From: Candidatus Omnitrophota bacterium
GTDB taxonomy: Bacteria > Omnitrophota > Gorgyraeia > JAFGHF01
Reading direction: 5' to 3'
Length of the DNA: 64,000 nt
NCBI GenBank assembly: GCA_020341815.1
Contig: CP070837.1
Coordinates: 465,743 to 529,742 of the forward strand
Part shown: positions 1-64,000 of the stretch, one piece after another
Numbering within the stretch: the stretch's first letter is position 1
How the letters are laid out: the number at the start of each line of letters is the position of its first letter
Program-made: the position numbers and the translations under genes
The notes under the pieces: generated by a model
What the model saw: only the letters and a program-made list of their open reading frames with translations
Database searches by the model: none
What the model was told of the DNA's origin: nothing

Positions 1-543
1 CAGATGACAGGTAATAATTTTTAATGATTTTAGGGGCTTGCCTAAAACTTTAGCCGCCTGCATGGATACATAGCGATGGCTTGTGCCGTGAAAACCATAG
101 CGGCGAATGCCTTCCTTCTTATAAACTTCATAAGGCAGACCGTAAAGATAAGCATAAGGCGGCATAGTCTGATGAAAGGCCGTATCGAAAACAGCCACCT
201 GACTAAGACCGGGAAATAAACGCTGGCAAACATGTATTCCCGTCAGATTAGGTAAATTATGTAACGGGGCGAGCCTGCTGTATTGCTTTATTGCCTTAAT
301 TACCTCTTTATTTATTAAAGTGGATTCCTTAAACTTCTCTCCCCCGTGCACGACCCTATGGCCTATGGCATCCAGAGAAGAAATAATTTTCCCGCGGCGC
401 TTCTTTAGGGTACGGATAACTGCCTCTACTGCGCCCTCGCCGCTTCTTTCCAGGATCCCTTTTTCCAGGCACCTCTCACCCGGCATATCATAAAGCTGAT
501 ATTTAACGGAAGAGGAGCCGCAATTCAATACTAAAATTAACAT
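1..543 (-). CDS. ackA: acetate kinase, N-terminal 181 codons; gene runs off the left window edge
   Basis: Reverse-complement from 543 reads MLILVLNCGSSSVKYQLYDMPGERCLEKGILERSGEGAVEAV...GHRVVHGGEKF...VAVFDTAFHQTMP...RRYGFHGTSH, the acetate kinase signature. Missing from the ORF table because there is no in-window stop. Lies directly downstream of pta. Confidence 0.85.
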   Translation of the reverse strand, partial: MLILVLNCGSSSVKYQLYDMPGERCLEKGILERSGEGAVEAVIRTLKKRRGKIISSLDAIGHRVVHGGEKFKESTLINKEVIKAIKQYSRLAPLHNLPNLTGIHVCQRLFPGLSQVAVFDTAFHQTMPPYAYLYGLPYEVYKKEGIRRYGFHGTSHRYVSMQAAKVLGKPLKSLKIITCHL

Positions 544-544
544 A

Positions 545-1540
545 TCACTTAGCCATAACGGCTGTTACTGCAATAGCGTCAATAATTTCTTTAGGGCTGG
601 CGCCGCGCGATAAATCGCAGCAGGGACGGGACACGCCCTGGATAATCGGGCCCACTACCCTTGCCCCGGCAAGCCGCTGCATCAACTTATAGGCAATGTT
701 GCCGGCATCCAGACTGGGAAATATTAAAATATTGGCCCTTCCGGCCAGGGGGCTATCGGGAACTTTTATCCGGGCTACAAAAGGCTCAACCGCACTATCA
801 ACCTGCATCTCCCCGTCAATAATCAAATCCGGTCTGGTCTTCTTTAAGATTTCCGCCGCATCTCTGACTCTATCCACCGAAGGGGCCGAACTTGAACCTC
901 TTGTGGAAAAACTTAACATTGCCAGGCGCCCCTTGTAGCCTGTAATCTTGGCCCAGACATCGCAGGAAGCCATACCAATAGCAACTAACTGTTGAGTTGT
1001 AGGCAAAGGCACAACCGCACAATCGGCAAACAGAAACAGCCCTCTTTCGCCGTATCGCCTGTCTTTTACCTCCACCAGGAAAGACCCCGAAGCCGTGGAA
1101 TATCTGGAGTCCTTTTCAATACAGTGAAGAATTGCCCTGACAACATCGGAAGTCTTGTGGGCAGCACCGGCAACAAAGCCGTCAACCCTGCCCTCACGTA
1201 ACATCATCGCTCCATAATAAACAAAATTCTTCAGGAGTAAATCACGGGCGTACTGAACAGTTATGCCCCTGTGTTTTCTCAAATTCCAGTAAGCCCTTGC
1301 GCAAGCATCCAACCCCTCATCTTGCCTCGGGTCGATAATCTCAATTTTGCCGGTATCCAATCTGACTTTTTTGGCTTTTTTAACAATTAGGTCTTTCTCA
1401 CCCAGAAGGACAATGCGGGCCAGCTTTTCTTTTACGGCAAAAGCAACCGCTTCAAGGACACGCCCCTCATCGCCCTCCGGCAAAACAATTCTTTTGGGAT
1501 TTCTCCTTGCCTGGCGATAAATTTTATCAAAGATATTCAT
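545..1540 (-). CDS. pta: phosphate acetyltransferase
   Basis: Table ORF 545..1657, but the likely start is the internal Met (MNIFDKIYRQARRNPKRIVLPEGDEGRVLEA) at 1538-1540. That ATG overlaps the coaD TGA as ATGA. C-terminal PTA_PTB fold motifs. Confidence 0.85.
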   Translation of the reverse strand: MNIFDKIYRQARRNPKRIVLPEGDEGRVLEAVAFAVKEKLARIVLLGEKDLIVKKAKKVRLDTGKIEIIDPRQDEGLDACARAYWNLRKHRGITVQYARDLLLKNFVYYGAMMLREGRVDGFVAGAAHKTSDVVRAILHCIEKDSRYSTASGSFLVEVKDRRYGERGLFLFADCAVVPLPTTQQLVAIGMASCDVWAKITGYKGRLAMLSFSTRGSSSAPSVDRVRDAAEILKKTRPDLIIDGEMQVDSAVEPFVARIKVPDSPLAGRANILIFPSLDAGNIAYKLMQRLAGARVVGPIIQGVSRPCCDLSRGASPKEIIDAIAVTAVMAK

Positions 1541-2028
1541 TTGGCCCTCTTTACCAAACGTTGTTTCAACTTTTGTTCTACAAAACCGGGCACGAAGTCT
1601 CTCAAGCTTGCCCCGAGTGAGGCGGCCTCTTTTATAAGCTTGGAAGAAAGATAACAATAGGCCTCATTGGGCATCATATAAATAGTCTCGATTTCGGGGT
1701 TTAGTCTCCTGTTGGTCAGGGCCATCTGAAACTCATATTCAAAATCGGAAATCATCCTAAGGCCCCGCAGCATCACCCGCGCCTTTTTTCTCTTTACATA
1801 ATTCACCAGAAGTCCGTCAAAGCTTTCAATATTTGTGCGGGGAATCTTTGCGGTTGCCGCTTTAAGCATCTGGACCCTTTCCTTGAGCGAAAAAAGCACC
1901 TCTTTCTGAGGGTGCATGGCTACGGCTATAATCACCTGCTCAAATATTCTTGTTGCCCGCTTGATTAAGTCTATGTGCCCATAGGTCACCGGGTCAAAAG
2001 TGCCTGGGTAGATAGCTGTTCTTTTCAC
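1537..2028 (-). CDS. coaD: phosphopantetheine adenylyltransferase
   Basis: 163 aa; AIYPGTFDPVTYGHIDLIKRA (T/HxGH nucleotidyltransferase motif), the typical CoaD N-terminus. Conserved rsmD-coaD pair. Confidence 0.9.
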   Translation of the reverse strand: MKRTAIYPGTFDPVTYGHIDLIKRATRIFEQVIIAVAMHPQKEVLFSLKERVQMLKAATAKIPRTNIESFDGLLVNYVKRKKARVMLRGLRMISDFEYEFQMALTNRRLNPEIETIYMMPNEAYCYLSSKLIKEAASLGASLRDFVPGFVEQKLKQRLVKRAK

Positions 2029-2597
2029 TATTCTTCCTTGTTTTGCTCCATTTGATAAAAAGAGAGGGTTGTATCTCCGTAGGTCTTAGTAAAAATTAAG
2101 CTAAGCCCGCGAAAAAGATGCGGTAGAACCTCCTTTTTATGGTGCTCGGCAACAACATAAGCACGAGGCTTTAATATATCATAAAGAGTGATTTTTATCA
2201 AGCTGTTTTTCAGCTGGTTTTCGTAATATGGAGGGTCTAAAAAAATAAAATCAAACTTCTCATGCCTCTGGTTAAGCACCCTGAGAGCCCTTTCGGCATT
2301 AAGGGGCAATAAAACCGTCTCTGTCTCCTTTATCCCCAGGCGCTTCAAGTTCTCCTTAATCGTCTTGATGCAGGCACGGTTATTTTCCACAAAAAAGACC
2401 TTATCTGCCCCGCGGCTTTTGGCCTCAATGCCAACATTTCCGCTACCGGCAAAAAGCTCAAGGAAAGAAGCTCCGCGTATCTGATTACCCAGGATGCAGA
2501 ATAAGGCCTCTTTAACCTTCTGGGACGTTCCCCGCAGCTTTACCCCCTTGGGAACACTTAAATTGCGACCTTTAAACTTTCCCGCTATTATCCGCAT
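2028..2597 (-). CDS. rsmD: 16S rRNA (guanine966-N2)-methyltransferase
   Basis: 189 aa; SAM-binding LELFAGSGNVGIEAKSRGA and DPPY motif (FIFLDPPYYEN). Confidence 0.8.
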   Translation of the reverse strand: MRIIAGKFKGRNLSVPKGVKLRGTSQKVKEALFCILGNQIRGASFLELFAGSGNVGIEAKSRGADKVFFVENNRACIKTIKENLKRLGIKETETVLLPLNAERALRVLNQRHEKFDFIFLDPPYYENQLKNSLIKITLYDILKPRAYVVAEHHKKEVLPHLFRGLSLIFTKTYGDTTLSFYQMEQNKEE

Positions 2598-2599
2598 AG

Positions 2600-4672
2600 T
2601 TACACCGAAATTAACTCTACATTCTTGGAACGAAGTCTCTCTTTGACCTTTTCGCGAATAAGCGAATGCTGATGGCTTTTAAGCTCCGGGTCACGCTTCA
2701 CTAAGGAAAAAGCACTATCCCGCGCAAGCTCCATCAACTCCATATCCTTAACGATATTTCCCAGCTTCAATTCCGGCAGGCCGTGTTGGGCCGGACCAAA
2801 AACTTTCCCCGGGCCGCGAATATCCAAATCTTCCTGGGCCAGGCGAAAGCCATCCTGGGTATTAACAAGAGCGTCAATGCGCAACTTCGCCTTCTCTGTT
2901 GCACCGGCTTGAGAGACTAAAATGCAGTAAGACGGATGCGACCCCCGGCCAATCCTTCCTCTTAACTGATGCAGCTGGCTCAGGCCAAATCTCTCTGCAT
3001 GCTTAATCACCATTACCGAGGCATTGGGAATATCTATACCCACCTCAATCACAGTGGTAGCAACCAGTATATCTATCTTACGATTTTTAAAATCCTGCAT
3101 GGCTTTTTCTTTTTCTAACCTTTTCATCCGGCCGTGAATAAGCCCGATCCTGCTTGTGCTAAATTCACTCTTACGTAAACTCTCATACATCTCGGTAGCA
3201 GCTCTAAGCTCCAAACGGGGACTGTTTTCAATCAGGGGATAGACAATATAGGCCTGCCTGCCGCCAGATACTTCCTGACGGATAAAATTATATACATCTT
3301 TGAGGGCGCTCTCTTTAACCCAGACAGTGGAGATAGGCACTCTCCCCTTCGGCAGCTCCTTTATTGTGGAGATATCCAAATCCGCATAAAGAGTCATAGC
3401 CAATGTGCGCGGGATGGGCGTGGCGGTCATTATCAGGCAATCCGGCCTCCCTCCCTTTTTGCGCAAAGAAGACCTCTGCAGGGTGCCAAACTTATGCTGT
3501 TCATCAATTACTACCAGCCCCAACTTCTTAAACTCTATCTCTTTTTCAATCAGGGCGTGGGTGCCTACAACTATATCTACTGTCCCTGATTTTATATCCT
3601 CAAGCGCCTCCAGTTTAGCTTTAGGGCTCATGCTCCCTATCAAAAGCCCCACACTGACATCCAAAGGTGCAAATAATTTACTTAACAAAAGATAATGCTG
3701 CTCGGCCAGAATCTCCGTAGGAGCCATAACTGCGGCCTGAAATCCGGATTGCACACTTAAAATGAGGGCATAAGCGGCCACTATGGTCTTTCCTGAGCCC
3801 ACATCCCCCTGCAGAAGCCTGTTCATTTCTTTTGAGGATGCCATATCCTCTTCTATCTCCTTAATGGCCTTATTTTGTGCGGAAGTCAACTTAAAAGGCA
3901 AAATCTTTAAAAAATCTTTTATCAACTTCTCTTCTGTTTTATGGGTGATGCCCAATTCTCTCTTGTTGCGCCAATATCTCTTCAGGGCAAAAATCATCTG
4001 CAGCAGAAAGAACTCATCAAACACCAGTCTGCGATAAGCCGAACTCTCCGAGTTGCTGTCATTAGGAAAATGGATATGCCTTATAGCCAGAGTTAAAGGC
4101 AAGAGATTTAACTTCTTCTTCAATTCATAAGGCAGCATATCCGGAATAAAGGAAGTAAACTTTTGAATTGTCCTGTCAATGACAGTGCGCAGGTATCTCT
4201 GTTTAAGATTGGCAGTCAAAGGATAAATGGGGACAATTCTGCCTATATGCAAAGATGAATCTTTCTCAAACTCAGAAATAAGTTCAAAATCAGGGGTATT
4301 CATCTGCAGCAAGGGGCGCCTGGCGACCTTGCCATAGAGGATTAACTTATCTCCTATCTTAAAATACTTTTTCATAAAGGGCTGATTAAACCAGATAGCC
4401 GAAAGCACACCGCTCTCATCCCCCACGGCAATCTCGAATATGGAAAGGCCTCGCCTGCTGCGCCGAAAGCTCAAGTTGATTATCTCTCCTTTTACCGTGG
4501 CAAAATCATTCGCCTGCACTTCAGCAATAGGGGAAAACGTTCTCCTGTCCTCGTATCTGCGGGGAAAGTAATAAAGAAGGTCGCCAACGGTATAGATATT
4601 CAAGCGATTCAATAACTTGAATCTCGCCGGCCCCACGCCTTTGATATATTGAACGGAATCTTTTAAATGCAT
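2600..4672 (-). CDS. recG: ATP-dependent DNA helicase RecG
   Basis: 690 aa; wedge/OB N-terminal domain; helicase motifs GDVGSGKT, DEQHKFG, TATPIPRTL; RecG C-terminal region. Confidence 0.9.
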   Translation of the reverse strand: MHLKDSVQYIKGVGPARFKLLNRLNIYTVGDLLYYFPRRYEDRRTFSPIAEVQANDFATVKGEIINLSFRRSRRGLSIFEIAVGDESGVLSAIWFNQPFMKKYFKIGDKLILYGKVARRPLLQMNTPDFELISEFEKDSSLHIGRIVPIYPLTANLKQRYLRTVIDRTIQKFTSFIPDMLPYELKKKLNLLPLTLAIRHIHFPNDSNSESSAYRRLVFDEFFLLQMIFALKRYWRNKRELGITHKTEEKLIKDFLKILPFKLTSAQNKAIKEIEEDMASSKEMNRLLQGDVGSGKTIVAAYALILSVQSGFQAAVMAPTEILAEQHYLLLSKLFAPLDVSVGLLIGSMSPKAKLEALEDIKSGTVDIVVGTHALIEKEIEFKKLGLVVIDEQHKFGTLQRSSLRKKGGRPDCLIMTATPIPRTLAMTLYADLDISTIKELPKGRVPISTVWVKESALKDVYNFIRQEVSGGRQAYIVYPLIENSPRLELRAATEMYESLRKSEFSTSRIGLIHGRMKRLEKEKAMQDFKNRKIDILVATTVIEVGIDIPNASVMVIKHAERFGLSQLHQLRGRIGRGSHPSYCILVSQAGATEKAKLRIDALVNTQDGFRLAQEDLDIRGPGKVFGPAQHGLPELKLGNIVKDMELMELARDSAFSLVKRDPELKSHQHSLIREKVKERLRSKNVELISV

Positions 4673-6015
4673 GCTTTGGTAAAGTTTGTATCTACGGTCT
4701 TAACCTTAACCTCTCTTAAACTATTTATATCTTTTTTGTCAGCATTTTCTACGATAATGCGGATATAATTTTCGGAATATCCGCAAAAACTACTGCTTTT
4801 TTTGTCCCGTTGAGATTCTATTAACACTTCTAACCTCTTTCCTAAAAAGCGCTTTCGGAACTTATAAGAGCACGCGCTGGCCACTTTCTTTAATAAATCT
4901 GCCCGCGCCTTAACTACTTCCTTCTCAATATGCCCTTCCAAATTAAAGGCCGCTGTCTTTGCGCGAGGACTGAAAGAAAAGACGTGAGTTCTCAAAGGGC
5001 AAATCTCTTTTAAAGCGCGCATAGTATTGCGAAAGTTTTTTTCTTTTTCTTGCGGAAAACCCACCAGGACATCCGTAGTTATAGCGATATTCTTGATTTT
5101 CTTATTAAGCTTTGTGATTAAAGAAAGATAATCCTTAATTGAATATCGGCGGTTCATTTTCTTCAGGATATTGTTATCTCCGCTTTGTAAGGGGATGTGC
5201 AGATGCGGGCAAATCCTCTTGCTGTTTGCCATTATTTCTATCAGCTTGTTACTGATAAGGTTAGGCTCAATGGAACTCAAACGCAGACGAAATTCACCTT
5301 TTATATTTTCCAGGGCCTCTAAGGCCTGCGCCAATTCAATATCTCTATAACGATAAGCGCCCAGACAGATACCGGTTAAGACTATCTCCTTAAACCCCCT
5401 CTTTACCAGGCGTTTACACTCGGCAATAATCTCTTTCTGTGGGCGGCTCCTGGAGACACCGCGGACTAAGGGCACCTTGCAGTAAGAGCAGAAATTGCTG
5501 CAGCCGTCCTGTATTTTTACAAAAGCGCGCTCATGCCCCTTAAAATCGGATATTTTAAGAGGGGTAAATTTTCCGTTGTTCGTTGTTCGTAGTTCATAGT
5601 TCGTAGAAGATAAAAAATCGATAATCCTATGCTTCTGCTGATTGGGGAGAATGTGGATTTTATCGGACATCCCTAAGATATCGAGAGGCACCTCATTAGC
5701 ATAACAGCCCGTAACAATAATTCTGGACTCAGGATTTAAGCGAAAGGCCCCTCTGATTAGGCGGCGAGAATCCCTGTCGGCCTCATCAGTAACAGTGCAG
5801 GTATTGACAATATAAATATCTGCCTTCTTGCCCTTCTCTTCCTTGAAGGCAGCCTCTAACAACAACTCTCTTAAACCTTGAGTCTCGTACTGATTGACTT
5901 TGCAGCCAAGCGTATAGAACTTTACCCCGCCCTTCCTTCTATTGCCTTCATCCACATCTATTATGCAAGGCGTGGTATCTGGAAGGGCGGGGTTTACTCT
6001 TTTTTTGTATCGCAT
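4663..6015 (-). CDS. MiaB-family radical SAM methylthiotransferase (MtaB/RimO-like)
   Basis: 450 aa; MTTase N-domain (FYTLGCKVNQYETQ), radical SAM core (CSNFCSYC = CxxxCxxC), C-terminal TRAM-like region. Contains an in-frame low-complexity insert encoded by a tandem repeat at about 5560-5600. Confidence 0.75.
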   Translation of the reverse strand: MRYKKRVNPALPDTTPCIIDVDEGNRRKGGVKFYTLGCKVNQYETQGLRELLLEAAFKEEKGKKADIYIVNTCTVTDEADRDSRRLIRGAFRLNPESRIIVTGCYANEVPLDILGMSDKIHILPNQQKHRIIDFLSSTNYELRTTNNGKFTPLKISDFKGHERAFVKIQDGCSNFCSYCKVPLVRGVSRSRPQKEIIAECKRLVKRGFKEIVLTGICLGAYRYRDIELAQALEALENIKGEFRLRLSSIEPNLISNKLIEIMANSKRICPHLHIPLQSGDNNILKKMNRRYSIKDYLSLITKLNKKIKNIAITTDVLVGFPQEKEKNFRNTMRALKEICPLRTHVFSFSPRAKTAAFNLEGHIEKEVVKARADLLKKVASACSYKFRKRFLGKRLEVLIESQRDKKSSSFCGYSENYIRIIVENADKKDINSLREVKVKTVDTNFTKACI

Positions 6016-6016
6016 A

Positions 6017-6709
6017 TTACTTCTCTAACAGGGCTCTCGCCAGGCAAAGGTCGAAGGGCTTGGTAATCTTTATATTCCGCCTGCTCCCTTCCGCTAATTT
6101 AACTTTCCTTTTAAGCCTGAATAAAAGCTGGGCATCGTCAGTGGCGTTATTAATTCCTTCTTTCTTTGCCTTCCGGTGAGCCTGAATAAGTAAATCAAAT
6201 CTCGCGGCCTGGGGCGTCTGGATATTCATAAGTCTATCCCTGCAAAGAAAAGCATCAATAAAATTACCTTTTGTCTCTACGATAGTATCTATTGTCCTGA
6301 TTGCAGCGCTTGCCGCGCCAAAGAGAAAAGCCGCTTTTATAACTCTTGAGATAATCTCTTCATTAACAAAAGGACGCACACCATCATGAATTATTACATA
6401 ATCGCAATCTTTGATTTCCTCAAGGGCATTAAATACCGATTGCTGTCTGTCTTTGCCGCCTCTAACCACCTGCTTAATCTTTTTGTAATTGTATTTTTTA
6501 ATCAGATTGTGACATTGGCGCATAATATTTTTGTGCGCTACCAGTATAATGCCGTCAATTGCCCTGCATCTTTCAAATACATCCAGAGAGTAGCTCAAAA
6601 TGGGCCTGCCCTTAATCTTTATCAACTGCTTGGGGATCTTTGAGTTCATTCTCCTTGAATATCCCCCGGCTAAAATTATCGCTTTAACCTTTTTGGAATT
6701 GCTTTTCAT
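6017..6709 (-). CDS. ispD: 2-C-methyl-D-erythritol 4-phosphate cytidylyltransferase
   Basis: 230 aa; AIILAGGYSRRM...KQL..., the IspD N-terminal signature and fold. Confidence 0.85.
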   Translation of the reverse strand: MKSNSKKVKAIILAGGYSRRMNSKIPKQLIKIKGRPILSYSLDVFERCRAIDGIILVAHKNIMRQCHNLIKKYNYKKIKQVVRGGKDRQQSVFNALEEIKDCDYVIIHDGVRPFVNEEIISRVIKAAFLFGAASAAIRTIDTIVETKGNFIDAFLCRDRLMNIQTPQAARFDLLIQAHRKAKKEGINNATDDAQLLFRLKRKVKLAEGSRRNIKITKPFDLCLARALLEK

Positions 6710-6711
6710 GC

Positions 6712-8580
6712 CTATCTGCCTATTTCTTTTATGGCCTGAATGACCTCGGGATGTTCCGGCTCAATCTCAAGGGCCGCTTCATATTCTTTTAAGGCCGCCT
6801 CCTTCAAACCCTCTTCCTGATAGATTGTGCCTAAATTATAATGGGCGGCGCAGTCATCAGGCTTAAGAGAAAGAGCTTTCTCAAACTCCTCTTTTGCCTG
6901 TTGTCTTTGCCCCATCTGGTTATAGACAATTCCTAAATTAAAATGGGCGTCATAAAAATAGGGGTTTATCGCAAGCGCCCTTTTATAATTATCGATGGCC
7001 CCTGATAAGTTATCCGTTTCATAACAGGCATTGCCCAGGCCCAGATAGCTCATAAAATCAAGGGAATTTAATTTCAGAGCGGCCTGATATTCCCTTGAGG
7101 CCTCCTCATAACGCTTTGCTTCAGATAAAACAACGCCTTTATTATAATGAAAGGAAAAGTTATTCCTGGCGGAGGCGCTTGCTGCGGCGATATTAGTCAA
7201 AAAATACAGCGCCGAAAATAAAACCGATGAAAAAATAACTCTCTTATATTGTCTCCTTCTGCATAACAGAAGAAGCTGCCAAAGGGAAAATGCGGCAAAG
7301 ATTATCAAATAGGGCAGAATAAGCAATCTATACCTGGAATTGACAAAGAAAGAAATTACAGCGAGTGCAGGGCCAAAGATAAAAAAGTAAAGAAGCCCTG
7401 CCCTTTTCCTGAGCGGCCAGGATAGAAACATCCCCAGAAGCCCCAGGGGTAAAACTAAAGAAAGACGGAAAAGGGGCATCTTTAGAAATCCTGCCTTTTC
7501 TGCAAATATATAGTATTCCATATCATCTATATGCTCTTGCGCATTCCAGAAGAGAACAAACTTTCTCCCCAATAGCTTCAGATAACTTAAAGGGTGTCTT
7601 TTGATAAAGTAAAATGAACGCCTGAACCAGAAATTAGACACTTCCGAAGGTTTTAATCTTTTGGCGCTTAGCTTCTCTGCGATAATCCGCGAGTCCTCAA
7701 TTAAGCCGCTTTGGGTAGAGCGCATATAAGGCGGAGGCTTAAACAGGCCGTTTGCCTGGGGATTATTGCCGATATAAAAGTTTATCCCGCTGTGAGCGGT
7801 AATAAAGACTTTATCGTTTGCAACTAAATAATTTCTTAAGGTTACGCCGCCAATAAGCAAGGAAAATGCCGCAAGGAAAGAGGCGGCATACAAAAGTATC
7901 CTTTTGAAGGATTCATCTTTCTTGTACTCATAGCCCATCCAGAATAAAATAAGGATGGCCAACAGAGAAAAAGAGGCCGCAGTTAATGCAGCCAGCCCTA
8001 AAACAAATCCTGCGACAAACCAGATTTTGCAATTAGGTGCCTCTTTCGCCTTCAAGAGCAAAAGCACTAAAAATAAACTTAAAAATATCGCTAAAGATGC
8101 CGGCAGAAGCATGCGGTCATAAAATATAAACATAGAATAACCGCAGGCAATGATAGATGCAACAACCCCTACTGCCCTGCCAAATACTCTTTCACCCACC
8201 AGATAAATCAACCCGCAGTTTAAGGCCCCGATAAATATCTGAATCAATATCAAATCAAAGACTTTTCCTGCGGAAAAAAGATAGGCCAGGCTTAAAAAAT
8301 ATGGATACAGAGGTAAGGCGCAAAAGACATCTTTGCCCAAAAAATTGCCGCGCAAAATGTCGCGGGCCCACTGAAGATAAAAATAACTGTCGCTTCCGGC
8401 ACCGGGTGAGATAAAGCCTGCTGTCTGGCTAAAATAGATAGAGCGCACGCTAAAAGCCAGAACCGCAAGCCCCAGAAAGATAAGCTTAAAGCTGGAAAGT
8501 CTCAATTTAGCGACTGTCCTTTTCTCCGAAGACCTGAGCAGTAAAGCTATAGAGTTCGGTATCCTTATCTTTCCAGGCAT
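6712..8580 (-). CDS. polytopic membrane protein with C-terminal TPR repeats (GT39/GT83/DUF2723-like glycosyltransferase architecture)
   Basis: 622 aa; about 12 hydrophobic helices followed by at least 4 TPR units (AHFNLGIVYNQMGQ, AHYNLGTIYQEEG...). The first 74 nt overlap the downstream gene, so the true start may be later or non-ATG. Confidence 0.5.
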   Translation of the reverse strand: MPGKIRIPNSIALLLRSSEKRTVAKLRLSSFKLIFLGLAVLAFSVRSIYFSQTAGFISPGAGSDSYFYLQWARDILRGNFLGKDVFCALPLYPYFLSLAYLFSAGKVFDLILIQIFIGALNCGLIYLVGERVFGRAVGVVASIIACGYSMFIFYDRMLLPASLAIFLSLFLVLLLLKAKEAPNCKIWFVAGFVLGLAALTAASFSLLAILILFWMGYEYKKDESFKRILLYAASFLAAFSLLIGGVTLRNYLVANDKVFITAHSGINFYIGNNPQANGLFKPPPYMRSTQSGLIEDSRIIAEKLSAKRLKPSEVSNFWFRRSFYFIKRHPLSYLKLLGRKFVLFWNAQEHIDDMEYYIFAEKAGFLKMPLFRLSLVLPLGLLGMFLSWPLRKRAGLLYFFIFGPALAVISFFVNSRYRLLILPYLIIFAAFSLWQLLLLCRRRQYKRVIFSSVLFSALYFLTNIAAASASARNNFSFHYNKGVVLSEAKRYEEASREYQAALKLNSLDFMSYLGLGNACYETDNLSGAIDNYKRALAINPYFYDAHFNLGIVYNQMGQRQQAKEEFEKALSLKPDDCAAHYNLGTIYQEEGLKEAALKEYEAALEIEPEHPEVIQAIKEIGR

Positions 8581-9979
8581 CCGGGCTTAAGCCTGCTTTA
8601 TGCGCGCAGAGATTGGAAAGGAATTCTTCGCGTGACCAGCCTGTTTCCGTGGCTACCTGCGGTAAAAATACGCCGCTTGCGCTGCCTCTTTTGACAATAA
8701 CGCCGTGCCTGCCCATTTCGATATCATCGGCGCTTTTTACTCTCTCCGGCTGAGTGAGTACAGAGATTTCTATATCTATATCCTTCAATTCATCGGCTGA
8801 CAGAGGCGGAAAACGCGGGTCCCTTGTGGCCTCAATTGCCATATCGCGCACAGTAAGATAAAGCGCCTGCTGGCCAATGATATTGCCTATGCATCCCCGC
8901 AGCGCGCCCTGCTTATGAATTGTCACAAACGCCCCCATATTTTTCAACAGGAGGGGGTCGGTCTCTGTAAAATCCGGCCTTTCTTGCTTACCAACATGGG
9001 CCTCGATGGTCTGACGGGCAATATCCAACAATCTTTTCTTTTGATCCTCGTTTAATACCCTTTTATCTTTATTAAGCATCTCATCCCTCCCGGGCTCAGC
9101 ATAAATTACTGCGCTTAAATACCCAACCACTTTGTTTTTATTGCCGGTGACATCTCCGGAATTGGCGTATTTCATAATTTCTATTTCAGCTGCCCCCCGT
9201 TGTCTGGTATAAAGCAAAGTAGTCACTACAGCAGCTGCCCCGCAGAGCTCGCTTTCCTTGGAATCTAATTTAGAATATAAGGATTCGGGGTCGAATTTCT
9301 TTAACTCTTCGATAGTCAGGTTATCGATCTCGCAAGCCTCATCATAAGGATGAAAATGAGACATATCTGTGCTGGCTACTATCAAGACATCTTTTCTATC
9401 CTTGATAGTCTCAAGCAAAGCCTGAGCCAGCATCTGACAATTCTCATAAGAAAACTTACCCATAACTATAGGGACTATTTTGAAGTCATCCAGGACTATC
9501 TGCAGAAAAGGAATCTGTACTTCTACGGAGTGCTCTTTGGTAAAGGCAGGCTCATAAAAAGAAATTTTATCGTGCCCTTGAATTAAGGCATTGGCCAATT
9601 CCATATCAACAGGAACATTACCCAAAGGAGTCTGCCAGGCGCCTTGAGGATACACTGAAACTCCTTCAAAATATTCATAATGGCTTGAGCCGATGACTAC
9701 TACAGTGCGTATGGGTTTGCCTTTTATGGCCTTGTATCCGTAGGCGGCCACACTGCCGCAATATTCATAGCCGGCGTGAGGCGAAATCAAGGCCAGGATA
9801 TCTTTATCGCTTTCGGTTACCTCTGCCCAGTCTAAGAATTTCTCTATTTCCGCGGCTAAAATCTTAGCCGAATCAGAATAATAACTGCCGCTTACTACCG
9901 GCTTTTTTATCTGCTGAGCAAGACAATTACCCGATAAAAAAAAGAAAAATAAAACGGTGAGGATTAGAAGTCTCTTCAT
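8507..9979 (-). CDS. Sec-exported Memo-like (AmmeMemoRadiSam protein B) fused to an AMMECR1 domain (protein A)
   Basis: 490 aa. Signal peptide MKRLLILTVLFFFFLSGNCLA/QQ. Memo motifs SPHAGYEYCG, EHSVEVQIPFL, STDMSHFH. C-terminal AMMECR1 motif LRGCIGN. Confidence 0.75.
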   Translation of the reverse strand: MKRLLILTVLFFFFLSGNCLAQQIKKPVVSGSYYSDSAKILAAEIEKFLDWAEVTESDKDILALISPHAGYEYCGSVAAYGYKAIKGKPIRTVVVIGSSHYEYFEGVSVYPQGAWQTPLGNVPVDMELANALIQGHDKISFYEPAFTKEHSVEVQIPFLQIVLDDFKIVPIVMGKFSYENCQMLAQALLETIKDRKDVLIVASTDMSHFHPYDEACEIDNLTIEELKKFDPESLYSKLDSKESELCGAAAVVTTLLYTRQRGAAEIEIMKYANSGDVTGNKNKVVGYLSAVIYAEPGRDEMLNKDKRVLNEDQKKRLLDIARQTIEAHVGKQERPDFTETDPLLLKNMGAFVTIHKQGALRGCIGNIIGQQALYLTVRDMAIEATRDPRFPPLSADELKDIDIEISVLTQPERVKSADDIEMGRHGVIVKRGSASGVFLPQVATETGWSREEFLSNLCAHKAGLSPDAWKDKDTELYSFTAQVFGEKDSR

Positions 9980-9983
9980 TGGA

Positions 9984-10072
9984 TTAGATTAAAAATTGGT
10001 GGATCCGCCATTTTGTTTTGCAAATCAGCGAGATCTCACCAATTTTGTTTTGCAAAATTGGTGGACCCGAGC
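9984..10072. repeat. direct duplication of the tRNA-Ala 3' end and flank (aaaattggtggaYccg and attttgttttgcaaa, each present twice)
   Basis: aaaattggtggatccg at 9992-10007 versus aaaattggtggacccg at 10055-10070 (the tRNA 3' end). attttgttttgcaaa at 10010-10024 and 10042-10056. Confidence 0.45.
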
Positions 10073-10134
10073 GGAGTTGAACCGCTGACCTCCGCAATGC
10101 GAATGCGGCGTTCTCCCAACTGAACTACGGGCCC
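10062..10134 (-). tRNA. tRNA-Ala (anticodon CGC)
   Basis: Reverse complement GGGCCCGTAGTTCAGTTGGGAGAACGCCGCATTCGCATTGCGGAGGTCAGCGGTTCAACTCCGCTCGGGTCCA. Cloverleaf with a 7-bp acceptor stem, G3:U70 Ala identity pair, anticodon loop TTCGCAT, T-loop GGTTCAACTCC. CCA is not encoded. Confidence 0.85.
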
Positions 10135-10135
10135 T

Positions 10136-10690
10136 TTAATTACAAGACATCGCCCTTAAGACTACGCTTGAGGTCAGGGTGGTTTCCGGGTTATCCGGCC
10201 CTACTTCTTGTGAAGGATCCTGCCGAGCTACTATTTCTATATCAAGGTGATTGGGAATATCATTATCACCGGCATCTTTGCCGAAAGCAAAAGTTGCGCT
10301 TAGCAATTTACCATCGGCAAAATCTTCCGTAGGATTACCTGCAGAAACATCACTATCAAAAACAATATTGTAATCCGGGCCATTTTGATACATATACTCG
10401 ATTGTCCTGTCTGCAATCCCGTTACCGTCATCGTCTAAATTCACCCGGATTCGTGTGCCCCCATCATATATAGCAAGACCAGGATTATCTATATCGCCAA
10501 CACCCCGCTGCACATTTCTGATTATATGCTCCATAGCTATTTTTGCTTCGTCAAAAACCTCGACTTGCTCGCTGGAGCCCTTAAAATAACGGCGGCTGGT
10601 AATATCAACACTGACCACTGTCAGCATCACCAGGCTCATCAGGACAATAGCGATAAGTATCTCTGTTAAACTAAAACCTTTTGAAAGCAT
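10136..10690 (-). CDS. type IV pilus minor pilin / pseudopilin (prepilin-type N-terminus)
   Basis: Class III signal: KGFSLTEILIAIVLMSLVML. Likely start at the internal Met MLSKGFSL (table ORF starts at 10732). Last gene of the pilin array. Confidence 0.7.
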   Translation of the reverse strand: MLSKGFSLTEILIAIVLMSLVMLTVVSVDITSRRYFKGSSEQVEVFDEAKIAMEHIIRNVQRGVGDIDNPGLAIYDGGTRIRVNLDDDGNGIADRTIEYMYQNGPDYNIVFDSDVSAGNPTEDFADGKLLSATFAFGKDAGDNDIPNHLDIEIVARQDPSQEVGPDNPETTLTSSVVLRAMSCN

Positions 10691-10704
10691 TGTTGTTCCC
10701 AAAA

Positions 10705-11088
10705 CTATTCCGGAATTTCGGGTTCCTGCCAATCAACTTCTACGGTTGCGCTCCTGTAGCCGGTGCTAGGGTTAACTCCGGCAACCGAATCTACCCTGTA
10801 TCTCCTTCGTCCTGAAAAATTAGTCCCAAAGGTTCCGGGCAAAACCTCATAGTTTGTCCAACCCTGAACAGTTAAAGGCTCGCCAGCTTCACCCCAGGTA
10901 TCTGCGCTAACTGCATTCTTCAATTCCTCCAAAGTCTGACGGCTGAAATCCATTGCCTGCATCCTGCGGCCTGTACCGGTCACCGCAGCTCGCTCCGTAG
11001 AGAAAATAACCATTACGCCCGCTGTAGCCACTAATAAGATAAGAGCAGAAACTATCACTTCCGCCAATGTCAAACCTTGCTTATTCAT
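10705..11088 (-). CDS. type IV pilus minor pilin / pseudopilin
   Basis: 127 aa; N-terminus MNKQGLTLAEVIVSALILLVATAG, the prepilin G-[FL]-T-L-x-E motif. Confidence 0.7.
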   Translation of the reverse strand: MNKQGLTLAEVIVSALILLVATAGVMVIFSTERAAVTGTGRRMQAMDFSRQTLEELKNAVSADTWGEAGEPLTVQGWTNYEVLPGTFGTNFSGRRRYRVDSVAGVNPSTGYRSATVEVDWQEPEIPE

Positions 11089-11119
11089 TTCGTTCTTCCT
11101 TTATGAGCTAAAGCTACTA

Positions 11120-11527
11120 TTATGGCAGAGGCAGGGGCCAGGTGCCTTCAAAGGGAGGGCCACCTTCATCAAGAGTAATAGTCCTGCCATTGTAGCTACC
11201 GCTCCTTCTTGTAGCGGTAGCATCAAAGGTATCCGCAGTAGCAGTTACAGAATAATCCCAGTTTCGCTCGTCCTTAGCTTCCAAATACAACCTCAATTGG
11301 GCATTAATTGTAGAGATGTTATTTACCGGCGCTTCAGTCGGCCAATAAGTATCTTCCTCCGTGCGGTAAATCCTTTCTCCGGTGCGGATTTGCTTCAAGG
11401 CTACCATTGCTTCCGTGGCCTTGGTGCCTTCAACGGCCTTGGTAAGCAAAGGAAGGCTCAAGGCTGCCAGGATTCCAACGATTATAACGGTAGCTATAAC
11501 TTCTGTAAGCGTAAAAGCGCTTTTCAC
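11120..11527 (-). CDS. type IV pilin-like protein
   Basis: 135 aa; MKSAFTLTEVIATVIIVGILAALSLP prepilin leader plus hydrophobic helix. Confidence 0.75.
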   Translation of the reverse strand: MKSAFTLTEVIATVIIVGILAALSLPLLTKAVEGTKATEAMVALKQIRTGERIYRTEEDTYWPTEAPVNNISTINAQLRLYLEAKDERNWDYSVTATADTFDATATRRSGSYNGRTITLDEGGPPFEGTWPLPLP

Positions 11528-11549
11528 CGGCTATAAAGTATCTTTAAGT

Positions 11550-11942
11550 TCAAGGAGTGAGTCTATTGACAGTTCCGTCTATCTCAATATTAAAATTATC
11601 CAAACCCGCACTCGCACCATCAGTAGTTCTTGTTGCTGTAGCAATGATATCATTGGCACCACTTGTAGAACCGTAAGTATAAAGGGCCTTTGCTGAACTT
11701 GTAATATCAAGGTCTAAAGCTGAACCTTCGTCGGCAATGTCAGTATCCACATGATACTCACTGTGTTCCAGATAATAGCGCAATTGCGAAGCACGGATTG
11801 CGCCTAACATAGAAATTGCCTCCGACTCTCTGGCCTTTTTTGCTGCCCCGATAAATCTGGGCAAGGCAAGTGAGGCCAAAATACCCACAATAATCACTAC
11901 AATCATCAACTCCAACAACGTAAAACCTCTTTTTCTATTCAC
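11550..11942 (-). CDS. type IV pilin (PilA/PilE-like major pilin candidate)
   Basis: 130 aa; MNRKRGFTLLELMIVVIIVGILASLALP. First pilin gene after pilC. SD AAAGGAGGAAG upstream. Confidence 0.8.
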   Translation of the reverse strand: MNRKRGFTLLELMIVVIIVGILASLALPRFIGAAKKARESEAISMLGAIRASQLRYYLEHSEYHVDTDIADEGSALDLDITSSAKALYTYGSTSGANDIIATATRTTDGASAGLDNFNIEIDGTVNRLTP

Positions 11943-11994
11943 CTTTCTCTTCCTCCTTTCATTCTTTTTAACTGAGTATCAATTCTTAACTAAA

Positions 11995-13218
11995 TCATCC
12001 TCCCCGTGAGACCATTGCCAACTGGAATATAGGCAAAAACATAGATATGACCAAAACCCCGACCATTATACCCATAAGTACCAAAACTGCCGGTTCAATC
12101 AAGCTAACTATTTTAGTCAAAGTAGTGCTGATGCGCTCTCTGTAAAACTCAGAGGCCTTCTTTAACATCTTGCCTAATTCGCCTATCTCCTCCCCCACGG
12201 AAACCATTTGCACTACCATCGGTGTGAATACACCGCTCTTTTCCAAAGGGCCGGCCATACCTTTACCCTGGCGCACGCTATCTCTCACCTCAGCTACCGC
12301 CCTCTCCACTATTCTATTGCCCAGAAACTTACTAACAATATCCAGGCCATAAACAATGGGTACCCCGCTTTCGATTAAGGTCCCCAGGCCGCTGGCAAAT
12401 CTCTCGATGGCAATGCGCTGAAAAAGCGAAGATAAAACCGGGGTCTTGAACTTCAAATAGTCAAATTGCCAGCGACCCGCCTGCGTGTGGATATATTGGT
12501 TAATAAGGTAGCCCACGGCAACCGCCCCGCCAACCCAAAAAAGGAGATATCTGCGCATAAGAGTGCTGAAGGCTATCACCATCCGCGTAAAAAGCGGCAA
12601 TTCTATATTGAATCCGGCAAATACCCGGGAGAATATGGGGATAATCCAGACGGTAAAGATAGTCAATGCCACAAGAGCAATGCTGACAAGCGCAGCCGGA
12701 TAAACAAGGCTTGCGGTTATCTTTCTACGTATGGCTGCTGCGGTCTCCAAATAATCGGCTAACTGCGCAAGAGCAAGAGGAAGAGCGCCGGAGGCTTCCC
12801 CCGTCTCTACCATTTGAATCCAATATGGAGAAAATATACCGGGGTGTTTGGCCAGGGCATCGCGAAAAGTGCTTCCTGCGGCAATATCGTGCCTGATTTG
12901 CTGCACGGCCTTTAAGAGTATCCTGCTTTCTATCTGCCTGGTTAAGACATCCAGGCTCTTTAACAAGGTTACCCCTGCCTCCAGCATCGTGGCAAGCTGT
13001 CGGGCAAAGATAATCATATCGTCGATAGTTACCTTGAGATGCAAAGGCATCGAGAGAACCACTTTTCTCTCGACAGCAGCCTCTCTTCGGTATACGGAAG
13101 TTACCAGCAGGCCTTCTTTCTGAAGCCGGGCAATCAACTCCTCTTGCGTCGCCGCTTCTTCGGTAGCCTGTCTTTCCTTACCTTGTTTATCTCTGGCTCT
13201 ATATATAAATTGAGGCAT
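11995..13218 (-). CDS. pilC: type IV pilus assembly platform protein PilC (GspF family)
   Basis: 407 aa; two T2SSF repeats and three TM segments. Confidence 0.9.
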   Translation of the reverse strand: MPQFIYRARDKQGKERQATEEAATQEELIARLQKEGLLVTSVYRREAAVERKVVLSMPLHLKVTIDDMIIFARQLATMLEAGVTLLKSLDVLTRQIESRILLKAVQQIRHDIAAGSTFRDALAKHPGIFSPYWIQMVETGEASGALPLALAQLADYLETAAAIRRKITASLVYPAALVSIALVALTIFTVWIIPIFSRVFAGFNIELPLFTRMVIAFSTLMRRYLLFWVGGAVAVGYLINQYIHTQAGRWQFDYLKFKTPVLSSLFQRIAIERFASGLGTLIESGVPIVYGLDIVSKFLGNRIVERAVAEVRDSVRQGKGMAGPLEKSGVFTPMVVQMVSVGEEIGELGKMLKKASEFYRERISTTLTKIVSLIEPAVLVLMGIMVGVLVISMFLPIFQLAMVSRGG

Positions 13219-13351
13219 AATTTAGACTATAGCATAAAAAAGATTATTGTCAAGGAAATCCATAAGGATTTTCCGCAGACCTCGCCGCTTTGGGCGGGTC
13301 AAGCAAGAAAATCGTCGAAGATGATAACTTTTTAGCGATTTTCGCCGTCCA

Positions 13352-15073
13352 TTATCCCTCTATCCCGGCCATAGTAACACTCAAGACTTCCTCAAGGCTG
13401 GTTATGCCCTGCTCAACCTTTTTCAGCCCGTTTTGATACAGCGTTTTCATTCCTGTCTCCAGGGATATTTCCTTCAATTGTTGATAAGTCGCGCCTTGGG
13501 CGATAGCCTGACTTAAGCGTTCACTCATCGGCAGTATTTCATAGATGGCGCTTCTTCCGCGATAGCCGGTGCGGTTACAATAATCACACCCCTTGGGGCG
13601 ATAGATTAATTCTGCAGCCAATTTGACTTTACCTAACATCTCCCCCGTCGGTTCATAAGCCTCTTTACATTCCGGGCAAAGCTTGCGCACAAGGCGCTGC
13701 GCGCCTACCAGAAGCAGGGAGGGTGAGATTAAATAAGGGGATATCCCTAAGTCAATCAATCGGCTTATGGCCGTGGGGGCGTCATTCGTATGCAAGGTGC
13801 TCAATACCAGGTGCCCCGTAAGCGCCGCCCGCAGACAAATCTGGGCGGTCTCCAAGTCTCTTACCTCGCCGACCATAATAATATTGGGGTCCTGCCTTAA
13901 GAAAGCCCTCAGGCCATTGGCAAAGGTAAGCCCAATATCCGCCTTCACCTGAACCTGATTAATACCTTCCAGGCGATATTCTACCGGGTCCTCTATAGAG
14001 ACTAAATTCTTATGCGGGGTTTTGATTTCATTTAAGGTGGCATACAAGGTTGTGCTTTTTCCGCAACCCGTAGGGCCGGTAAGGAAAATCAGACCCCAGG
14101 GACTGGAAACGGCTTTGCGATAACTTTCCAAATCCTTTGCTTCAAAGCCCAGTTGGCTCAAATCCAGAGGAACCTGGCTCTTATCCAAAATCCTCAAGAC
14201 TACCTTTTCACCACGAACCGTGGGAATAGTAGAAACCCGAAAATCGATAATTCTATTTTCTGCTTTTACTATAAATGCCCCATCCTGAGGCAGGCGCTTC
14301 TCGGCAATGTCCATTTTAGCCAATATCTTAATTCGGGAAACAATAGCCAGAAGCAGATGCCCCGCGGGCGGAGGAATTTCATAAAGGACCCCGTCAATAC
14401 GATAGCGGACGCTGACCCTGTCTTTAAAAGGCTCAATGTGGATATCGCTGGCCCTGTCTTTAATTGCCTGCCTTAAAATTAAATCTACCAGCTTGATTAC
14501 CGGTGCCTCTTCCGCCTTGGCAATTAAAGTGTTGAGACTTAGAGCCTCTTCCTCGGGAATTTCTTCTATCTCTACCTCTCCGGCTTCGTATGACTCAGAG
14601 ATGGCCTCTTTAAGCAAATCCTTCTCGCCATAAAATCTATCTATGGCCTGTATAATATCACTTTCGCTGGCCACGATAGGATTTATGTCACATCCGGTCA
14701 TCTTTTTCAAGTTGTCCATCATCAGTACGTCCAGCGGATCGGCAAAGGCCACGGTAAGGGCGTTCAGATTGCGCGATAAAGGAATAAGGCAATAACGGCG
14801 GGCAAAGTTCTGCGGCACCAGTTTATCTAACTCCTGATTCGGGTCGGGCTCAAGTAATCCCTTGGCTAAGGATGCGTAAGGAATATTCAGCTGTTTCCCC
14901 AAAGTTACCACAATATCCTTTTCGGTAATCAGGCCCAGTTTTATCAAGACCTCACCGATTCTTTTGCCTTCCCGCTTTTGCACCTGAATAGCCTTCTGCA
15001 GCTGCTCCTCGGTAATCAGGCCCTGTTTAATCAAAAGCTCGCCTAATTTTAAACGGGACTTCCTTAATGCCAT
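13352..15073 (-). CDS. pilB: type IV pilus assembly ATPase PilB (GspE family)
   Basis: 573 aa; N-terminal T2SSE_N domain, Walker A GPTGCGKST, Asp box, His box, tetracysteine CPECK...CDYC. Confidence 0.9.
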   Translation of the reverse strand: MALRKSRLKLGELLIKQGLITEEQLQKAIQVQKREGKRIGEVLIKLGLITEKDIVVTLGKQLNIPYASLAKGLLEPDPNQELDKLVPQNFARRYCLIPLSRNLNALTVAFADPLDVLMMDNLKKMTGCDINPIVASESDIIQAIDRFYGEKDLLKEAISESYEAGEVEIEEIPEEEALSLNTLIAKAEEAPVIKLVDLILRQAIKDRASDIHIEPFKDRVSVRYRIDGVLYEIPPPAGHLLLAIVSRIKILAKMDIAEKRLPQDGAFIVKAENRIIDFRVSTIPTVRGEKVVLRILDKSQVPLDLSQLGFEAKDLESYRKAVSSPWGLIFLTGPTGCGKSTTLYATLNEIKTPHKNLVSIEDPVEYRLEGINQVQVKADIGLTFANGLRAFLRQDPNIIMVGEVRDLETAQICLRAALTGHLVLSTLHTNDAPTAISRLIDLGISPYLISPSLLLVGAQRLVRKLCPECKEAYEPTGEMLGKVKLAAELIYRPKGCDYCNRTGYRGRSAIYEILPMSERLSQAIAQGATYQQLKEISLETGMKTLYQNGLKKVEQGITSLEEVLSVTMAGIEG

Positions 15074-15079
15074 CTTTTA

Positions 15080-16555
15080 TTATTTCTCCAGTATGTCAAG
15101 GATGCTTTCCATTGCCTCTTCTTTTTTCATGGCTGACTGAACAAAGTCCCCATAGCCCTCTGGCGGAAGGTGTCTCTTTAATGAAGTCAATCCTGCCATC
15201 CGCGCGCGCTCTTTAGCCAAATGCGGAGTAATAAAGATGATTAATTCCTTATCCTCTGAACTGTCGTCTTTTTTACAAAATAGACTTCCCAATAAAGGAA
15301 TATCCCCTAAAAAAGGGACTTTTCTCATAATCTTCTCATCTTCGGTGTTAATTAATCCGCCGATTATTACAGTCTCTCCATCGGCAACGGTAACTGTAGT
15401 CTTGACGCTTCTGGTATGAGGGTCAAGGGCATTGGCAAGTATCGAGGAAACCTTTGTATTAATTACCGATGGCTCAATAATCATGGTGATCTCGCCCTGA
15501 GTATTAATCTGTGGGGTTACTTTCAGCGTCACTCCTGTTTCTACCCTTTCAGGGGAAACAATTGCCCTATCAATACCTCCTCCTGTAGAAGCAATCTCCT
15601 GTTGTTCGCTGGCAATTACCGTCTCGGCAGTAATCTTTATCTCAGCGGTCTCGTTATTCAGGGTGAGGACTTTCGGCCTGGCCAGGATCTTGCTATCGGT
15701 ATCCCTAGCAAGCATAGCCAGTGTCCCGCCCAGATTCATCGCCGAGATGTATCCCAGATAAAGGTTATCTACATTGCCGGCGGGGCCGACCTTTCGCATA
15801 TTGTTAGGTTTGGTAAAGGGAAAGGTGCTGCTACGCCCTGCCCCATAGGCAGAGGCAACTATTCCATCGGTAGCAGTACCCCATTCTATGCCCAGCTTAT
15901 CGATGGTTTCTAAGCTCGCCTCTATGATTTCGGCCTCAATCATTACCTGAGGAAGCTTTATATCGAGCTCTTTTATCGTCTTTTCAATCTTGGGAAACTG
16001 ACTGCGCACATCGGTAACGATAAGGCTATTGGTGCGCGAATCCTCAATCACCTGACCAAACTGGCTGACTATTTTCTCTATCACTTCCTTGATGCCGATT
16101 TCTTCGGACTGCCGCGCTTCCTGGCCGGCAGCGGTAAGCTCATATCCCTTTACCCGTGCATACTGCAGAGGAAAAACTTTGGTAATTGTCTCTACCTCCG
16201 GACGGCCCCATTCCTTAACTATAAATATTTTGCTGTCTTTTTTCTGCTCATAGCTTAAGCTGTTTGCCGTCATTATGGTATTTAAGGCATCTTCCACCGA
16301 AACCTTGTCCAGATAAAGGGTAACTCTGCGCTCCTTAACACTTTCACTGGCAATAAAGTTTAAACCGGCCTGCTGGGAAAATACCTTCAAGACATCCTTT
16401 AAGTCGGCATCCTGGAAGTCCATTGAAATTACCGGCAAACCCGATTCTTGTCCCAACTCATCCCCTGACTGCGCCCGGCTTAAATTGAGACCTAAGCCAA
16501 ATACCAAAAATAAGGCCAAAGGAACAAGTAAAACAACCCTTCTTTTTTTAAGCAT
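15080..16555 (-). CDS. pilQ: type IV pilus secretin PilQ
   Basis: 491 aa; signal peptide, secretin N domains, C-terminal secretin motif VPFLGDIPLLGSLF. Confidence 0.85.
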   Translation of the reverse strand: MLKKRRVVLLVPLALFLVFGLGLNLSRAQSGDELGQESGLPVISMDFQDADLKDVLKVFSQQAGLNFIASESVKERRVTLYLDKVSVEDALNTIMTANSLSYEQKKDSKIFIVKEWGRPEVETITKVFPLQYARVKGYELTAAGQEARQSEEIGIKEVIEKIVSQFGQVIEDSRTNSLIVTDVRSQFPKIEKTIKELDIKLPQVMIEAEIIEASLETIDKLGIEWGTATDGIVASAYGAGRSSTFPFTKPNNMRKVGPAGNVDNLYLGYISAMNLGGTLAMLARDTDSKILARPKVLTLNNETAEIKITAETVIASEQQEIASTGGGIDRAIVSPERVETGVTLKVTPQINTQGEITMIIEPSVINTKVSSILANALDPHTRSVKTTVTVADGETVIIGGLINTEDEKIMRKVPFLGDIPLLGSLFCKKDDSSEDKELIIFITPHLAKERARMAGLTSLKRHLPPEGYGDFVQSAMKKEEAMESILDILEK

Positions 16556-16565
16556 ATTATCCCCC

Positions 16566-16660
16566 TTTTATCACTGAAGCCACTGAAGTTGTTAACTGAA
16601 ACCACTGAGGCTTTATTCAGTGCTCTCAGTGTTATTTTTTCAGTGTTTTTCAGTGTCTCT
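16566..16660. repeat. intergenic palindromic repeat element, family A, copy 1 (CACTGAR units mirrored by YTCAGTG units)
   Basis: tcactgaagccactgaag...aaccactgagg // ttcagtgctctcagtg...ttcagtgtttttcagtgtctc. Imperfect 90-nt palindrome sitting between the pilP stop and the pilQ SD (AAAAGGGGGG). Confidence 0.6.
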
Positions 16661-16663
16661 GTT

Positions 16664-17104
16664 TTATCTTCTTCTTAATCTTTCGTCTTCCCTTAATATA
16701 GTAGGCCTGAGTATGTATTGATTTCCCTCATACAATACATAAACGCCCTCTTTGCGTATATCCAATATCTCTGCGCCTTCAATAACCTCACCTGGCCTTA
16801 CCACTGTATTATTAATAATTGCCTGGGGTATTTTCGAATCCCAAATCATACCCTGAACTACAAGATGAGCTAACCCCCCTGCGATGGGCGCCCTCTTCTT
16901 TTCCTTCGGCACCTCTTCCAGAGGCACAAACAATTCAAAAGGGCTCTCAAATGGATCACGCAGGCCCCGGCCGGTATATTCTACCGTCCCAGTCTGTCTT
17001 TTCAAAGTACGCTGGGCCCTGACCAGGGGATATCCTGCAATCAATGATAAGACGGCCAAAAGCCCCAAGCAAAACATTATTTTTTTCACCAAGGTTTTTT
17101 TCAT
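16664..17104 (-). CDS. PilP-like pilus assembly lipoprotein (putative)
   Basis: 146 aa; signal/lipobox-like N-terminus. Call rests on position between PilO and PilQ. Weak primary-sequence recognition. Confidence 0.45.
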   Translation of the reverse strand: MKKTLVKKIMFCLGLLAVLSLIAGYPLVRAQRTLKRQTGTVEYTGRGLRDPFESPFELFVPLEEVPKEKKRAPIAGGLAHLVVQGMIWDSKIPQAIINNTVVRPGEVIEGAEILDIRKEGVYVLYEGNQYILRPTILREDERLRRR

Positions 17105-17619
17105 TTCTTTAAATAAAATCCGCTTACTGTCAATTCTACCTCAGGGATTTTTGCCTCTCCTAGGGCGGCGACAGTGGGTTTTCTCATCCTGAGCTCTTTG
17201 ACCCGGATAAACTCTTTACTGCTTTCGATGAGACTCAAAAACTCTCCCAATTGATGATAATCGCAGGAGAAAGGTATTTTTAAGGGCAGTTCGACATAAT
17301 ATTCTTTTTCTTCCGCAGAAAGGGGATTGAAGGCTTCTATCTTTATGCCGAGTCGTTCAGCCATCCTTGAGATTCTATCCAAAATCTGAGTGCCCTCTGC
17401 CACAGAAAAAGACCTTTCTTGATGTGCTTTTATTTTCCTCTCTAATAAGCTGATAATACCCAAGACTTCATTTTTCTTCTTTTCTTCTTCTATCTGTGAC
17501 TTTACAGACTCTATTTTTTTTAGATTAGATTTGTATATCCCCCCATAGCCGATACGAAAAGCCAGAAAAAGAATCAGGATAAAAATGATTGTGCCTTTCC
17601 TGTGGCTCGTTATATTCAT
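17101..17619 (-). CDS. type IV pilus assembly protein PilO-like
   Basis: 172 aa; N-terminal TM, coiled coil, periplasmic domain. 4-nt overlap with the downstream gene. Confidence 0.55.
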   Translation of the reverse strand: MNITSHRKGTIIFILILFLAFRIGYGGIYKSNLKKIESVKSQIEEEKKKNEVLGIISLLERKIKAHQERSFSVAEGTQILDRISRMAERLGIKIEAFNPLSAEEKEYYVELPLKIPFSCDYHQLGEFLSLIESSKEFIRVKELRMRKPTVAALGEAKIPEVELTVSGFYLKK

Positions 17620-17629
17620 TCTTTTATCC

Positions 17630-19171
17630 TCATTTCTTAATGCAAATAATTGTAAAGTTCTTTACCGACGTTCCTTGCACCTCTGTTGAATCCATTGATT
17701 CTAATTCAATCTCTTCAAATCCCTCAAAAAACTTCTGATTTTCTTTTAAACTGGAAACAAAATTAGTGATTACCCTTACTTCCCGGGCATGGTCTTCGCG
17801 ATGAACTATCCCCTTAATAGTCAAGGAACGGCTGACCCTATCCTTTGATACTCTATCGGTAAAAAATAAATCAGTTAACCATGCGCCCGGAGGAATTATC
17901 CTGGGCAATTCATTAAACTTATTGGTCCAGAAGACTCTGTCGGTGATAAGCAAGTCCAGGCTGGATATCTTATTCTGCAATTCTTTTCTCGCTTTCTCTA
18001 TATCTTCATAAGAAAGACCTTCGGCATCCATGGTAACTTTAGGCCTGAGGGCAGTTACCTGTTCCAGCTGTTTCTTTTGCTCGCTGATACGATAAAACAT
18101 CAACAAATATAAAATCAAAAGGCCCACGCAGGATACCTTTATAGCCCGATATGCTGTATAGCGCAACTCCGGAGTAAACTCAAAAGCCTGCGCTTTTGAA
18201 ACCGGAGGCGCAACTTCGGCTTTGACCTTGCGGACCCGGTAAAGATTCACTTCATTCGGAGCTAAAATCAGCTTGCGCAGGCCCAAACCAATAGCTACGG
18301 CCATACTTAAAGGAGGCAGGCTCCTGCGAACTTTTATAGCTTTTGCCAGGTCGGCTTTCTCCACAGGTATTTTTAGTTCCTGACTCAAGGTCTTATCCCA
18401 ATTCTTAAGATCAACTTGCCCGCAGAGCAATATCTTGCCAACGATCTCGGCAGGAAAAAGTTTTTCATAATAATCCAAAGACATACGTAATTCATTAAGC
18501 AAATTATCAAATATTAATTCTTCTTCCGAAGGAAGAGAAACATCCCTGGTAAGATAACAAATCTTCTCTTTTAGAATATTGATATCGGCCATACCATAAT
18601 CAATATCTACGATGACATTGGGTTTATTTTTGGCTAATTGTCTGCCTGATGTAAAAAATCTCACCAGACTAAATGGAGCCGGCTCCAAAGCCAAAACTTT
18701 AAGGCCCGCCTGTTCCAAAAGAGAAATATGATTTTTGGCTATTTCCTTTTTTACTGCCACAAAAGTAATATCCATCTTGGCATCTTTGCCACGGGATAAA
18801 TTTGCCTGAAAATCCCAGAATAATTCTTCTATTTTAAAAGGAATGTGCCTTTTGGCTTCAAACTTTATCGCTGTTTCCCATTCGGCCTTTGGTATCTTGG
18901 GCATCTGAAAATATCTAATCAATACATCTTTTCCGGAAAGAGCGGTAAATACCTTCTTGGCGTTAATTTTATTCTCCCGAAAGACTTTCCTGATGGCACT
19001 TACTTTTGCCTCATCAGCTTGAGTCTTATCCGCCGAAGAAGCAGCCTCAATCTCTGCCTGGCCAAATTTAAGCAGGCGCGCACCAAAAAGCCCGCCTTTT
19101 AGCTGGGCAACATAAACATATCTTGCCCCTATATAAACACCTGTTGTAGTCTGAAAATTAAAACCTTTCAC
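17630..19171 (-). CDS. PilM-PilN fusion protein (actin-like ATPase PilM fused to the PilN TM and periplasmic domain)
   Basis: 513 aa. About 350 aa PilM-like N-terminal part, then TM helix AIKVSCVGLLILYLLMFYRI, then a coiled-coil and periplasmic PilN-like tail. Confidence 0.7.
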   Translation of the reverse strand: MKGFNFQTTTGVYIGARYVYVAQLKGGLFGARLLKFGQAEIEAASSADKTQADEAKVSAIRKVFRENKINAKKVFTALSGKDVLIRYFQMPKIPKAEWETAIKFEAKRHIPFKIEELFWDFQANLSRGKDAKMDITFVAVKKEIAKNHISLLEQAGLKVLALEPAPFSLVRFFTSGRQLAKNKPNVIVDIDYGMADINILKEKICYLTRDVSLPSEEELIFDNLLNELRMSLDYYEKLFPAEIVGKILLCGQVDLKNWDKTLSQELKIPVEKADLAKAIKVRRSLPPLSMAVAIGLGLRKLILAPNEVNLYRVRKVKAEVAPPVSKAQAFEFTPELRYTAYRAIKVSCVGLLILYLLMFYRISEQKKQLEQVTALRPKVTMDAEGLSYEDIEKARKELQNKISSLDLLITDRVFWTNKFNELPRIIPPGAWLTDLFFTDRVSKDRVSRSLTIKGIVHREDHAREVRVITNFVSSLKENQKFFEGFEEIELESMDSTEVQGTSVKNFTIICIKK

Positions 19172-19395
19172 TTTCTTTGTCCCTTTTTTGCTTGAGAGCT
19201 CTTTTTTTGCTCTGCTTCGGTCCTTGCCTCTCTGATCTGGGACCTTAGCCAGGCATCAACTGCTCTTTTATCAAAGCGCCAGACATGCCCCACCTTAATC
19301 CCCGAAATCTTCTTTGCGTGTAACCAGTTATAAATAGTCTGCTTCTGTAATTTCAGATAGGCGGCTAGCTCGTCTACGTCCATCAGCCTACTCAT
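19168..19395 (-). CDS. excisionase-family helix-turn-helix DNA-binding protein (HTH_17)
   Basis: 75 aa; VDELAAYLKLQKQTIYNWLHAKKISGIKVGHVWRFDKRAVDAWL. 4-nt overlap with pilMN. SD AAGGAGG. Confidence 0.7.
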   Translation of the reverse strand: MSRLMDVDELAAYLKLQKQTIYNWLHAKKISGIKVGHVWRFDKRAVDAWLRSQIREARTEAEQKKSSQAKKGQRK

Positions 19396-19437
19396 ACAGG
19401 CCTCCTTGATTAACTTACTTAGACTTATGTATAATCA

Positions 19438-19466
19438 TATATACCATAAAAAATTTACCTTGTCAA
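19438..19466 (-). promoter_or_regulatory. sigma70-like promoter for the HTH-pilMNOPQ operon (TTGACA-N17-TATATA)
   Basis: On the minus strand: -35 TTGACA (plus 19461-19466), 17-nt spacer, -10 TATATA (plus 19438-19443). About 40 nt upstream of the AAGGAGG SD and ATG at 19395. Confidence 0.45.
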
Positions 19467-19580
19467 GTATATTTTTTATTACTTTTACTTCTACTCTCTT
19501 GCACCCAGGAAATAAAAAGCCCATATTATCCAATAATAATGATAATATGGGGATAAAAACTATTTAAAACTTAGCTTAAA

Positions 19581-19940
19581 TTAATAGTCGACAGTAATAG
19601 TGATAGGATAGACTCCTTCCGGATCTTCTCCTGTTCCATTTTGATCCGCTACACTAATAGATATCCTGCCTGCGGGAATACCATTGATTTCTTCTGGAAA
19701 ATTTATATTGGTAGTCCCGCCTGAACCGGGAAGAGCGGCTCCTCCTGTGCGCAGACTCCATATGGCATGTTGCATTGCTGCCTCCGCAGCATAATAGGCC
19801 CGGGCGCGCCTGATTTGATGGTAAGAGGTGCCGAAATGACCTGTGGAAAGCGTCAATACCGCGCCCCCTATGATAAGAAGCATAATAATAAGACTGATGA
19901 CCACCAGCATAGCCATCCCTCTTTTTTTATTATTTCTCAT
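19581..19940 (-). CDS. PilX-N-terminal-domain pilus-associated protein
   Basis: 119 aa; KRGMAMLVVISLIIMLLIIGGAVLTL then SYHQIRRARAYYAAEAAMQHAIWSL, matching the PilX_N pattern. Confidence 0.55.
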   Translation of the reverse strand: MRNNKKRGMAMLVVISLIIMLLIIGGAVLTLSTGHFGTSYHQIRRARAYYAAEAAMQHAIWSLRTGGAALPGSGGTTNINFPEEINGIPAGRISISVADQNGTGEDPEGVYPITITVDY

Positions 19941-19969
19941 CTTTTATCTCCTTTATTTTTAAAATTTTA

Positions 19970-21484
19970 TCAAATTAATTTTCTCTTTAACACCTTGCCC
20001 GTAGGCGTCTTAGGCAGGTCTTCTCTAAACTCAATCAAGCGGGGAATTTTATAATTGGCTATTTTTCCTCTGCAATAATCCCTGATTTCTTTTTCGGAGA
20101 TGGAGGCATCTTTATGCAAAACTATAAAAGCAAGGAGTAATTCGCCTTTAGATTTATCTCTTTTACCTATCACCGCTACTTCTTTTATTTTGGGATGAGT
20201 TTTTAATATATTTTCTATTTCTGAAGGATAGACATTCATCCCATGCACAAGAATCATTTCTTTCTTGCGCCCTACTATATAGATATAACCGTCATTATCT
20301 ATTTTGGCCATATCACCGGTAAATAACCATCCCCCTTTAATCGTCTCTTTAGTTTGCTCGGGATGATTAAAATATCCAAGCATTATATTAGGTCCTTTAA
20401 CAATCAGTTCACCTGTTTCTCCGCGATTGGCTTCACTCTCATCTTCCCTGATAATTTTAGTCTCTACGCCGGGAAGAGGCAGACCTATAGAGCCGGGTTT
20501 ACGCAGACCGCGTAAAGGATTTAGAGAAACTACCGGAGCACTCTCTGTCAGGCCATAGCCCTCTAAGAGAGATATGCTTTTAAATTTTTCATTAAATCTT
20601 CTTAGAGTCTCGACACTTAATGGGGCCGCGCCAGATATGCATACCCTGACCCGTAGAAACATCCGAAAAATAGCCGGCAGATTAATACCCTGCAAGATAT
20701 CAAATAGTTGGGGTATGCCCACAATTATTGTTATCCGGTTTAAAAGAACGCTACGTAAAACCTTCTGAAATGGCCGCACCGATTTAATAATTGCTATCCT
20801 GGCACCGGCATAGATAGGTATAAATATACAAACCGTCAAAGTAAAAGAATGGAACATCGGCAAAAGGAGCAAAAATCTCTCCTGAGGCTTAATCTCCAAA
20901 GCAGAAACCGAAGCTAACACATTGGAATAGATGTTCCTATGGGAAAGCATTACTCCTTTGGGAAAACCTGTGGTTCCGGAGGTATAAAGCAATAGCGCCA
21001 GGCTCTCTGGATCTATGGCAAGAAAGGGATTGCCGGACCTATTCTTCATGAGGACTTTATCCCAATAAAAGAATCTATCATTTTGAAATATTTCGCCGGG
21101 CGCCTCTTTATCGGTTAAGATGACTTTTTTCGGGGGGAGCTTATGCAATACCTCCAAGAAATCCGTAGAGCTTATCAATAATTTACTGCGGGAATCTTTA
21201 AGGACGTAATTTAATTCATTAGAGCTTAAAAATACATTTAAGGGCACGCATACGCCTTGCGCCTTTAAGATGGCAAAAAGGGCGATAATAAACTGGGGGC
21301 AATTATTCAAGAGAATTGCTACCTTATCGCCTTTTTTTACTCCCAGCTTCTCTTTTAAGGCGAAAGCCAATTGATTAACTTCCTTATTTAAGGAATGATA
21401 ACTATAATTGCCTTCAGCCGAAATCAGACACCTGCGCCAGGAAAACTTTCTTGCGCTTTCCTCCAACAAATGCACCAAATCCAT
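19970..21484 (-). CDS. AMP-dependent acyl-CoA synthetase / long-chain fatty acid-CoA ligase
   Basis: 504 aa; AMP-binding motif YTSGTTGFPKGVMLSHRN; C-terminal ...PKTPTGKVLKR. Confidence 0.8.
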   Translation of the reverse strand: MDLVHLLEESARKFSWRRCLISAEGNYSYHSLNKEVNQLAFALKEKLGVKKGDKVAILLNNCPQFIIALFAILKAQGVCVPLNVFLSSNELNYVLKDSRSKLLISSTDFLEVLHKLPPKKVILTDKEAPGEIFQNDRFFYWDKVLMKNRSGNPFLAIDPESLALLLYTSGTTGFPKGVMLSHRNIYSNVLASVSALEIKPQERFLLLLPMFHSFTLTVCIFIPIYAGARIAIIKSVRPFQKVLRSVLLNRITIIVGIPQLFDILQGINLPAIFRMFLRVRVCISGAAPLSVETLRRFNEKFKSISLLEGYGLTESAPVVSLNPLRGLRKPGSIGLPLPGVETKIIREDESEANRGETGELIVKGPNIMLGYFNHPEQTKETIKGGWLFTGDMAKIDNDGYIYIVGRKKEMILVHGMNVYPSEIENILKTHPKIKEVAVIGKRDKSKGELLLAFIVLHKDASISEKEIRDYCRGKIANYKIPRLIEFREDLPKTPTGKVLKRKLI

Positions 21485-21485
21485 A

Positions 21486-22379
21486 TTATAATATCTCCAG
21501 TGCCTTTTTTACTGTATTATAATGAATAAGCACCGTATCATTTATATCCTGAGCGTATCCTCCGCCAAACACTACCGCTACATGTGCCTTACTTTCCTTT
21601 GCCAGGGCAAAAACAAACTCATCTCTCCTTTCTAAGCCATCCAGAGTAAGCCTAAGCGCCCCCAGCTGGTCTTTAAAATAAGGGTCTGCCCCGGCAATAT
21701 AAAAAACCAATTGCGGTGCGAAATCCTTAAAAATCCTGGGTAATTCTTTTTCCAAGGCATCTAAATATTCTTTATTACCGCTGCCATCGGCCAGGCCGAT
21801 ATCTAAATCACTGGGAGGCTTAATTAAGGGATAATTATTCTCTTGATGGATTGAAAAAGTAAAAACCTCTTTCGAATCTTTAAATATATGGGCATTCCCA
21901 TTGCCCTGGTGCAGATCACAGTCTACTATCATTATCTTGCGCAACTTCTCCTGCACCTGGCAATATCGAGCTGCGCAGGCCACATCATTCAAAACACAAA
22001 AGCCTTCTCCGTGGTCGGCAAAGGCATGATGAAATCCACCGCCTAAATGAACGCAGGATGTCTCTTTCAGGGCCAGCTTTGCGGTAAGGATTGTCCCGCC
22101 CACGCATATGCGCGAAGCCTGAACCAGAGGTTTGGAATAAGGCAGCTCTAAAGTAAATATCTCCTGCGGCGATAAAGTTCCTTGAGTCAGCTTATCAAGG
22201 TACGCTTTTGTATGAACTAAAAGAAGCTCTTCCTCTGAGGCAAAAGGCGCAACAATAAAATCCTTATCCGGAATAATCTTTTCTTTTCTTAGCTTTTCAC
22301 GGATGAGGCGAAATTTAACGGTAGGAAAGACGTGCGCGCCAATATTTACTTCATAAGCATCTGAATAAACTACCTTTAT
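21486..22379 (-). CDS. histone deacetylase / acetoin utilization (AcuC/HDAC) family amidohydrolase; start codon unresolved
   Basis: Table ORF 21486..22103 begins at a GTG, but the same frame stays open to 22385 and encodes an HDAC-like N-terminus (YSDAYEVNIGAHVFPTVKFRLIREKL...). There is no ATG/GTG/TTG in those 94 codons. Confidence 0.65.
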   Translation of the reverse strand: MKVVYSDAYEVNIGAHVFPTVKFRLIREKLRKEKIIPDKDFIVAPFASEEELLLVHTKAYLDKLTQGTLSPQEIFTLELPYSKPLVQASRICVGGTILTAKLALKETSCVHLGGGFHHAFADHGEGFCVLNDVACAARYCQVQEKLRKIMIVDCDLHQGNGNAHIFKDSKEVFTFSIHQENNYPLIKPPSDLDIGLADGSGNKEYLDALEKELPRIFKDFAPQLVFYIAGADPYFKDQLGALRLTLDGLERRDEFVFALAKESKAHVAVVFGGGYAQDINDTVLIHYNTVKKALEIL

Positions 22380-22389
22380 CTTATCTCAC

Positions 22390-22656
22390 CTATCCCTGCA
22401 TCTTCGGCAGCAATTCTTCTACAGCCTGAACTATCTGCTCCCATTTTTCCGCATCGTGAACGGTAAATTTTTGCTTTCTCTTCCAGCCGTCCTTCTTACG
22501 CTGCCAGAGATATAAACAGACCTGTTTTCGTCCCCAGGATTCAATTAATACCGCAGCTGCCCACCAGCCAAAAGCCTTACTTAAAGTGCGGTAATCGACT
22601 ACCTGCAAAGGAGGCTCAATAGGAATCTTTTCTTCTTTTGCTCTTCCTTCCTCCAT
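22390..22656 (-). CDS. hypothetical Trp/Lys-rich small protein
   Basis: Table ORF 22390..22683 starts at a GTG inside the upstream repeat element. Likely true start is ATG at 22654-22656 (MEEGRAKEE), preceded by GGGGGAGGG. Confidence 0.4.
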   Translation of the reverse strand: MEEGRAKEEKIPIEPPLQVVDYRTLSKAFGWWAAAVLIESWGRKQVCLYLWQRKKDGWKRKQKFTVHDAEKWEQIVQAVEELLPKMQG

Positions 22657-22670
22657 GAATACCCTCCCCC

Positions 22671-22883
22671 TTTTAATGAGCACGTAACTTATGGAACATA
22701 GTGAGCATAAGTCGCTGTGCGAATTAAACCCCGTACCAAAATACTGCCAAGTTTCATATTTTTGGCATAACTAATGCCATATAGCATTAGTTTACTCTTA
22801 GTTTCAACTGTTGAAGTATTTTGGTTCGGGGTAAGTTCGGACATAGTCTTATGTTCGCTTCGCTCCATAAGTCTAGCCCTTAC
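22671..22883 (-). repeat. structured repeat element, family C, copy 1 (about 200 nt; putative 5' leader RNA or MITE-like)
   Basis: About 80% identical to 34930-35145. 17-bp outer stem (ACCCCGTACCAAAATAC / GTATTTTGGTTCGGGGT) plus nested hairpins (TGCCAA..TTGGCA; ATGCCATATAGCAT; TTCAAC.GTTGAA). Ends at the SD of the downstream gene. Confidence 0.6.
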
Positions 22884-23087
22884 TTACTTTCTCAGTTCTA
22901 TTCTGTAATCCTGGCCTTCTTTTTCTAATTTTACATGGCCTTCTCTGGCCAGCCAACCCAAGCTCATTAAAATAGTATCGCGCGGTTTATCCAAACCGGC
23001 AACTAAATCGGCCAAGGCAGCAGTTTTCCCGTGTTCATCTAAAAAATGCCAGATATCTCCTGCCACTATTCCTAACTCCGTTATCAA
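22884..23087 (-). CDS. small hypothetical protein (winged-helix-like)
   Basis: 67 aa; no recognisable motif beyond predicted helical content. 4-nt overlap with the upstream gene. Confidence 0.35.
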   Translation of the reverse strand: MITELGIVAGDIWHFLDEHGKTAALADLVAGLDKPRDTILMSLGWLAREGHVKLEKEGQDYRIELRK

Positions 23088-23356
23088 CGGCCACCTCCTT
23101 CTCTCTCGTTATAGCTTTTACACCTTGGACAAATAGAAAGCCTGCTATTTTTGCTATCTACATAAATATAAGTGCAGATAAAACACTGCCATATTGATTC
23201 AAGTTGTGCGCTATGCTTGGCACGAACCTTCATTCTTGCAAATATAACCCAGGCAATCAAAAAACCGAAAATTGCAATTAACAAGTATAAAAATATCGCT
23301 ATTTCAAATTGTAGTTTTATCATTTGGAATCCAGAGCTATTTTTATAGTCTGCCAC
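23084..23356 (-). CDS. small membrane protein with C-terminal zinc-ribbon (CxxC...CxxC)
   Basis: 90 aa; TM helix FEIAIFLYLLIAIFGFLIAWVIF; WQCFICTY...ICPRCKSY. Confidence 0.45.
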   Translation of the reverse strand: MADYKNSSGFQMIKLQFEIAIFLYLLIAIFGFLIAWVIFARMKVRAKHSAQLESIWQCFICTYIYVDSKNSRLSICPRCKSYNEREGGGR

Positions 23357-23937
23357 TGGCCCTGGCTCTCAGGAGCCGGGACAAAACGCCATTTTTCAAT
23401 ATATCTTATCAATGCCACATCGATTTCTGGATTTGAACTTGCCTGCATATTTACTACCTGTTCCACCAAGCCATTACTTGATATATATACATTAAAAACG
23501 GCGTAGTCGCCTTTGACTTCATCCTGTATCGCTACTTCCGGATACTTCACAAAAGGAGGTTGAAAAATTATTTCCCGTTCTTTCTTTCCCGTATAATCGC
23601 GAGAAAAAGCAAAATGTATATTTTGGGGCTCGCTATCCACATCAATAAAATTGTCAGGATTCAGCATTTTTCTTTCGGTCGGCAAAGCTACCAACTCTTG
23701 CTCAAAATGATTTATTTTAGCCTCTGGCGGGAACTCAACCAAATCTCCTCCTTCGGCCTGGGCCTTCGCCTGCACAGAAACAGACCCTTTCAATATCGAG
23801 CCCACAAAAGAGACCGAAGACCATCCCCTTAAAATGAAGCCATGCGGCAAGAATACTATCGAAATCAGGCACATCCCCAAAAGGTGTGCCAGAAAAGAAA
23901 TCAACAGCGCTATACGTAACTCTCTACCGATAATCAT
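23320..23937 (-). CDS. TonB/TolA-family energy transducer (TonB C-terminal domain)
   Basis: 205 aa; N-terminal TM anchor. C-terminal region (PPFVKYPEVAIQDEVKGDYAVFNVYISSNGLVEQVVNM...ALIRYIEKWRFVP) fits the TonB_C pattern. Confidence 0.6.
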   Translation of the reverse strand: MIIGRELRIALLISFLAHLLGMCLISIVFLPHGFILRGWSSVSFVGSILKGSVSVQAKAQAEGGDLVEFPPEAKINHFEQELVALPTERKMLNPDNFIDVDSEPQNIHFAFSRDYTGKKEREIIFQPPFVKYPEVAIQDEVKGDYAVFNVYISSNGLVEQVVNMQASSNPEIDVALIRYIEKWRFVPAPESQGQWQTIKIALDSK

Positions 23938-23953
23938 CTAACGATTGACCAAA

Positions 23954-24355
23954 TTATTGTCCTGCCTCGGAAGTAGCTATATTAATCTGGGTCAGGCCCA
24001 CCTCCCGGGACATATCCCAGATCTGGACTACCTTGCCTAAAGAGGCCTGACGGTCGGCTTTAATTAAAAGCGGGCGATTGTCCTTTTTTGCCTTTTCCAG
24101 ATGAGACCTTAATTGGTCTAAGCTAAGCTGGCGATTATTTAAGGAGACAACGCCTCGGGCATTGATAGTAATAACTAAATTTTCTTCCTGAATTACTTCG
24201 CTGGTTACCGCCTTGGGAAGATTTATTTTAATGCCCGGTTGAAAGATATAACTGGAAGTAAGCATAAAAAATATCAGAAGCAGAAAAACCACATCAATTA
24301 ACGGGGCGATATCCAACTGCCCCTTCTCAAATTCTACGCCTCTTTTAAATCTCAT
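23954..24355 (-). CDS. exbD: biopolymer transport protein ExbD/TolR
   Basis: 133 aa; APLIDVVFLLLIFFMLTS signature. Confidence 0.8.
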   Translation of the reverse strand: MRFKRGVEFEKGQLDIAPLIDVVFLLLIFFMLTSSYIFQPGIKINLPKAVTSEVIQEENLVITINARGVVSLNNRQLSLDQLRSHLEKAKKDNRPLLIKADRQASLGKVVQIWDMSREVGLTQINIATSEAGQ

Positions 24356-24488
24356 AGTTCGTCGCTTTGCTCCTCACAGTCGTTAGTATCTAGTCGCTAG
24401 TATCTAGTTAAAAAGTTTTTTATATAATCTTTAATATTTATAAGTGTTTTTATTTTACTAAATACCAGATACTGAATACTATCGACTA
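24356..24488. repeat. intergenic inverted-repeat element, family B (AGTCGCTAGTATCTAG arms around an AT-rich core)
   Basis: tcgttagtatctagtcgctagtatctagttaaaaag...AT-rich core...ccagatactgaatactatcgactattaatattg. Arm is homologous to 63940-63990. Confidence 0.5.
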
Positions 24489-25115
24489 TTAATATTGCTC
24501 GCTTTTCTGCGCAAGAATATTAATCAAGTCGGTAGCCGTCCTTTCCATCTCCAGGACAAAGCCCTTTACGCGGCTGACCAGATAATTGTAAGCCACGAAA
24601 GTAGGTATAGCCACAATCAATCCTGCGCAAGTCGTGATTAAGGCCTCCCAAATCCCTCCGGCTAAATCTCCCGGACCAACCGGATGAAGAGAAGTGGCCT
24701 TCTCTTGAATAATCTGAAACGCCCTGACCATTCCCGTAACCGTACCCAATAGACCCAATAACGGCGAGATATGCGCGATAGTTGCCAGCGCCCCCAGATT
24801 CTTTTCCAGGCGCGGCACTTCATAGATTCCTGCATCCTCTATGGCTTCCTTTATCTCGCCTCTTGCGCGGTCATGTTTTAAGATACCCGCCTTTATAATA
24901 TAGGCAATGGGCCCGGGGGTCTTCTCGCATAAATTTATGGCGTCCATAATCCGGTTACGCCTTATGGTATTGGATATGCTTTCCATAAATCTATCGCTAT
25001 CGATTTTTGCCCGATGTAAATGGTAGAGCCTTTCAATAACCACAGCAAAAGCCACAACAGAGCAAAGGATAATCAAATACATTATCGGACCGCCCTTTTG
25101 AATCAAATCCCACAC
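24489..25115 (-). CDS. exbB: MotA/TolQ/ExbB proton channel protein
   Basis: 208 aa; three TM segments. Conserved C-terminal channel region (PLLGLLGTVTGMVRAF). GTG start preceded by AAGGAGG. Confidence 0.8.
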   Translation of the reverse strand: MWDLIQKGGPIMYLIILCSVVAFAVVIERLYHLHRAKIDSDRFMESISNTIRRNRIMDAINLCEKTPGPIAYIIKAGILKHDRARGEIKEAIEDAGIYEVPRLEKNLGALATIAHISPLLGLLGTVTGMVRAFQIIQEKATSLHPVGPGDLAGGIWEALITTCAGLIVAIPTFVAYNYLVSRVKGFVLEMERTATDLINILAQKSEQY

Positions 25116-25126
25116 TTTTTCCTCCT

Positions 25127-25222
25127 TTTAACACTGAGAACACTGAATTACTGACACTGAGAACACTGAAAGAAAAACTTCAGTGGTTTCAGTGATTATT
25201 TCTTCAGTGGTTTCAATGTCTC
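25127..25222. repeat. intergenic palindromic repeat element, family A, copy 2
   Basis: aacactgagaacactgaattactgacactgagaacactgaa // cttcagtggtttcagtg...cttcagtggtttcaatgtctc. Lies between the stop of the HTH-TM gene and the exbB SD. Confidence 0.6.
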
Positions 25223-25535
25223 ATTTAACAAAAAAGATAACTATCAATAAAACTATGCTTATAATTGCAGAGATGATATAAAAATCATTAAAATATAAGA
25301 AATCTTTTATTTTTTCCCAGCGTTGATTCACCGGTCCGGATGAGGATTCTCGCTTTTCAACTTTAGTTATCCCCTGGCTTTTGATTATATCAATCTGCCC
25401 TTTTCTAAATCTCAAAATAGTGCCTCCGAGCCTATAGGCAGGAATCTCGCCTTTTTCTACCAGATTTCTTAAATCATCCTCTGAAATATCCAGATATCGA
25501 CAGACTTCTTTTACATTCAAAAGTTTCTCTGACAT
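25221..25535 (-). CDS. membrane-anchored excisionase-family HTH protein (N-terminal HTH_17, C-terminal TM helix)
   Basis: 104 aa; LLNVKEVCRYLDISEDDLRNLVEKGEIPAYRLGGTILRFRKGQID, then YIISAIISIVLLIVIFFVK. Confidence 0.6.
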   Translation of the reverse strand: MSEKLLNVKEVCRYLDISEDDLRNLVEKGEIPAYRLGGTILRFRKGQIDIIKSQGITKVEKRESSSGPVNQRWEKIKDFLYFNDFYIISAIISIVLLIVIFFVK

Positions 25536-25562
25536 CTTTTGGCTCGCCCCGTTTTTTTTATT

Positions 25563-26135
25563 TTACTTTATCTTTTCACTGGCAATCCAAACATCGACTT
25601 TGGCCCGGTCAAACTTCCAGTTATTACCTTCTTTTTGCGTAGGAATTTTGCCTGCCTTGGCCCAGTTTAATATTGAACTGGCGTCTACTTCTAAATATTT
25701 TGCCAATTCATCAACCGTCATCAATGCTTCCTGCATCGTAGAACGGCTGGGTTTGGCTGTCTCTTTTGATTCCATCTGAATTTTTCCCTGCACTACTGCC
25801 CCTTCGGCTATACTGAGACTGCAGGTGCGGATATCTCCCGCCAAATATGCGCTGCGGCTAAGACTGAGACTCCTGGTGGCCACTACATTGCCATAAACTT
25901 TGCCGCAAATTTCAATGTTCTCTCCGATAATATCGGCCTGCACCCGCGCATTTTCTCCTATGGTTAAATTTCCCTTGGTGTCCAGGCTGCCTTCAAATTT
26001 GCCGTTAATGCGCAAATTTACCGCATCGCGAAATGTAAGACTTCCCTGCATACTGGCATCAACATCAAGAATCTTTTTCTCTTCAGCTTGAGCCTTTAGC
26101 TCTTCCTTTTCCTTTCTTTTGGCCCTAAAAGCCAT
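25563..26135 (-). CDS. bactofilin domain protein fused to a C-terminal excisionase-family HTH domain
   Basis: 190 aa; residues about 30-125 match the bactofilin beta-helix repeats (RINGKFEGSLDTKGNLTIGENARVQADIIGENIEICGKVYGNVVATRSLSLSRSAYLAGDIRTCSLSIAEGAVVQGKI). C-terminus VDELAKYLEVDASSILNWAKAGKIPTQKEGNNWKFDRAKVDVWI is a paralogue of the 19168-19395 HTH. Confidence 0.8.
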   Translation of the reverse strand: MAFRAKRKEKEELKAQAEEKKILDVDASMQGSLTFRDAVNLRINGKFEGSLDTKGNLTIGENARVQADIIGENIEICGKVYGNVVATRSLSLSRSAYLAGDIRTCSLSIAEGAVVQGKIQMESKETAKPSRSTMQEALMTVDELAKYLEVDASSILNWAKAGKIPTQKEGNNWKFDRAKVDVWIASEKIK

Positions 26136-26155
26136 AGTTGCACCTCCTCTTTTTT

Positions 26156-26250
26156 TATCACTGAAGCCACTGAACTTGTTACACTGAAGTCACTGAGAAT
26201 CTATTCAGTGTTTTCAGTATCATTTTTCAGTGTTCTCAGTGTCTTACAAT
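26156..26250. repeat. intergenic palindromic repeat element, family A, copy 3
   Basis: tcactgaagccactgaacttgttacactgaagtcactgagaa // tctattcagtgttttcagtatcatttttcagtgttctcagtgtctt. Lies between the stop of the MgtC-family gene and the SD (AGAGGAGGTG) of the bactofilin-HTH gene. Confidence 0.6.
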
Positions 26251-26915
26251 TCCTGCCAACTAGCCCTTTCCACTCCTTTAATTCGCATTATATCCGTAAT
26301 AACCTGGTCATCCTGCCTGTTAGTTATAAGCTTTAAGTTCAATTCTACTATCACATTATTGCTGTCGGATTTCTTTTTTATTTCAAAATCTCTGATTTCC
26401 GCTTTATAATCGGATAAAGCCGAGCGGATATCTTTTAATTGCTGGGCATTGCCTTTGGTTTCCACGGCAAGTATTTTATACCAGTCCTTCTTTCCCAGCA
26501 CTCTCTCTACCCTTGTCAGGAAAAATAAAACAAAAAGCACCAGGGCCGTCGTTGCATAAGCGCCGGAATAAAATCCGCTGCCGATGGCCAGGCCTATTCC
26601 CGTCACCGCCCAGAGACTGGCAGCGGTAGTCAAACCGCGCACCGAGGCCTTAAAGCGTAAAATCGTGCCCGCCCCTAAGAAGCCGATACCGGTAATGACC
26701 CCGGCAGCTATCCTGGCCGGGTCTATCGTAGCCAATTCCCGATAGGCGTAAAAAATGTATATAGAAGTGAGCATAAGCAATGTTGACCCCAGACAAACCA
26801 AGATGTGCGTCCTCAAGCCCGCGGCGCGGCCATGGGATTCTCTTTCCAGGCCGATTAAGCCACCCAGCACAAAGGCCAGGATCAGGCGAATAACAGTTTG
26901 TTCTGCGCTAAACAT
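26244..26915 (-). CDS. MgtC/SapB family membrane protein
   Basis: 223 aa; LILAFVLGGLIGLERESHGRAAGLRTHILVCLGSTLLM is the MgtC family signature; C-terminal soluble domain. Confidence 0.75.
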   Translation of the reverse strand: MFSAEQTVIRLILAFVLGGLIGLERESHGRAAGLRTHILVCLGSTLLMLTSIYIFYAYRELATIDPARIAAGVITGIGFLGAGTILRFKASVRGLTTAASLWAVTGIGLAIGSGFYSGAYATTALVLFVLFFLTRVERVLGKKDWYKILAVETKGNAQQLKDIRSALSDYKAEIRDFEIKKKSDSNNVIVELNLKLITNRQDDQVITDIMRIKGVERASWQEL

Positions 26916-26929
26916 AACCTCCCTCCTAT

Positions 26930-27928
26930 TTAAGTCTTAAGATTGGGCTGAACCTCAAGGTTTAAATTAGAAATTATACCCCTTCGGTAAAGCTGATATC
27001 CTAATCCTGCAACCATAGCCGCATTATCCTGACAAAGTGGACTTTGAGGAAAATGTACAGCTATGCCCCGGCTCATCAAGGTCTCCTCCAAGGCCTCTCT
27101 TAAGCGCCGGTTCATTATTACTCCTCCACCCACAACAAAGCTCTTTACTCTCTTAAAAAGACAGGCCCTGAGCGCCTTCTCTCTCAACATATCTACTGCC
27201 GCTTCCTGAAAACTCGCCGCAATATCTGCAATCTCACGCCCCGTCTTCTTTATAGTCTTATCCTTTACGTAATACAGGAGCGCCGTCTTTAATCCGCTAA
27301 AACTGAAATCCAGGCTTTCTTTACCCAAATAAGCCCGGGAAAACTTTATCCTGTCTCTACATCCGCCCTTGGCCTTCTTTTCTATAATTGGGCCCCCGGG
27401 ATATCCCAGGTTTAAAATCTTGGCTGCCTTATCAAAGGCCTCGCCTGCGGCATCATCGAGCGTGCTTCCCAGTATCTTCCATTTTAAAAAATCTTTAACG
27501 TAAAAAAGCGTGGTGTGCCCCCCGGAAACAACCAAACCCACAAAGGGAAAGCGCAAAGAATTCTGCATCAGACCCGCATATAAATGGGCCTGCAAATGAT
27601 TTATCCCCACTAAGGGCACATTTAAAGACAGACTCAAAGCCTTTGCCAGGGAAACGCCGATAAGCAAAGCCCCTACCAGACCCGGACCATAAACTACGGA
27701 TATCAAATCAATGTCACTTAATTTAACCTTTGCCTTATCCAGTGCCCTGGCCAAAACGTAATTGATAAGCTCCACATGATGACGGGTGGCTATCTCAGGA
27801 ACAACGCCGCCGTACTTCTTGTGTAAATGCAGGCTTGAAGCAACCTCATTAGACAAGATTTTTCTGCCATTTTCCACCAGAGAAACCGCCGTCTCATCAC
27901 AAGAAGTCTCAATACCCAATACCAGCAT
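26930..27928 (-). CDS. tsaD: tRNA N6-adenosine threonylcarbamoyltransferase
   Basis: 332 aa; MLVLGIETSCDETAVSLV...HHVELINY... and the Kae1/TsaD metal-binding HxxH region. Confidence 0.9.
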   Translation of the reverse strand: MLVLGIETSCDETAVSLVENGRKILSNEVASSLHLHKKYGGVVPEIATRHHVELINYVLARALDKAKVKLSDIDLISVVYGPGLVGALLIGVSLAKALSLSLNVPLVGINHLQAHLYAGLMQNSLRFPFVGLVVSGGHTTLFYVKDFLKWKILGSTLDDAAGEAFDKAAKILNLGYPGGPIIEKKAKGGCRDRIKFSRAYLGKESLDFSFSGLKTALLYYVKDKTIKKTGREIADIAASFQEAAVDMLREKALRACLFKRVKSFVVGGGVIMNRRLREALEETLMSRGIAVHFPQSPLCQDNAAMVAGLGYQLYRRGIISNLNLEVQPNLKT

Positions 27929-27930
27929 AT

Positions 27931-28701
27931 CTATTCCGCCAGCTCCGAAACAAAGACAAACTCGATTCCTTCTGCCTGCATCTGTGGAATCATATCTTTC
28001 AATACCTTCAAGGTGGTAACCTTGGGGTGGCCGATGCCTACAGCCTGTCCTTTCCTCCGGGCAAAATCGCCAAGCTTCTCAACCTGTCCCTTGATATAGT
28101 CGTAGCTATCCAGATTATCCAGGAAGATATTGCGCCTTGCAAACTTAATTTTCATCTTTGCAGCCAGTTCTTTGCAGACAGACTTATTCGTTACTAAATT
28201 ATCCAAAAAGAAAAGTTCTCTTTTTTTCAATTCGGCAAAGGTGGTAGACATAAGTCGCACATCCCCTGTTGCGCACGAGCCCATATGATTGGAGACGCCA
28301 CAGGCATAAGGCACCGATGCAAAAGCAAGCTCAATATTTTTGATAATCTCCTCATCCGGCATATCGGAGGTAATAGTGTGTTCTTCCAGGCCTATTTTTC
28401 TCCCTGCCTCTTCAGGTTCAAGAGGCAGATGTAGAATAATTTCTTTGTCATAACTCTTAGCGGCCTCGGCTATCTCGGATGAATAGTTCAAGTTAGGCAG
28501 GACAGATACAGTAATCGGAGCATCGATCTGTTTTAAAAGATTAAGGCAGCGTAAATTGTATCCCCAGTCGTCAATAATTATAGCGACTTTCGGGCGGGCT
28601 TCTTCTCTGGGTTTTAAGAAAATATTTTTTAGAGAAAAGACCAAAGCCGATATTGCTATAATAGCTAATAATATGGATAAAATTAAAATATTCTTTTTCA
28701 T
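27931..28701 (-). CDS. divergent polysaccharide deacetylase family protein (YibQ-like)
   Basis: 256 aa; N-terminal TM/signal. VAIIIDDWGYN...ITVSVLP...EIILHLPLEP pattern of the YibQ/DUF610 family. Confidence 0.65.
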   Translation of the reverse strand: MKKNILILSILLAIIAISALVFSLKNIFLKPREEARPKVAIIIDDWGYNLRCLNLLKQIDAPITVSVLPNLNYSSEIAEAAKSYDKEIILHLPLEPEEAGRKIGLEEHTITSDMPDEEIIKNIELAFASVPYACGVSNHMGSCATGDVRLMSTTFAELKKRELFFLDNLVTNKSVCKELAAKMKIKFARRNIFLDNLDSYDYIKGQVEKLGDFARRKGQAVGIGHPKVTTLKVLKDMIPQMQAEGIEFVFVSELAE

Positions 28702-28714
28702 AGCAAAATTCCCT

Positions 28715-30052
28715 CTACAAAGCCTCTCGTTCCTTATAAAGCATAAGGCCTTTCAGTAAATCCACCGCACGCACCAGCTGATTATCGTAAAAACCCTCAT
28801 TGCGCATAAAATCCTGCAGGGCAATCTTTATCTCCTTCGTTTCTTTGGGAATAGGTACCTTTTCCTCTTCTTTTTTTATTTTCTCAAATACCGTCTCCTC
28901 CTCGGTGGGCTCTTTAAATTCCCGCTCTTCAAATTTAACCTCTACATCGGGCTCTATCCCTTCCTCATGAATACAGCGGCCGCTGGGGGTAAAATATTTA
29001 CTGGTGGTCAACCGCAGGGCCGAGCCGTCAGTCAGGGGTATAACCGTCTGCACAGAACCTTTACCGAAGGTCTTCGTCCCTAAAAGTATTCCCCTTTTGT
29101 AATCCTGAATAGCCCCGGCAACAATCTCCGAGCCGCTGGCGCTGCCCTTGCTTATCAAAACAACTAAAGGATATTCGCGATGCTTAGTTGTCGGCCTTGA
29201 GCGAAACACCATATCCTGCTGGGCCTTTCGTCCGCGCGTAGATACTATTATTTTTCCGGAAGGGACAAACTTCTCCGTAACTTTCACAGCCGAATCCAGG
29301 AGCCCTCCGGGATTATTACGCAGGTCCAAAATCAAGCTTTGCATGCCAAGTTTTTCTAAACTGCGCAGAGATTTCTCAAGCTCCTGGGGACTTCTTTCCT
29401 GAAACTCGGATAACCTGATATAGCCGATATCGCCTTCAAATAATTTTGCCCGGCGAATGCTTTTAATCTTAATAATATCTCTAACGATAGTAAAATCCAG
29501 AAGCTTCTCCGCCCCCTCCCGCATTATAGTTACCTTAACGGAAGAGCCGGGCTTACCGCGTAATTTCTTTACCGCTTCCATCAGGGTAATGTCTCTGGTA
29601 ATCTCATCTTCTATCTTTACTATTCTGTCATCGGCCTTGAGTCCCGCCTTATAAGCAGGTGTATCATCAATAGGGGCAACAACTGTGAGTAATCCATCCT
29701 TGATGGCAATTTCAATACCCAGCCCGCCGAACTCGCCTTCGGTCTCCACCTTAACTTCCTTATATTCATCGGGCTCTAAAAATTGACTATAAGGGTCCAG
29801 GGACTTAAGCATCCCTTTTAAGGCGCCGTAAATTAATTCTTTATAACTGGTCTCCTCCGCATAGTCAGAACGAATTAGGGTAAGGGCATCGGTAAACAAC
29901 TCGATATCTTTATAAAAGTCATCGTTAGAGCTGGCCTTTATCTCCGGCTCAGCCGCTAAAGATTGTCTGCCTTCCTCACTAACTACCAATTGAGTCTGAA
30001 GGACAAAGATTGCGCCTATAATAATCAAACAAAAGATTAATATCTTACGCAT
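28715..30052 (-). CDS. ctpA: carboxyl-terminal processing protease (S41A) with PDZ domain
   Basis: 445 aa; signal peptide, PDZ, catalytic GSASGSEIVAGAIQD and TFGKGSVQ motifs. Confidence 0.85.
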   Translation of the reverse strand: MRKILIFCLIIIGAIFVLQTQLVVSEEGRQSLAAEPEIKASSNDDFYKDIELFTDALTLIRSDYAEETSYKELIYGALKGMLKSLDPYSQFLEPDEYKEVKVETEGEFGGLGIEIAIKDGLLTVVAPIDDTPAYKAGLKADDRIVKIEDEITRDITLMEAVKKLRGKPGSSVKVTIMREGAEKLLDFTIVRDIIKIKSIRRAKLFEGDIGYIRLSEFQERSPQELEKSLRSLEKLGMQSLILDLRNNPGGLLDSAVKVTEKFVPSGKIIVSTRGRKAQQDMVFRSRPTTKHREYPLVVLISKGSASGSEIVAGAIQDYKRGILLGTKTFGKGSVQTVIPLTDGSALRLTTSKYFTPSGRCIHEEGIEPDVEVKFEEREFKEPTEEETVFEKIKKEEEKVPIPKETKEIKIALQDFMRNEGFYDNQLVRAVDLLKGLMLYKEREAL

Positions 30053-31481
30053 TGCCTCTCCTTTCCAACTGCTCCTTTAATATTTTATTGGCCACCTTAG
30101 GATTAGCCTTGCCGCGGCTTACGCGCATAATCTGTCCCACTAAAAATGTAAAGGCACTGGTCTTGCCTTGATAATAGTCGCCTGCCGCCTTAGGGTTTTC
30201 TTTAATCACCCGCTCAACAATCGTTTCTATTTCTTTTGTATCAGTAACCTGCACCAGGCCTTTTTCTTTTACAATATCACGGGGCTCTTTTTTGCTCTCC
30301 AGGGCTTCGGGCAGGATTTCCTTGGCCAGCTTTCCGCTGATTGAGCCTTCATCCATCATTTCAAGAATACTCACGAAACTCTTAGGCTTAAGCTCCAGAT
30401 AACGGATATCTATATTACGCTTATTTAAATGCGCTAATAATTCCGTCATTATCCAGTTGCTTACTATCTTGGTCTTATCGTATAACTGCACGCATTGTTC
30501 AAAATAATCCGCCAGATATTTATCGGCGGTCAATACCGCCGCATCATATCGAGGAATATTATATTCGCGCGCAAAACGCTCGGCTCTTGCCTGAGGCAGC
30601 TCCGGTAAAGACTCTCTGATTTTCTTTATATAGTCTTCATCCAGAATAAAAGGAACCAAATCCGGCTCCGGGAAATAACGATAATCGTGGGCCTCTTCCT
30701 TGCTGCGCATTGAAACCGTAACATTTTTAACCGCATCCCAGAGACGGGTCTCCTGGGTAATCTTTTTTTTCTTATCCAGAAGCTCTGCCTGCCGCTTAAT
30801 TTCATATTCTAACGCCTGCTTTACCCCTTTGAAAGAGTTCATATTTTTCAGCTCGACCTTATCCCCCAGGGCGCCTCCTGCTGATTTAAGAGACACATTG
30901 GCATCGCAGCGCAGGGAACCTTCTTCCATATTGCAATCGGAGACTTCCAGATATTCCAGTATTGCCTTAAGCCGCAGAAGATAGTCGTAGGCCTCTTCTG
31001 CCGAGTCTATATCCGGCTCACTGACAATTTCCAAAAGAGGAGTGCCGCTGCGGTTAAAATCGACCATGCTCATCTTGCCCTTTTCCGGATGGACCAATTT
31101 TCCCGCGTCCTCCTCCAGATGCACTCGCCTGATCCTTATCTTTTTCCGGCCGCTTTCACTATCAATGAAAAGCGCGCCGTTGTGAGATAAGGGTAAATCA
31201 TACTGGGAAATCTGAAAGTTTTTGGGCAAATCCGGATAAAAGTAATTCTTGCGGTCAAACTTTATAAACTTGGAAACCTCACAATCTAAAGCCAAGGCCG
31301 CCTTCAGGGAAAGCTTGAGCGCTGCTTCATTTAAAACCGGCAGGCTCCCCGGAAAACCCAGACATACCGGGCACGTTTGACTGTTGGGGCTCTGTCCGAA
31401 TTTTATCGAGCAGCCGCAAAAACATTTGCTCTTGGTATCTAACTGCACGTGAACCTCTAAACCGATAACCGGCTGATACAT
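30045..31481 (-). CDS. gatB: Asp-tRNA(Asn)/Glu-tRNA(Gln) amidotransferase subunit B
   Basis: 478 aa; N-terminus MYQPVIGLEVHVQLDTKSKCFCGC; C-terminal GatB/YqeY domain. Confidence 0.9.
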   Translation of the reverse strand: MYQPVIGLEVHVQLDTKSKCFCGCSIKFGQSPNSQTCPVCLGFPGSLPVLNEAALKLSLKAALALDCEVSKFIKFDRKNYFYPDLPKNFQISQYDLPLSHNGALFIDSESGRKKIRIRRVHLEEDAGKLVHPEKGKMSMVDFNRSGTPLLEIVSEPDIDSAEEAYDYLLRLKAILEYLEVSDCNMEEGSLRCDANVSLKSAGGALGDKVELKNMNSFKGVKQALEYEIKRQAELLDKKKKITQETRLWDAVKNVTVSMRSKEEAHDYRYFPEPDLVPFILDEDYIKKIRESLPELPQARAERFAREYNIPRYDAAVLTADKYLADYFEQCVQLYDKTKIVSNWIMTELLAHLNKRNIDIRYLELKPKSFVSILEMMDEGSISGKLAKEILPEALESKKEPRDIVKEKGLVQVTDTKEIETIVERVIKENPKAAGDYYQGKTSAFTFLVGQIMRVSRGKANPKVANKILKEQLERRGNA

Positions 31482-31485
31482 TGTA

Positions 31486-32934
31486 TTAGAGCTCCGGTTT
31501 CTTCAGGTGATAGTCTGTATTCTGCTCAAATGTGTAGGCACCTCTTAAAAGCACCTCTTCCTCAAATGCCCTGGCAATAAATTGTAAGCCGATGGGCAGG
31601 CCCTTCTCGTTGAACCCGCAAGGCACAGATATTGCCGGAAGCCCGGCCAAATTAACCGAAATAGTATAGATATCGGAAAGATACATAGCCAGGGGATTAT
31701 CTATTCTTTCTCCAATCTTAAAGGCCGCAGTAGGTGAAGTAGGAGTAACGATGCAATCGCAATCCTTAAAGGCGCGGTCAAAGTCTTCTTTAATCAGGCG
31801 TCTGGCCTTTAATGCCCTCAAATAATAGGCATCATAATATCCGCTGGAGAGAGCATAAGTTCCCAGAATAATCCTGCGCTTGGCCTCCTCGCCAAAGCCC
31901 TCACCCCTGGTCTTTGCATACATATCCAACAGGTTATCAAAGTCTGAGGCTCTATGTCCGTACTGCACACCGTCAAAACGGGCCAGATTGGAGCTGGCTT
32001 CTGCGGTGGCTATAATGTAATAATCCGCTACTGCATATCCGGTATGCGGCAGAGAAATCTCTTTAACCTGCGCGCCTAATTTCCTCAGTAAACCTAAGGC
32101 GGTTTCCACTGAATCCTTAACCTCTGTATTCAACCCTTTAGCAAAATATTCTTTAGGATAACCTATTCTAAGACCGTTGACATTATTTACAAGTGCCTTT
32201 GTATAATCAGGAACTTTTACGTCTGCGCAGGTTGAGTCCTGCCCGTCATGCCCCGAAATTACATTCAGAAGAATAGCCGCATCTTGAACATCTTTGGCAA
32301 GCGGCCCGATTTGATCTAAAGAAGAGGCAAAGGCAATCAAGCCGTAGCGGGAAACTCGTCCATAAGTAGGCTTAAAGCCCACCACTCCGCATAGGCTTGC
32401 CGGCTGGCGAATTGAGCCGCCGGTATCCGACCCCAGAGCCAGAATAGTTTCATCTGCGGCAACAGAAGCAGCAGAACCGCCGCTTGAGCCGCCGGGGATT
32501 CTTTTTAAATCCCAGGGGTTGTGCGTAGGCCCGTAACAGGAAGTCTCGCACGATGAGCCAAAAGCAAACTCATCCATATTGCCCTTGGCAAATATTATTG
32601 CCCCTTCCTGCTTTAAGCGCCTGACGCAGGTGGCATCATACGGAGGTTTAAAACCCTTCAATATCCGCGAGCTACAGGTAGTATCCTGCCCCTGGACGCA
32701 GATATTATCTTTGATTACAACCGGTATGCCAAAGAGCGCGCCATGCGAAGTGCGTTTCTCTAACTCTGCGCACTGCCTCAAGACGTCCTTCTCATCTAAA
32801 AAGCAGAAGGCCTTAACCTTTTTTTCGGTTTTCTTTATTCTCTTCAGTAAATCCTGGGCGATTTCCTTAGGTGAAGTCTTTTTCTGCGCTATTAAGTCGC
32901 TAAGCTGATGAGCTGTAAGGCGATGCAATTCCAT
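31486..32934 (-). CDS. gatA: Glu-tRNA(Gln) amidotransferase subunit A (amidase)
   Basis: 482 aa; amidase signature GGSSGGSAASVAA; Ser-cisSer-Lys triad context. Confidence 0.9.
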   Translation of the reverse strand: MELHRLTAHQLSDLIAQKKTSPKEIAQDLLKRIKKTEKKVKAFCFLDEKDVLRQCAELEKRTSHGALFGIPVVIKDNICVQGQDTTCSSRILKGFKPPYDATCVRRLKQEGAIIFAKGNMDEFAFGSSCETSCYGPTHNPWDLKRIPGGSSGGSAASVAADETILALGSDTGGSIRQPASLCGVVGFKPTYGRVSRYGLIAFASSLDQIGPLAKDVQDAAILLNVISGHDGQDSTCADVKVPDYTKALVNNVNGLRIGYPKEYFAKGLNTEVKDSVETALGLLRKLGAQVKEISLPHTGYAVADYYIIATAEASSNLARFDGVQYGHRASDFDNLLDMYAKTRGEGFGEEAKRRIILGTYALSSGYYDAYYLRALKARRLIKEDFDRAFKDCDCIVTPTSPTAAFKIGERIDNPLAMYLSDIYTISVNLAGLPAISVPCGFNEKGLPIGLQFIARAFEEEVLLRGAYTFEQNTDYHLKKPEL

Positions 32935-32936
32935 AA

Positions 32937-33209
32937 TTATTCGATTATCCTGGGCACGCTAAAGTTGTTTCCGGCGGCATGAGGGGCATTAGCCAGGACC
33001 TTCTCCTGCGGCAGCGAGGGCCTAACTTCATCCCGGCGAAAGACATTTTTCAAAGGAAGGACATGGCTCATCGGCTCAACGGAAGAGATATTAAGCTCTT
33101 TCAGCTTTTCGATATAGGCCAAAATATCCCCCAATTGCGTGCTGAGCCTCTTTTTCTCCTGCTTATTCAATTCAATACGGGCAAGCTTAGCCACATACTC
33201 TATATCCAT
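32937..33209 (-). CDS. gatC: Glu-tRNA(Gln) amidotransferase subunit C
   Basis: 90 aa; MDIEYVAKLARIELNKQEKKRL; lies immediately upstream of gatA-gatB. Confidence 0.8.
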   Translation of the reverse strand: MDIEYVAKLARIELNKQEKKRLSTQLGDILAYIEKLKELNISSVEPMSHVLPLKNVFRRDEVRPSLPQEKVLANAPHAAGNNFSVPRIIE

Positions 33210-33319
33210 CGCCCCTTTATCTCCTAATTATATTATAATAGTGAGCATTATTTTATACTTCAAATCAAATTATCATAAAAAAATCCAAAAGTCAATCAAA
33301 ATAATGGCCTTGGTTCATA

Positions 33320-33383
33320 TTTCCAAAGTTTCGCTTTGGAAATATAAATACAAAAGCCGATTCTTGAATAAAATCGGCTTTAG
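33320..33383 (-). terminator. putative terminator hairpins downstream of the DUF2283/GH5 transcript
   Basis: CCAAAGtttcgCTTTGG, then AAAGCCGATTcttgaataaAATCGGCTTT, followed on the minus strand by a T-rich tract (tgtatttatattt). Confidence 0.4.
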
Positions 33384-33409
33384 GGTTTCTAATATATTTT
33401 GTTTATAAT

Positions 33410-33658
33410 TTAGGCAAATTGAAGCTGTCCAAAAAGGTGAGGGCTTATTAACTTTGCTTTTTCAGTTGAGAAATTACGAGCGAAATCGATAATAGTTAAT
33501 CCTAAAACATGATTGGTATTGGGATCGCGTCTAATGATAACACCGTTTTCCTCTATGTCAGATATAGCTTTTTTAGGAGCTCCGATGCTCAGATAGAGAA
33601 CGTCGGCTTCTTTGTCATAAGAAATCCTTAACTGAGAAGCTGTCTTTTGTCTATCCAT
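33410..33658 (-). CDS. DUF2283-family small protein
   Basis: 82 aa; ISYDKEADVLYLSI...VLGLTII pattern typical of DUF2283. Confidence 0.55.
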   Translation of the reverse strand: MDRQKTASQLRISYDKEADVLYLSIGAPKKAISDIEENGVIIRRDPNTNHVLGLTIIDFARNFSTEKAKLISPHLFGQLQFA

Positions 33659-33735
33659 CGTAAATCTCCTTTTTTAATTTTATCACTAACTTCTTATAAC
33701 TTAAACAGTTATACCCATTTTTCCAAAGCAAAACT

Positions 33736-34929
33736 TTATAAATACCGCCTTAATATTTTAGTAATATATCTATTTTCCCTAAACTTCTCCGTTTTCCAGG
33801 ATGAAGCAATTTCATGTTTATGTTTTTTCCAGAGCAAAGAATAGTTTTCCCAGCCGATAACAGGCCCTTCCCTTCTTACCCAGGGCGGGTTGGGCAGATA
33901 TTGATAAATGCCGTTGGGATAAACGGAAATATCCACGGTTTTATAAGTCCAGTAGGTCCAGTGGAAATTAAACTTCCTGAAACAATCCAGAACATCCCTT
34001 AAATATCTCAATTCCCCATAATATTTCGGCGCACGGAAGTTTATCCCGAACTCACCCACATAAATAGGTACCTGCCACTTTTGCTTAAGCTTGTGATACT
34101 CGGAAAGCATCCGGTAGACTTTTCTTTTGTCCCAGTATTTTCCCTCAATATATCCGGGGTATCTTAATTGACGCTGAAAATTAAAGGTAAAGTTTATCGG
34201 TTGATAAAAATGGATACTATAGGCGATATTTTCACCCTTTGGCTTTCCTAGGGGCTTAAGCTGCTGGCCCCAGAGATTTGCCTCTAAGAAAATTATGTGA
34301 TTTTTATCGACCTTCCTGATTTCCTTAACTACTCTTTGATAAAATCTGCATAAATCTTGAGGATTCTTTACCACTGCCTCATTGAGTACGTCATATCCGG
34401 CAATCGCGGGTTCATCCTTATAATGGCCGGCAATTTGCCGCCAGAGGGAAAAGCACTCTTCCTGAAATCTCTTTTTTTCCCAGAGAAGGACCTCACCACT
34501 TGAGTCGCTGTGCCAGTCGGGATTTTGCGCACCGGGAGCGGCGTGCAAGTCAAGGATACAATATAGTTTTGCTCTCTTACACCAACTTATCAGTCTATCC
34601 AGATAATCCCAGCCGTTATCCTGTTGGATGAGCCGATAGTTAAAAGGCGCGCGCAGACAATTCGCTCCCATCTTTTTGATCCGCAGGATGTCTTGATAAG
34701 TGATGAAGTTTTGCCGATATAAATATTTAAAGTTTTCTAATTCTTTTCTCCCATTGACCCGGGCAAATTCCTGTTTAACTTGATGGGCGGGGATATTGCG
34801 TCCGTGCAGGATGTAACCTTCCATCATCAGCCAGCCGCCCAGATTAACCCCGCGAAGATATATCCTTTTTCCTGAACAGTCGATGATATCTTTGCCTTCA
34901 ACGCGAAGCATCGATAATTTCCTATTCAA
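33736..34929 (-). CDS. glycoside hydrolase family 5 (cellulase-like)
   Basis: 397 aa; GANCLRAPF, LDLHAAPGAQN, catalytic acid/base in YDVLNEA and nucleophile in VGEFGI, the (beta/alpha)8 GH5 pattern. Table start is TTG; internal ATG (MLRVEGKD) has AGGA spacing. Confidence 0.75.
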   Translation of the reverse strand: MNRKLSMLRVEGKDIIDCSGKRIYLRGVNLGGWLMMEGYILHGRNIPAHQVKQEFARVNGRKELENFKYLYRQNFITYQDILRIKKMGANCLRAPFNYRLIQQDNGWDYLDRLISWCKRAKLYCILDLHAAPGAQNPDWHSDSSGEVLLWEKKRFQEECFSLWRQIAGHYKDEPAIAGYDVLNEAVVKNPQDLCRFYQRVVKEIRKVDKNHIIFLEANLWGQQLKPLGKPKGENIAYSIHFYQPINFTFNFQRQLRYPGYIEGKYWDKRKVYRMLSEYHKLKQKWQVPIYVGEFGINFRAPKYYGELRYLRDVLDCFRKFNFHWTYWTYKTVDISVYPNGIYQYLPNPPWVRREGPVIGWENYSLLWKKHKHEIASSWKTEKFRENRYITKILRRYL

Positions 34930-35145
34930 TCCCTACCCCCTTTAATGAGCACATCGCTTAGCGAACAAAGTGAAGCTAAGTGATAAGTGCGAATTGAACC
35001 CCGAACCAAAATACTGCCAAATATTACACTTTGGCAAAACTCGTGCCATATGGCATTAGTTCGCTCTTAGTTTCAACCATTGAAGTATTTTGGTACGGGG
35101 TAAGCTCGGACCTATAAGTTATGTCGCCTTAGATTAACTAAAGCT
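34930..35145 (-). repeat. structured repeat element, family C, copy 2
   Basis: Homologous to 22671-22883 (ttaatgagcac...gcgaattgaaccccgaaccaaaatactgccaa...tgccatatggcattag...ttcaaccattgaagtattttggtacggggtaag). Abuts the GH5 start. Confidence 0.6.
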
Positions 35146-35997
35146 TCATAACTTATGTCCTCGCTTATAAAAAGCATCTTCTATTCGAGCAAACTCCTCT
35201 AAAGAAAGATTTTCCGGACGCACCTTAATGTCTATATCTTTATCTTTCAGCATCTTCTGAATACTCTCTTTTTCTATCCCGGGTAATTTATGGCTTAAGG
35301 AATTGGGAATAGTCTTTCTGCGCTGATTAAAACAGCTATGGACAATTTTAAAAAATTGCTCCTGGTTATTCACCTTAACAGAAGGTTTTTTAAGGATGTG
35401 CAAATGGACAAAGACAGAATCTACCTTTGGCTGGGGATAAAAGGCCCTTTTGGGAATAGGAAAAAGAACTCTGCAATCCGTAAAATACTTAATCAGGATA
35501 GTAATTGCCGAATAATCCTTGCTGTTTTTCTCCGCCCTCAGGCGCTCTCCCACTTCGCGCTGAACCGTAATAAATATGTCATTTATATTTTCTCTCTGTT
35601 TCTCCAATAGATAGGTGATAATAGGAGTAGTAATATAATAAGGGAGGTTGCCTACGACCTTTAATTTATTTCTGGTAAACTTTTCCATATCTATCTCAAG
35701 GATATCTCCAGAGATAATTTCAACATTCTTATATCCCGATAATCTTTTCCGCAATATCTTAACCAAACCCCTGTCCTTTTCGATAGCCTTCAATCCTGCC
35801 CCGCTTTTAGAAAGCTCTTCCGTTAAGGCACCCAGACCCGGACCGATTTCTAAAATTTCATCGCCTGATTTTATACTTATTGCATTAATAATTTTTTCCT
35901 GTATATGTTTATCAACAAGAAAGTTCTGCCCCCGGCGTTTGCTGATAACAAGGCCTTCTTCTTTCAGAATAGTTTTGATTTCTCTGGAGCTTAGCAT
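35146..35997 (-). CDS. rsmA: 16S rRNA (adenine1518/1519-N6)-dimethyltransferase
   Basis: 283 aa; KRRGQNFLVD, EIGPGLGALTEEL, NLPYYITTPI, the KsgA/RsmA motifs. Confidence 0.9.
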   Translation of the reverse strand: MLSSREIKTILKEEGLVISKRRGQNFLVDKHIQEKIINAISIKSGDEILEIGPGLGALTEELSKSGAGLKAIEKDRGLVKILRKRLSGYKNVEIISGDILEIDMEKFTRNKLKVVGNLPYYITTPIITYLLEKQRENINDIFITVQREVGERLRAEKNSKDYSAITILIKYFTDCRVLFPIPKRAFYPQPKVDSVFVHLHILKKPSVKVNNQEQFFKIVHSCFNQRRKTIPNSLSHKLPGIEKESIQKMLKDKDIDIKVRPENLSLEEFARIEDAFYKRGHKL

Positions 35998-36004
35998 TTT
36001 ATCT

Positions 36005-36958
36005 TTAACGTATTTTAACTATATCTGCGGATGTTACGTGTTCTCTGAAGCCGCTATCCAGGCGCACGATTAACGCGCCCTCATCATCGATATCCTGGGC
36101 CTGGCCTTCAATAGTCTTGTGCGCCAAAAATACTTTTACGCGCCTGCCGGAGAAAGCCGAAAGGTTTTTCCACTCTCTAATTAAATCCTCAGCACCCCTG
36201 CGCTCAAAGTTACGATAGTGCTTATCCAAATGCTGCAGGAGCTCACGGGCCAGGTCCAGGCGGGAAAAGTCTCTTTTAGTCTCTTTGCGCAAGGTGCCTG
36301 CCTCGGGCGGCAATTTACTGCGCTCTACATTAATTCCGATACCCAAAATAATAAACTTTACTCTATTTCCCTCTGTCTCTATTTCGGTAAGTATGCCGCA
36401 GACCTTTTTATTATTCACCAGGATATCATTGGGCCATCTGATTAAGGCCTTTAAGCCGCACACGCTTCTTATGCTCTCGGCACAGCTGGCGGCTGCCAGA
36501 AGCGTAATAAGCGATGCTTCATTTGAGGAAATATGCGGGCGCAACACCAGAGAAAGATAAATACCTTTTGATGTTGGCGAAACCCAGCCTCTACCCCTGC
36601 GGCCCCTGCCCTTTTTCTGCCCCTCGGCAAAGACTGCCGTTCCGCAAGGAGCCCCTTGCCTGGCCAAAGAAAAGGCAGTGGTATTGGTGGAATCAACAAC
36701 GTTGTAGGAAAGCACTTTGCGGCCGATTATTTTTGTATTCAACTGCCACTTCACTTCAGAAGCCGCCAGCCTATCCGGAAGACCCACCAGTTTATATCCC
36801 AGGTGTGGCTGATGTTGGATATCATAGCCTTCATCGCCTAACTTGGAAATATGCCTGGCGAGAGTCGGCTTAGAAAGAGAAACCCTCCTGGCCAACTCTT
36901 CGGCAGAGGTAAACTTATCTCTATGAGTACGCAATATCTTTAGTATCTTCTCATCCAT
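36005..36958 (-). CDS. birA: bifunctional biotin-[acetyl-CoA-carboxylase] ligase / biotin operon repressor
   Basis: 317 aa; N-terminal HTH, BPL catalytic region (GRGRRGRGW), C-terminal SH3-like domain. Confidence 0.85.
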
Positions 36959-38915
36959 CTAACTGTCTCTTTAGCTTGGCGATTTCATCGCGCAGGACAG
37001 CGGCCTTCTCAAATTGCAGGTTACGCGCAAGGCTATGCATCTCATCCTGCAATTGGGCAATAGCCAGCTCTATATCGTAATCTTTTGCTTTTTGCCCGGT
37101 GCGCTCAAGCACAAACCCCTCCGCCTCTTTCTGCACTTCGATACTTTCTTTAATTGCCTTCTCTACAGAGCGGGGCGTAATCTTATACTCGCGATTAAAT
37201 TCCATCTGGATTTTTCTTCTTCTATTGGTCTCATCTATCGCCTTTTTCATTGAACCGGTGATATTGTCACCGTAGAGAATAACCTGCCCATTGATATTTC
37301 TGGCTGCACGTCCGGCAACCTGTATCAGAGAGGTTGCCGAGCGCAAAAAGCCCTCTTTGTCCGCATCCAGAACTGCCACTAAAGAAACCTCCGGCAAATC
37401 CAGCCCCTCGCGCAAAAGATTAATTCCCACCAGGCAGTCAAACTTACGCATCCTTAAATCGCGCAGGATTTCGACCCGCTCGATAGCGCCTATCTCCGAG
37501 TGCAGATATCTCACCTGTAAATTCATCTCTTTCAGATAAGCGGCTAAGTCTTCGGCCATACGCTTGGTGAGCGTGGTTACCAGAACGCGCTCCCGGCGTT
37601 TGACCCTTTCCCTGACTAAGCCGATTAAATCATCGACCTGATTCTTTGTGGGTTTGACGATAATCTCAGGATCGATAAGGCCGGTGGGACGAATTATCTG
37701 CTCAACCACTTCTTTACTCTTTGATAGCTCATATTCGGAAGGAGTAGCCGAAACAAAGATTAAATTACTTGTCAATTTTTCAAACTCATCGAATCTCAAA
37801 GGGCGGTTATCCAACGCCGAAGGCAGGCGAAACCCGTATTTGACCAGGGTCTCTTTACGGGCGCGGTCGCCGTTATACATCCCGCGCACCTGGGGAACGG
37901 TTGCATGGGACTCATCGATGACAGTCAGGAATCTCTCGGGGAAATAATCAAGAAGGCAGTAAGGCCGTGAACCGGCAGGCCTTCCGCTTAAATGGCGGGA
38001 ATAATTCTCTATTCCCTGGCAATAGCCCAGCTCTTTAAGCATCTCCATATCATAACGGGTGCGCGACTGTATCCTCTGGGCCTCCAGGAGCTTATTCTGT
38101 TTTTCTAATTCTTCAACCCTTTTCTTTAATTCCGCCTCAATTGATGTTAGAGCCCTTTCTATACGGCTTTCCGTAGTTACAAAATGTTTTGCCGGATAAA
38201 GGACAAAACTCTCTAAGGGTTCCTTGCCTTTACCCGTAACGGGGTCAATTTCACAAATCTTATCGATTTTATCTCCAAACTGCTCAACCCGAAAGGCCCG
38301 CTGGCGGTATGCGGGAAATATATCGATTACGTCTCCGCGCACCCTGAACTTCCCCCGATGGAAATCGACGTCATTTCTTTCATACTGAATATCTACCAAT
38401 CTCTCCAGAAGTTCCCTGCGGGGAAGTTCTTGTCCCCGCTCCAGGCGCAAGAGTTTCTCCTCATATTCTGTGGGTGAGCCCAGATTATAAATACAGGAGA
38501 CGCTTGTTACAACGATTACATCGCTTCTGGTCATCAGAGAGCTGGTTGCCGAAAGCCTCAGGCGGTCCAATTCATCATTGATAGAGGCATCCTTCTCAAT
38601 ATAGGTGTCTGTCTGGGGAATATAGGCCTCCGGCTGATAATAATCATAATAGCTGACGAAATATTCCACGGCGTTATGGGGGAAAAAGTCTTTAAACTCG
38701 CTATAAAGCTGAGCGGCTAAGGTCTTATTATGGGAAATTACCAGGGTAGGCAGATTTGCGCGGGCAATAACATTGGCCAGGGTAAAGGTCTTGCCTGAGC
38801 CGGTAACGCCAAGAAGGGTCTGATAGGGTTTGTCTTTTTCAAGGCCCTGGCTTAATTGTTCAATGGCCTGAGGCTGGTCACCGCAGGGTGAAAAAGGGCT
38901 GACTAATTTGAACAT
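36951..38915 (-). CDS. uvrB: excinuclease ABC subunit B
   Basis: 654 aa; GVTGSGKT Walker A, helicase motifs, C-terminal UVR domain ([12 protein letters not shown]). Confidence 0.95.
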
Positions 38916-39012
38916 AGATTAAGACTAGATTTTATTTGCCTAATACAAAAATCACCTGCTTTTTCCGCTATTTTGCTCTGGAAAAAAGTCAGGTGGATTG
39001 ATTTATTATGTC

Positions 39013-40020
39013 TTATTTATCATTCCTGGTTTTTCTCCAAAAAATATTAGAATTAGGGGTTAGCTTTGATTTAAAATTGTGAATTATTCTTCCTCTCCTT
39101 TTTTTAATGTCTATACACCAATACTCTGCGTGAAGCGGTGTAATGTCTCCTCCAATCCATTTATTAAGAAGAACATATCGACTATCTGGAGACCAGACAG
39201 GTTGGGAGGCAATGCCTAAAGGATATATCCAAAATGCTTTATTGTTAAAAATTTCCTTTCGATTTTTTGTTTCTAAATTTAATACATAATATTTCCCATC
39301 ACCTGTACGACCTTCTTGTGATTCATGCCCATTTTTATAGAATTTTCGCCATCTTTTACCTTGTCTATACGCTATTTTTTTACCATCTGGCGACCAAGAG
39401 GGGACATCTCCAAAATCTTCAGTTATTTGTGTCAAATGTGAACCGTTTTTATCTACAACCATAATATGGCCAGCTGCATCGGTAAAGGTTATTCTTTTAC
39501 CATCCGGCGACCAAGAAAAAACCAAAGGCGATAAAGCGTTAACCGAATCTTTTACAACAAGATGCGAAGATTTTTCTTTAATGTTAAAAATATATAAACT
39601 ACACGTTGCCCTTTCATAATTGTAATCGCCCAGATAGGCTATTTCATTATTATTTACAGGAGACCATATTGCGTTTTGAACCCATTTTTCTTGGTCTGAT
39701 TTAAACAATCTTTCTTTTTGACTGCCATCGAGATTCGAAATCGTTAGAAAAGTTCCGCTTGATTGTATAGATTCTCTATATACTATTTTTTGCCCATCTG
39801 GAGAAATGGAAAAGACATATCCTAGCTCAGAAGATATAGGGGTAAATCGGCCATTAAGATATAGTTTACATAATATATTTTGATTGCCAGCTAATATATC
39901 CCAGTTGTTTTCTTTAACTTTAGCGCAAAAGGAAGCTTCCGAAGGACATGCAGGATATACAGGTAGCATTAATACAAAGATTAATAACAAAACCGATATT
40001 TTCTTATATTCTTTTAACAT
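39013..40020 (-). CDS. TolB-like beta-propeller protein (PD40/WD40-like repeats), compositionally atypical (AT-rich)
   Basis: Repeated SWSPDGK/SISPDGQ/VWSPDSR blades. Signal-peptide-like MLKEYKKISVLLLIFVLMLPVYPA, if the start is the internal ATG at 40018-40020. Table ORF runs to 40098, overlapping the nadC 3' end. Confidence 0.6.
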   Translation of the reverse strand: MLKEYKKISVLLLIFVLMLPVYPACPSEASFCAKVKENNWDILAGNQNILCKLYLNGRFTPISSELGYVFSISPDGQKIVYRESIQSSGTFLTISNLDGSQKERLFKSDQEKWVQNAIWSPVNNNEIAYLGDYNYERATCSLYIFNIKEKSSHLVVKDSVNALSPLVFSWSPDGKRITFTDAAGHIMVVDKNGSHLTQITEDFGDVPSWSPDGKKIAYRQGKRWRKFYKNGHESQEGRTGDGKYYVLNLETKNRKEIFNNKAFWIYPLGIASQPVWSPDSRYVLLNKWIGGDITPLHAEYWCIDIKKRRGRIIHNFKSKLTPNSNIFWRKTRNDK

Positions 40021-40072
40021 AATTCTTAATTTGCGGGTTTTGCGAAAATTGTTATTCTTTGTGCGTTGAAAA

Positions 40073-40912
40073 TTATTCAACGACTTCAAGTGACACATCC
40101 AAGGCTTTTGCCGAATGGGTAAGCTCTCCTACGGAAATCATCTCTACTCCGCAGGCGGCAATCCTGCGCACATTATCTAAGCTTATGCCGCCGGAGACCT
40201 CTATGGGTATCCTGCTTCTTGCCTTATGTCTCATTGCCACTGCCTTATTAATCTCTTTCAGAGACATATTGTCCAGCATAATAATGTCAGGACGGGCTTC
40301 CAAGGCCTGCTTAAATTGAGCCAGAGTCTTAACTTCAAGTTCTATCTTCATGCCTCGGGGTCTTTTTTTCCTGGCCTTTTTGACTATCTCCTGCAAATCT
40401 TTCTGGTGCAAAAGATGCAAATGATTATCTTTAATCAGGATTTGATCCCACAGGCCCATACGATGATTAAAGCCGCCTCCGCAACGCACGGCAAACTTTT
40501 CTAAAATACGCAAGCCCGGGGTGGTCTTACGCGTATCCATAATCCTAACGCGATAAGGCCTGGCGCGCTGAACGAACTTGGCTGTTAAGCTAGCGATACC
40601 TGAGAGCCGTCCCAGGAAATTCAAAGCTACTCTCTCTGCCTTTAAGATACTGAGCGCTCTGCCTTCCAAGCGAGCAAGCACTTTGCCTCTGGCGACTCTG
40701 CTGCCCTCGCGAACCTGCGCAGAAAAACGGACTTCTTTATCCACGGCTTCAAAGGCTGATCTGACTGCACCCAGACCGCAGACCACGCCCCCTTCTTTAG
40801 CTATTATCACCGCTTTTATTCTCTTTTTGGCCGGGATAATTAGCTTGGAGGTAATATCGCCCTTCGCTATATCTTCCCGCAGGGCCAATTTAATCATTGA
40901 GAGGGTTTTCAT
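40073..40912 (-). CDS. nadC: nicotinate-nucleotide pyrophosphorylase (carboxylating)
   Basis: 279 aa; QPRTase type II fold motifs (RKTTPGLR, ILIKDNH, DIIMLDNM). Confidence 0.85.
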   Translation of the reverse strand: MKTLSMIKLALREDIAKGDITSKLIIPAKKRIKAVIIAKEGGVVCGLGAVRSAFEAVDKEVRFSAQVREGSRVARGKVLARLEGRALSILKAERVALNFLGRLSGIASLTAKFVQRARPYRVRIMDTRKTTPGLRILEKFAVRCGGGFNHRMGLWDQILIKDNHLHLLHQKDLQEIVKKARKKRPRGMKIELEVKTLAQFKQALEARPDIIMLDNMSLKEINKAVAMRHKARSRIPIEVSGGISLDNVRRIAACGVEMISVGELTHSAKALDVSLEVVE

Positions 40913-43626
40913 TTCAGGTGAAATCCTTTAAGGTTATCTTTCAACTTCTTGATAGAATCTTTGAGTTTTTCTTTTTTCTCCTTTTCCCTTTCCACAATCT
41001 CTTTGGGCGCTTTGCTTATAAACTCTTTGTTTTTAAGTTTTTTATCCGTAATCTCTAAGAGTTTTTCCAAATCGTAACGTTTCTGGGTCAGGCGCCTGGC
41101 TTCCTTCTCTACATTGATAATGCCTTCTAAGGGAATAAATATTTCTACGTCGGTCAACACTGCTACGGCCGCGCCCTTTGGCCTTTTTAAGTTCCGGCCG
41201 ACTTTTAAGCTCTCTATTCTGGCCGAATCTTTAATATATGAAGCGCAGGAGCTAAATAATTTTTCCAGGGCCTGCGAGGCGACAGAAATCTCTGCCTGAA
41301 TATTTTTATTGGTCTCAATCTGCCAGACCGAACGGATATTCCTTATTGCTACAATAGAGGAGATTATTCTCTGCATCTGGGCATCAATTTTCTCATCGAT
41401 AAATTGCTTCTCCACATGCGGCCAGGGAGATATCATAATCGATTTTCCCTCATGAGGCAGACTCTGCCAGACCTCCTCCGTAATAAAGGGCATAAAAGGA
41501 TGAAGCATTCTCAAGGTCTTCTCCAGGACCTTATAGAGCACAAGCTGAGTTTGCTTTGAAGAAATAGTTTTCTTGGCCAGTTCGATATACCAGTCGCAGA
41601 ACTCATGCCAGAAAAACTCATAACAGCTTTTGGCCGCATCGTTAAAGCGGAAATTATCCAGGGATTTGGTTACATTATCCAGTGTCTGATAAAAGCGGCT
41701 TAAGATCCATCTCTCTTTCAGCTCCGTAATATCCTTGGCGCTTAAGCACAAATCCGCTTTCGCCTTTTCTTTATCCAGATTCGTCAGGATAAACCGCGCG
41801 GCATTCCAGATTTTATTGGCGAAGTTGCGCCCGCCCTCAAACTTATTCTGGGCCAGATTTACGTCCTGGCCTGTGGCTACAAGCGAAATAATGCTGAAGC
41901 GCAACGCATCGCACCCGTATTGCTTGACAATCTCCAGGGGGTCGATGATATTGCCTAATGACTTGGACATCTTGGTGCCGGTAATATCCCTGACTGTGCC
42001 GTGAATATAGACGTCACTGAAAGGTGCCTCTTTCATAAAGTGCATACCGGCCATAATCATCCTGGCCACCCAGAAAAAGATTATCTCCTGCGCAGTAACC
42101 AAAACTTGCGTAGGATAAAAATATTTGAGCTCCTCGGACTGCTTCTTATCCAATGTCGGCCAACCGAAAATAGCAAAAGGCCAAAGCCAGGAGGAAAACC
42201 AGGTGTCCAAGACATCTTCATCCTGTTTGAGGTCTGTCCTGCCGCAGCGCGGGCAGAACTTGGGGTTCTCCAGGGAAACCAGGATTGAAGCCTCCAGAAG
42301 GTCTATTCTTTCCGTAAGCAGGGCCTTTCCTTTATGCGCGGCATCATAGGCCCTTTTGCAATCCGGGCAATACCAGGCAGGGATGCGATGTCCCCACCAG
42401 ATCTGGCGGCTGATACACCAGCCGTGCAGGCCTTTCATCCAGTTCAAATAAACCTTTTTCCAGCGCGGAGGATGAAACTTCAGCTTGCCTTTCTTGACTA
42501 TATCTTCTGCGGCTTCGGCAAGCTTGGGCATATCCACAAACCACTGCTCCGAAAAGTAGGGTTCGACCATGGTGTGACAGCGATAGCAGTGCCCTACGGA
42601 ATGTTCGTGAGGCACAATCTTCTCCAGAAGCCCCCTTTCCTCCAAATCCTCCAGGATGGCCTCACGGGCCTCAAATCTATCCATGCGCTGATAATCAAGG
42701 GGCACATTCTGATTCATTGTGGCGTTTGGATTCATCACTATTTTGGCGTAAAGGCTATGCCTGCGGGCAATCTCAAAATCATTAGGGTCATGGGCGGGGG
42801 TTACCTTGACAATCCCCGTGCCGAATTTAGGGTCGACACCGGAATCGCCGATAATGGGAATCTCCTCTTCCACTAAAGGCAAAATCACGGTCTTGCCAAT
42901 CAGCTTTTTATATCTCTTATCCTTAGGGTTGACCGCTACAGCCGTATCCCCGAGCATAGTTTCCGGGCGGGTGGTAGCTACTACAATATAATCCATCCCT
43001 GAATCCTTAAGGGGATACTTTATGTAATAAAGATTCCCCTTGACCTCTTTGTGTGCGGATTCCTCATCGGAAAGCGCAGTCTGGCAGCGCGGACACCAGT
43101 TGATGATATAATTCGCTTTATAAATCAAGCCTCGCTCGGCCAGACGGATAAACACCTCCGTGACTGCCAGGCTATACTGCTCATCCATAGTAAAACGCGT
43201 TCTCTGCCAGTCACAGGAACAGCCTAATTTTTTCAACTGGGTAATAATTGTGGAACCGTATTTTTCCTTCCAGAGCCAGGTCCTCTCTAAAAACTTTTCT
43301 CTGCCCAAGTCCTGACGTCTTAAGCCTTCGTGGGCAATCTCCTTTTCCACTACATTCTGGGTGGCAATTCCGGCGTGGTCGGTGCCGGGCATCCAGAGCG
43401 TGGCATAACCCTGCATGCGCCGAAAACGGATAAGAATATCCTGAACGGTATTGTTCAAGGCATGACCCATATGCAGGATACCGGTAATGTTTGGCGGGGG
43501 AATAACTATGCAGTAGGGTTTTCTCTTGGAATCAACCTCGGCGTGAAAAAAGTTATTTTCTTCCCAAAATTGATACCACTTCTCTTCACTCTGCTTGGGA
43601 TTATATCTGGGAGGAATAGTAATCAC
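40909..43626 (-). CDS. valS: valine--tRNA ligase
   Basis: 905 aa; HIGH (PNITGILHMGHA), KMSKS, C-terminal coiled coil. Confidence 0.95.
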   Translation of the reverse strand: MITIPPRYNPKQSEEKWYQFWEENNFFHAEVDSKRKPYCIVIPPPNITGILHMGHALNNTVQDILIRFRRMQGYATLWMPGTDHAGIATQNVVEKEIAHEGLRRQDLGREKFLERTWLWKEKYGSTIITQLKKLGCSCDWQRTRFTMDEQYSLAVTEVFIRLAERGLIYKANYIINWCPRCQTALSDEESAHKEVKGNLYYIKYPLKDSGMDYIVVATTRPETMLGDTAVAVNPKDKRYKKLIGKTVILPLVEEEIPIIGDSGVDPKFGTGIVKVTPAHDPNDFEIARRHSLYAKIVMNPNATMNQNVPLDYQRMDRFEAREAILEDLEERGLLEKIVPHEHSVGHCYRCHTMVEPYFSEQWFVDMPKLAEAAEDIVKKGKLKFHPPRWKKVYLNWMKGLHGWCISRQIWWGHRIPAWYCPDCKRAYDAAHKGKALLTERIDLLEASILVSLENPKFCPRCGRTDLKQDEDVLDTWFSSWLWPFAIFGWPTLDKKQSEELKYFYPTQVLVTAQEIIFFWVARMIMAGMHFMKEAPFSDVYIHGTVRDITGTKMSKSLGNIIDPLEIVKQYGCDALRFSIISLVATGQDVNLAQNKFEGGRNFANKIWNAARFILTNLDKEKAKADLCLSAKDITELKERWILSRFYQTLDNVTKSLDNFRFNDAAKSCYEFFWHEFCDWYIELAKKTISSKQTQLVLYKVLEKTLRMLHPFMPFITEEVWQSLPHEGKSIMISPWPHVEKQFIDEKIDAQMQRIISSIVAIRNIRSVWQIETNKNIQAEISVASQALEKLFSSCASYIKDSARIESLKVGRNLKRPKGAAVAVLTDVEIFIPLEGIINVEKEARRLTQKRYDLEKLLEITDKKLKNKEFISKAPKEIVEREKEKKEKLKDSIKKLKDNLKGFHLK

Positions 43627-45206
43627 TATCTTTTATCTTTCAAGAGCTTATATTCAACGCTATCCACCAGGGCCTGCCAGGATGCCTCAATAATATTTTC
43701 AGAAACTCCTACCGTGCCCCATGAGTCTTTCTCATCCTGCGACTGAATTAAGACGCGCACGCGCGCTGCGGTTCCCACACGCTCATCCAGGACCCGCACC
43801 TTAAAGTCGGTCAGGTGCATCTTGGCCAAAGCCGGATAAAACTCTAATAATGCTTTACGTAAAGCATTATCCAGTGCATTTACCGGCCCGTCCCCTTCGG
43901 AGGCCGTGTGCTCTTCGATCTTATTTACTTTCAACTTAATGGCGGCCTCGGAGGTAACCTTACCGTCCTTTTCCTTTTCAATAATTACCCGGAAACCTTC
44001 TAAATCAAAAAACTTTTTATACTTTTTCATCGCCTTCTTCATCAGAAGCTCAAAAGAACCCTCGGCGGCCTCGAACTGATACCCCTCATGTTCCAAATCC
44101 TGCAGGAGCTTAAGAATCTTTTTGGTGTGCGGAGCCTCCTTCTTCAGGCCCAACTGAAGCTCCTTTGCTTTCAAAAGAATGGAGGTCCTTCCCGAAAGCT
44201 CCGATACCAGAAAACGGCTCTTGTTGCCCACAAGATCCGGCTTGATGTGTTCGTAAGTAAGCGGGTGCTTAACCATAGCGTTGATGTGCACCCCGCCTTT
44301 ATGTGCAAAGGCGCTTTCACCCACAAAGGGCTGGTTATTCTGATGGCGCATGTTACTGACTTCACTTATATAATGGGAAACCTCGGTCAGTTTTTTTAGC
44401 TGGGTATCGGAGATACAATCTATGCCCAGCTTCAGTTTAAGATTGCCGATACAAACTATCAAATCCGCATTTCCGCAGCGCTCGCCATAGCCGTTCATTG
44501 TGCCCTGAACGTGCTCGCAGCCCTCCTCAACAGCGGCAATACTATTGGCTGCGGCCATCCCGCAATCATTGTGGGTGTGAATACCTAAAGGCGCTTTTAT
44601 CTTAGGCTGCACTCTTCTGACTATCCCTGCCACCGCAGAAGGAATCATTCCGCCGTTTGTCTCGCATAAAACTATTATATCCGCTCCCGCTTCCTCTGCA
44701 GCCAGAACGGTCTTTAAGGCGTAATCAAAATCATCTTTTGCTGCGTCAAAGAAGTGCTCGGCATCATAGATAACCTCACGCCCCTTCTTTTTCAAGTAGG
44801 CGATGGATGAAGAAATCATCTTTAAGTTTTCATCCAGGCTTGTCTTTAAAACGTATTTAACATGCAAATTCCAGCTTTTCCCGAATAAGGTAACCACCTC
44901 TGTCTCGGCTTTCAGCAGGGCCTTGATGTTGGCGTCTTTTGCAGGAGTTGTGTGGGCGCGAACGGTCGAGCCAAAGGCGCAAATCCTGGCATTTTTCATA
45001 TGAGATTTTTTTATCTCTTTGAAGAATTGCATATCTTTGGGGTTTGAGCCCGGCCAGCCGCCTTCGATATAATGCACGCCTAAAGAATCCAATTTCCGGG
45101 CAATCCTCAATTTATCCGAGACCGAATAAGAGATCCCTTCTGTCTGCGCCCCGTCTCTTAAGGTAGTATCGTATAACTCAACCTTACGCATAACAAAACT
45201 CCTCAC
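43626..45206 (-). CDS. cimA: (R)-citramalate synthase / 2-isopropylmalate synthase family
   Basis: 526 aa; [40 protein letters not shown]-terminal LeuA dimerisation-type domain. Size and N-terminus favour CimA. Confidence 0.7.
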
Positions 45207-45212
45207 AACTTA

Positions 45213-46433
45213 TTATGGTTTTTCCAATTTGAATTGCTTATGAATTGCGCGCACTGCCCTCTGAGCAAGTCTTTTGCGGATTACACAGGAGATGCTTATC
45301 TCGGAAGTAGAAATCATCTCGATATTAATCTTATTTTTCGCTAAAATATCAAACATGCCTGCGGCAATACCGGAATGAGACTTCATTCCCACTCCCACAA
45401 TAGAAACCTTGGCGATATCTCTATCTGCAGAAACAGTGCCTCCTCCGATTTCCTCACTGGCCTTCCTGGCCGCTCTTAAGGTCCTGGCCAAATTGTCCGT
45501 TGCCGCTGTAAAGGAAAGGTCGGTGTATCCGGTGCGGCTGATATTCTGAACAATCATATCTACATTTATGCCTTCCTGGGCGATTATCTTAAAGATCTTA
45601 GCTGCCACCCCGGGCCTGTCAGGCAGGTCGCGTATTGTAATTTTACTCTCATTTTTATTTAAAGTTACGGCGCTGACCACAACCTTTTCCATTTTCTTTG
45701 CTTCTTTCGAAATCATCGTTCCTCCTTTGCTGCTAAAACTCGACCTGACAATAATGGGGATATTAAATCTCTTGGCCAATTCCACGCATCTTGTCTGCAA
45801 TACCTGCGCCCCTCGTGAAGCCATCTCCAGCATCTCATCATAACTTACCATCTCCAGTTTTCTGGCCGCAGGAACGATGCGCGGATCGGCAGTATAAATT
45901 CCTTCCACATCCGTATAAATTTCACAGGCCTTTGCTTTTAATACCTTGGCCAGGGCAACGGCGGTTAAATCGCTTCCGCCGCGGCCTAAAGTGGTTATCT
46001 CTCTGGATAAGTCCGCGCCCTGAAAGCCGGCAACAATTACAATCTTTTTTTCTGCCAATTCTCTTTTAATTCTGGCGGCGTTAATCCGGATAATCCTGGC
46101 CTGGGTGTGAGAGCTGTCGGTGATAATGCCTACCTGGGCACCGGTAAAAGATATGGCCTCATATCCCAACTTATGAATTGCCATAGCCAAAAGGGCTACG
46201 GATATCTGCTCACCGGTAGAGATAAGCATATCTATCTCTCTTTCCGAAGGCAAATAGCTGACCTGGTTAGCTAACTTAAGCAGGTTATCGGTGGTATCCC
46301 CCAAAGCCGAAACCACTACTACCAAGTCGACCCCTTTGCGCCGATAGCTGATTATGCGCTTGGCAACTCCCGAAATCCTCTTAGGATCGGCAACCGAGGT
46401 ACCCCCATATTTTTGTACGATTATATTAGACAT
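45213..46433 (-). CDS. lysC: aspartate kinase
   Basis: 406 aa; VQKYGGTSV N-terminus, kinase domain, two C-terminal ACT domains. Confidence 0.85.
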   Translation of the reverse strand: MSNIIVQKYGGTSVADPKRISGVAKRIISYRRKGVDLVVVVSALGDTTDNLLKLANQVSYLPSEREIDMLISTGEQISVALLAMAIHKLGYEAISFTGAQVGIITDSSHTQARIIRINAARIKRELAEKKIVIVAGFQGADLSREITTLGRGGSDLTAVALAKVLKAKACEIYTDVEGIYTADPRIVPAARKLEMVSYDEMLEMASRGAQVLQTRCVELAKRFNIPIIVRSSFSSKGGTMISKEAKKMEKVVVSAVTLNKNESKITIRDLPDRPGVAAKIFKIIAQEGINVDMIVQNISRTGYTDLSFTAATDNLARTLRAARKASEEIGGGTVSADRDIAKVSIVGVGMKSHSGIAAGMFDILAKNKINIEMISTSEISISCVIRKRLAQRAVRAIHKQFKLEKP

Positions 46434-46520
46434 ATGCTTATTTAACCCTCTGCTCTCTTTTCTCTTTCAACGCAAATAATTCACAGCAATAATCTTAACA
46501 CCACTTCTGCCCAAACGCAA

Positions 46521-46550
46521 CAAAAAAATAGGGGAGTTTATATCTCCCCT
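46521..46550 (-). terminator. Rho-independent terminator downstream of ychF
   Basis: On the minus strand: AGGGGAGatataaaCTCCCCT followed by TATTTTTTTG. Confidence 0.55.
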
Positions 46551-46577
46551 TACTTCCTTATATTTTAGGTTGTTCAT

Positions 46578-47615
46578 TTACACACTGAATTTAAAATTGA
46601 TGATATCTCCGTCCTGGACAGGATATTCTTTACTTTCTAAACGTAATAGTCCTTTCTCCTTGGCTTTGGCGAAAGAGCCGCATTCAACAAAGTCTTTATA
46701 GTTAATTACCTCGGCGCGGATAAAGCCTCTTTGCATATCGGAATGCACGCTTCCGGCGGCCTCAAGGGCGCTTGAGCCGCTGGGAACGGCCCAGGCGCGG
46801 GCTTCTTTACCCACCACGGTAAAAAATAAAATCTCATCCAGCGCCTGAAAACAGGTCTGGATAAACTTATCTCTGCTTAAAGTTAAAAGGCCCATCTCCT
46901 TTAAAAACTGGGGCCGCTCTTCCTCGGAGAGGTCCTCAATCTCGGCCTCCACCTCAGCGCAGATGGGAAGAAATTTTAGGCCTTGGGCCCCTGCCTCTTT
47001 TTCCAATTCTATCCATCCTTTTTTACTAAGCTGCTCTTCGGAAATATTGGCCACTACTATCATCGGCTTAAGCGTCAAAAGCTCAAAACCGGCCAGCGTT
47101 TTGAGCTCTTCTGTCTTCAGCTCTAAATCTTTAATACGCTTCTCTTTTTCCAGGGCCTCACTCAGACGCTGAAGCAAAAGAAGCTCAGGGTCCTGCTCTT
47201 TTTTGGGACGAGACTTTCTTTCCTTATTTATTTTTTCAATTCTATTCTGGATGCTCTGTAAATCCGCAAGTATCAGCTCTGAGGTAATACTCTTCAAATC
47301 CTTCGAAGGATCATCACTGGCAAAAAGGCCGATAACTACACAGAGCGCATCAAACTCTCTTAATGAGCCGGTATCTATTGCCCCGGAACTTGCCTCCTGA
47401 AGATATCCCAAATCCACCAGCGTTACCTGAGGGTAAGTAACCTTTTGAGAGCCAACGAGCTCAGCCAGCCTCTTAAGACGCTCATCCTTCAGATCCAAAG
47501 TAGCGATATTAAGCTGGACTTTACCGGATGTCTTGGACTGGGTTTTACCGCCCACCAAGGCCTTAAAAACTGTGGACTTGCCCGATGAGGAAAGTCCACA
47601 TAAAACAATTTTCAT
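46578..47615 (-). CDS. ychF: YchF/Obg-family ribosome-binding GTPase/ATPase (divergent)
   Basis: 345 aa; P-loop GLSSSGKST. C-terminal TGS-like end EYPVQDGDIINFKFSV matches the YchF C-terminus. Confidence 0.6.
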   Translation of the reverse strand: MKIVLCGLSSSGKSTVFKALVGGKTQSKTSGKVQLNIATLDLKDERLKRLAELVGSQKVTYPQVTLVDLGYLQEASSGAIDTGSLREFDALCVVIGLFASDDPSKDLKSITSELILADLQSIQNRIEKINKERKSRPKKEQDPELLLLQRLSEALEKEKRIKDLELKTEELKTLAGFELLTLKPMIVVANISEEQLSKKGWIELEKEAGAQGLKFLPICAEVEAEIEDLSEEERPQFLKEMGLLTLSRDKFIQTCFQALDEILFFTVVGKEARAWAVPSGSSALEAAGSVHSDMQRGFIRAEVINYKDFVECGSFAKAKEKGLLRLESKEYPVQDGDIINFKFSV

Positions 47616-47627
47616 AACTTTCTCGCC

Positions 47628-48917
47628 TTATTTTTTCTTGGCCAATTTAAGTAAAAGCGGCAGCAGCTCTGGGCCCTGCAACACTTTTAATGAACCCTCT
47701 CGGCAGGTGTTTTCCGAAAAGGTCTTTACTTCATCGGGTCTTATCTCTGCCCCGGAAATTAAGACCGGCACCGGGTCAGCCGAATGTGCCTTTAATGTGC
47801 ATGGTGTCGAGTGATCTGCGGTAACACAAACTAAAGAATTAGACATATCCAGATGCGGGATTAGATTGGCAAAGAAATACTTATCGATAGCTTCGATAGA
47901 GTCTTTCTTCTCCCTGGCCTTTCCGTCGTGCGCGGGCTCATCCGGGCCTTTTATGTGGATATAGAGGCCGTCAAACTTCTCCAGTGCAGAAAGAACTTTT
48001 TCTGCGCGCAGGGGATAATCCTTCTGGGGGTCTCCCGAAGGAAGAGGAAGCTCGATTATCTGCATCCCCGTTAACAGGGCAATACCGCGCTCAACGGGCA
48101 TCTCTACAAAACAGCCGAAGCTCGCGCCGAACCTCTCCTTCATCTGGGGCAGCTTAGGTAATCTATCTCCGGCGTCGCGGGTCAAAATTAAGTTCGCCTT
48201 TAGCTTGCCCTGGCTTTCTCTTTTTTTATTGATGGGGGACTCCTCTAAAACAAGATGGCTTTTCTCAACAAACTCATTGGTAAGTTTGGCCGCATTAACT
48301 GCTTCGGGTGAGTTTTCCTTTCCCTGAACAGGCCGGCAGGTCTGCAGGACCTTCTCAAACACCTCTTTTGCCACGCCAAAATGGCCCTTTTTGTCGTAGG
48401 CGGGGTCTGTATTGGTAACCTCAGCAGAGAGCCTTCCTTCCAGAGGATGGATAACCACTATTCCTCTGTGCCCGATGGTATTCTTAAATTTAACATCGGC
48501 TCTTAAGCTGGTAAGCTTTACCTTGGCGTTTACCTCTTTAGATAATTCGGTAGCCTCTTCTGTCGTCAGGTTGCGGCCTACCCTGCGGTCAATAATATTT
48601 TTTCCCTCGCCTAAAGTGGCAAAATTGACCCGGTAGGCAAGGTCTCCGTCTTTAACCTCCACCCCTTCGGCGTAAGATTCTAAAGGCCCGCGGCCGGTAT
48701 AATATCTTTCCGCATCATACCCCAATATACTGATTACGGCAATATCCGACTCCGGGGCAATGTCTTTTCCCACCGTGTACATAAGCCCGTTTTGCCCGGC
48801 CCGGGACAACTTATCTAAATAAGGGCTCTCTGCGGCCTCAAGAGGTGTTTTGTTGCCTAAATCCGGATGAGGTAAATCCCCTAGTCCGTCCAAAACAATA
48901 TAAACGATTTTTTTCAT
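47628..48917 (-). CDS. apgM: 2,3-bisphosphoglycerate-independent phosphoglycerate mutase, archaeal-type (ApgM family)
   Basis: Likely start at internal MKKIVYIVLDGLGD (table ORF extends to 49043). Metalloenzyme core motifs (DGKAREKKD, HSTPC). Confidence 0.75.
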   Translation of the reverse strand: MKKIVYIVLDGLGDLPHPDLGNKTPLEAAESPYLDKLSRAGQNGLMYTVGKDIAPESDIAVISILGYDAERYYTGRGPLESYAEGVEVKDGDLAYRVNFATLGEGKNIIDRRVGRNLTTEEATELSKEVNAKVKLTSLRADVKFKNTIGHRGIVVIHPLEGRLSAEVTNTDPAYDKKGHFGVAKEVFEKVLQTCRPVQGKENSPEAVNAAKLTNEFVEKSHLVLEESPINKKRESQGKLKANLILTRDAGDRLPKLPQMKERFGASFGCFVEMPVERGIALLTGMQIIELPLPSGDPQKDYPLRAEKVLSALEKFDGLYIHIKGPDEPAHDGKAREKKDSIEAIDKYFFANLIPHLDMSNSLVCVTADHSTPCTLKAHSADPVPVLISGAEIRPDEVKTFSENTCREGSLKVLQGPELLPLLLKLAKKK

Positions 48918-48927
48918 TATTTGCCTT

Positions 48928-49482
48928 TCATATCTTTGATATAGTGATATCCTGCTGGCCCTGATATTTGCCTTTTTTGTCCCGGTAGGAAACTTTGCAC
49001 ATCTGGTCGGATTCAAAAAATAAGACCTGGGCAATGCCTTCACCGGCGTAAATCTTAAGCGGACGGGGTGTAGTGTTACTGATGGAAATAGTTAAAAAAC
49101 CCTCCCAGCCGGGCTCAAGAGGAGTAACATTGACCAGGAGGCCGCAGCGGGCATAGGTGCTTTTGCCCGTAACTATTCCTAAAACATTGGCGGGCATCTT
49201 GAAATACTCCAGAGACTTGGCCAAAAGAAAAGAATTTGCGCTGATTACAGGGGCGTCTGTTGTTATATTACGGAAGGCACTCTCCTCTATTCTTTTGGGG
49301 TCAATAACCAGTTCTTCCGAGGGAGAAAATATCTTAAACTCCGAGGCCAGGCGAATATCGTAGCCAAAACTGGAAAGGCCAAAGGAGATATTGCCTTCTT
49401 TGACCTGTTTCTCTACGAATGGCACAATCATATCCTTCTCTTTGGCCATCCGCATAATCCATTGGTCGGGTTTAATAGACAT
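48928..49482 (-). CDS. dcd: dCTP deaminase
   Basis: Likely start [15 protein letters not shown] at 49480-49482, 1 nt after the nrdJ stop. dUTPase-like fold motifs (GxxD...[10 protein letters not shown]). Confidence 0.8.
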
Positions 49483-49483
49483 A

Positions 49484-51736
49484 TTAACAGCGGGTATATC
49501 CACAGGCCGTGCAGACCACACAGCCTTCTTCGTGGCGCAGGGCGCTGCCGCAATCAGGGCAAACCCCTACGACATTTGCTATTTTAACTTTACCGGAAGA
49601 CTCTTTTGCTTGCTGCACTGAAGGCTCACTCGCCTGCTTTTTTGCCGGCTTTGCCTCAGGCTTTTTGGTGAGGCGAATTTCAATTACGCGGGCAATGGCA
49701 TCGGCGCAGGAAAATATCCTTCCGTCTTTGCTCCAGGAAGGAGACGGGCAGCGAATACCGCGTAACTGGTCAATTATAGACTTCAAATCTATGCCTGCAC
49801 GCAGGGCCAGAGAAACAAGCCTGCCGATGGCTTCCAGCTGCGAGGCCGCACACCCCCCGGCCTTGCCCATCTGCATAAAGACCTCAAAAGGACAACCTTC
49901 TTCATCTTCGTTAATAGTAATATAAAGGTTGCCGCATCCGGTGGTAATCTTGGTGGTGGTGCCGGTAACTACCTGGGGACGCGGGCGGGGCGAAATGGAA
50001 ATCTCAAGCCTGGGTGATTCCTGTCTACCTAAATTAAGCACCTGCTCGCTGCGGCTACGGTCACGGTAAATAGTTACCCCCTTACATCCCAGCTCATAAG
50101 CCATTTTATAGACTTTCTCCACATCCGCCATAGTAGCCTGGTGAGAAAAGTTTACGGTCTTACTGACCGCATTGTTGGTGGACTGCTGGAATGCCGCCTG
50201 CATACGAATATGCCACTCGGGAGAAATATCATGGGAGGTAACAAATACACTTCGTACATCCTGCGGTATCTCAGGGAGGTCCTGTATAGACTTACCCTGG
50301 CTAATCAACTTTATTAATTCCGCACTATAGAAATCTTTTGCTTTGGCAATCTCTTCAAAAATCGGATGCACCTCGGGCAGGCCCTCTCCATCCAAGACCT
50401 TACGCAAATAGGCAACGGCAAAAAGCGGCTCTATGCCGCTGGAGCAGTTAGCGATGATGCTTAAGGTGCCGGTAGGGGCAATGGTGGTTAATGTGGCATT
50501 TCTTAGGCGTGAGCCCTTTTTGGCGTAGATACTTTTCTCAAAATTGGGGAAAGTGCCTCTTTCTTTGGCCAGGGCGCAGGAGGCATCATGCGCCTTCTCC
50601 AGAATGAAGCCCATCACCTTACCCGCAAGCGCAATCGCTTCCTCTGAATTATAGGGAATGTCCAGCCTGACCAACATATCGGCAAAGCCCATTACGCCTA
50701 ATCCAATCTTGCGGTTGCCTTTGGTTATCTCCTCTATTTTCGGCAGAGGATATTTATTCATATCGATGACATTGTCTAAAAAGCGCACAGCCAGTTTAGT
50801 GGTCTCGGCCAGCTTTTCCCAGTCAACCTTTTTTGCGCTAACCATCTTGGAAAGATTGATACTACCCAGGTTACAGCTTTCATAAGGCAAAAGTACTTGC
50901 TCTCCACAAGGATTAGTTGACTCATATTCTCCCAGCGCTGGAGTGGGATTATATTTATTCATCCGATCGATAAATATTATTCCGGGCTCGCCGTTTTTCC
51001 AAGCCATCTCTACAATCTTTTTAAAGACCTCTTTTGCCTTTAATTTTCCGACGGTCTTTTTGCTGTGCGGGTCAATCAAGTCGTATTCCTGATTATTTTT
51101 CACCCGCTGCATAAAGTCTTCCGTTACTGCTACCGAGATATTAAAATTGGTAATATCCTTATCGCTTTCCTTGCAGGAAATAAACTCCATTATATCGGGA
51201 TGGTCTATGCGCAAAATCCCCATATTGGCTCCCCGACGGGTTCCCCCCTGTTTTACCGCCTGGGTGGCCGCATCAAAAACTTTTAAGAATGAGACCGGGC
51301 CGCTGGCCACGCCCCCCGTAGAGCGCACACGGCTGTTTTTGGGACGCAGCCGTGAAAAAGAAAAACCTGTTCCGCCGCCTGATTTATGAATCATCGCCGT
51401 GTTCTTGATGGCCTCAAAGATTGATTCCATAGAATCCTCGACGGAAAGTACAAAACACGCCGACAATTGCTGCAGCTCACGTCCGGCATTCATTAAGGTG
51501 GGGCTGTTAGGCAGGAACTCTAAATCAGCCATAAGGGCATAAAACTTCTCTGCTACCTTCTTCTCATCCTCCACTGAGGTTCCGTAGAACTTCTCCGCAG
51601 AAGCGATATTTTCGGCTACCCGCCGAAACATCTCCTCGGCAGTCTCGACTACCTTGCCGCTTGAGTCCTTCTTCAGATACCGCTTCTCCAGGACCTTTCT
51701 GGCATTTTCCGAAAGTTTAGGTGCCATTTTTCCCAT
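49484..51736 (-). CDS. nrdJ: adenosylcobalamin-dependent ribonucleoside-diphosphate reductase (class II, NrdJ)
   Basis: 750 aa; ten-stranded barrel motifs ([23 protein letters not shown]), C-terminal Cys-rich zinc ribbon CPDCGS...CVVCTACG. Confidence 0.85.
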
Positions 51737-51758
51737 TATTCCTCCCTCCTATTAGCAA

Positions 51759-51787
51759 AGTATAGCACAGCAAAATTGGGCTGTCAA
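51759..51787 (-). promoter_or_regulatory. sigma70-like promoter of nrdJ (TTGACA-N17-TATACT)
   Basis: On the minus strand: TTGACA (plus 51782-51787), 17 nt, TATACT (plus 51759-51764). About 20 nt upstream of the GGAGGGAGG SD and ATG at 51736. Confidence 0.5.
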
Positions 51788-51969
51788 GAGGAAAATCCAA
51801 GAAATCTACAATATATTGGGCTCAGATTGCCTCAAAAACCCCAATAAATTGTGCTACCAGGTTAAAAATACTACATAACTCCTTTATTTACATATAGATA
51901 AGTAATAAAACAGGCCTTTTCTTGCAAATTTAGGGCTGAAACTCCTACCTAAGGCCCTTTTCCCTAACC

Positions 51970-51998
51970 TTGCCAAAGCGGACAAAATATGCTATACT
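51970..51998 (+). promoter_or_regulatory. sigma70-like promoter of rpoN (TTGCCA-N17-TATACT)
   Basis: TTGCCA at 51970-51975, 17-nt spacer, TATACT at 51993-51998. SD GGAGA before the ATG at 52028. Confidence 0.5.
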
Positions 51999-52027
51999 TA
52001 GGCGAGATCATAAGTTACGGAGATAAT

Positions 52028-53383
52028 ATGGCCTTAAAACAAAGGTTGAATCTAAGGCTCACCCAGCGGCTCATTCTCACTCCTAAGATGCGCCAGGCCC
52101 TGCATATTCTCCAGCTGCCGCTTTTGGAATTAAAAAGATTCCTGCGCCAGGAGATGCTTGAAAATCCCTTCCTGGAGGAAGAAGAAATCATCGATAATCT
52201 CCTCGATAACAAACAACTCGCGCCGGACTATTCCGAGAGTGATAACTACAATACCAGCTACGGCCAGGATATCCAGAAGAAAAAAGATTATCAAGAAACC
52301 CTGGCAACATATGCCCCTTCTCTGCAGGAGCACCTCCTGCGCCAGTTAGGCTTATCAAGCCCCAACCCCATCCTTTACAAAACGGCTGAATTTATTATCG
52401 GCAATATAGACGAAAACGGCTACAGGCACTGCTCCCAGCAAGAAATACAGCAAATCTTAGGTGTCGGAAAAAGCGATATTTATAAGGCCTTAAATCTAAT
52501 TTACACGTTTGACCCGCCGGGGGCAGGGGCCGAAGACTTAAAAGAATGTCTGTTTATCCAGCTAAAACAGAAAAACCAAGAAAACTCCCTGGCGGCCAAA
52601 ATAGTCTGCAATTATTTAACGGATTTGGAAAAGAAAAAATACAGTCATCTCGCCGGCATCTTCAAGGTCCCTCTGGAGCAAATAGAGGAAGCCGTCAGGG
52701 ATATTGCAGCTCTTGAGCCTAAACCCGGAAGAACCTTTGCAAACTCTCCTAACCCTTATATTAAACCGGATATAATCCTTATAAAACAAAAAGAAAGATA
52801 CGAAATTATCATCAATGATGAAGAATTGCCCATCTTACAAATCAGCTCTCAATACAGTAGACTCCTGCAGGATGAAAAAGTCGCAATAAGTACAAAGATA
52901 TATCTTAAAAAACAGTTCCATTCGGCCCTCTGGCTAATCAAGACTGTAGGCCAGAGACAATCAACGCTTATGGAATTAGCCCGCTTTCTCGTAGAGGCGC
53001 AAAGAGATTTTCTGGACAAAGGAAAAAGGTATCTCGCCCCTTTAAGCCTGGAAAAGATAGCCAAATCAATAAAAAGGGATAAATCCACCGTAAGCAGGCT
53101 GCTTGCCAATAAATACATTCAAACACCATTTGGAATATTTCCGCTTCGGGAATTCTTAAGCCACGGAATAAAAACAAAGAAAGGCAAGCTCATCTCCACC
53201 AAAAATATAAAGGCACAAATCGAGGATTTGATTAAAGGGGAAAATCCCGAACAACCCTTGACGGATGAAAAGATTGCGCAAACTTTAAAAGAAAGAAGTA
53301 TTCCTATTGCCAGACGAACCTGCGCCAAATACCGCGAGCAGCTAAAAATCCTTCCTGCTACCCTGCGCAAAAATCCTCATTAA
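52028..53383 (+). CDS. rpoN: RNA polymerase sigma-54 factor
   Basis: Start taken at MALKQRLNLRLTQRLILTPKMRQAL (table ORF starts at 51989). Regions I-III with HTH and RpoN box ARRTCAKYREQ. Confidence 0.9.
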   Translation: MALKQRLNLRLTQRLILTPKMRQALHILQLPLLELKRFLRQEMLENPFLEEEEIIDNLLDNKQLAPDYSESDNYNTSYGQDIQKKKDYQETLATYAPSLQEHLLRQLGLSSPNPILYKTAEFIIGNIDENGYRHCSQQEIQQILGVGKSDIYKALNLIYTFDPPGAGAEDLKECLFIQLKQKNQENSLAAKIVCNYLTDLEKKKYSHLAGIFKVPLEQIEEAVRDIAALEPKPGRTFANSPNPYIKPDIILIKQKERYEIIINDEELPILQISSQYSRLLQDEKVAISTKIYLKKQFHSALWLIKTVGQRQSTLMELARFLVEAQRDFLDKGKRYLAPLSLEKIAKSIKRDKSTVSRLLANKYIQTPFGIFPLREFLSHGIKTKKGKLISTKNIKAQIEDLIKGENPEQPLTDEKIAQTLKERSIPIARRTCAKYREQLKILPATLRKNPH

Positions 53384-53952
53384 TTCAATATAGCCATTAC
53401 CAGCGCAGAACACAAAGAAATGCTTAAGTTATCGTCAACGGGAATGGGCAGAAGTTCCACCAAAGTAGCCGCAAACGCTCCCAATAAAGAAACCCTTAAA
53501 CTCAAACCCAAATAAGTATATTTTAAAATTACGGCAACTAAGCCTGAAGCAATAAAAAAAGCAACGCTTCCCTCAAAGCTTTTCTTGCCAATCTTAATCT
53601 TACCCCATCTTATCCCTGCCAGGGCGCTTGCCGCATCGCCGAATATCAAAAACAAAAGCGCCGCTATGGCAATGGATTTTTCAAAGAAAATAACCGTCAG
53701 CAAAGAACCGAAAAGAAAATATGTGCTGCCTAAAACCTTGTGATGCGCCTCTTCTTCTTTAAGGATGGCTCCTAAGGCATTAAATATCCGGCGGTTAAAC
53801 TGGGGAAAGAGGAATCTGAATATCTCCAGAATCAAGAATAAAAAAGTCACCAAAGAAAGCCAGAATAGGGTTGTCCCTTTATCAGTAAAGAAGTAAACTA
53901 ATGGGAAAACTAATCCCGCAAGCCGATAAAGCTTTCTGAAGATTAAAATCAT
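53380..53952 (-). CDS. polytopic membrane protein of the CTP-dependent polyprenol (dolichol/phytol) kinase / CTP-transferase-1 superfamily (putative)
   Basis: 190 aa; 5-6 TM helices. C-terminal FGDAASALAGIRWGKIKI..KKSFEGSVA resembles the dolichol-kinase/phytol-kinase signature. 4-nt overlap (ATGA) with the upstream radical SAM gene. Confidence 0.4.
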   Translation of the reverse strand: MILIFRKLYRLAGLVFPLVYFFTDKGTTLFWLSLVTFLFLILEIFRFLFPQFNRRIFNALGAILKEEEAHHKVLGSTYFLFGSLLTVIFFEKSIAIAALLFLIFGDAASALAGIRWGKIKIGKKSFEGSVAFFIASGLVAVILKYTYLGLSLRVSLLGAFAATLVELLPIPVDDNLSISLCSALVMAILN

Positions 53953-55331
53953 TTTTCGTGAAACTTCGTATAATCGTTCTTCCAGATGGGGTCGTAGATT
54001 TCATGCAGTTTTTTGCTGTATTCATCCAAGGCGCGGGCCACATAGCCCTCCAGGATATCCCCTGCCCCATCGGTGGGGCGGGCCCCATGCTCTTTAACAA
54101 GCTCACGCAAAACCCAAGGCTGGTCAATTACGCAGCAGGGGGTGAGCATATTATCGCTGTGAGCTGCGGGGGCCTCTTGAGCATTCTGCCTTTCTCTGAT
54201 AGCCTTAAAAAAGGGCGATTCCATAATTTCTTTCAGGGTCTTATTACGGATATTATCCACGGTAAAATGCATAAAGGCACAGGGCTCTACATCGCCTCTA
54301 TTATTAATGTGCAGGTATTGCCTGGCGGCAATGCAGCCTTTAACATAAGGCCCGTCGTTCCAGAAATCACCGATAAAAAGAGGTCGCCTCCGCCTTACCC
54401 TGATTATGCTTTCACGCAATTTATTGCGCTGCTGGGGTGTAGCCATCAAAGATATATCGGGATTTTTACCTAAGGGGATATACTGGAAATACCAGCCGAA
54501 ATAACATCCCTTATTAATCATAAAGTCGAAAAATTCATCACTCGTTACCACATCCGCATTGTGGCGGTGCAGAGTTGCGGAAAATCCAAAGAAAACGCCC
54601 GCCTCCTTTAAATTATCCATGGCCTGCATCACTTTGCCCCAGACACCCTTTCCCCGCCTCTGGTCGGTCTCCTGCTCAAAGCCCTCTACGCTGATTGCCG
54701 GGGCAACATTTCCCAACTTTGCCAGTCTTGCCGCCATCTTCTTATCGATTAAAGTGCCGTTGGTATAGACCTGGAAGAAAACGTCATTATGCCGGGCATA
54801 AAAATCCAACAAATCCTCACGTACAAATGTCTCCCCGCCCTCGGTAACCACAAAATATACGCCCATATCTTTTTTGGCCTCTGTCAAAACTCTGTCCATA
54901 ATCTCTAAAGGCAAATCCGTATCTTTGGTGTATTCGCGGGTGGAGCAACCCGTGCACTTAAGATTGCAGCGCATCGTGGGGCTGAACAGGATAAACCAGG
55001 GCGGTTCATAGCCATGCTTTTTAGTGTATTCGGTATGCTTATTAAGTCCGGTTATCCCTGAATTAATGATGAAATTGCGCACGAATTTATCCCGGCAATT
55101 GGGAGAAAGCCCCCTGACTATCCTGCGGGCAAATTCCACTGCCGGATGATCTTCCTGGAAATATCCCCTAACTGCTCTAAGCTGGGCCTTGGTCCAGTCG
55201 GCCTCTGCAAGCTTCTCAGCCACATAGGTCATCTTAACCAGATTTTTATTGGAAAGCTTAGGAAGTAAATTAAACAGGCCTTTGATTGTCTGAGTGCGGG
55301 TATAATTTTTAATCCTTGTTTTCAGGTCCAT
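53949..55331 (-). CDS. radical SAM enzyme with C-terminal twitch/SPASM-like Cys cluster and an about 110-aa N-terminal extension
   Basis: 460 aa; CNLKCTGC (Cx3Cx2C), GGE motif (VTEGGETFV). C-terminal Cys at GCIAA, EPCAF, TPCCV. Family not assignable by eye. Confidence 0.8.
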   Translation of the reverse strand: MDLKTRIKNYTRTQTIKGLFNLLPKLSNKNLVKMTYVAEKLAEADWTKAQLRAVRGYFQEDHPAVEFARRIVRGLSPNCRDKFVRNFIINSGITGLNKHTEYTKKHGYEPPWFILFSPTMRCNLKCTGCSTREYTKDTDLPLEIMDRVLTEAKKDMGVYFVVTEGGETFVREDLLDFYARHNDVFFQVYTNGTLIDKKMAARLAKLGNVAPAISVEGFEQETDQRRGKGVWGKVMQAMDNLKEAGVFFGFSATLHRHNADVVTSDEFFDFMINKGCYFGWYFQYIPLGKNPDISLMATPQQRNKLRESIIRVRRRRPLFIGDFWNDGPYVKGCIAARQYLHINNRGDVEPCAFMHFTVDNIRNKTLKEIMESPFFKAIRERQNAQEAPAAHSDNMLTPCCVIDQPWVLRELVKEHGARPTDGAGDILEGYVARALDEYSKKLHEIYDPIWKNDYTKFHEK

Positions 55332-55342
55332 TTGCCTCCGTC

Positions 55343-56254
55343 CTATTTTATAAAAAATAATTTCTTTACAATATGGGCTCTTTTCTTTTTGGCAATAGCA
55401 GCCTTAAGCCGGCCTAAGGCTGCGCGCGCAGCCTTCTCTCCTTCCCGAATACACTCCTCACCTTTAGAAAAAGCCGCCCAGCTGATATGCTGAACTTTCG
55501 GCTGAATAACAAAATCCGCCAGATTGAGCTTAAGGCGAACCAACTCATGCGAGCGGATTTCGTCCGATTGAAAAAGGATATCCATTCCATGCTTAAACTT
55601 TTCATGGAAAATTCTAGACTCAACATTAATACCGATAATGAAATCCGCCCCCATTCTGCCTGTGGCCTCGACAGGCACTTCGCTGGTTATGCCTCCATCG
55701 ATTAAAAGCCTGCCTCCTATTTCTACCGGAGGAAATACAGCCGGCACAGAGCTGGAGGCCATAATAGCCTCTGACATCCTGCCTTCATTTAAGAGAACCT
55801 CCTCGCCGCTTTTTAGATTACAGGCAACGCAGGCAAAAGGAATCTTTGCATGGCTAAACTCGGCATCCTCCACCGTTTCCTTAACTAATTGCTTAATCTC
55901 TGTGCCGTTGGCTATCCAGCATTTAATTCCTTTAAGGTTCCAGAGCAAAAGCTCCTTGACAAAAGTTGCCAGGCTCTGAATTATCCTTACCTTCTCTTCC
56001 GGCGCGGAATCTGCGGCCAAGGATTCGAGTTTGATAATTGCTTCTCTCTTAAGAAGTGTGAGCATCTTCTGCTCCACACTCAAAGCTCTTCCTGAAAGAG
56101 CATAGGCTCCGCCAATCACCGCACCCATACTTGTGCCCACAATAAGGTCAACCGGTATCTTTGCCTCTTCAAATACTTTAAGAAGGCCTATATGGGCCAG
56201 GCCACGCACACCCCCTCCGCCTAAAGCCAAACCTATCTTAAATCTTTCACTCAT
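55343..56254 (-). CDS. patatin-like phospholipase
   Basis: 303 aa; GGGVRGLAHIG oxyanion motif, GTSMG (GxSxG) nucleophile, DGG Asp dyad motif. Confidence 0.8.
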   Translation of the reverse strand: MSERFKIGLALGGGGVRGLAHIGLLKVFEEAKIPVDLIVGTSMGAVIGGAYALSGRALSVEQKMLTLLKREAIIKLESLAADSAPEEKVRIIQSLATFVKELLLWNLKGIKCWIANGTEIKQLVKETVEDAEFSHAKIPFACVACNLKSGEEVLLNEGRMSEAIMASSSVPAVFPPVEIGGRLLIDGGITSEVPVEATGRMGADFIIGINVESRIFHEKFKHGMDILFQSDEIRSHELVRLKLNLADFVIQPKVQHISWAAFSKGEECIREGEKAARAALGRLKAAIAKKKRAHIVKKLFFIK

Positions 56255-56260
56255 AGTTTA

Positions 56261-56626
56261 TTACTTTACGTTAATACTGGTCGCCACCAGAAATACCCCT
56301 AAGAAGATAAAGCCAAGGCCGCCCATCTTCATTAAAGAGATGCTTTCCTTAAAAATAAATAATGACAGCAAAGGAACGATTACATAAGTCAGGCTCCAGA
56401 TTGGATAGGCATAACTTAATTCGGCCTTGGAAAGTGCCATAACATAGGCCGTCCAGCCCAAAATAGCAAAAGTTACACCTAACATTACTAAAGGATTGCT
56501 TAACATCTGGAAAAATTTTAATCCCATCTTTTCAATTGGCCCCACAATAAGTAATCCCTTTTTCAGAATTATCTGTCCGATACTGGTAAGAGAAACGCTG
56601 ATTAGAAGTATCACCAACGGCTTCAT
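56261..56626 (-). CDS. 4-TM EamA/SMR-like small membrane protein (DMT superfamily half-transporter)
   Basis: 121 aa, four hydrophobic helices. 4-nt overlap with the upstream CDP-alcohol transferase gene. Confidence 0.5.
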   Translation of the reverse strand: MKPLVILLISVSLTSIGQIILKKGLLIVGPIEKMGLKFFQMLSNPLVMLGVTFAILGWTAYVMALSKAELSYAYPIWSLTYVIVPLLSLFIFKESISLMKMGGLGFIFLGVFLVATSINVK

Positions 56627-57303
56627 TTGACCTCCTTCATAAGATTTGCCTTAATGGGCATTAAAACTACATAGGCCAAAGATAAAACAAAGGCCACTAA
56701 TTCAGGAATGATAAACAACATAGCCAGTATTATAACAAAACTGAGTAAATATTTCCACTGAAACAAAGACACATTCTTAAAAGTGGGATATTTAATGCCT
56801 GAGACCATCATCATTGCCAGTATGGCCACTATTACCGAAACAATTCGTGGTTCGATATGTAAATTATATTTATAGTAAATAAGGACAATAGATGCCACCA
56901 GTGCTCCAAAACCGGGAGTGGGCAGGCCGTTAAAGAAAAGCAGGGACTTCTCTTCGCTTTCGGTATTAAATCTGGCCAGGCGAAAGGCGCCGCAGAAAAC
57001 CGCTATCAGGCAAACCAGAAGGCGCCAGAGAAAAAACTTCGGGCAATTCAAAGTAAAGACTAAAACCGAAGGTGCCACCACAAAGGAAATCAAATCCGCC
57101 AGCGAGTCAAACTGCTTGCCGAACTCCGAGACCTCTTTGCTCATGCGGGCAACTTTTCCATCGGCAATATCGAAGATGATAGAGAAAAAGATAATCCAGG
57201 CCGCGGGGATGTAACTGCCTCTTACCGATAAAAATATGGACATTGCCCCAAACAGAAGATTAGCCGCGGTAATTACATTGGCCATATATCTTGCACTTTC
57301 CAC
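56623..57303 (-). CDS. CDP-alcohol phosphatidyltransferase (PssA-like, type II)
   Basis: 226 aa; complete D-x2-DG-x2-AR-x8-G-x3-D-x3-D motif (DIADGKVARMSKEVSEFGKQFDSLAD). PssA-like N-terminus NVITAANLLFG. SD AAGGAGG. Confidence 0.8.
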   Translation of the reverse strand: MESARYMANVITAANLLFGAMSIFLSVRGSYIPAAWIIFFSIIFDIADGKVARMSKEVSEFGKQFDSLADLISFVVAPSVLVFTLNCPKFFLWRLLVCLIAVFCGAFRLARFNTESEEKSLLFFNGLPTPGFGALVASIVLIYYKYNLHIEPRIVSVIVAILAMMMVSGIKYPTFKNVSLFQWKYLLSFVIILAMLFIIPELVAFVLSLAYVVLMPIKANLMKEVK

Positions 57304-57361
57304 TTTTTACCTCCTTATCTAAAGCTCCAAACAACTATGATAAGGCCTTTTTGCAAAAAAA

Positions 57362-60300
57362 TCAATCTTTCTTATGATTTTTATTGTTTAATTTGATGGT
57401 CTGGATGAGGCTGGGATGGTGGGTAATTTTTAATGTTATATCATCAATTATGGAATAAATGCATGGTATTATTACCAGCGTCAGGATAGTGGCAAATAAA
57501 AGCCCCCAGCATATACCTAAGGCCATGGGCACCAGAAATGGATCCTTGCCGCCGATGCCATAGGTCACCGTGGAAAGCCCGCCTACGGTGGTAACGGTAG
57601 TCAGGATAACGGGTCTGATTCTTATCTGCACTGCTTGTATAATGGATTGCTTTCTTTCCATTCCCTCGGCGCGCAGTTTATTGATAAAGGAAACAAGCAC
57701 GATGGCATCATTTACCACAATGCCGTTTAAGCCTACAATGCCCAACATTGCCATAAATGATAAGGGCAGGCCATGCACCAGAAAGGCGAAAACAACTCCT
57801 ATCAGACCAAAAGGAATAGCCAGCATAACTACAAACGGCTGCACCAATGACTTAAAGAATGAGGCCAGGATTAAATAGATAATCAAAAAGGCATATATGT
57901 ATGCCTTAATCAGGCTTCTTAAAGATTTTATGCTTTCTTCCTGCTCTCCCCCATATTTAACGGAATAGCCGGGATATTTGCGGGAGATATCCACAAACTT
58001 CCTGCTGAGCAAATTGTTAATCTTCATTGAAGTTATTTTATCGGTATCGATATTGCTGGAAACCGTCACCACGCGCTTTCCGTCTAAGTGGTGAATAGTC
58101 GTTGTGCCCGGAACCTTCTCTATTCTCGCCACTTTTTTCAAAGGAATCAGATTGCCGAACTTGTTCATTATCAGGATATCTTCAAAGGCGGAAATATGGC
58201 GCACGTCCTTCTTACTGAATTTTACCGTCACATCTGTCTCTTCTTCGGCCTTAACCGGCTTAATCTGGGTAGCAATCCCGCCTTCAAAAACCGCGCGCAC
58301 AGTCCTGGCAATCTGACCTACAGTCAGGGCGGCTTGCGTGGCTTTTTCGCGGTCGATACTGACCCTGATTTCTTCCTTTCCCGGCTTATGGTCCCAGGTA
58401 ACATCAAAAGCGCCCTCAATAGTAGAGAGATAATCCATATATTCATCGGCCATCTCATCTAATATAGTGAAGTCTTCACCCCTTAACCTTGCCTCAACAG
58501 GCTTACCTACGGGTGGTCCGGTCTCGGGCTTGTCAAAGCGCAGGTCGGTAAATCCTTTAACATCCTTTACCTCTCGGCGCAGCTGGGCAATGATTTCGTC
58601 AACCTTTCTCTTTCTGTCCTGTTCCGGCGTGAGATAGACCGCAATCTGCCCGATACTGCTGGCCTGCCTGGAAAAGGGGTCATTGCGGTCCTCTTCCATC
58701 CTTCCTACATTAGTAACATAGGTATCCAGTTCATCCTTGGGTAATTGGCTTACGGCTTTCTCTAAAGGAAGCATAAGCTGATGAGTCTTTTCTAAAGGCG
58801 TGCCGATAGGCGCCTCAGCCCTGATGAAAAAGAAGTCTATTCCTGTACTGGGAAAGAGGACAAACTTGATAACGGTAAAGGACAATATAATAGCAATAAC
58901 CAATATTAGTACAAAGGCGCTGACTACCCTGTATTTCCTGCGCACGGCCACTTCAAGTATGCGGGTATAAAAATTGACCATCTTTTTAAACCAAGGCAAC
59001 TCCTTAGCTATAGACAGGGGCTTACCCTTGGCGTCCAAGCGCACCCGCACAAAGTCGGCTATATGCGAAGGCAAAATAATTAAGGCCTCACCCAAAGAGG
59101 CAACCAGGGCTATAATCAAGACGGTGGGAATATTTCTGATAAACTTGCCGATAATGCCGGTCATAAACAAAAGCGGTGAAAATGCGGCAATTGTGGTAGC
59201 CACTGCGGCAATCACCGCCCCCATAACCTCCTCTGCCCCTTTGACAGCGGCCAGGCGCGGAGGCATCCCCTTTTCCATATAGCGGTAGGTATTTTCCGCA
59301 ACAATAATACCGTCATCAACCAGCATCCCCAGAACAATAATCAAGCCAAACATACTTACTACATTTATGGTAATGCCCATAGCACTCATCACCATAAATG
59401 TAGTGAAAAAGGCCACCGGCACGCCCAGGAAGGTAACGATAGCAATCCTTTTTTGTAAAAAGATAAGCAGAACCCCTAAGATTATAAAAACAGCCGCCCA
59501 AGTATTATTCCTGAGCACATTCAGCCGCCTGCGGGCAAAAAAGGAATAGTCATTTACGTATGAAATCTCTAAACCATCCTTGTGTACGGCCAGATATTCA
59601 GCGCAGGCGGATTTTACCTGGTCAACCATATAGAGGGCATCTCCCGATTCTTTTTTCAGGACAAGGAGATTTATGGAACGGCTTCCCAGGGTCTTGTTGA
59701 TTACATCTTCCTCTTTATATGTGTCCTCAACCCGCGCCACATCTTTTACTCTCAGCCAATTGCCTGAATCGTTGGCGCGGATGATTACGTCTTCTATTTC
59801 CCGGGCGCTTAAGAACTCTCCTGTAGTCCGGATACTGTATTCGCTGGTTGCGGTATCTATCTTTCCTGCCGGCAGGCTGACGTTACGCTCGGCGAGAGCA
59901 CCCTCTATCTCATCAAAGGAAACATAGTATTCATTTAATTTCTCGGGGTCCACCTGAACCTGCATTTCTCTTTCGCGGTAACCGGACTTTCTGATGCGGG
60001 CAACCCCCTCTACATCCTCAAGGATATCCTCGATGATATCGGCGTGGTGGCGCAACTGGCTTTCCGTCATCTTTCCCGATAAAGATACCTCAAGTATCGG
60101 ATACTGCCCGGTTTCCACCTCGGTTACCAGCGGATCATCGACATCGCGAGGCAAGTCCTTGACCCTGTCTACGGCGTTTTGAATATCCCTGATTACTTTT
60201 TGTTTATTGGGAGCATCCGGGTCTATGTATACTCCCAGGGAAGAGAAACCCACCGCAGATTTGGATTCGATTTTATCTATGCCGTCAACCTGCTTCAGCT

Positions 60301-60508
60301 CCCTCTCTATGGGCACGGTAATCAATTTTTCTACATCGGTGGGCGTGGCTCCGGCATAATAAGTAGTGACGCTAACTATATCAAAGGAAACATTGGGAAA
60401 TACTTCCTTATTTATCCCGAAATATACAATAAGTCCGATAATAATTATAATTATGGATATCAGGTTTATAAATAAAGACTGATTAACGCTAAAGCGCGGC
60501 AGACTCAT
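57362..60508 (-). CDS. RND efflux transporter permease (AcrB/HAE1 family)
   Basis: 1048 aa; 12 TM, two large periplasmic loops, conserved TM4 and TM10 regions. Confidence 0.9.
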   Translation of the reverse strand: MSLPRFSVNQSLFINLISIIIIIIGLIVYFGINKEVFPNVSFDIVSVTTYYAGATPTDVEKLITVPIERELKQVDGIDKIESKSAVGFSSLGVYIDPDAPNKQKVIRDIQNAVDRVKDLPRDVDDPLVTEVETGQYPILEVSLSGKMTESQLRHHADIIEDILEDVEGVARIRKSGYREREMQVQVDPEKLNEYYVSFDEIEGALAERNVSLPAGKIDTATSEYSIRTTGEFLSAREIEDVIIRANDSGNWLRVKDVARVEDTYKEEDVINKTLGSRSINLLVLKKESGDALYMVDQVKSACAEYLAVHKDGLEISYVNDYSFFARRRLNVLRNNTWAAVFIILGVLLIFLQKRIAIVTFLGVPVAFFTTFMVMSAMGITINVVSMFGLIIVLGMLVDDGIIVAENTYRYMEKGMPPRLAAVKGAEEVMGAVIAAVATTIAAFSPLLFMTGIIGKFIRNIPTVLIIALVASLGEALIILPSHIADFVRVRLDAKGKPLSIAKELPWFKKMVNFYTRILEVAVRRKYRVVSAFVLILVIAIILSFTVIKFVLFPSTGIDFFFIRAEAPIGTPLEKTHQLMLPLEKAVSQLPKDELDTYVTNVGRMEEDRNDPFSRQASSIGQIAVYLTPEQDRKRKVDEIIAQLRREVKDVKGFTDLRFDKPETGPPVGKPVEARLRGEDFTILDEMADEYMDYLSTIEGAFDVTWDHKPGKEEIRVSIDREKATQAALTVGQIARTVRAVFEGGIATQIKPVKAEEETDVTVKFSKKDVRHISAFEDILIMNKFGNLIPLKKVARIEKVPGTTTIHHLDGKRVVTVSSNIDTDKITSMKINNLLSRKFVDISRKYPGYSVKYGGEQEESIKSLRSLIKAYIYAFLIIYLILASFFKSLVQPFVVMLAIPFGLIGVVFAFLVHGLPLSFMAMLGIVGLNGIVVNDAIVLVSFINKLRAEGMERKQSIIQAVQIRIRPVILTTVTTVGGLSTVTYGIGGKDPFLVPMALGICWGLLFATILTLVIIPCIYSIIDDITLKITHHPSLIQTIKLNNKNHKKD

Positions 60509-61959
60509 AACAGGGCCTCGTATTTCTCAAGAATAACATTAAGAGATTCCTCTAAATCAACTTTACTCTTTTTCAACTCTAACATACTCCTGGCTAAATC
60601 AAGCTGCGCGTTCAGGTAATCCTGCTGATAGTCTATCAGCCTCTTTGTATTGGACCTGCCGAATTTAAAACGCTTTTCCTCTTCCTTAAGCTTGGCTTCC
60701 TGTAATTGCGCGGCCTTCAAGAGCTTATCCACATTCGCCTGGCGCATGATATAATCACGAAAGGCATCCCCCACTTCGGTAACGATGGACCTCTCCAGCT
60801 TCTTCATAGTCAGGATTGCCTTTTCTTTATTGGCCTTTGCTTTTTCAAATTCGCTGCGGGCTAAATTATTTTCCAGCGGTATAGAGATTTCTACTCCGGC
60901 GGAATAATCGGCATTATTTTCGGTGCCTATTCTCTTTACGGCACTGCTGAATTTTGGATCGATGCCGTTTGCGACCATGCTTGCGGTAAGGTCTATCTCC
61001 GGCCAGCGTTCATTGGCTTTGGTCTCTAAGGTAATATTCTCTATTTCAATATCGGTTTTGGCCTGCTGATAATCGCGCCTCTTAAGAAAGGCTTTCCTCA
61101 GGCAATCGCCCAATTCAACCTCGATCTCTCTGTATGTCAGTATCTCCGAAGGATGGATTCTGCTTGCAGCATCTAAATTCATTAACAGCTTAATCTGCTC
61201 CTCGTCACTCCTGTATGCGTTCTCCGCAAGCAGAAGGTCCTTTTCTCTGATTAAGACATTGGCTCCTGATGCCAGAAAGTCTCCCTTTTCTATAATGCCT
61301 ATATCATAATTTCGCGTATTGCTTTCATGCAGATTCCTGGCCTTTTCTAAAATTTCATTATAAATCCGCATGGCCTTTCTGGAGAAGACCCACTCCCAGT
61401 AGGCATCTTCCACATCCGCAAACAGAACCTCAATTCTTTCCTGTCTGTCCAGGTCGGAGTTCTCAATGGCCAGGCTGGTTAGAGTAATGCTGCGCCTGTC
61501 AACATAACCAAAGGCGTTTTTGGCTAAGGGCTGGCGGATTTCCAGGGCCGCCTCTGCGCTATGAGCCGGATTGCTAGAGACAAAGGCGGAATTGCTTGAC
61601 TCTCTGGTATTTGAAAAAGACAGGTTAACTTCGGTGCCTGTGGGAAGCTTTTTCTCGGCCTCTGCCGAATAGGTATTGGTGGTGGTTTTACTGGCGGCAA
61701 AACTGGAAAGCGCTTCTCTGGTATCTTTGGAATAACCTACACCCAGCGATAAACTGGTATCAAATATGGATTCGGCAATGCCTTGCCCGGTCTCGGCAAC
61801 CAAAAAATCCAATCGGGCCAATTTTACCTCAAAGCTGTTTTGGGCGGCAAAAATGATGCACGCCCCCAGAGAAAGCTCGTTTTCTGCCTCCTCGGCAATG
61901 CCTGCCAGGCATAAGGTGCAAAATAAAAATATAAAAATAAATCTTTTAATATATCTCAT
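60505..61959 (-). CDS. TolC-like outer membrane efflux protein (OEP family)
   Basis: 484 aa; signal peptide, two OEP repeats with coiled-coil segments. 4-nt overlaps with both neighbours. Confidence 0.75.
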   Translation of the reverse strand: MRYIKRFIFIFLFCTLCLAGIAEEAENELSLGACIIFAAQNSFEVKLARLDFLVAETGQGIAESIFDTSLSLGVGYSKDTREALSSFAASKTTTNTYSAEAEKKLPTGTEVNLSFSNTRESSNSAFVSSNPAHSAEAALEIRQPLAKNAFGYVDRRSITLTSLAIENSDLDRQERIEVLFADVEDAYWEWVFSRKAMRIYNEILEKARNLHESNTRNYDIGIIEKGDFLASGANVLIREKDLLLAENAYRSDEEQIKLLMNLDAASRIHPSEILTYREIEVELGDCLRKAFLKRRDYQQAKTDIEIENITLETKANERWPEIDLTASMVANGIDPKFSSAVKRIGTENNADYSAGVEISIPLENNLARSEFEKAKANKEKAILTMKKLERSIVTEVGDAFRDYIMRQANVDKLLKAAQLQEAKLKEEEKRFKFGRSNTKRLIDYQQDYLNAQLDLARSMLELKKSKVDLEESLNVILEKYEALL

Positions 61960-62402
61960 TTTTTATGCGCCAGATTTATATATACCTTTTTTAATATTCT
62001 GATATATTCTTCTCTGTCCTTCTGGGTAAGCACAGAAAACATCTCATTCACGCAATCGCGCCTCGCCTCTCTCACCCGTTTAATCGCCTCTTTCCCTTTG
62101 CTCAATATCATCACATTTACCACTCTTCTGTCCTGACTGGAGCGCTGCCTCTTGATAAGCTTAAGCCTTATCATTTTATCCACAATGGCCGTTACCGCGC
62201 TCATACTGAAGTTTAAGAGCCTGGCCAGCTCATTCATCTGGCAGCCCTTGCGTTCGTAGAGAAAATCAAGGATAACCACCTGAGGCACGCTCAAGAGGCC
62301 TTTGGCAAAGATATCCTTGTGCTGGTTGCGGGTGAACTCCCTCATAATCAAGGGCAGCATCGTGCTCACTTCTTTCCCGAAATCCGAACCTTTGACTTCC
62401 AT
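61956..62402 (-). CDS. MarR family transcriptional regulator
   Basis: wHTH VPQVVILDFLYERKGCQMNELARLLNFSMSAVTAIVDKMIRLKLIKRQRSSQDRRVV. Probable start MEVKGSDF (ATG 62400-62402) preceded by AAGGAGG; table ORF starts at 62438. Confidence 0.75.
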   Translation of the reverse strand: MEVKGSDFGKEVSTMLPLIMREFTRNQHKDIFAKGLLSVPQVVILDFLYERKGCQMNELARLLNFSMSAVTAIVDKMIRLKLIKRQRSSQDRRVVNVMILSKGKEAIKRVREARRDCVNEMFSVLTQKDREEYIRILKKVYINLAHKK

Positions 62403-62480
62403 AACCGTCCTCCTTCTTAAGAGATATTTAATCATCAAAATATTTCACTAAATGAACTATTCACAACCTTAAGTATATAC

Positions 62481-62530
62481 TAAAAAACCCCTCCCGTCAA
62501 GTCCCTTTTATGAGATTTTGACGGAAGGGG
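62481..62530 (-). terminator. Rho-independent terminator downstream of cysE
   Basis: Plus strand CCCCTCCCGTCAA-(17 nt loop)-TTGACGGAAGGGG gives 12/13 paired positions. On the minus strand it is followed by TTTTTTAG. Confidence 0.55.
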
Positions 62531-62549
62531 TCCTTTACTGCAAGGGGTA

Positions 62550-63188
62550 TTATTTATTTTCTAAGCTTCTTATCCTCTCCTCAAGCGCATCCTGCTTCTT
62601 TAGAAGGATATTTACTGCCTCGGCAACCGGGTCGGGAAGATGCCCGTGCTCAAGGTCAATCAAGGGCTTGATTTTCGGTTTCTCGGCTATCCTGGCCGGA
62701 ACACCCACCACCGTTACGCCTGCGGGGACGGGTTTGACCACAACCGAGCCTGAGCCTATTCTGGCATCCTCTCCCACCTCAATCGCACCCAGAACCACGG
62801 CATCCGCGCCAATTACAACCCTGTTACCGATGGTGGGGTGGCGTTTCTTCTTCTCGCGGGTTGTGCCGCCCAAGACTGCGCCCTGATACATCAAGACATC
62901 ATCACCGATCTCGGTGGTCTCACCGATAACTATCCCCATCCCGTGGTCGATAAAGAACCTGCGGCCGATCTTTGCCCCCGGGTGAATCTCGATGCCGGTG
63001 AGAAAACGCGAGATATGAGAAATCAGGCGGGCCAGATTTTTCCAGCCGTGCCGCCAGAAAAAATGGGCAATGCGGTGTAGCCAGATAGCGTGCAAGCCCG
63101 GATAGCAAAGGATTACCTCCATTACCGTCCTGGCTGCCGGGTCTTCGCGAAATGCCGTGCGAATATCTTCAGCTATTCTCTTAAACAC
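62550..63188 (-). CDS. cysE: serine O-acetyltransferase
   Basis: 212 aa; SATase N-terminal helices and hexapeptide repeats ([34 protein letters not shown]). Confidence 0.85.
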
Positions 63189-63201
63189 CTTATCCTCCTT
63201 A

Positions 63202-63936
63202 TTAATGTCGACTCTGAACTAATTTAACCTCTCCCCAGGCCCCGATCTTCTCACCAATAATCAGCACAACACCCTTAATTCCTGCAACCGGAGCTCTGTC
63301 TTTGACAAATGTCAATGTTTCATCCACACAAGAAGCAGATTTAACCATATTCCCCAGGCGCGTAGCCCAGGCATCGGCCAAAATGGCTGAATTACAAATA
63401 ACCACTGCCGCATCGCTCTTACCAAAGCTTAAAGACGGCCCCACTGTGCCGCTTGAGGTACAAATCCCGCAAGGTGCCTGCGGAGCAATCTCCAAAGCAA
63501 TCTTTCCGCTATATACAGATTCACCGGCAAAGATACCCACCCTCCTTGTGTGATTAGTCCGCATAAAGATATCTCCGCCGTTCTCCACAATTACCTCTGA
63601 AGAAGCTTTAAGCAAGTCTTTAGCCACATATTCGGCAATGGCTCCGGCTACTGCGGCCATCGGCCCCACACCAGCGCAAGATGAAGCCTCTGCCATTTCC
63701 CGGACAATATCAGGAGCTTCTGCCCCTACAGAATAAGGCGCAAGGGAAGTGGCAAAGTCGGGGTCAACCCGAATATAATCCTGAATAAGCCTGCGCTGCC
63801 TATCCAGAGACTCCCGGGCAAAAGCAGCTAAGGCCTTATCTGCGCGAATAAACAGGTCACTCTCACCCAGCTTGACCCTGAAGCTGAAAAGACTCTTATC
63901 TTCTACCCAACTCTGATATGTGCGGCTTTGATACAT
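63202..63936 (-). CDS. UPF0280-family protein (ApbE-like fold, function unknown)
   Basis: 244 aa; Gly/Ala-rich core [19 protein letters not shown]...VENGGDIF, recalled as typical of UPF0280. Family assignment is from memory, not a search. Confidence 0.45.
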
Positions 63937-64000
63937 AATATTAGTCGCTAGTATTCAGTCGCTAGTCGCTCGTATCTGGTATCTAGTAAAAAGATAAAAA
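63937..64000. repeat. family B repeat arm (partial, cut by the window edge)
   Basis: taatattagtcgctagtattcagtcgctagtcgctcgtatctggtatctagtaaaaag is homologous to the arms of the 24356-24488 element. Confidence 0.4.

Follow-up and report, generated by a model that had tools for sequence, protein, structure and literature searches.

CACTGA-built palindromic repeats fill three operon junctions of an Omnitrophota genome and have counterparts in distant bacteria and archaea

The stretch of DNA analysed here (the window, 64 kb of a 1.55-Mb contig) contains three intercistronic gaps of 105-108 nt, all within minus-strand operons, that are wholly occupied by palindromic repeats built from the motif CACTGAR and its reverse complement. 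The first copy (c1, 16566-16660, minus strand) sits in the 108-nt gap between the stop codon of a pilP-like gene (16664-16666) and the ATG of the secretin gene pilQ (16553-16555), the second (c2, 25127-25222, minus strand) in the 105-nt gap between the stop of an HTH_17 gene (25221-25223) and the GTG of exbB (25113-25115), and the third (c3, 26156-26250, minus strand) in the 108-nt gap that separates the stop of mgtC (26244-26246) from the ATG of a bactofilin-HTH_17 gene (26133-26135). On the 3' side of each copy lies a Shine-Dalgarno (SD) sequence of the host, unpaired in the predicted fold: GGGGG at 16561-16565 for pilQ (outside the element; SD and start codon together at 16553-16565, minus strand), GGAGG at 25121-25125 for exbB (25113-25125, minus strand) and GAGGAGGTG at 26141-26149 for the bactofilin-HTH gene (26133-26149, minus strand). 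The distance from the end of the copies to the start codon is thereby 16-23 nt, with the SD in between. The original prediction had named these three positions and had placed each copy inside a minus-strand operon, after one gene's stop codon and ahead of the following SD; both points were confirmed at all three junctions.

The copies are imperfect palindromes of 84-95 nt in which four CACTGAR units, a loop and four YTCAGTG units follow one another (units at 16572-16655 in c1, 25132-25218 in c2 and 26159-26241 in c3). Read along the minus (gene-sense) strand, the order in each copy is two units, a 7-9-nt spacer, two units, a 6-8-nt loop, two units, a spacer and two units, the paired units recurring with a 9-10-nt period. 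One unit per copy is degenerate (TCAGTT in c1, CATTGA in c2, TACTGA in c3); the CATTGA of c2 is its first sense unit and keeps a G-U pair in the sense RNA. The four-unit arms pair over their full length and provide terminal inverted repeats, the pairing being confined to the heptamers, as the arm spacers are not complementary. The outer ends read AGA-CACTGA...TCAGTG-WTA, and the predicted 3' end TCAGTG(A/T)TAAAAGG is exact in c1 and c2, while c3 departs from it with TCAGTGATAAAAAAAGAGGAGG. All three copies are non-coding (no ORF, and TGA stops within the units). TRF reports short tandem structure inside them, and an inverted-repeat search misses gapped palindromes of this kind.

The clustering of the motif is pronounced, since 21 of the 29 CACTGAR matches in the window fall inside the three copies (8.1 +/- 2.8 matches are expected for the window as a whole). 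A composite pattern that demands two units 9 nt apart within each arm (CACTGA-N3-CACTGA-N4-34-TCAGTG-N3-TCAGTG) recovers c1, c2 and c3 only and finds nothing in 100 shuffles of the window; a scan of the 64 kb revealed no fourth copy, even a degenerate one. Pairwise identity among the copies amounts to 68-77% over their whole length, non-unit spacers (e.g., TAACAA, GGC) included, and we therefore derive them from one source rather than from independent slippage. Invariant columns make up 41 of 50 unit positions and 10 of 38 spacer or loop positions (Fisher p = 2e-7), a comparison that is somewhat circular because the alignment was anchored on the units.

The orthologous junctions were inspected in four syntenic Omnitrophota contigs (L116-L119; PilQ 61-66% identical), of which L117 and L119 alone span all three; the PilQ of the next relatives is at most 69% identical to that of the window. 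The pilP/pilQ junction (108 nt in the window) measures 2-58 nt and is empty in all four relatives, the HTH_17/exbB junction (105 nt in the window) measures 19 and 43 nt in L117 and L119, and the mgtC/bactofilin junction (108 nt in the window) is 15 nt long in L117 and replaced by overlapping genes in L119. At the HTH_17/exbB junction L116 has 88 nt that carry an unrelated palindrome. No CACTGA clusters were detected in 85 kb of L116-L119 with one mismatch per unit allowed. All sites covered in the relatives thus lack the element, which contradicts the reading of the copies as ordinary conserved intergenic sequence, the outcome that the original prediction had set against its own.

The clearest empty site is found in L117, where GGCAGGAACTA-TAA-AAAGGAGGTG...ATG corresponds to GGCAGGAATTG-TAA-GA, the element (c3) and ATAAAAAAAGAGGAGGTG...ATG in the window; hence, the element is bounded by a stop codon and an SD that both belong to the host. 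An SD equivalent (AAAGGGGG or AGAGGGGG) is already present in the empty pilP/pilQ junctions of L116 and L118, and the empty junctions of L117 carry ATAAAGGAGGCAAAGATG (HTH_17/exbB) and TAAAAAGGAGGTGTAGTTATG (mgtC/bactofilin). We accordingly rejected the SD as a part of the element, given that it also occurs in the empty sites of the relatives. A mobile cassette of two genes bounded by c2 and c3 was likewise rejected, as the relatives keep the gene order without the elements. Candidate target-site duplications in the window (TAA, GATAAAA, TGTTAAA) are A-rich and overlap the last unit, none of them being unambiguous. Loss of the elements in the relatives instead of insertion here is the less probable course, being unparsimonious, although the nearest relatives are distant.

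We consider it probable that c1-c3 are small non-coding palindromic repeats of the MITE/REP kind, inserted between a stop codon and a pre-existing SD after the split from the sampled relatives. They share with MITEs a length under about 500 bp, the lack of coding capacity, terminal inverted repeats, an occurrence at several unrelated loci and empty orthologous sites. The earlier suggestion of REP/BIME-like repeats or a MITE family is supported as regards a MITE/REP-like repeat family (empty sites, a common source, many copies elsewhere, and clear target-site duplications in one lineage) and fails for REP/BIME in the strict sense on account of size, composition and tag. Each copy would have landed in a short A-rich spacer between the upstream stop and the existing SD inside an operon, and the heptamers (CACTGAR, in tandem with a 9-10-nt period), rather than the spacers, would be the conserved part, recognized by a sequence-specific trans-acting protein, most plausibly a transposase or recombinase encoded elsewhere. 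We infer in this manner both the mobility of the elements in this genome and the trans-acting factor. The placement in A-rich sequence next to ribosome-binding sites (RBS) may reflect an insertion preference or survival in the few permissive spacers of a compact genome.

The neighbourhood of the elements (loci totalling about 0.8 Mb) was surveyed by all-versus-all ORF clustering and Pfam, and neither a transposase nor any other protein that recurs was found beside or between them. The Pfam families of the neighbours comprise sulfatases, ABC ATPases, T2SSE, GcvT, L28, guanylate kinase and FabD, and the genes that lie between pairs of elements are housekeeping ones (L28, guanylate kinase, FabD, amylase), with no RAYT-like gene among them. 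The composite pattern yielded no matches in 2.9 M viral contigs and blastn against plasmid and phage collections produced no match to the elements, on which grounds a phage or plasmid origin was rejected. A metagenome scan with the 3' end of the window subfamily returned 27 matches, all attributable to chance and consisting of just the two required units; no further copies of this subfamily were found in that collection.

In the sense RNA, the copies fold at -35.7 (c1, z = -7.0), -34.6 (c2, z = -4.2) and -37.0 kcal/mol (c3, z = -6.2), with no shuffle as stable in any of the three cases. These predicted hairpins are strong and segmented and leave the SD unpaired. When the element is deleted in silico, the SD-start region keeps nearly the same predicted probability of being unpaired (0.51 versus 0.57 in c1, 0.41 versus 0.50 in c2 and 0.62 versus 0.60 in c3); the hairpins appear to be self-contained and, in the folding model, barely alter the accessibility of the RBS, as would suit insertions that are retained because they are nearly harmless. 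In the operon mRNA each copy would then fold alone into a four-segment hairpin of about -35 kcal/mol with the SD and start codon free, and this would explain how a compact genome can tolerate such insertions. They would probably also cause the loss of tight stop-start coupling and the creation of a barrier to 3'-to-5' exonucleases or of an RNase III site. An intrinsic terminator was rejected (the full hairpin is followed by AUAAAAGG, without a U-tract), and a terminator scanner gave weak matches in the innermost helices only (18 found versus 17.3 expected by chance). Rfam searches of the window recovered one tRNA and nothing else at the gathering threshold, the best matches of a permissive search (E = 0.13-0.98) falling far below gathering, and 18 loci from other phyla yielded tRNAs only.

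A regulatory role of the copies in mRNA decay or translation, as put forward in the original prediction, is possible, the evidence speaking neither for nor against it. That such a role is the reason for their presence, the hairpins being host-recruited cis-regulatory RNAs that set the stability or translation of neighbouring cistrons, or else a CACUGAR/UCAGUG array bound by an RNA-binding protein that governs initiation at the downstream gene (an idea already put forward for TAACTGA repeats), we regard as unlikely, even if it survives better than the other alternatives. Strong hairpins do adjoin the RBS, with the same asymmetric orientation to transcription in all three copies, the units are conserved while the spacers drift, and copies in other Omnitrophota end 0-12 nt before an ATG, often without an SD. 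This is similar to the TAACTGA repeats, whose ends lie 1 nt ahead of start codons (PMC4679880), and intercistronic stem-loops are known to set the stoichiometry of operons (PMC4423207). In the sense RNA only, CAUUGA and UACUGA, which are two of the three degenerate units, can still pair through G-U, and the summed stability of the copies is -107.3 kcal/mol in sense versus -98.1 kcal/mol in antisense (sense is the more stable in c1 and c3, not in c2). Across eight co-directional elements, however, sense exceeded antisense stability in 6 cases versus 2, which is not significant (p = 0.2), and a C-to-U bias on the non-template strand would give the same trend. Moreover, the four syntenic relatives keep the same genes and SDs at junctions that do without the element, the flanking genes are functionally unrelated, the predicted RBS accessibility is almost unaltered, and the elements of other phyla face stops, starts, convergent and divergent genes alike. 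We hence retain the insertion of MITE/REP-kind repeats as the preferred reading.

The CACTGA copies are not the only palindromes at such junctions. The 133-nt exbB-exbD gap of the window is taken up by a palindrome of a second family, whose AGTCGCT/AGTATCT heptamers recur every 7 nt (24376-24490, minus strand; fold -34.2 kcal/mol, z -5.5), a gap that in L116-L119 measures 1-8 nt or is replaced by overlapping genes, the palindrome being absent. Its second copy (63935-64000, minus strand; fold -34.1 kcal/mol, z -5.1) is cut by the window edge and complete at 349-447 of L151; it occupies a gap of 112 nt from stop to ATG, its end lying 5 nt short of the ATG at 63936 (the genome beyond the window was viewed through a 2.4-kb Logan contig). 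L116 carries a perfect palindrome, TTGATACTTGACATC-TTT-GATGTCAAGTATCAA, just upstream of two start codons (1015-1102 and 372-696), and one of its copies occupies the HTH_17-exbB junction that holds c2 in the window. Considering this second heptamer family and the L116 palindrome at the HTH-exbB junction together, such junctions are permissive sites.

Two other repeats were encountered in the window. An internally palindromic repeat of about 190 nt occurs twice (22662-22845 and 34931-35114; 78-87% identity), and an intergenic insert of 325 nt in L116 (372-696) contains its end motifs CGAATTAAnCCCC and GGGGTAAGTTCGGACATATAAGTTATGTCGC as well; it is probably another MITE family shared among Omnitrophota. 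A tandem array of the heptamer CGTTGTT/CGTAGTT (4.7 copies, 5574-5606) is part of the coding ORF 4663-6015 (minus strand); it forms no palindrome and has no relation to the intercistronic families.

The composite pattern was then sought in a 596-Gb collection of reference genomes, where more than 114 matches in about 45 assemblies were found among the matches listed. The chance expectation for the collection is about 0.1 by our own estimate, the same method fitting a 19-base pattern with 27 chance matches as expected. The carriers among the matches listed belong to Verrucomicrobiota, Chloroflexota, Omnitrophota, Bacteroidota, Alphaproteobacteria, Chlamydiales, Auribacterota and one CPR genome, and at least 17 loci in the same listing come from a single Luteolibacter MAG (Verrucomicrobiota). 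Archaeal-labelled MAGs are also among the matches listed. One of their contigs (L082) encodes an archaeal primase PriS above the curated cutoff and a weak GINS23-like match, and we therefore take it to be truly archaeal. This haloarchaeal contig carries CACTGA-, CACAGA- and CACCGA-type palindromes (797-851, 890-938 and 3023-3073), the last of which is flanked by the priS stop and the gins start.

Across these genomes, 128 elements follow one build: 2-4 units per arm, a median length of 72 nt (range 46-185 nt), ends of the form AAC-CACTGA...TCAGTG-GTT and avoidance of C after the unit. A 9-nt period accounts for 370 of about 560 unit intervals (the pattern itself demands one such interval per arm). 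The elements are multi-copy, mostly intergenic and found in every gene orientation. The CACTGA arm comes first in 129 of 129 CACTGA-type elements, a count biased by the fact that the selection of most of them required this polarity. A search of the same genomes at identical stringency gave 12 elements of other composition, 9 of them of the CAC(N)GA type, and all six sister families with a single substitution differ at position 4 only (CACAGA three times, CACCGA three times; four genomes, three phyla). On this evidence CAC(N)GA looks like a recognition motif with one free position. Control hexamers run against the viral contigs gave 3 (reversed polarity), 1 (CAGTCA) and 0 (ACCTGA) matches, too few to serve as a baseline; the reversed-polarity matches are ordinary sequence with 2+2 units.

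In several genomes the CACTGA palindrome is embedded in a larger repeat. The Luteolibacter MAG has near-identical 204-bp elements with outer inverted repeats (CATGCGCGTCAAG...) and the CACTGA palindrome at their centre, and the direct duplications of 7-10 bp that flank them (of unrelated GC-rich targets) lie outside the outer repeats; since these signals of mobility are tied to the outer repeat, the CACTGA core may simply travel with it as a passenger. An alphaproteobacterial MAG has the palindrome nested inside arms of CGCAGAG units, and in a Chloroflexota MAG (L008 97-864 and L009 5499-5831) a tandem array with a 323-nt period alternates CACTGA-type and CACGAA-type palindromes. Given such different shells, the core behaves as a module within lineage-specific surroundings.

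Further variants were observed in single loci. Expansion of one arm to about 15 or more units, resembling minisatellite slippage, is seen at L055 4617-4801 and L099 2041-2224 (units CACTGATGS and TCAGTGGTA). A Sediminibacterium-like pair (L019 5114-5168 and L046 3748-3802) has the element at an orthologous site with the central unit pair and the loop inverted, which implies recombination between the arms. In the Omnitrophota MAGs MZGK01 and DAOWIN01 (L003 1351-1416, L023 6496-6590, L027 346-427, L037 1409-1467, L056 1653-1759, L070 872-963) only 0-12 nt separate the last TCAGTG unit from the ATG (exactly 5 nt in 4 of 6), often without a recognisable SD, and in two of these copies the 3' arm is truncated, with 4-5 units on the left and 2 on the right. 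Elements located exactly at contig ends (L007 3703-3752, L097 308-357, L078 1-45, L092 1-100) suggest that they break the short-read assemblies of their MAGs.

A role at the level of DNA, with the CACNGA heptamers, spaced at about one helical turn, forming either an array for a chromosome-associated protein (of the nucleoid, topoisomerase or recombinase type) or a cruciform site, comparable to gyrase or IHF binding at BIMEs, seems to us improbable. The fixed polarity of the motif, its 9-10-bp period and the conservation of positions 1-3 and 5-6 next to a free position 4 are as in a protein recognition site, the motif is present in many phyla whatever the context of transcription, and the flipped palindrome centre between the orthologous Sediminibacterium loci points to arm-arm recombination of DNA. 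Nevertheless, no candidate protein was found in the loci surveyed, the elements were inserted in particular lineages and are not landmarks conserved along the chromosome, and a transposase that recognizes the motif accounts for the same features. A local and independent origin of c1-c3 (slippage and palindrome formation in A-rich spacers, with no dispersed or mobile family), to which the slippage expansions of L055 and L099 and the short tandem structure reported by TRF would lend some colour, is effectively refuted by the sequence comparison, as unit order, the 2+2|2+2 architecture and the spacers are common to the three copies, the same architecture recurs in other Omnitrophota and the chance expectation of even one such site in the window is 0.

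As probable MITE/REP-kind insertions, the copies invite comparison with several known systems. Correia/NEMIS elements of Neisseria and the ERIC/IRU elements of enterobacteria are small, non-coding inverted-repeat MITEs, present in many copies near genes and transcribed as mRNA hairpins; they vary in presence or absence at orthologous sites, are restricted to a genus and have a unique terminal repeat of 20-30 nt. The window copies resemble them in being small, non-coding, intercistronic and hairpin-forming, with inverted-repeat arms, and in their absence from the sites of relatives, but their arms consist of a 6-7-nt unit repeated every 9 nt, a clear target duplication (TA or otherwise) is not seen in the window, they have no known parent insertion sequence and, in contrast to the genus-restricted families, the CACTGA unit occurs across phyla. 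Integron attC sites are imperfect palindromes as well (57-141 nt, directly after stop codons), with R''/R' boxes of the form RYYYAAC...GTTRRRY, a cassette array and an integrase. The AAC...GTT ends of many CACTGA elements in other phyla recall these boxes, whereas the window copies lack the AAC/GTT ends, an integrase and a cassette array, and are flanked by the conserved genes of syntenic operons.

REP sequences are 20-40 nt long and GC-rich, with a GTAG or CGTC tag (PMC3733652). Like REP/BIME and the REPINs that RAYTs move, the CACTGA elements are extragenic palindromes often found in operons (REPs can protect upstream mRNA), and in the alphaproteobacterial and Chloroflexota loci they combine with other motifs in a mosaic fashion; unlike REPs, c1-c3 are 84-95 nt in length, AT-rich, segmented and free of the GTAG/CGTC tag. 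The TAACTGA heptamers of Beggiatoaceae, Cyanobacteria and Bacteroidetes (MacGregor 2015) are head-to-tail repeats with a 7-nt period and little predicted structure, with one inverted set reported; they stop 1 nt short of start codons, and their mechanism is left unexplained (PMC4679880). With these and with the cyanobacterial STRR heptamers the present elements have in common an ACTGA core, an intergenic location (often near a start codon) and a patchy distribution across phyla. They differ in the CACTGAR unit, the 9-10-nt period and the invariably palindromic arrangement, and in the canonical SD that, in the window, stands between the element and the start codon. No TAACTGA tandem repeats were present in 1.1 Mb of DNA examined.

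Literature searches on the motif found, within the library covered, no published description of CACTGA palindromes (primer noise was returned), and their occurrence across distant bacteria and archaea is apparently new to the literature. We tentatively entertain the idea, for which the odds are against rather than in favour, that the CAC[T/A/C]GA palindromes are one undescribed pan-prokaryotic superfamily of intergenic elements (9-nt period, fixed polarity, AAC...GTT ends), maintained or moved by one kind of sequence-specific factor, with a core that is portable among lineage-specific elements and a possible mechanistic link to the TAACTGA/STRR heptamers. Of all the results, this cross-phylum CAC(N)GA grammar most deserves to be followed up, subject to a comparison with arbitrary hexamers.

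For the organism at hand, the insertions explain the unusually long intercistronic gaps in tightly packed and conserved operons (type IV pilus, ExbBD), and their sites mark places where the coupling of genes may have changed. Metagenome assemblies are broken to a large extent by short palindromic repeats, from which new regulation also arises time and again. Should the CAC(N)GA palindromes be one class in distant bacteria and archaea, identifying the protein that recognizes them would reveal a new mobile-DNA or nucleic-acid-binding system, and the old puzzle of bacterial heptamer repeats could become experimentally testable.

Follow-up and report, generated by a model that had tools for sequence, protein, structure and literature searches.

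A mosaic palindromic repeat, probably a non-autonomous mobile element, at two gene junctions of a Candidatus Omnitrophota genome

Results

Genomic context and limits of the two copies

The window, by which the whole analysed stretch of 64,000 nucleotides (64 kb) from a Candidatus Omnitrophota genome is meant, has a G+C content of 44.7%, and 60 of its 61 long ORFs are located on the minus strand, the sole plus-strand gene being rpoN. On the plus strand the GC skew is negative throughout; the gene-sense strand is G-rich and has leading-strand composition across the window, which gives all elements described below the same orientation relative to replication. The scanned ORFs encode housekeeping proteins or have no Pfam match, and those outside the Pfam scan have syntenic orthologues in relatives, with listed Pfam families that are likewise non-mobile. 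Among the scanned ORFs of the window no transposase, recombinase, RAYT/IS200-like (Y1 HUH) protein or TnpA/TnpB relative was found, which fits a non-autonomous element, and the outcome for a recombinase gene was the same in the window and in every related locus.

Two related sequences, both read on the minus strand, lie between genes of this series. Copy 1 is flanked by a DUF2582 winged-helix gene and a gene for an 88-aa protein, and copy 2 by ksgA/rsmA and a GH5 glycosidase gene; the neighbours are functionally unrelated, as a preliminary description of this DNA had already stated. KsgA and the 88-aa protein match proteins of a Candidatus Omnitrophota MAG at 100% identity. The same description had placed their similarity at about 80% over about 150 nt, and the alignment gave 81.7% identity over 186 nt. 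Since the copies differ by 18%, neither was copied recently from the other. Each element is an inverted pair of hairpin units of about 53 nt (U) around a palindromic core of about 104 nt with 17-bp inverted repeats. The features are as follows.

22675–22883, minus strand: copy 1, whole inserted element (U-left + core + U-right), 209 nt
22833–22883, minus strand: U-left of copy 1, AATGAG...GAATT orientation (nhmmer, U profile, E = 1.3e-12)
22728–22832, minus strand: core of copy 1 (core profile, E = 7e-31)
22675–22727, minus strand: U-right of copy 1, reverse complement of the U-left type (nhmmer, E = 3.7e-13)
22654–22674, minus strand: native DNA right of copy 1, outside the element, AAAAGGGGGAGGGTATTC + ATG of the 88-aa gene
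34944–35164, minus strand: copy 2, whole inserted element, 221 nt (clean gap in the L057 alignment)
35102–35164, minus strand: U-left of copy 2 (nhmmer, E = 3.8e-9)
34998–35101, minus strand: core of copy 2 (core profile, E = 2e-30)
34944–34997, minus strand: U-right of copy 2 (nhmmer, E = 9e-13)
34927–34943, minus strand: native DNA right of copy 2, outside the element, AAAGGGGGTAGGGA + TTG (SD and called GH5 start)

The ends of copy 1 were set by the empty orthologous sites in contigs L058, L062, L063 and L110, and the copy is bounded by the TAA that ends the DUF2582 gene (22884–22886) on one side and by AAAAGGGGGAGGG, the native SD of the 88-aa gene, on the other. Its U-left has a diverged terminus, GTAAGGGC, and folds into a stem TAGaCTTATG/CATAAGaCTA with the loop GAGCGAAGCGAA; its core arms (22815–22831 and 22729–22745, 17 nt, one A.A mismatch) have 69 nt inside, with three small hairpins; and its U-right reads TTAATTCGCAC-(ACTTATG)-CTCACTATGTTC-(CATAAGT)-..GTGCTCATT. 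The corresponding order in copy 2 is GCGAGGAC-(ATAAGTTATG)-23-nt loop with an inner hairpin-(CATAACTTAT)-AGGTCCGAGCTT for U-left and TCAATTCGCAC-TT-(ATCACTTAGC)-TTCACTTTGTTC-(GCTAAGCGAT)-GTGCTCATT for U-right, while the core arms (35084–35100 and 34999–35015) contain one T.T mismatch. These limits revise the earlier coordinates. For copy 1 (22671–22883) the end at 22883 was right and the other end had to be moved to 22675 on the evidence of the empty sites, and for copy 2 (34930–35145) native SD sequence had been wrongly included and 19 nt of the element missed. The block ttaatgagcac, noticed earlier as common to both copies, is the right terminus of the element as read on the plus strand.

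Palindromic core and hairpin units

The 17-nt arms CCCCGWACCAAAATACT and AGTATTTTGGTWCGGGG are restricted to the two copies within the 64-kb window, where no chance matches are expected. The 17-bp outer stem reported previously is thus present in both copies, but it is not perfect, each copy having the one internal mismatch given above; the nested hairpins reported with it (TTCAAC..GTTGAA, TGCYATATGGCA and TGCCAA..TTGGCA) were all found. Folding of the minus strand was far stronger than that of shuffled sequence (z = −7.4 and −8.1), and folding of the plus strand was as strong (z = −9.7), as is expected of a DNA palindrome and not of a strand-specific RNA. As a whole the element forms one long, imperfect palindrome; its termini are imperfect inverted repeats (ATGAGSMC, 4–6 of 8 positions matching), and the hairpins lie 8–10 nt from each element end.

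Between genomes the core has 75–86% identity, and its inverted repeats hardly vary. Its stems are almost invariant as well, with variation at the W position only (AU 2, UA 2, AA 1, UU 1), and therefore give no covariation evidence for an RNA structure of the core. In the full copy of contig L064, described below, the core is so nearly symmetric that scores against a single reference are 85.6% in one orientation and 84.6% in the other; the core being nearly palindromic, its orientation is only weakly defined.

Alignment of all outer parts revealed that the left one is the reverse complement of the right one, so that there is one unit type, U, with the consensus AATGAGSMC - 10-bp stem - GAACGAAGTGA loop - stem' - GKSCGAATT. 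The U hairpin is under selection to pair: across nine units, two-sided compensatory changes occur at 6 of the 10 stem positions, including pair swaps beside the loop such as TG/CA, GC/GC and CG/CG, and the loop is conserved. In all eight units tested, the AATGAG...GAATT strand folds 2.7–7.6 kcal/mol better than its complement, and in U-right this better-folding strand is the antisense strand. U and the core were each also found singly in other genomes, and the outer parts are inverted; each window element is thus a mosaic, U(inverted)-core-U. The solo U-right units, like the composite, have a GC-rich hairpin just before them.

Empty orthologous sites in relatives

Every relative examined is without the element at both orthologous sites. 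In L057, whose KsgA is 87% identical, there is an 8-nt overlap between ksgA and the GH5 gene, and compared with the window one clean block of 221 nt is missing, the sequence being continuous on both sides (...TTTTATAA ^ GCGAGGACATAAG....GATGTGCTCATT ^ AAAGGGGGTAGGGATTGAATAGG..., with ^ marking the ends of the block). In a more distant relative (64% identity; ten contigs, L112–L121) the same two genes overlap by 4 nt and the element is likewise missing. At the site of copy 1, the spacing between the DUF2582 gene and an 87-aa gene is just 13–65 nt in L058–L063 and L110/L111, and the L062 spacer TAA^AAAGGAGGGATTCTA^ATG is homologous to TAA^element^AAAAGGGGGAGGGTATTC^ATG in the window. It follows from the empty sites that both copies are lineage-specific insertions or were precisely lost elsewhere; a precise loss in all relatives, and no gain in the lineage of the window, is a formal possibility and would still imply mobility.

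The insertion point of copy 2 lies seven codons upstream of the ancestral ksgA end. In L057 the DNA right of the block, nearly identical to its counterpart in the window, codes for the last KsgA residues (..YKKGVRIE and the stop) and supplies the SD for the GH5 gene, which starts with TTG, whereas in the window the first 19 nt of the element (35146–35164) now encode a new KsgA tail, ..RGHKL, and a TGA stop. The insertion thus exchanged the tail of KsgA and parted ksgA from the GH5 gene.

The SD sequences belong to the host DNA and not to the element. The SD described earlier as embedded in copy 2, AAAGGGGG..., is native DNA that adjoins the element and also occurs in the empty site, and the suggestion that the element carries an RBS fails for both copies: AAAGGGGGTA... 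in the empty site of L057 is the 3' end of ksgA together with the GH5 SD, and the empty site of L062 already has TAA^AAAGGAGGGATTCTAATG.

Copies at other loci

Searches for related sequences recovered the full element three times, at sizes of 209–243 nt, and its short form once, besides two solo units that are clear and three copies of the core alone. Related copies at unrelated loci, together with the empty sites in all relatives examined, support the small non-autonomous mobile element named among the possibilities in the preliminary description. The third full composite was recovered with a spurious 59-aa ORF spanning copy 1 as the query; it lies in L064/L065 between DUF1329 and DUF1302 genes and reads GGTAA^ATGAGGCC...GTGCTCATG^AAAGGAGGAACTAAATG. 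L064 also has two solo U units, one inside a 5' UTR (3683–3737) and one at 11310–11363, the last base of which directly precedes the +1 position of tRNA-Pro. The short form, of 83 nt, is located in L110 between tsaD (TAA) and the SD of mgtC, with its U at 382–433; the window spacer orthologous to this site has only 14 nt.

In the genome scan one MAG had the central part, about 104 nt long, at two of its loci (L004 and L006), and another MAG (L003) had a hairpin of the inverted repeats only; four of the seven matches were chance palindromes and were set aside. The MAG with L004 and L006 is labelled Planctomycetia, yet it is syntenic with the window. The metagenome scan added one new locus, L011, and met the L004 and L006 loci again as L017 and L045; 43 of the 46 loci in its pattern scan were an unrelated high-copy plant/moss repeat and were discarded. 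Neither scan matched the MAG from which the window comes. The core-only copies lie between convergent genes (ArnT-like and RNase HI; L006/L045), between ackA and yceD (L011) and between an ECF sigma gene and the gene that follows it (L017). In L004, L006, L011, L017 and L045 the flanks of the core are unlike those in the window and U is absent. L011 and L017 have in common an SD-containing flank of about 29 nt and about 11 nt on the other side, with the core reverse-complemented.

No further copies were detected by U and core profile searches in about 254 kb of Omnitrophota DNA and an additional 108 kb. Viral contigs gave no matches at first and then 44 chance ones, none of which fitted the U profile, and the plasmid and phage collections gave no match. 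The repeat family, which was previously undescribed, has so far been found only in uncultured Omnitrophota.

Insertion sites, orientation and target duplication

Four junctions are readable, and all four have the form TAA^[...GTGCTCATK]^RAAGGRGG in a single orientation (left flank, right end of the element, right flank):

Window copy 1: AAGTAA^ ..CTCATT^ AAAAGGGGG
Window copy 2: TATAA^ ..CTCATT^ AAAGGGGG
L064: GGTAA^ ..CTCATG^ AAAGGAGG
L110: GTGTAA^ ..CTCATT^ GAAGGGGG

Each window copy is placed exactly between a TAA, which is the stop codon at copy 1, and the pre-existing SD of the next operon gene; AAAGGGGG itself occurs only five times on the minus strand of the 64-kb window. The GAGCAC-type end points toward the downstream gene in every copy, and with the two solo units, which are oriented correspondingly, the orientation relative to transcription is uniform in six of six cases. 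(R)TAA stands 5' of the element in all of the four cases, a small number. A target duplication is either absent or equal to TAA: the L057 sequence is recreated without any, and each window copy has a TAA at either end. At the L064 and L110 copies the corresponding triplets are TAA/GAA and TAA/TGA. The solo U next to tRNA-Pro ends ...CTCATT^CGGGG, which indicates that the final T is part of U and not of a duplicated TAA. An informal inspection by eye for bridge-RNA- or guide-like complementarity between the internal loops and the TAAAAAGGGGG target revealed none.

RNA families and regulatory motifs

The Rfam search suggested in the preliminary description matched no family: at the gathering threshold the whole window yielded nothing credible, only a tRNA elsewhere, and at E ≤ 10 copy 1 gave nothing credible, only chance microRNA-like hairpins. 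Promoter and terminator consensus scans showed no site common to both copies and no conserved sigma-70 match. A full match to the sigma-54-like consensus TGGCAC-N5-TTGC, pointing downstream, is present only in copy 2; as it is not conserved in L004, L011 and L064, it was dropped as a family feature. The palindromic core is a possible protein-binding operator module, a reading also proposed in the preliminary description.

Discussion

The results show a non-coding, modular and palindromic element that is variably present and restricted in its sites. The best explanation of both loci, which we regard as likely, is a non-autonomous mosaic palindromic mobile repeat of Ca. Omnitrophota, similar to REPINs, BIMEs and MITEs. 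Such an element would move, or would once have moved, as DNA by means of an enzyme that recognises hairpins and acts in trans. The likeliest mover would be a single-strand HUH/Y1 transposase of the RAYT or IS200-IS605 type, acting on the lagging-strand template as has been proposed for REPINs. What is known of single-strand HUH transposition from the IS200/IS605 family fits the present element, which shows no apparent duplication, has a U that folds asymmetrically and keeps one orientation on a strongly replication-biased chromosome; an HUH/RAYT-type transposase is, by this analogy, a plausible but unproven mover. The stop/SD junction would be the only place at which insertions survive, since operons as compact as these offer no neutral space elsewhere, and an (R)TAA target preference may contribute. 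Once inserted, the element would be co-transcribed and would add a hairpin of about 200 nt to the mRNA. Copy 2 would in this way have uncoupled the overlapping ksgA-GH5 pair and rewritten the last KsgA residues, and any effect on expression would probably be a side effect and not a conserved regulatory function.

The placement at stop/SD junctions may reflect a preference for an (R)TAA plus purine/G-run target, survival only at such places, or both, as the two explanations are not exclusive. Active targeting of the TAA^RAAGGRGG junction and of the first base of a tRNA in one orientation, and not mere tolerance, seems to us decidedly unlikely. If it did occur, integration might read SD-like G-runs in single-stranded or transcribed DNA, or the element might be a kind of operon 'punctuation' that defines RNA ends upstream of translation starts, and the separately mobile core of 104 nt could then be a protein-binding or switchable cargo. 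Another way of movement is that of a MITE mobilised by a DDE transposase, palindromic and with imperfect TIRs (ATGAGSMC), a 3-bp TAA duplication and a full-length IS elsewhere in the genome, comparable with IS5/PIF-Harbinger-like or TA/TAA-targeting families. The perfect TAA at both ends of both window copies (TAA^G...CAT^TAA), the triplets flanking L064 and L110, the imperfect inverted-repeat termini of a wholly palindromic element, and the short, non-coding sequence whose presence varies among genomes are all consistent with this mode, to which we assign a low but appreciable probability. However, excision without duplication gives the L057 sequence exactly (TTTTATAA^AAAGGGGG), and a TAA duplication would need an extra 2-nt indel within coding sequence. 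Moreover, the final T of the solo U at tRNA-Pro belongs to U, a uniform orientation in six of six cases is not predicted for a symmetric TIR element, and no related IS was seen.

Two further readings give the element a function at its present position. An RNA module acting in cis, for instance as a leader, a processing site or a stabiliser, and perhaps domesticated from a mobile repeat, would make the placement 5' of SDs and a tRNA the function itself, for example as defined cleavage or insulation of cistrons, and not a tolerated insertion. The right end adjoins an SD in four of four insertions and tRNA-Pro +1 exactly in a fifth case, the orientation relative to transcription is uniform, a GC-rich hairpin precedes solo U-right units as in the composite, and compensatory changes keep the U stem while its loop is conserved. 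Nevertheless, we judge such a module very improbable, and the cis-regulatory leader RNA proposed earlier does not hold: the element is not kept upstream of orthologous genes, being missing even from L057 with its 87% identity, the neighbouring genes are functionally unrelated, no Rfam family matches, the core is without covariation, and one related core lies between convergent genes. In addition, U is found in both orientations within one composite transcript, and U-right folds better as antisense. The second reading treats the core as an inverton, in which a recombinase would flip the segment of about 70 bp between the 17-bp repeats and so phase-vary the downstream gene. It may be invoked for the near-perfect repeats, which are almost invariant across genomes, for the reverse-complemented core between the common flanks of L011 and L017, for short-read Logan contigs of the same organism that break inside both window copies, and for the downstream-pointing sigma-54-like motif of copy 2, with rpoN encoded in the window. 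Against it, duplicate assemblies of three loci (L004/L017, L006/L045 and L064/L065; assemblies only) show one orientation each, and the window and the Logan contigs agree in orientation as far as the contigs extend. The breaks in these contigs are unlike an inversion pattern and are attributed to low coverage or to the palindrome. The core is, besides, nearly palindromic, the promoter-like motifs are not conserved among copies, one core stands between convergent genes with no recombinase in the window or related loci, and the absence of the whole unit from orthologous sites is left unexplained. The inverton was therefore rejected as the main explanation, on account of the sites that lack the whole unit, the agreement of duplicate assemblies and the near symmetry of the core, and we consider it extremely unlikely.

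The mobile repeat, the reading preferred here, has its counterparts among known systems. REPINs consist of two inverted REPs with a hairpin-forming spacer of 34–110 bp, exist also as singlets, and depend on a RAYT in trans (PMC3337134). The present element, in which U-left is the reverse complement of U-right, similarly combines two inverted imperfect palindromes with a hairpin-forming spacer into one long hairpin; its singlets are the solo U units in L064 (3683–3737 and 11310–11363) and L110 (382–433), and it is extragenic, non-coding and without a transposase of its own, with compensatory changes that preserve the hairpin. It differs in that U has about 53 nt and a REP about 20–40 nt, in that U is flanked by AATGAG and GAATT with no GTAG tetranucleotide (GTAG being typical of enterobacterial REPs), and in that the core, as the spacer, is the best conserved part and exists alone elsewhere, whereas REPIN spacers are poorly conserved. 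The host, moreover, belongs to another phylum, and no RAYT gene was found in the 64-kb window. In REP-RAYT systems a single-copy RAYT (Y1 HUH) is flanked by REPs, of which there are tens to hundreds of copies per genome. Given that no enzyme was found, that U exceeds a REP in length, that the spacer shows conservation and that the hairpins at the ends are inverted, the element is classed as REPIN/BIME/MITE-like and not as a demonstrated member of the REP-RAYT systems.

The BIMEs of E. coli are mosaics of REP units and intervening motifs, some with an IHF site. They resemble the present element in having separable modules in alternating orientation and a non-REP central motif, and in lying between operon genes or at gene ends, but there is no sequence similarity, and the insertion point here, at the stop/SD junction, is strikingly precise. 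The Correia elements of Neisseria and ERIC/RUP are palindromic MITEs of 100–250 bp, the co-transcribed hairpins of which can alter mRNA processing or expression; like the present element they are palindromic, non-coding and either present or absent at orthologous intergenic sites. Correia elements have a TA duplication, defined promoters and an IHF site, whereas here the duplication is absent or TAA and no conserved promoter was found. Elements derived from IS200/IS605 (PATEs) insert 3' of a fixed tetra- or pentanucleotide, without a TSD and in a strand-specific orientation. The present element may be comparable with them in its subterminal hairpins, in having no clear TIR or TSD requirement, in a short specific target, here (R)TAA in four of four cases, and in a uniform orientation relative to the replication-biased strand. 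In IS200/IS605 elements such as IS608 the end hairpins are similar, lie on one strand and are direct, not inverted. Here, by contrast, one end hairpin is the inverted copy of the other, and a TnpA/TnpB relative was not found.

The element adds a further family to the well-known junk-like repeats of bacteria and is not a conserved regulatory RNA. For annotation, this removes a false lead to a riboswitch-like leader and assigns the apparent SD at the element end to host DNA. An undescribed mosaic repeat family is now documented in Omnitrophota, an uncultured phylum with small, tightly packed genomes, in which such insertions can separate genes that overlap and are translationally coupled, and can give proteins new C-termini, as with KsgA here. 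The precise stop/SD placement, together with the fixed orientation, offers a compact test case for target choice versus purifying selection, and the family bears on the question of whether REPIN/RAYT-like systems occur beyond Proteobacteria. On the practical side, the repeats interrupt short-read assemblies of Omnitrophota MAGs.

Strand organization and a sigma-54-like motif

Strand bias is extreme: the minus strand of the window holds 60 of its 61 long ORFs, and the GC skew of the plus strand is negative throughout positions 1-64000, ranging from -0.10 to -0.17. This places the whole window on a single replichore, with its genes co-oriented. Its sole plus-strand gene encodes sigma-54, and a full match to the -24/-12 consensus of this factor (GG-N10-GC) was found in the core, the palindromic middle, of copy 2:

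35034-35048, minus strand: sigma-54-like motif TGGCACGAGTTTTGC
51989-53383, plus strand: rpoN (sigma-54)

The motif is directed toward the GH5 gene. Among the core copies compared, it is weaker in copy 1 and in locus L006, its spacing is off in loci L004 and L011, and it is absent from the core of contig L064, which carries a full element and two solo U hairpin units.

Core relatives and neighbours of solo units

In a MAG labelled Pirellulales (L003 1160-1265), the 16-nt repeat arm occurs as a tight hairpin, CCCGCACCAAAATACT-cgactca-AGTATTTTGGTGCGGG. A T-run comes about 9 nt beyond it, and a third half-site, CCTGCACCAAAATACTCGAC, is found 42 nt upstream in direct orientation. This hairpin may be either what an interior deletion or excision left behind or a minimal version of the core. 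The L006 core is adjoined, on the side of the 3' end of an RNase HI gene, by an AT-rich tract (L006 7440-7530, equal to 2660-2750 of metagenome locus L045) with numerous AAAAGTT/AACTTTT repeats, which may represent either an iteron-like or a bent-DNA tract.

Each of the two solo U-right units, one in L064 and one in the short form of L110, has an unrelated GC-rich hairpin in front of it, and a perfect 13-bp hairpin follows the solo U-left unit:

L064 11290-11320: hairpin before solo U-right, GGTACTGCGATTCC-TTCG-GGAATCGCAGTACC
L110 353-381: hairpin before solo U-right, CCCTCGGCCC-ATT-GGGCCTCGGG
L064 3735-3790: hairpin after solo U-left, TCCTTGACATTTT...AAAATGTCAAGGA

U may generally favour sites adjoining hairpins.

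The other 43 metagenome loci (L008-L053 except the core-bearing L011, L017 and L045), all from moss or peat samples, were rejected as chance pattern matches unrelated to the element. They belong to a high-copy repeat that contains telomere-like AACCCTAACCCT tracts and presumably comes from a plant or some other eukaryote. The sole other representative-library match of the spurious-ORF protein query, a 245-aa 'protein' (P0148) with a reiterated ILEITPNQGTET motif, was likewise rejected as a relative, and it resembles a translated CRISPR-type repeat array.

Assembly breaks and the copy 1 neighbourhood

Short-read Logan contigs from SRR14739666, which represent the same organism and match the window at 100% identity, break off within both elements:

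35032: end of L054
22764: end of L055
22735: start of L056

L054 and L055 break at the same relative position, just past TGCYATATGGCA..TGCC, and L056, on the opposite side of copy 1, begins again within the right repeat arm. A drop in coverage at the palindrome, k-mers common to other copies and heterogeneity are candidate causes.

Beside copy 1 (21486-22389), the 88-aa gene is followed downstream by a 286-nt gap and a 205-aa ORF of the histone-deacetylase family. Because its Pfam match is limited to profile positions 86-286 of 298, this ORF may have lost its 5' part. In L058 and L062, relatives without the element at this site, an AMP-binding gene directly follows the 87-aa gene, which suggests that a second lineage-specific difference adjoins copy 1 in the window. 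L058 belongs, together with L004 and L006, to GCA_964586605.1 (CAZPGX01), titled 'uncultured Planctomycetia bacterium'. This title looks wrong or outdated: L058 is gene-for-gene syntenic with the Omnitrophota window, and proteins of this lineage cluster with Omnitrophota-named proteins.

Follow-up and report, generated by a model that had tools for sequence, protein, structure and literature searches.

A gene at positions 25563..26135 (reverse strand) of a 64,000-nt stretch of DNA from a Candidatus Omnitrophota bacterium, referred to here as the window, appears to join a bactofilin to a helix-turn-helix (HTH) domain of the excisionase type, and is followed by a second gene for a membrane-anchored HTH protein. 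This arrangement raises the question of whether the fusion is real and, if so, whether it ties DNA to a cytoskeletal polymer and to the membrane. Omnitrophota is an uncultured phylum, known almost solely from metagenomes. The links between bactofilins and DNA that are known from elsewhere are indirect, and run through PadC/ParB in Myxococcus and through BacR in Bacillus. The initial annotation of the window had supposed that the architecture was uncharacterised and our literature search agreed with this, as it returned no paper describing a bactofilin-HTH fusion and none mentioning both Omnitrophota and bactofilin.

Domains and predicted fold of the fusion protein

The whole ORF, stop codon included, codes for a protein of 190 aa with Pfam matches to both Bactofilin and HTH_17. 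All its parts lie on the reverse strand: a basic, disordered N-terminal tail (MAFRAKRKEKEE..., residues 1-21, 26073..26135; pLDDT about 41, net charge +3), a bactofilin beta-helix domain (residues 22-121, 25773..26072), a flexible linker (residues 122-136, 25728..25772; pLDDT below 50 at residues 125-134) and a C-terminal HTH_17/excisionase-type winged helix-turn-helix (wHTH; residues 137-190, 25566..25727). The beta-helix that had been proposed from sequence was matched by PF04519 with 80.8 bits (cut-off 27.9; E 9e-23), residues 22-119 covering profile positions 2-97 of 98, and was modelled by AlphaFold2 at residues 22-121 with a pLDDT of 88-94 across nearly the whole domain. Foldseek matched this model to the Thermus thermophilus bactofilin 6rib (TM 0.91, rmsd 1.4 Å) and to 2n3d (TM 0.73), and profile matches in the PDB were to BacA (7e-11) and TtBac (3e-8). 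The residue aligned with the polymerisation-critical BacA F130 and TtBac F105 is Val in the window protein, within the motif EGAVVQG, and a hydrophobic L, F, I, V or M in 116 of 120 homologues, which we count in favour of a polymer-based DNA tether.

The C-terminal tail had been read as an HTH_17/excisionase-family domain, and this too was borne out by PF12728 (43.9 bits, cut-off 27, residues 138-186) and by the TIGR01764 ‘excisionase family’ model (38.4 bits, cut-off 28.8). All three HTH proteins of the window, namely the fusion and two proteins of 104 and 75 aa described below, exceed the cut-off of the latter. AlphaFold2 predicted disorder at residues 1-19 and 125-134 and a winged HTH at residues 138-188 with the topology a1-a2-b1-b2-a3 (helices at 141-148, 152-161 and 177-188, strands at 167-169 and 172-176). 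Invariant residues of the fused HTH are YLE, W, P, W-x-F and W. Mean pairwise identity across orthologues is 64% for the beta-helix, 56% for the HTH and 17% for the linker, which is about 15 residues long in the window protein and differs in length between orthologues. We conclude that both domains are present, correctly folded as judged from the models, and separately conserved.

The window protein starts with MAFRAKRK and its near clade with MAFR[NS][KR][KR]K, while distant members start with MLKRDK or MRRRGRE, which are basic and less hydrophobic. The published global consensus of the bactofilin membrane-targeting peptide is MFSKKKK (PMC12448750). By this likeness the N-terminal tail would be akin to that peptide, and we infer that it binds the membrane.

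The fusion is conserved across Omnitrophota

A frameshift or an assembly error could have merged a bactofilin gene with a separate small HTH gene. Such an artefact is suggested by stand-alone small HTH_17 genes in the same genomes, one of them 48% identical to the fused domain, and by a few database entries that span one half only (P0413, P0414 and several short fragments). The one-domain entries, however, sit on contigs of about 1-1.6 kb, consistent with truncation, and both Pfam domains were found in each of the 120 best homologues listed, which are full-length and 96-54% identical. In all 84 related loci, taken from independent assemblies, the gene is the same single ORF with a continuous frame and the linker position kept; the frameshift that the initial annotation had named as something to look for in related genomes was not seen in any of them. 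Because the fusion is conserved across related genomes the artefact reading is refuted, and we regard it as almost certainly wrong.

Relatives of the fusion are encoded by 526 species-level genomes, the best 80 being Omnitrophota. The most divergent fusions (30-37% identity) come again from Omnitrophota or have the partner gene also present, and no fusion outside Omnitrophota was found among homologues down to 30-37% identity. Some records labelled ‘uncultured Planctomycetia’ have a gene order identical to that of Omnitrophota loci and would be mislabelled Omnitrophota. In a second Omnitrophota subfamily the fused HTH is kept with no HTH-TM partner adjacent. Overall, the bactofilin-wHTH fusion is real and conserved across Omnitrophota.

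A tail-anchored partner and a third paralogue

The downstream gene (25221..25535, reverse strand) codes for a 104-aa protein that had been described as having an N-terminal HTH and a single C-terminal transmembrane (TM) segment. It is indeed a tail-anchored HTH_17 membrane protein, made of a wHTH (residues 1-54; Pfam HTH_17 42.7 bits at residues 5-49), a linker and a TM helix; AlphaFold2 predicted the wHTH at residues 5-53, disorder at 58-69 and a single long helix at 69-103 that reaches the C-terminus. The wing has the canonical excisionase form IPAY-x-GG-x-x-RF-R/K with an invariant Arg-Phe, a feature that we count for DNA tethering. A juxtamembrane motif, D-x-x-Y-F-x-D-F-Y, is invariant at D78, Y81, F82, D84, F85 and Y86. 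The partner family was named from Omnitrophota only. In 80 of the 84 related loci the next gene downstream of the fusion codes for a member of it, and the other four stop at a contig edge. The adjacency extends to the divergent lineage L086, which differs in upstream context, and this also counts in favour of a tether. When 80 pairs were compared, the charges of the fused and partner HTH domains showed no complementarity (r = 0.10). A wHTH with a membrane helix alone is hard to explain other than as a link between the ligand of the wHTH and the membrane.

The third paralogue, which had been assigned to the head of the pil operon, was recovered as a small basic HTH_17 protein of 75 aa (19168..19395, reverse strand; Pfam HTH_17 54.5 bits). 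Among paralogues it comes closest to the fused HTH (48% identical), and it carries a net charge of +10 over the whole protein. Its gene and a PilM-PilN fusion gene share 4 nt, and pilO/P/Q and a T2SSE ATPase gene then follow; this arrangement is repeated in loci L003, L011 and L088, and the pil-linked paralogues of relatives have a mean net charge of +3.6. The gene is translationally coupled to pilM/N and is related to the two-gene module without being part of it. An expansion of HTH_17 genes was rejected, a local HTH profile search having found exactly three such ORFs in the 64-kb window.

Genomic neighbourhood and flanking repeats

In most loci the fusion gene is directly preceded by a gene for an MgtC-family membrane protein with an ACT-like tail (26244..26915, reverse strand; Pfam MgtC 140.7 bits), which in relatives lies 15-22 bp away from it or overlaps it. 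The two genes are probably co-transcribed. The MgtC gene is missing from a few loci (L011, L041, L048, L074 and L080) and is therefore not an obligatory neighbour. The conserved neighbours are envelope genes, coding for a CtpB-type S41 protease (conserved 2-3 genes upstream), a YibQ-like deacetylase and MgtC, and the neighbourhood of L086 includes a gene for a SPOR protein. No defence genes were found around the fusion locus.

In the window the pair is followed on the same strand by genes for ExbB, ExbD and a TonB_C protein, as had been noted from the sequence. Among relatives this order is confined to L003-L012 and L088, which are at least about 62% identical, and in more distant fusion orthologues unrelated genes come next. 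A functional link to exbB-exbD-tonB was therefore rejected as a general feature, as it held only in the closest clade.

The initial annotation had also described repeats that bracket the pair. These exist in the window as three palindromic elements of about 85 nt made up of CACTGA heptads (11 matches, where 0.1 would be expected), with no match in Rfam. The spacer between mgtC and the bactofilin gene is 108 bp in the window vs 15 bp in a 96%-identical relative without repeats, and the elements are absent from all 88 related loci compared. The CACTGA repeats are strain-specific insertions, incidental to the fusion pair, and the idea that they are binding sites for the HTH proteins was rejected on the same grounds. 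We found no candidate DNA site and, with spacers of only 10-30 bp in relatives, no conserved non-coding region beside the genes, which weighs against a DNA tether. With such short or overlapping spacers there is no conserved operator for classical autoregulation, for which we found no support; promoter- and terminator-like sites were not enriched. GC skew showed no change in the window, where almost all genes are on one strand, and is uninformative as to the proximity of a replication origin.

Does the fused winged helix resemble a DNA-binding domain?

Foldseek matched the fused HTH to the Streptomyces regulator BldC (6ama/6amk, 33% identity, rmsd 1.3-1.5 Å) and, beyond this, to RdfS, RacA, Pukovnik Xis, CbpM and pSK1 Par. 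CbpM excepted, most of these closest structural matches are architectural or regulatory DNA binders, which supports a DNA-tethering role. The same holds for an identical WAKAGK stretch shared with BldC, for an invariant Trp at the position of BldC Trp31, which contacts phosphate, and for the wing Lys/Arg-Phe and several further basic positions that are kept in the main family. The fused HTH of the window itself has a net charge of +1.

Against DNA binding stands the chemistry of the family as a whole. The mean net charge of the fused HTH is -1.3 to -1.9 (range -6 to +1; pI about 5.4) compared with +6 for BldC and a mean of +3.6 for the pil-linked paralogues of relatives, and reaches -5 to -7 in divergent fusions; in the second Omnitrophota subfamily, which has also lost the basic residue of the wing, it is -7. 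Arg30 of BldC is the base-contacting Arg that RacA uses too (PMC5859096). Its position is occupied by Asp or Glu in 102 of 115 members of the fused family (89%) and by Asn in the window. The equivalents of the other base contact, Lys26, are Ser or Asn, and those of the phosphate contacts Thr27 and Thr29 are Asn/Ser and Leu/Met, respectively. The fold can also work through protein contacts, as the presence of CbpM among the structural matches indicates. On these models and comparisons, a DNA-tether reading of the fusion and its partner is plausible.

Proposed role of the module and alternatives

We tentatively propose that the two-gene Omnitrophota module is a multivalent tether holding DNA, and most likely the nucleoid, against the cytoplasmic membrane from the inside, a reading that we consider possible but short of probable. 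The bactofilin domain would form non-polar, nucleotide-independent filaments, as expected from its family, its fold and the conserved hydrophobic end residue, and the short basic N-terminal peptide (MAFRxKKK) would keep the filament on the membrane, given its likeness to the published targeting motif. Each subunit would present a winged helix of the BldC/Xis/RacA type on a linker whose predicted disorder and poor conservation point to flexibility. Tail-to-tail filament contacts may then let the winged helices emerge in pairs at regular spacing, and the resulting array could bind DNA with low sequence specificity, the polymer providing avidity. The tail-anchored partner would supply a second, membrane-fixed winged helix binding the same DNA. 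In a narrower form the proposal is more doubtful: the filament would itself be a DNA-binding lattice on the membrane, each subunit contributing one winged helix, and would act with the partner to pin the chromosome, or a defined region of it, directly to the membrane. If true, this would be the first bactofilin to contact DNA with no ParB-type protein in between, and a minimal system for anchoring the nucleoid in very small cells.

It is also conceivable, if rather unlikely in our estimation, that the fused winged helix has lost DNA binding and serves as a protein-protein module docking the filament on the partner or on another client, so that the two genes would jointly encode a membrane-bound morphogenetic scaffold of the ordinary bactofilin kind, unusual in its adaptor. 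The acidic average of the fused HTH, the Asp or Glu that 89% of members have where BldC contacts bases, the invariant Glu of the YLEV turn and the charge of -5 to -7 in divergent fusions all fit such a role, and CbpM, which shares the fold, binds the J-domain of CbpA. Bactofilins typically recruit membrane-protein clients by short cytoplasmic peptides (PMC12448750; PMC13649987), and the partner might be bound through its wHTH or through the invariant DFxYFNDFY juxtamembrane motif, which is more strictly kept than the surface of the partner HTH. The envelope genes conserved as neighbours (CtpB-type S41 protease, YibQ-like deacetylase and MgtC, with SPOR in L086) are likewise what this reading would lead one to expect. 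However, since the second subfamily keeps the fused HTH with no HTH-TM partner adjacent, the domain cannot serve only as a dock for that protein; the charges of the two HTH domains are not complementary over the 80 pairs, the canonical excisionase wing of the partner would be left without a role, and the bactofilin already has an N-terminus resembling a membrane-targeting peptide.

An improbable third reading, drawn by analogy, is a transcription switch in which both HTHs are gene-specific and their access to DNA is set by polymerisation and membrane tethering. BacR provides a functional tie between an HTH regulator and the bactofilins of one operon (PMC13649987), fusing such HTH and bactofilin partners in one gene would fit the classic ‘Rosetta stone’ pattern, and membrane-bound regulators that are freed on a signal offer a second analogy; the conserved CtpB-type protease gene 2-3 genes upstream and the fold shared with BldC-type regulators could be taken in the same sense. 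Nevertheless, none of the window HTH proteins matched DUF4004, the family of BacR, at E <= 0.1, and the genes lack their own promoter region, being 10-30 bp from the upstream gene or overlapping it in relatives, with no enrichment of promoter-like sites. A covalent fusion, moreover, could be released from the polymer only by cleavage, and the tail-anchored partner lacks any sensor part outside the cytoplasm.

Should the fused domain bind DNA, the module would be a minimal and directly testable nucleoid-membrane tether; should it not, it would clearly show that an excisionase-type fold has been repurposed as a protein adaptor carried by a cytoskeletal polymer. The proteins are small (190 and 104 aa) and the question can therefore be answered with recombinant protein, with no need for culturing.

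Comparison with known systems

The fusion shares with canonical bactofilins such as Caulobacter crescentus BacA and TtBac the beta-helical core, the hydrophobic polymerisation-critical end residue, disordered tails at both ends and an N-terminal peptide that is basic and reminiscent of MFSKKKK. It differs from them at the C-terminus, where a folded and conserved winged helix-turn-helix of 50 residues replaces the short disordered peptide.

BldC of Streptomyces, a small MerR-like wHTH protein that forms head-to-tail multimers on DNA direct repeats, matches the fused HTH best in both structure and sequence, although the NCBIfam BldC model NF033787 scored 19.9 bits on the fusion, below its cut-off of 77. 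Unlike BldC, which is free-standing and has a net charge of +6, the fused HTH is covalently attached to a polymer-type protein, carries a charge of about -1 and has Asn, Asp or Glu in place of the base-contacting Arg30 and Ser in place of Lys26. In the head-to-tail dimer of BldC, Arg22 forms a salt bridge with Glu16'; the fused HTH cannot form it because its Arg22 equivalent is an invariant Glu. MamR of the magnetosome and CbpM are also of the small HTH_17/MerR-like fold, MamR with a role at an organelle and CbpM as a binder of a partner protein. The NCBIfam MamR model matched weakly (E 4e-4), its 20.5 bits falling far short of the 100-bit cut-off, and both proteins are only precedents for a non-canonical use of the fold, with no evidence of orthology. 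The MADS MAD1 HTH model NF047737 gave 49.5 bits for the fusion, 36.9 for the HTH-TM protein and 65.9 for the pil-linked protein, all below its cut-off of 80.

In terms of function, the nearest analogues of the proposed DNA tether are RacA-DivIVA, which anchors the chromosome in Bacillus subtilis, and pSK1 Par, in both of which a MerR-like wHTH is combined with a self-associating or scaffold-binding part to fix DNA at a site in the cell. RacA and Par rely on coiled coils and, for RacA, on the separate scaffold DivIVA, whereas in the fusion described here the wHTH and its scaffold are one polypeptide; outside the HTH, the AlphaFold2 model of the fusion shows neither a helical nor a coiled-coil segment. 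The RacA N-terminal domain profile matched the fused HTH marginally (E 0.32), and the fused family lacks the base-contacting Arg that RacA uses.

Among bactofilin systems, the BacNOP-PadC-ParB assembly of Myxococcus xanthus is one in which a bactofilin polymer is reported to position chromosomal DNA (PMC5703909). There the link to DNA is indirect and runs through PadC and ParB/ParA, while Pfam searches of the window and related loci found no ParB or PadC domain in the two-gene module. BacR (YhbD, DUF4004) of B. subtilis is an HTH protein encoded with BacE and BacF, by which it is bound and held at the membrane with its DNA binding inhibited (PMC13649987). It belongs to a different family and is not joined to the bactofilins, whereas in Omnitrophota one HTH is part of the bactofilin polypeptide and a second is membrane-anchored. 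The proposed module would collapse RacA-DivIVA or BacNOP-PadC-ParB to one polypeptide and a membrane partner. The Omnitrophota case is a covalent bactofilin-winged helix fusion, phylum-wide and paired with a membrane-anchored winged-helix protein.

Results and discussion

The 190-aa product of the gene at 25563..26135 (minus strand) had been described in the initial annotation as a bactofilin with a C-terminal HTH_17 domain, and Pfam searches bore this out and fixed the domain borders, with Bactofilin (PF04519) at residues 22-119 (80.8 bits, cut-off 27.9) and HTH_17 (PF12728) at residues 138-186 (43.9 bits, cut-off 27). The proteins described there as a membrane-anchored HTH partner (104 aa; 25221..25535, minus strand) and as a third paralogue at the pil operon (75 aa; 19168..19395, minus strand) matched HTH_17 at residues 5-49 and 4-53, respectively, and the single C-terminal helix claimed for the former was found in its model. 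The excisionase-family domain TIGR01764 (NCBIfam) scored above cut-off in all three proteins, the NCBIfam models for BldC, MAD1 and MamR fell far under theirs, and a profile built from all HTH copies retrieved no further HTH_17 copy in the 64-kb window.

The fusion was modelled with AlphaFold2 using a 23-sequence alignment (mean pLDDT 78.8). Its beta-helix spans residues 22-121, with ten-residue block pLDDT means of 88-94 nearly throughout, and a winged helix of order a1-a2-b1-b2-a3 (pLDDT about 80) occupies residues 138-188; residues 1-19 and 125-134 are predicted to be disordered (pLDDT <50). Foldseek searches of the PDB matched the model to the bactofilins 6rib (TM 0.91, rmsd 1.4 Å) and 2n3d, and the fused HTH to BldC (6ama/6amk; 33% identity, rmsd 1.3-1.5 Å) as well as to the MerR-like winged-helix proteins RdfS, RacA, Pukovnik Xis, CbpM and pSK1 Par. 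Both sets of matches agreed with a profile search of PDB sequences (BacA 7e-11, TtBac 3e-8, BldC 0.04, RacA 0.3). By profile and fold, the fusion belongs to the bactofilin family and to the HTH_17/excisionase superfamily. In the model of the 104-aa partner, a winged helix (5-53) is followed by a disordered linker (58-69) and a single long helix (69-103); since this helix ends at the C-terminus, the model indicates a membrane protein anchored by its tail, of which almost nothing lies on the extracytoplasmic side. Directly ahead of its hydrophobic span, D78, Y81, F82, D84, F85 and Y86 are invariant.

The initial annotation had raised the possibility of a frameshift artefact and had proposed looking for the fusion in related genomes. 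A search of 5.8 billion proteins returned 2076 matches, and the best 120 all contained both Pfam domains (54-96% identity, 168-200 aa; named at source 'polymer-forming cytoskeletal protein [Candidatus Omnitrophota]' or 'excisionase family DNA binding protein'). Among GTDB species, each represented by a single genome, 526 were found to encode a relative, the best 80 being Omnitrophota MAGs or SAGs, or 'uncultured Planctomycetia' records with the same gene order. An artefact is thus excluded by conservation, and we regard it as vanishingly improbable. Searched exhaustively with HMMER, 1.84 billion cluster representatives yielded 21 at E <= 1e-30, with both domains retained even in divergent fusions of 30-37% identity. 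Mean pairwise identity among 84 orthologues was 64% for the beta-helix and 56% for the HTH, compared with 17% for the linker (N-tail, 41%); constraint thus lies on the two domains and not on the linker between them. Both the fusion and its partner are already named automatically by annotation pipelines; our literature search found no description of a bactofilin-HTH fusion, nor of any Omnitrophota bactofilin, in line with the earlier supposition that the architecture is uncharacterised.

We called ORFs in 84 related loci and matched them to the proteins of the window, where MgtC precedes the fusion on the same strand and genes for TsaD, a YibQ-like deacetylase and a CtpB-type S41 protease lie further upstream. 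The order CtpB - (YibQ-like) - TsaD - (MgtC) - fusion - partner recurred nearly everywhere, with spacers of 10-30 bp or an overlap between the fusion and the upstream gene. Many records titled 'uncultured Planctomycetia/Planctomycetales bacterium' (L006, L011, L019, L022 and others) carry CtpB-TsaD-MgtC-fusion-partner as in Omnitrophota MAGs, at 51-72% identity; these taxonomic labels are probably wrong. The partner directly followed the fusion in 80 of the 84 loci, the other four ending at a contig edge, and the pair was kept in the divergent lineage L086, where a giant protein, a SPOR protein and a TPR/PDZ protein lie upstream. The reported position upstream of exbB-exbD-tonB is true of the window, where ExbB, ExbD and a TonB_C protein follow on the same strand, and otherwise holds only for the closest clade (L003-L012 and L088; at least about 62% identity); in a 56%-identical relative, AIRC, Ni_insertion and T2SSE genes take their place. 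What is conserved as a unit is therefore the pair of genes, which mostly lies in an operon with envelope and housekeeping genes.

The TonB_C gene is immediately followed by minus-strand ORFs for a 67-aa DUF2582 winged-helix protein and a 90-aa protein (by length, 22884-23087 and 23084-23356). The latter combines a single hydrophobic segment with a zinc-ribbon-like CxxC...CPRC tail and gave no Pfam match; in L088 a DUF2582 gene is similarly placed. A histone-deacetylase-family ORF (21486-22103, minus strand) is short, at 205 aa (profile positions 86-286 of 298) as compared with 303 aa for its syntenic counterpart in L088, and may have a 5' frameshift or truncation, or a missed start.

Both genes of the pair had also been reported as bracketed by repeats. 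Three palindromic CACTGA elements of about 85 nt are present at about 16560-16645, 25125-25225 and 26150-26250, each with four CACTGA(A/G) heptads followed by four inverted ones, inside an operon and just upstream of a ribosome-binding site. A 15-mer of the element matched 11 times in the window (0.1 expected), and hairpins of -27 to -37 kcal/mol were predicted (folding z-scores -4.6 to -5.9), with no match in Rfam. The element is missing from the 15-bp mgtC-to-fusion spacer of a 96%-identical relative (L087), and its motif from all 88 related loci searched; the elements are therefore strain-specific, look like REP- or MITE-like mobile insertions, and were rejected as part of the module, the bracketing being incidental. 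The L087 contig stops 32 bp past the partner's stop codon (5783-5815), within a GC-rich palindrome, agcccccgctgcttcgctttgcgaagcaaagc, unrelated to the CACTGA element, which suggests different repeat or hairpin families at this intergenic site in different strains.

The 75-aa protein is the closest paralogue of the fused HTH (48% identity, compared with only 28% for the partner's HTH). Its gene overlaps a PilM-PilN fusion gene (17630-19171) by 4 nt, with pilO/P-like genes, a secretin and a T2SSE ATPase downstream. The protein is strongly basic (net charge +10) and translationally coupled to PilM-PilN at the head of pilMNOPQ/T2SSE, an arrangement kept in several Omnitrophota (L003 14275-16022, L011 11383-12563, L088 16316-18078); candidate roles are regulation of pil and the handling of DNA at the base of the pilus.

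The 30%-identical fusions likewise come from Omnitrophota (one named Omnitrophica WOR_2) and form a smaller subfamily (loci L085 1-6850, L089 179-8754, L091 150-6935). These begin with MKFFSQKKR, a textbook membrane-targeting-like start, and their HTH is very acidic (net charge -7), with no basic wing residue. The tail-anchored partner is missing at these loci; the fusion instead adjoins a 465-aa ATPase of ParA/CbiA type that bears an AMPK1_CBM domain, with a Volactin-type actin homologue, a MamF_MmsF protein and gas-vesicle (GvpA/AAA) genes variably in the vicinity, a cluster that may serve organelle or cargo positioning. The architecture thus occurs in at least two contexts, one of them lacking the partner, which speaks against the fused HTH being just a dock for it.

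Our preferred reading, held tentatively and at somewhat less than even likelihood, is that the module is a multivalent DNA-membrane tether. The beta-helices would stack into a filament, the equivalent of BacA F130/TtBac F105 being hydrophobic in 116 of 120 homologues, and the N-terminal MAFRxKKK peptide would hold it on the membrane (the published bactofilin membrane-targeting consensus is MFSKKKK; PMC12448750). Every subunit would display a winged helix on its flexible linker, and the tail-anchored partner would supply a second one fixed in the membrane. Of this scheme, the domains and their fold, the flexibility of the linker and the co-conservation of the two genes are established by the results above; polymerisation and the binding to membrane and DNA are inferred. 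Alternatively, the fused domain could be a protein adaptor, which we consider rather doubtful, or the module a sequestered transcription regulator of the BacR type (PMC13649987), which is distinctly unlikely.

To judge whether the fused HTH binds DNA, BldC contacts (PMC5859096) were placed on it through a HMMER alignment. In favour of binding, most of the structures closest to the domain are those of DNA-binding proteins, the WAKAGK stretch is the same as in BldC, the phosphate-contacting Trp31 of BldC corresponds to an invariant Trp, the wing Lys/Arg-Phe and several further basic positions are kept, the window's own copy has a net charge of +1, and the partner's wing is of the canonical excisionase type, IPAY-(K/R)-(I/L)-GG-x-x-x-RF-(R/K). 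Against it, BldC Arg30, a base contact also used by RacA (PMC5859096), is replaced by Asn in the window and by Asp/Glu in 102 of 115 family members, Lys26 by Ser/Asn, Thr29 by Leu/Met and Arg22 by an invariant Glu. The recognition-helix positions are acidic or small, in contrast to basic or polar in the pil-linked paralogue, and the mean net charge is -1.3 to -1.9 (pI 5.4), falling to between -5 and -7 in divergent fusions, compared with +6 for BldC and an average of +3.6 for pil-linked small paralogues of relatives. An acidic recognition helix is compatible with DNA binding, yet such binding cannot be assumed, and we consider it about one-third likely that the fusion is a DNA-binding bactofilin.

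The finding is real and conserved phylum-wide, and a direct test is possible with two small recombinant proteins. The fusion falls outside the BldC, MAD1, MamR, RacA and DUF4004 families, and the module has only fold class in common with RacA-DivIVA, pSK1 Par and BacNOP-PadC-ParB; by analogy, its mode of action may be like theirs.

Follow-up and report, generated by a model that had tools for sequence, protein, structure and literature searches.

A probable phospholipid operon in Omnitrophota with a radical SAM enzyme that is probably of the Mss family

Background

What does a radical SAM enzyme do in an operon whose other genes point to phospholipid metabolism? The question is raised by a 64-kb stretch of DNA from a Candidatus Omnitrophota MAG, which we call the window. 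One possible setting is the synthesis of bacterial membrane-spanning lipids. These lipids comprise diabolic-acid lipids and brGDGTs and are the basis of palaeoclimate proxies in wide use; both their producers and their full pathway are a matter of debate. To our knowledge, only two enzymes of the bacterial pathway are known: Mss, the membrane-spanning lipid synthase, which links the tails of two fatty acids, and Ger, which forms ethers.

Results

A tightly packed operon of five genes

The minus strand of the window carries all five open reading frames, which together span positions 53380-57303. In the order of transcription, they encode a phosphatidylserine synthase (PssA), a small membrane protein with about four transmembrane segments (the 4-TM protein), a patatin-like phospholipase, the radical SAM enzyme and a 190-aa membrane protein (P190). 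The stop codon of the PssA gene and the start codon of the 4-TM gene share an ATGA (56623-56626), as do the radical SAM stop and the P190 start (53949-53952). The remaining gaps are 6 nt (4-TM to patatin) and 11 nt (patatin to radical SAM), and the PssA, 4-TM and radical SAM genes each have a GGAGG-type ribosome-binding site ahead of the start codon. Direct reading of the window confirmed the five genes, coordinates, head-to-tail packing and two overlaps that a sequence-only reading had described. The gene assignments and motifs proposed there were likewise all found, in Pfam and NCBIfam scores or in the sequence itself.

The radical SAM protein resembles Mss

The radical SAM protein (53949-55331, 460 aa, UCB57539.1) matches PF04055 with 74 bits, as well as PF13186. 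Its cluster motif, CNLKCTGC, occupies residues 122-129 (C122/C126/C129) and is invariant across the family. The structure model (pLDDT 90.4) has a helical N-terminal domain followed by a twitch/SPASM fold; residues 1-106 are predicted to form five helices and no strands. This N-terminal extension of ~110 aa had been called unusual. Instead, it is conserved in all of the family, the proteins of Clostridium and Thermosipho among them, and its all-helical structure is a hallmark of the family.

The C-terminal domain can be classified by its cysteines. A C-x9-15-G-x4-C hairpin is found in both SPASM and twitch domains, while C-x2-C-x5-C-x3-C is found only in SPASM domains. By these criteria the domain is twitch-like, with a C333-x12-G-x4-C351 hairpin plus C399. 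These three cysteines are the only ones after the radical SAM core that are invariant in the family alignment.

A phmmer search with the window protein against 1.84 billion representative sequences gave 620 clusters (50% identity) at E<=1e-30. One match (P0302, E 5e-104) belongs to the same 90% cluster as WP_040330614.1 of Clostridium ihumii, which the discoverers of Mss entered as “Mss homologe” in Suppl. Table 3 of PMC13274423. In BLASTP, the window protein aligns with WP_040330614.1 from residue 1 and over the full length (39% identity over 429 aa, E 3e-121), within the thresholds used in the literature for Mss homology (E<=1e-30 to 1e-50, identity of at least 30%). It is also 35% identical over 447 aa (E 4e-93) to a protein of Thermosipho sp., a member of the Thermotogales, and mss homologues occur in every Thermotogales genome examined in PMC13159169. 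The N-terminal domain, the three C-terminal cysteines and most core motifs are invariant among the window, Clostridium and Thermosipho proteins. The length of the protein also agrees with the ~460 aa of known Mss enzymes, which come from anaerobes (Tmari_0825 of Thermotoga maritima, WP_129545148.1 of Thermoanaerobacter ethanolicus; PMC13159169).

The phyletic distribution of the family is the one reported for Mss, i.e., anaerobic bacteria of many phyla together with DPANN and Asgard archaea. We found members in Omnitrophota, Atribacterota, Dictyoglomaceae, Zixibacteria, Latescibacteria, Bacteroidales, Patescibacteria and Spirochaetota, in Woese-, Pace- and Nanoarchaeota, in Helarchaeota and on gammaproteobacterial plasmids. 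Mss homologues were previously described as having a similarly unusual spread across phyla (PMC13159169 section 9; PMC11868695), which likewise takes in DPANN and Asgard archaea, Atribacterota, candidate phyla and gammaproteobacteria. The count in PMC11868695 includes 15 of 267 Omnitrophota MAGs, and also Woesearchaeia. Cultured Dictyoglomus and Thermotoga are absent from the 120 best matches to a Dictyoglomaceae homologue, which contain uncultured relatives only.

Judged by its sequence, the window protein thus appears to belong to the Mss family, to which it is linked by one transitive step through the listed Clostridium homologue and by a Thermotogales protein that may be orthologous to Tmari_0825. 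Given that this family is already described, the window would add a further example of a known enzyme type. The earlier statement that the gene combination matched no lipid pathway recognized by that reader was too strong: Mss was described in 2022 (Sahonero-Canavesi et al., PMC13159169), and Omnitrophota homologues are on record (PMC13159169, PMC11868695, bioRxiv 10.1101/2023.10.20.563219).

It had also been suggested that the enzyme acts on lipid tails by C-C chemistry, in the manner of Tes or Mss. The Mss part of this suggestion is supported by homology over the full length to proteins listed as Mss homologues; the Tes part did not hold. Tes (GDGT-MAS, the archaeal tetraether synthase, PDB 7TOL/7TOM) has a radical SAM core, a three-cysteine auxiliary cluster is plausible in both proteins, and tail-to-tail coupling of two lipid chains has been proposed for Tes as it is here for the window protein. 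However, we found no homology to Tes in the window protein beyond the radical SAM core, neither to its N-terminal cluster domain nor to its rubredoxin-like domain. Since the likeness in sequence and fold is limited to the core, membership in Tes is ruled out.

Gms/Hbs enzymes, the GMGT (H-GDGT) bridge synthases, are a second set of radical SAM proteins that act on lipid chains. They share with the window protein an N-terminal extension of ~100 aa, the radical SAM core and a SPASM/twitch-type C-terminus, and their homologues have been reported in Omnitrophota (PMC11214058; bioRxiv 10.1101/2023.10.20.563219). Hbs, however, shares 36% identity with AhbD (E 7e-79), and 7-8 of its C-terminal cysteines are conserved (PMC11214058; bioRxiv 10.1101/2023.10.20.563219). 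The window protein reaches 78.8 bits with the AhbD model TIGR04545 (cutoff 500), and its invariant C-terminal cysteines number three. The weak AhbD score and the shortage of cysteines rule out this assignment.

Proteins encoded beside the radical SAM gene

PssA (56623-57303, 226 aa, GTG start) is a type II CDP-diacylglycerol--serine O-phosphatidyltransferase with ~6 transmembrane segments. It matches PF01066 with 79 bits, exceeds the cutoff of the equivalog model TIGR00473 (118.2 bits, cutoff 107) and contains the CDP-alcohol motif D-G-x2-A-R-x8-G-x3-D-x3-D.

The 4-TM protein (56261-56626, 121 aa) has four to five helices by hydropathy and matches PF00892 with 31 bits (cutoff 28). Its scores for ArnF (44.6 bits, cutoff 99) and ArnE (27.4 bits, cutoff 92) are both well below the equivalog cutoffs, so that we rejected its identity as an ArnE/ArnF flippase subunit and name it only as half-size EamA/SMR-like. 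As a half-size unit of the EamA/DMT class, resembling the SMR or ArnE/ArnF type, it is a putative subunit of a small-molecule or lipid-linked transporter.

The patatin-like phospholipase (55343-56254, 303 aa, no transmembrane segment) matches PF01734 with 115 bits. Its GGGxRG oxyanion motif (GGGGVRG), GTSMG nucleophile motif and DGG aspartate motif are intact. By profile it is RssA-like, with a score under the RssA cutoff.

P190 (53380-53952) is an integral membrane protein with a CdsA/CarS/dolichol-kinase-type fold. Pfam has no match to it. It has the intramembrane CTP-transferase fold and the motif D-x3-A-x3-G...K-S-x-E-G, as well as an invariant DDN near its C-terminus. CdsA, CarS and dolichol kinase are CTP-dependent intramembrane lipid enzymes; P190 differs from CdsA in that, by eye, it does not have the C-terminal CdsA signature. 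P190 probably acts on lipids with CTP, either as a kinase or as a cytidylyltransferase. A homologue fused to PlsY ties the P190 family to phosphatidate synthesis. More distant homologues, in WOR-3 and others, show no linkage to the radical SAM gene, and a 191-aa open reading frame after the plasmid-borne radical SAM homologue in E. albertii proved to be unrelated to P190.

Gene neighbourhoods of the homologues

We surveyed 80 genome loci with a homologue of the radical SAM gene. The P190 gene accompanies it in 16 of these loci and the patatin gene in 11, while PssA and/or the 4-TM gene do so in two. The position of PssA is conserved only in the closest relative (locus L001), and the 4-TM gene was found only there and in L002. 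The five-gene synteny is therefore not conserved, and both loci with PssA or the 4-TM gene are the closest relatives.

The conserved module consists of patatin, the radical SAM gene and the P190 gene, and occurs within Omnitrophota only. Translational coupling of the radical SAM gene to the gene for the CdsA/CarS-fold protein is kept in 14 loci. The patatin gene adjoins the radical SAM gene in 10 loci; it is directly upstream in nine related loci and downstream in one Woesearchaeota locus. Outside Omnitrophota, the radical SAM gene adjoins genes for uracil-DNA glycosylase, panD, NAD synthase or TetR/MarR regulators, and we found no lipid genes beside it in the loci examined.

The 64-kb window contains no Ger, PlsA or ElbD gene, and the absence of a nearby Ger gene is one difference from known Mss, although mss and Ger/PlsA co-occur often rather than always. 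A Ger/PlsA-type gene (two BcrAD_BadFG domains and DUF2229) lies beside the radical SAM gene in one of the 80 loci (L030). Another difference is the arrangement itself, with coupling to a CdsA/CarS-fold protein and a patatin gene ahead. We found this arrangement undescribed in the literature searched, and a search for an Mss-patatin cluster gave no result.

Since Mss homologues have already been reported in Omnitrophota, another one adds little by itself. The useful lead is that one lineage couples mss to a small CdsA/CarS-fold enzyme and places a patatin gene ahead of it. The lineage-specific three-gene module thus offers P190 and patatin, unreported as mss partners in the literature searched, as two candidate accessory enzymes.

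Proposed function

With moderate confidence, we interpret the locus as an Omnitrophota operon for phospholipid synthesis and remodelling, whose radical SAM enzyme is a member of the Mss family. By analogy with Mss of Thermotoga maritima and Thermoanaerobacter ethanolicus, the soluble enzyme would dock on the membrane by its helical N-terminal domain. It would cleave SAM at the C122/C126/C129 cluster, remove a hydrogen from the last carbon of one acyl chain or from a carbon close to it, and link this carbon to the tail of another chain, giving a membrane-spanning alpha,omega-diacid of the diabolic-acid type. A single auxiliary cluster on C333, C351 and C399 would serve to retain the first radical or to pass electrons on, as has been suggested for the 3-Cys/1-Met cluster in Tes.

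Roles for the neighbouring proteins can be suggested from their families. P190 most likely phosphorylates or CDP-activates a glycerolipid using CTP, and PssA would add serine to the CDP-activated lipid. Patatin could remove or exchange acyl chains, while the 4-TM protein and an RND/TolC pair encoded upstream (see below) would perhaps move a lipid or lipid-linked intermediate.

Several observations weigh against this interpretation: the lack of lipid neighbours outside Omnitrophota, the lack of Ger, PlsA or ElbD in the window, the absence of cultured Dictyoglomus and Thermotoga from the 120 best matches to the Dictyoglomaceae homologue, and the missing linkage of distant P190 homologues to the radical SAM gene. 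At 35-39% identity, the reaction and the coupling position could also differ from those of Mss. We give a smaller but real chance to an Mss-like enzyme that modifies chains in another way, such as mid-chain cross-linking, cyclization, coupling at another carbon or use of ether or other chains, yielding an Omnitrophota lipid that is undescribed so far. The modest identities to the nearest listed Mss homologue and to the Thermotogales protein are consistent with this, as are the lineage-specific partners patatin and P190. The family is also large, and paralogues in the same genome neighbourhood differ in the number of cysteines after the core motif (5 versus 8-9). Moreover, verified Mss enzymes already vary between omega and omega-1 coupling (PMC13159169). 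By contrast, the window protein shares all three C-terminal cysteines with the Clostridium and Thermosipho members, and the N-terminal domain and most core motifs are likewise invariant among them, which argues for the same basic chemistry.

An extension of the preferred Mss reading is more speculative, and we consider it unlikely as a whole. Patatin, Mss and P190 would constitute a dedicated module in Omnitrophota, with the patatin-Mss pair also in a Woesearchaeote, that makes membrane-spanning lipids from existing diester phospholipids, possibly those of a host. P190 would then represent a new kind of CTP-dependent kinase or cytidylyltransferase, and would activate the bolaform product again for the addition of head groups, here serine via PssA. 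If true, this module would supply missing accessory steps in the synthesis of bacterial membrane-spanning lipids and brGDGTs.

Extent of the transcription unit

Three further genes lie upstream on the same strand. They encode a MarR-family regulator (61956-62438, 160 aa; PF01047, PF12802), a TolC-like outer-membrane efflux protein (60505-61959, 484 aa; PF02321, 112 bits) and an RND permease (57362-60508, 1048 aa; PF00873, 635 bits). The start of the efflux protein gene overlaps the MarR gene by 4 nt, the start of the RND gene overlaps the efflux protein gene by 4 nt, and the RND gene ends 58 nt upstream of PssA. Given the shared strand, these overlaps and the short distance to PssA, the transcription unit may comprise eight genes, from MarR, which is likely the first gene, to P190. 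The RND gene would possibly be co-transcribed with PssA.

Conversely, MarR, TolC and RND could be an efflux or envelope-stress unit followed by ordinary phosphatidylserine synthesis, with the radical SAM gene and its two partners an independent module placed downstream by chance. The mutual overlaps of the three upstream genes would fit this explanation. So would a weak promoter-like site in the 58-nt gap before PssA and the restriction of PssA and 4-TM linkage to the two closest relatives. However, that gap is the largest among the eight same-strand genes, and no terminator-like site above background occurs between them. In addition, an RND gene directly adjoins PssA in L001, RND genes are close to the radical SAM gene in L003 and L007, MarR genes adjoin it in L004 and L007, and in L008-L011 MarR genes are a few genes from a second radical SAM paralogue. 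We regard this alternative as improbable.

Least probable of all is a peptide, protein or cofactor maturase (RiPP, NirJ/AhbD-like heme or sulfatase type) with incidental lipid neighbours in Omnitrophota: the protein's top NCBIfam scores are indeed to NirJ2, mycofactocin maturase and AhbD, SkfB and SuiB, both RiPP maturases, are its closest matches in the PDB, its neighbours outside Omnitrophota are not lipid-related and on enterobacterial plasmids it stands alone, but these scores are far under the cutoffs (NirJ2 105 versus 500 bits), the all-helical N-terminal domain has no winged-helix RRE in the predicted structure, and no neighbouring precursor peptide, conserved small open reading frame, or heme, sulfatase or PQQ gene was found near it. 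The sub-cutoff scores, helical N-terminus and lack of matching neighbours led us to reject RiPP, heme and sulfatase maturases as specific assignments, and both the full-length similarity to the listed Mss homologue and the conserved coupling to a CdsA/CarS-fold membrane enzyme also argue against this class.

Additional observations

No small open reading frame beside the radical SAM gene is conserved beyond the Omnitrophota loci. Within them, a gene for a predicted membrane protein of 62-77 aa, with a weak match to DUF2157, recurs upstream of it.

The second radical SAM paralogue in L008-L011 is ~4 kb away from the first. It scores only 65-68 bits for AhbD, and for this reason we rejected it as an Hbs partner. 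B12-radical SAM genes adjoin the radical SAM gene in Zixibacteria, where they matched no specific family. A B12-radical SAM gene near it in L008-L011 is of the housekeeping TIGR03960 type and adjoins the gene for RNase G.

Sequence family of the radical SAM protein

The 460-residue radical SAM protein encoded at 53949-55331 (-) matches UCB57539.1, encoded on a 1.55-Mb contig of a Candidatus Omnitrophota MAG, at 100% identity. Far from being an orphan, it has over 3,700 relatives at E<=1e-10 in a word-indexed search; the top 120 are full-length, with 49-82% identity. Exhaustive phmmer comparison with 1.84 billion representatives defined a family of 620 clusters at E<=1e-30. Members occur in Omnitrophota, Atribacterota, Dictyoglomaceae, Zixibacteria, Latescibacteria, Bacteroidales, Patescibacteria, Woese-, Pace- and Nanoarchaeota, Helarchaeota and Spirochaetota, and on enterobacterial plasmids. 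The literature reports the same odd range of taxa for homologues of Mss, the membrane-spanning lipid synthase of bacteria (PMC13159169 section 9; PMC11868695).

Among distant cluster representatives, two could be named. One (P0465) is WP_040330614.1 of Clostridium ihumii, which is entered as 'Mss homologe' and paired with a Ger homologue (PMC13274423 Supplementary Table 3). Our protein aligns with it from residue 1 over 429 residues (39% identity, E 3e-121). The other, P0354, is a protein of a Thermosipho species (Thermotogales) to which ours is 35% identical over 447 residues (E 4e-93); mss homologues are present in every Thermotogales genome examined in PMC13159169. Through this one-step transitive link, sequence comparison identifies the protein as an Mss homologue at the thresholds of the Mss literature. 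Mss was described in 2022 (PMC13159169), and homologues were already counted in 15 of 267 Omnitrophota MAGs, as well as in Woesearchaeia (PMC11868695). The protein adds another Omnitrophota homologue to those on record, and the central enzyme itself is therefore not of a new kind.

The sequence-only reading had likened the enzyme to both the archaeal tetraether synthase Tes and Mss, and only the Mss half of this comparison stood. The match of the family profile to Tes is confined to the radical SAM core (25.7 bits), which excludes Tes identity. The bridge synthase Gms/Hbs shares 36% identity with AhbD and carries 7-8 cysteines in its C-terminal part (bioRxiv 10.1101/2023.10.20.563219), whereas our protein scores 79 bits against the AhbD cutoff of 500 and has three invariant C-terminal cysteines (C333, C351 and C399), so this identity is also excluded. 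Against NCBIfam, every score is far below the cutoff of the model; the highest is for NirJ2 (105 bits versus 500).

Family alignments show C122/C126/C129, C333, C351 and C399 to be invariant and C79 nearly so. Pfam and NCBIfam indicate a SPASM-type C-terminus. Of the SPASM motif it has the first half, as the C333-x12-G-x4-C351 hairpin, but not the CX2CX5CX3C half. Accordingly, the C-terminal domain is twitch-like, with three cysteines to hold its single predicted auxiliary cluster. The 110-residue N-terminal extension, previously considered unusual, is conserved in a 25-member alignment and is thus a family hallmark. Residues 1-106 form five helices, and not a winged-helix RRE, in a confident AlphaFold2 model (pLDDT 90.4).

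Operon layout and partner proteins

All five ORFs of the proposed lipid operon (53380-57303) are present on the minus strand with the coordinates originally read, and Pfam and NCBIfam bear out the gene assignments. The CDP-alcohol phosphatidyltransferase (56623-57303) scores 118 bits against the pssA equivalog cutoff of 107. The 121-residue, 4-TM protein (56261-56626) is a half-size EamA protein that resembles ArnE/F, but is far under the ArnE/F cutoffs. The patatin lipase (55343-56254) has all three catalytic motifs.

Two junctions are ATGA overlaps of a stop with the next start: PssA with the 4-TM gene (56623-56626), and radical SAM with the gene for the 190-residue protein (53949-53952). 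The other two are gaps of 6 nt and 11 nt. The PssA, 4-TM and radical SAM starts each have a GGAGG-type ribosome-binding site ahead of them. Directly upstream of PssA, genes for a MarR regulator, a TolC-like outer-membrane factor and an RND permease (57362-62438, -) overlap one another by 4 nt and end 58 nt from PssA. The transcription unit may thus be longer than five genes and include these three. They lack a membrane-fusion (periplasmic adaptor) gene, which tripartite efflux operons would normally include.

The 190-residue protein (53380-53952) has no match in Pfam or NCBIfam and only 43 relatives at E<=1e-3. Four observations place the protein, as a putative kinase or cytidylyltransferase, among the small members of the CTP-dependent intramembrane lipid-enzyme superfamily: JGI names several relatives 'dolichol kinase'; 6 of 24 family members match PF01148; the family profile matches T. 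maritima CdsA along the D-x3-A-x3-G...K-S-x-E-G motif; and a 333-residue metagenomic homologue (P0149) carries an N-terminal PlsY domain (glycerol-3-phosphate acyltransferase, PF02660) as a fusion. The fusion ties the family to phosphatidate synthesis.

The gene for this protein converges with rpoN (51989-53383, +), their stop codons overlapping by 4 nt at 53380-53383. There is no intergenic space, and no terminator-like site was found between them. Elsewhere in the window, four small ORFs with prepilin-type N-termini (e.g. GFTLLELMIVVIIVGILASLALP) lie in a run downstream of larger genes of ~407-573 aa; the ORF starts suggest a type IV pilus or type II secretion cluster in this region (10136-19171, -).

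Synteny

We compared ORFs from 80 related genome loci with the window proteins. PssA and/or the 4-TM gene accompany the radical SAM gene only in its two closest relatives. A census of 89 same-strand immediate neighbours found mostly lineage-specific housekeeping genes, such as those for uracil-DNA glycosylase, aspartate decarboxylase, NAD synthase, TetR and an FNR-like reductase. The five-gene synteny is therefore not conserved, and the arrangement is not a conserved unit. The gene for the 190-residue protein occurs in 16 of the 80 loci, directly downstream of the radical SAM gene (overlapping or abutting) in 14 of them. All 16 are from Omnitrophota MAGs, bulk-submitted MAGs labelled Planctomycetia or, in one case (L018), an unclassified 'uncultured bacterium'. 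Distant homologues of this protein show no linkage to the radical SAM gene. Patatin immediately precedes the radical SAM gene in nine loci and immediately follows it in one. What is conserved, within one phylum, is a module of patatin, Mss and the 190-residue protein.

The single downstream case is a 636-kb contig of a Woesearchaeota (DPANN) MAG (L015, 6001-8391), whose Mss-like gene (55% identity to ours) is followed after 192 nt by a patatin gene (34% identity to that of the window). This pair seems to have moved jointly across domains.

Proposed mechanism

The analysis shows gene order and coupling, domain and fold assignments, family membership at literature thresholds and the extent of synteny; the roles that follow are inferred. 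The radical SAM enzyme would couple two acyl tails in the fashion of Mss. Its three-cysteine cluster might hold a radical or relay electrons, the role suggested for the 3-Cys/1-Met cluster in Tes (review PMC13459092). The 190-residue protein would phosphorylate or CDP-activate a glycerolipid, which PssA would then serinylate. Patatin would remodel acyl chains, and the 4-TM protein and the RND/TolC pair could move lipid species. We found no description in the searchable literature of lineage-specific coupling of Mss to a CdsA/CarS-fold protein and a patatin lipase. This coupling is a modest, testable lead to accessory steps of bacterial membrane-spanning lipid synthesis.

Other loci with related radical SAM genes

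The ether-forming enzyme Ger/PlsA is described as starting with two BcrAD_BadFG domains, then DUF2229. The same order occurs in a protein of more than 1131 aa, its ORF running off the locus end, in a Ca. Zipacnadia MAG (L030, 5280-11301), where it follows TetR, an Mss-like gene and an 89-aa ORF on the opposite strand. This one case is compatible with an Mss role.

Full-length homologues (33% identity, E ~4e-72) occur on two enterobacterial IncF plasmids, E. albertii NZ_CP117576.1 (L081, 2254-3633) and K. pneumoniae NZ_CP077819.1 (L082, 8067-9368), isolated amid IS elements and close to replication genes. A 191-aa ORF 3′ of the E. albertii gene is unrelated to the 190-residue protein.

Four MAGs (L008-L011) carry two paralogues ~4 kb apart, e.g. 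404-1846 (-) and 5923-7428 (+) in L010, with 5 cysteines after the core motif in one and 8-9 in the other. On the AhbD model the second scores 65-68 bits, so it does not resemble AhbD/Hbs.

In six loci (L055, L064, L068, L073, L076, L078; Ratteibacteria, TA06, Vermiphilus and others), the Mss-like gene is flanked by panD and by the gene for an FNR-like oxidoreductase, with domains NAD_binding_1 and FAD_binding_6, which could be the reductant of the radical SAM cluster. In Zixibacteria (L062, L065, L079; ~6000-10900), the next gene after it encodes a B12-binding radical SAM protein, BchE/HpnJ-like and under every family cutoff, with a PAP2-superfamily membrane protein two genes beyond. This may be a further lipid-modifying neighbourhood.
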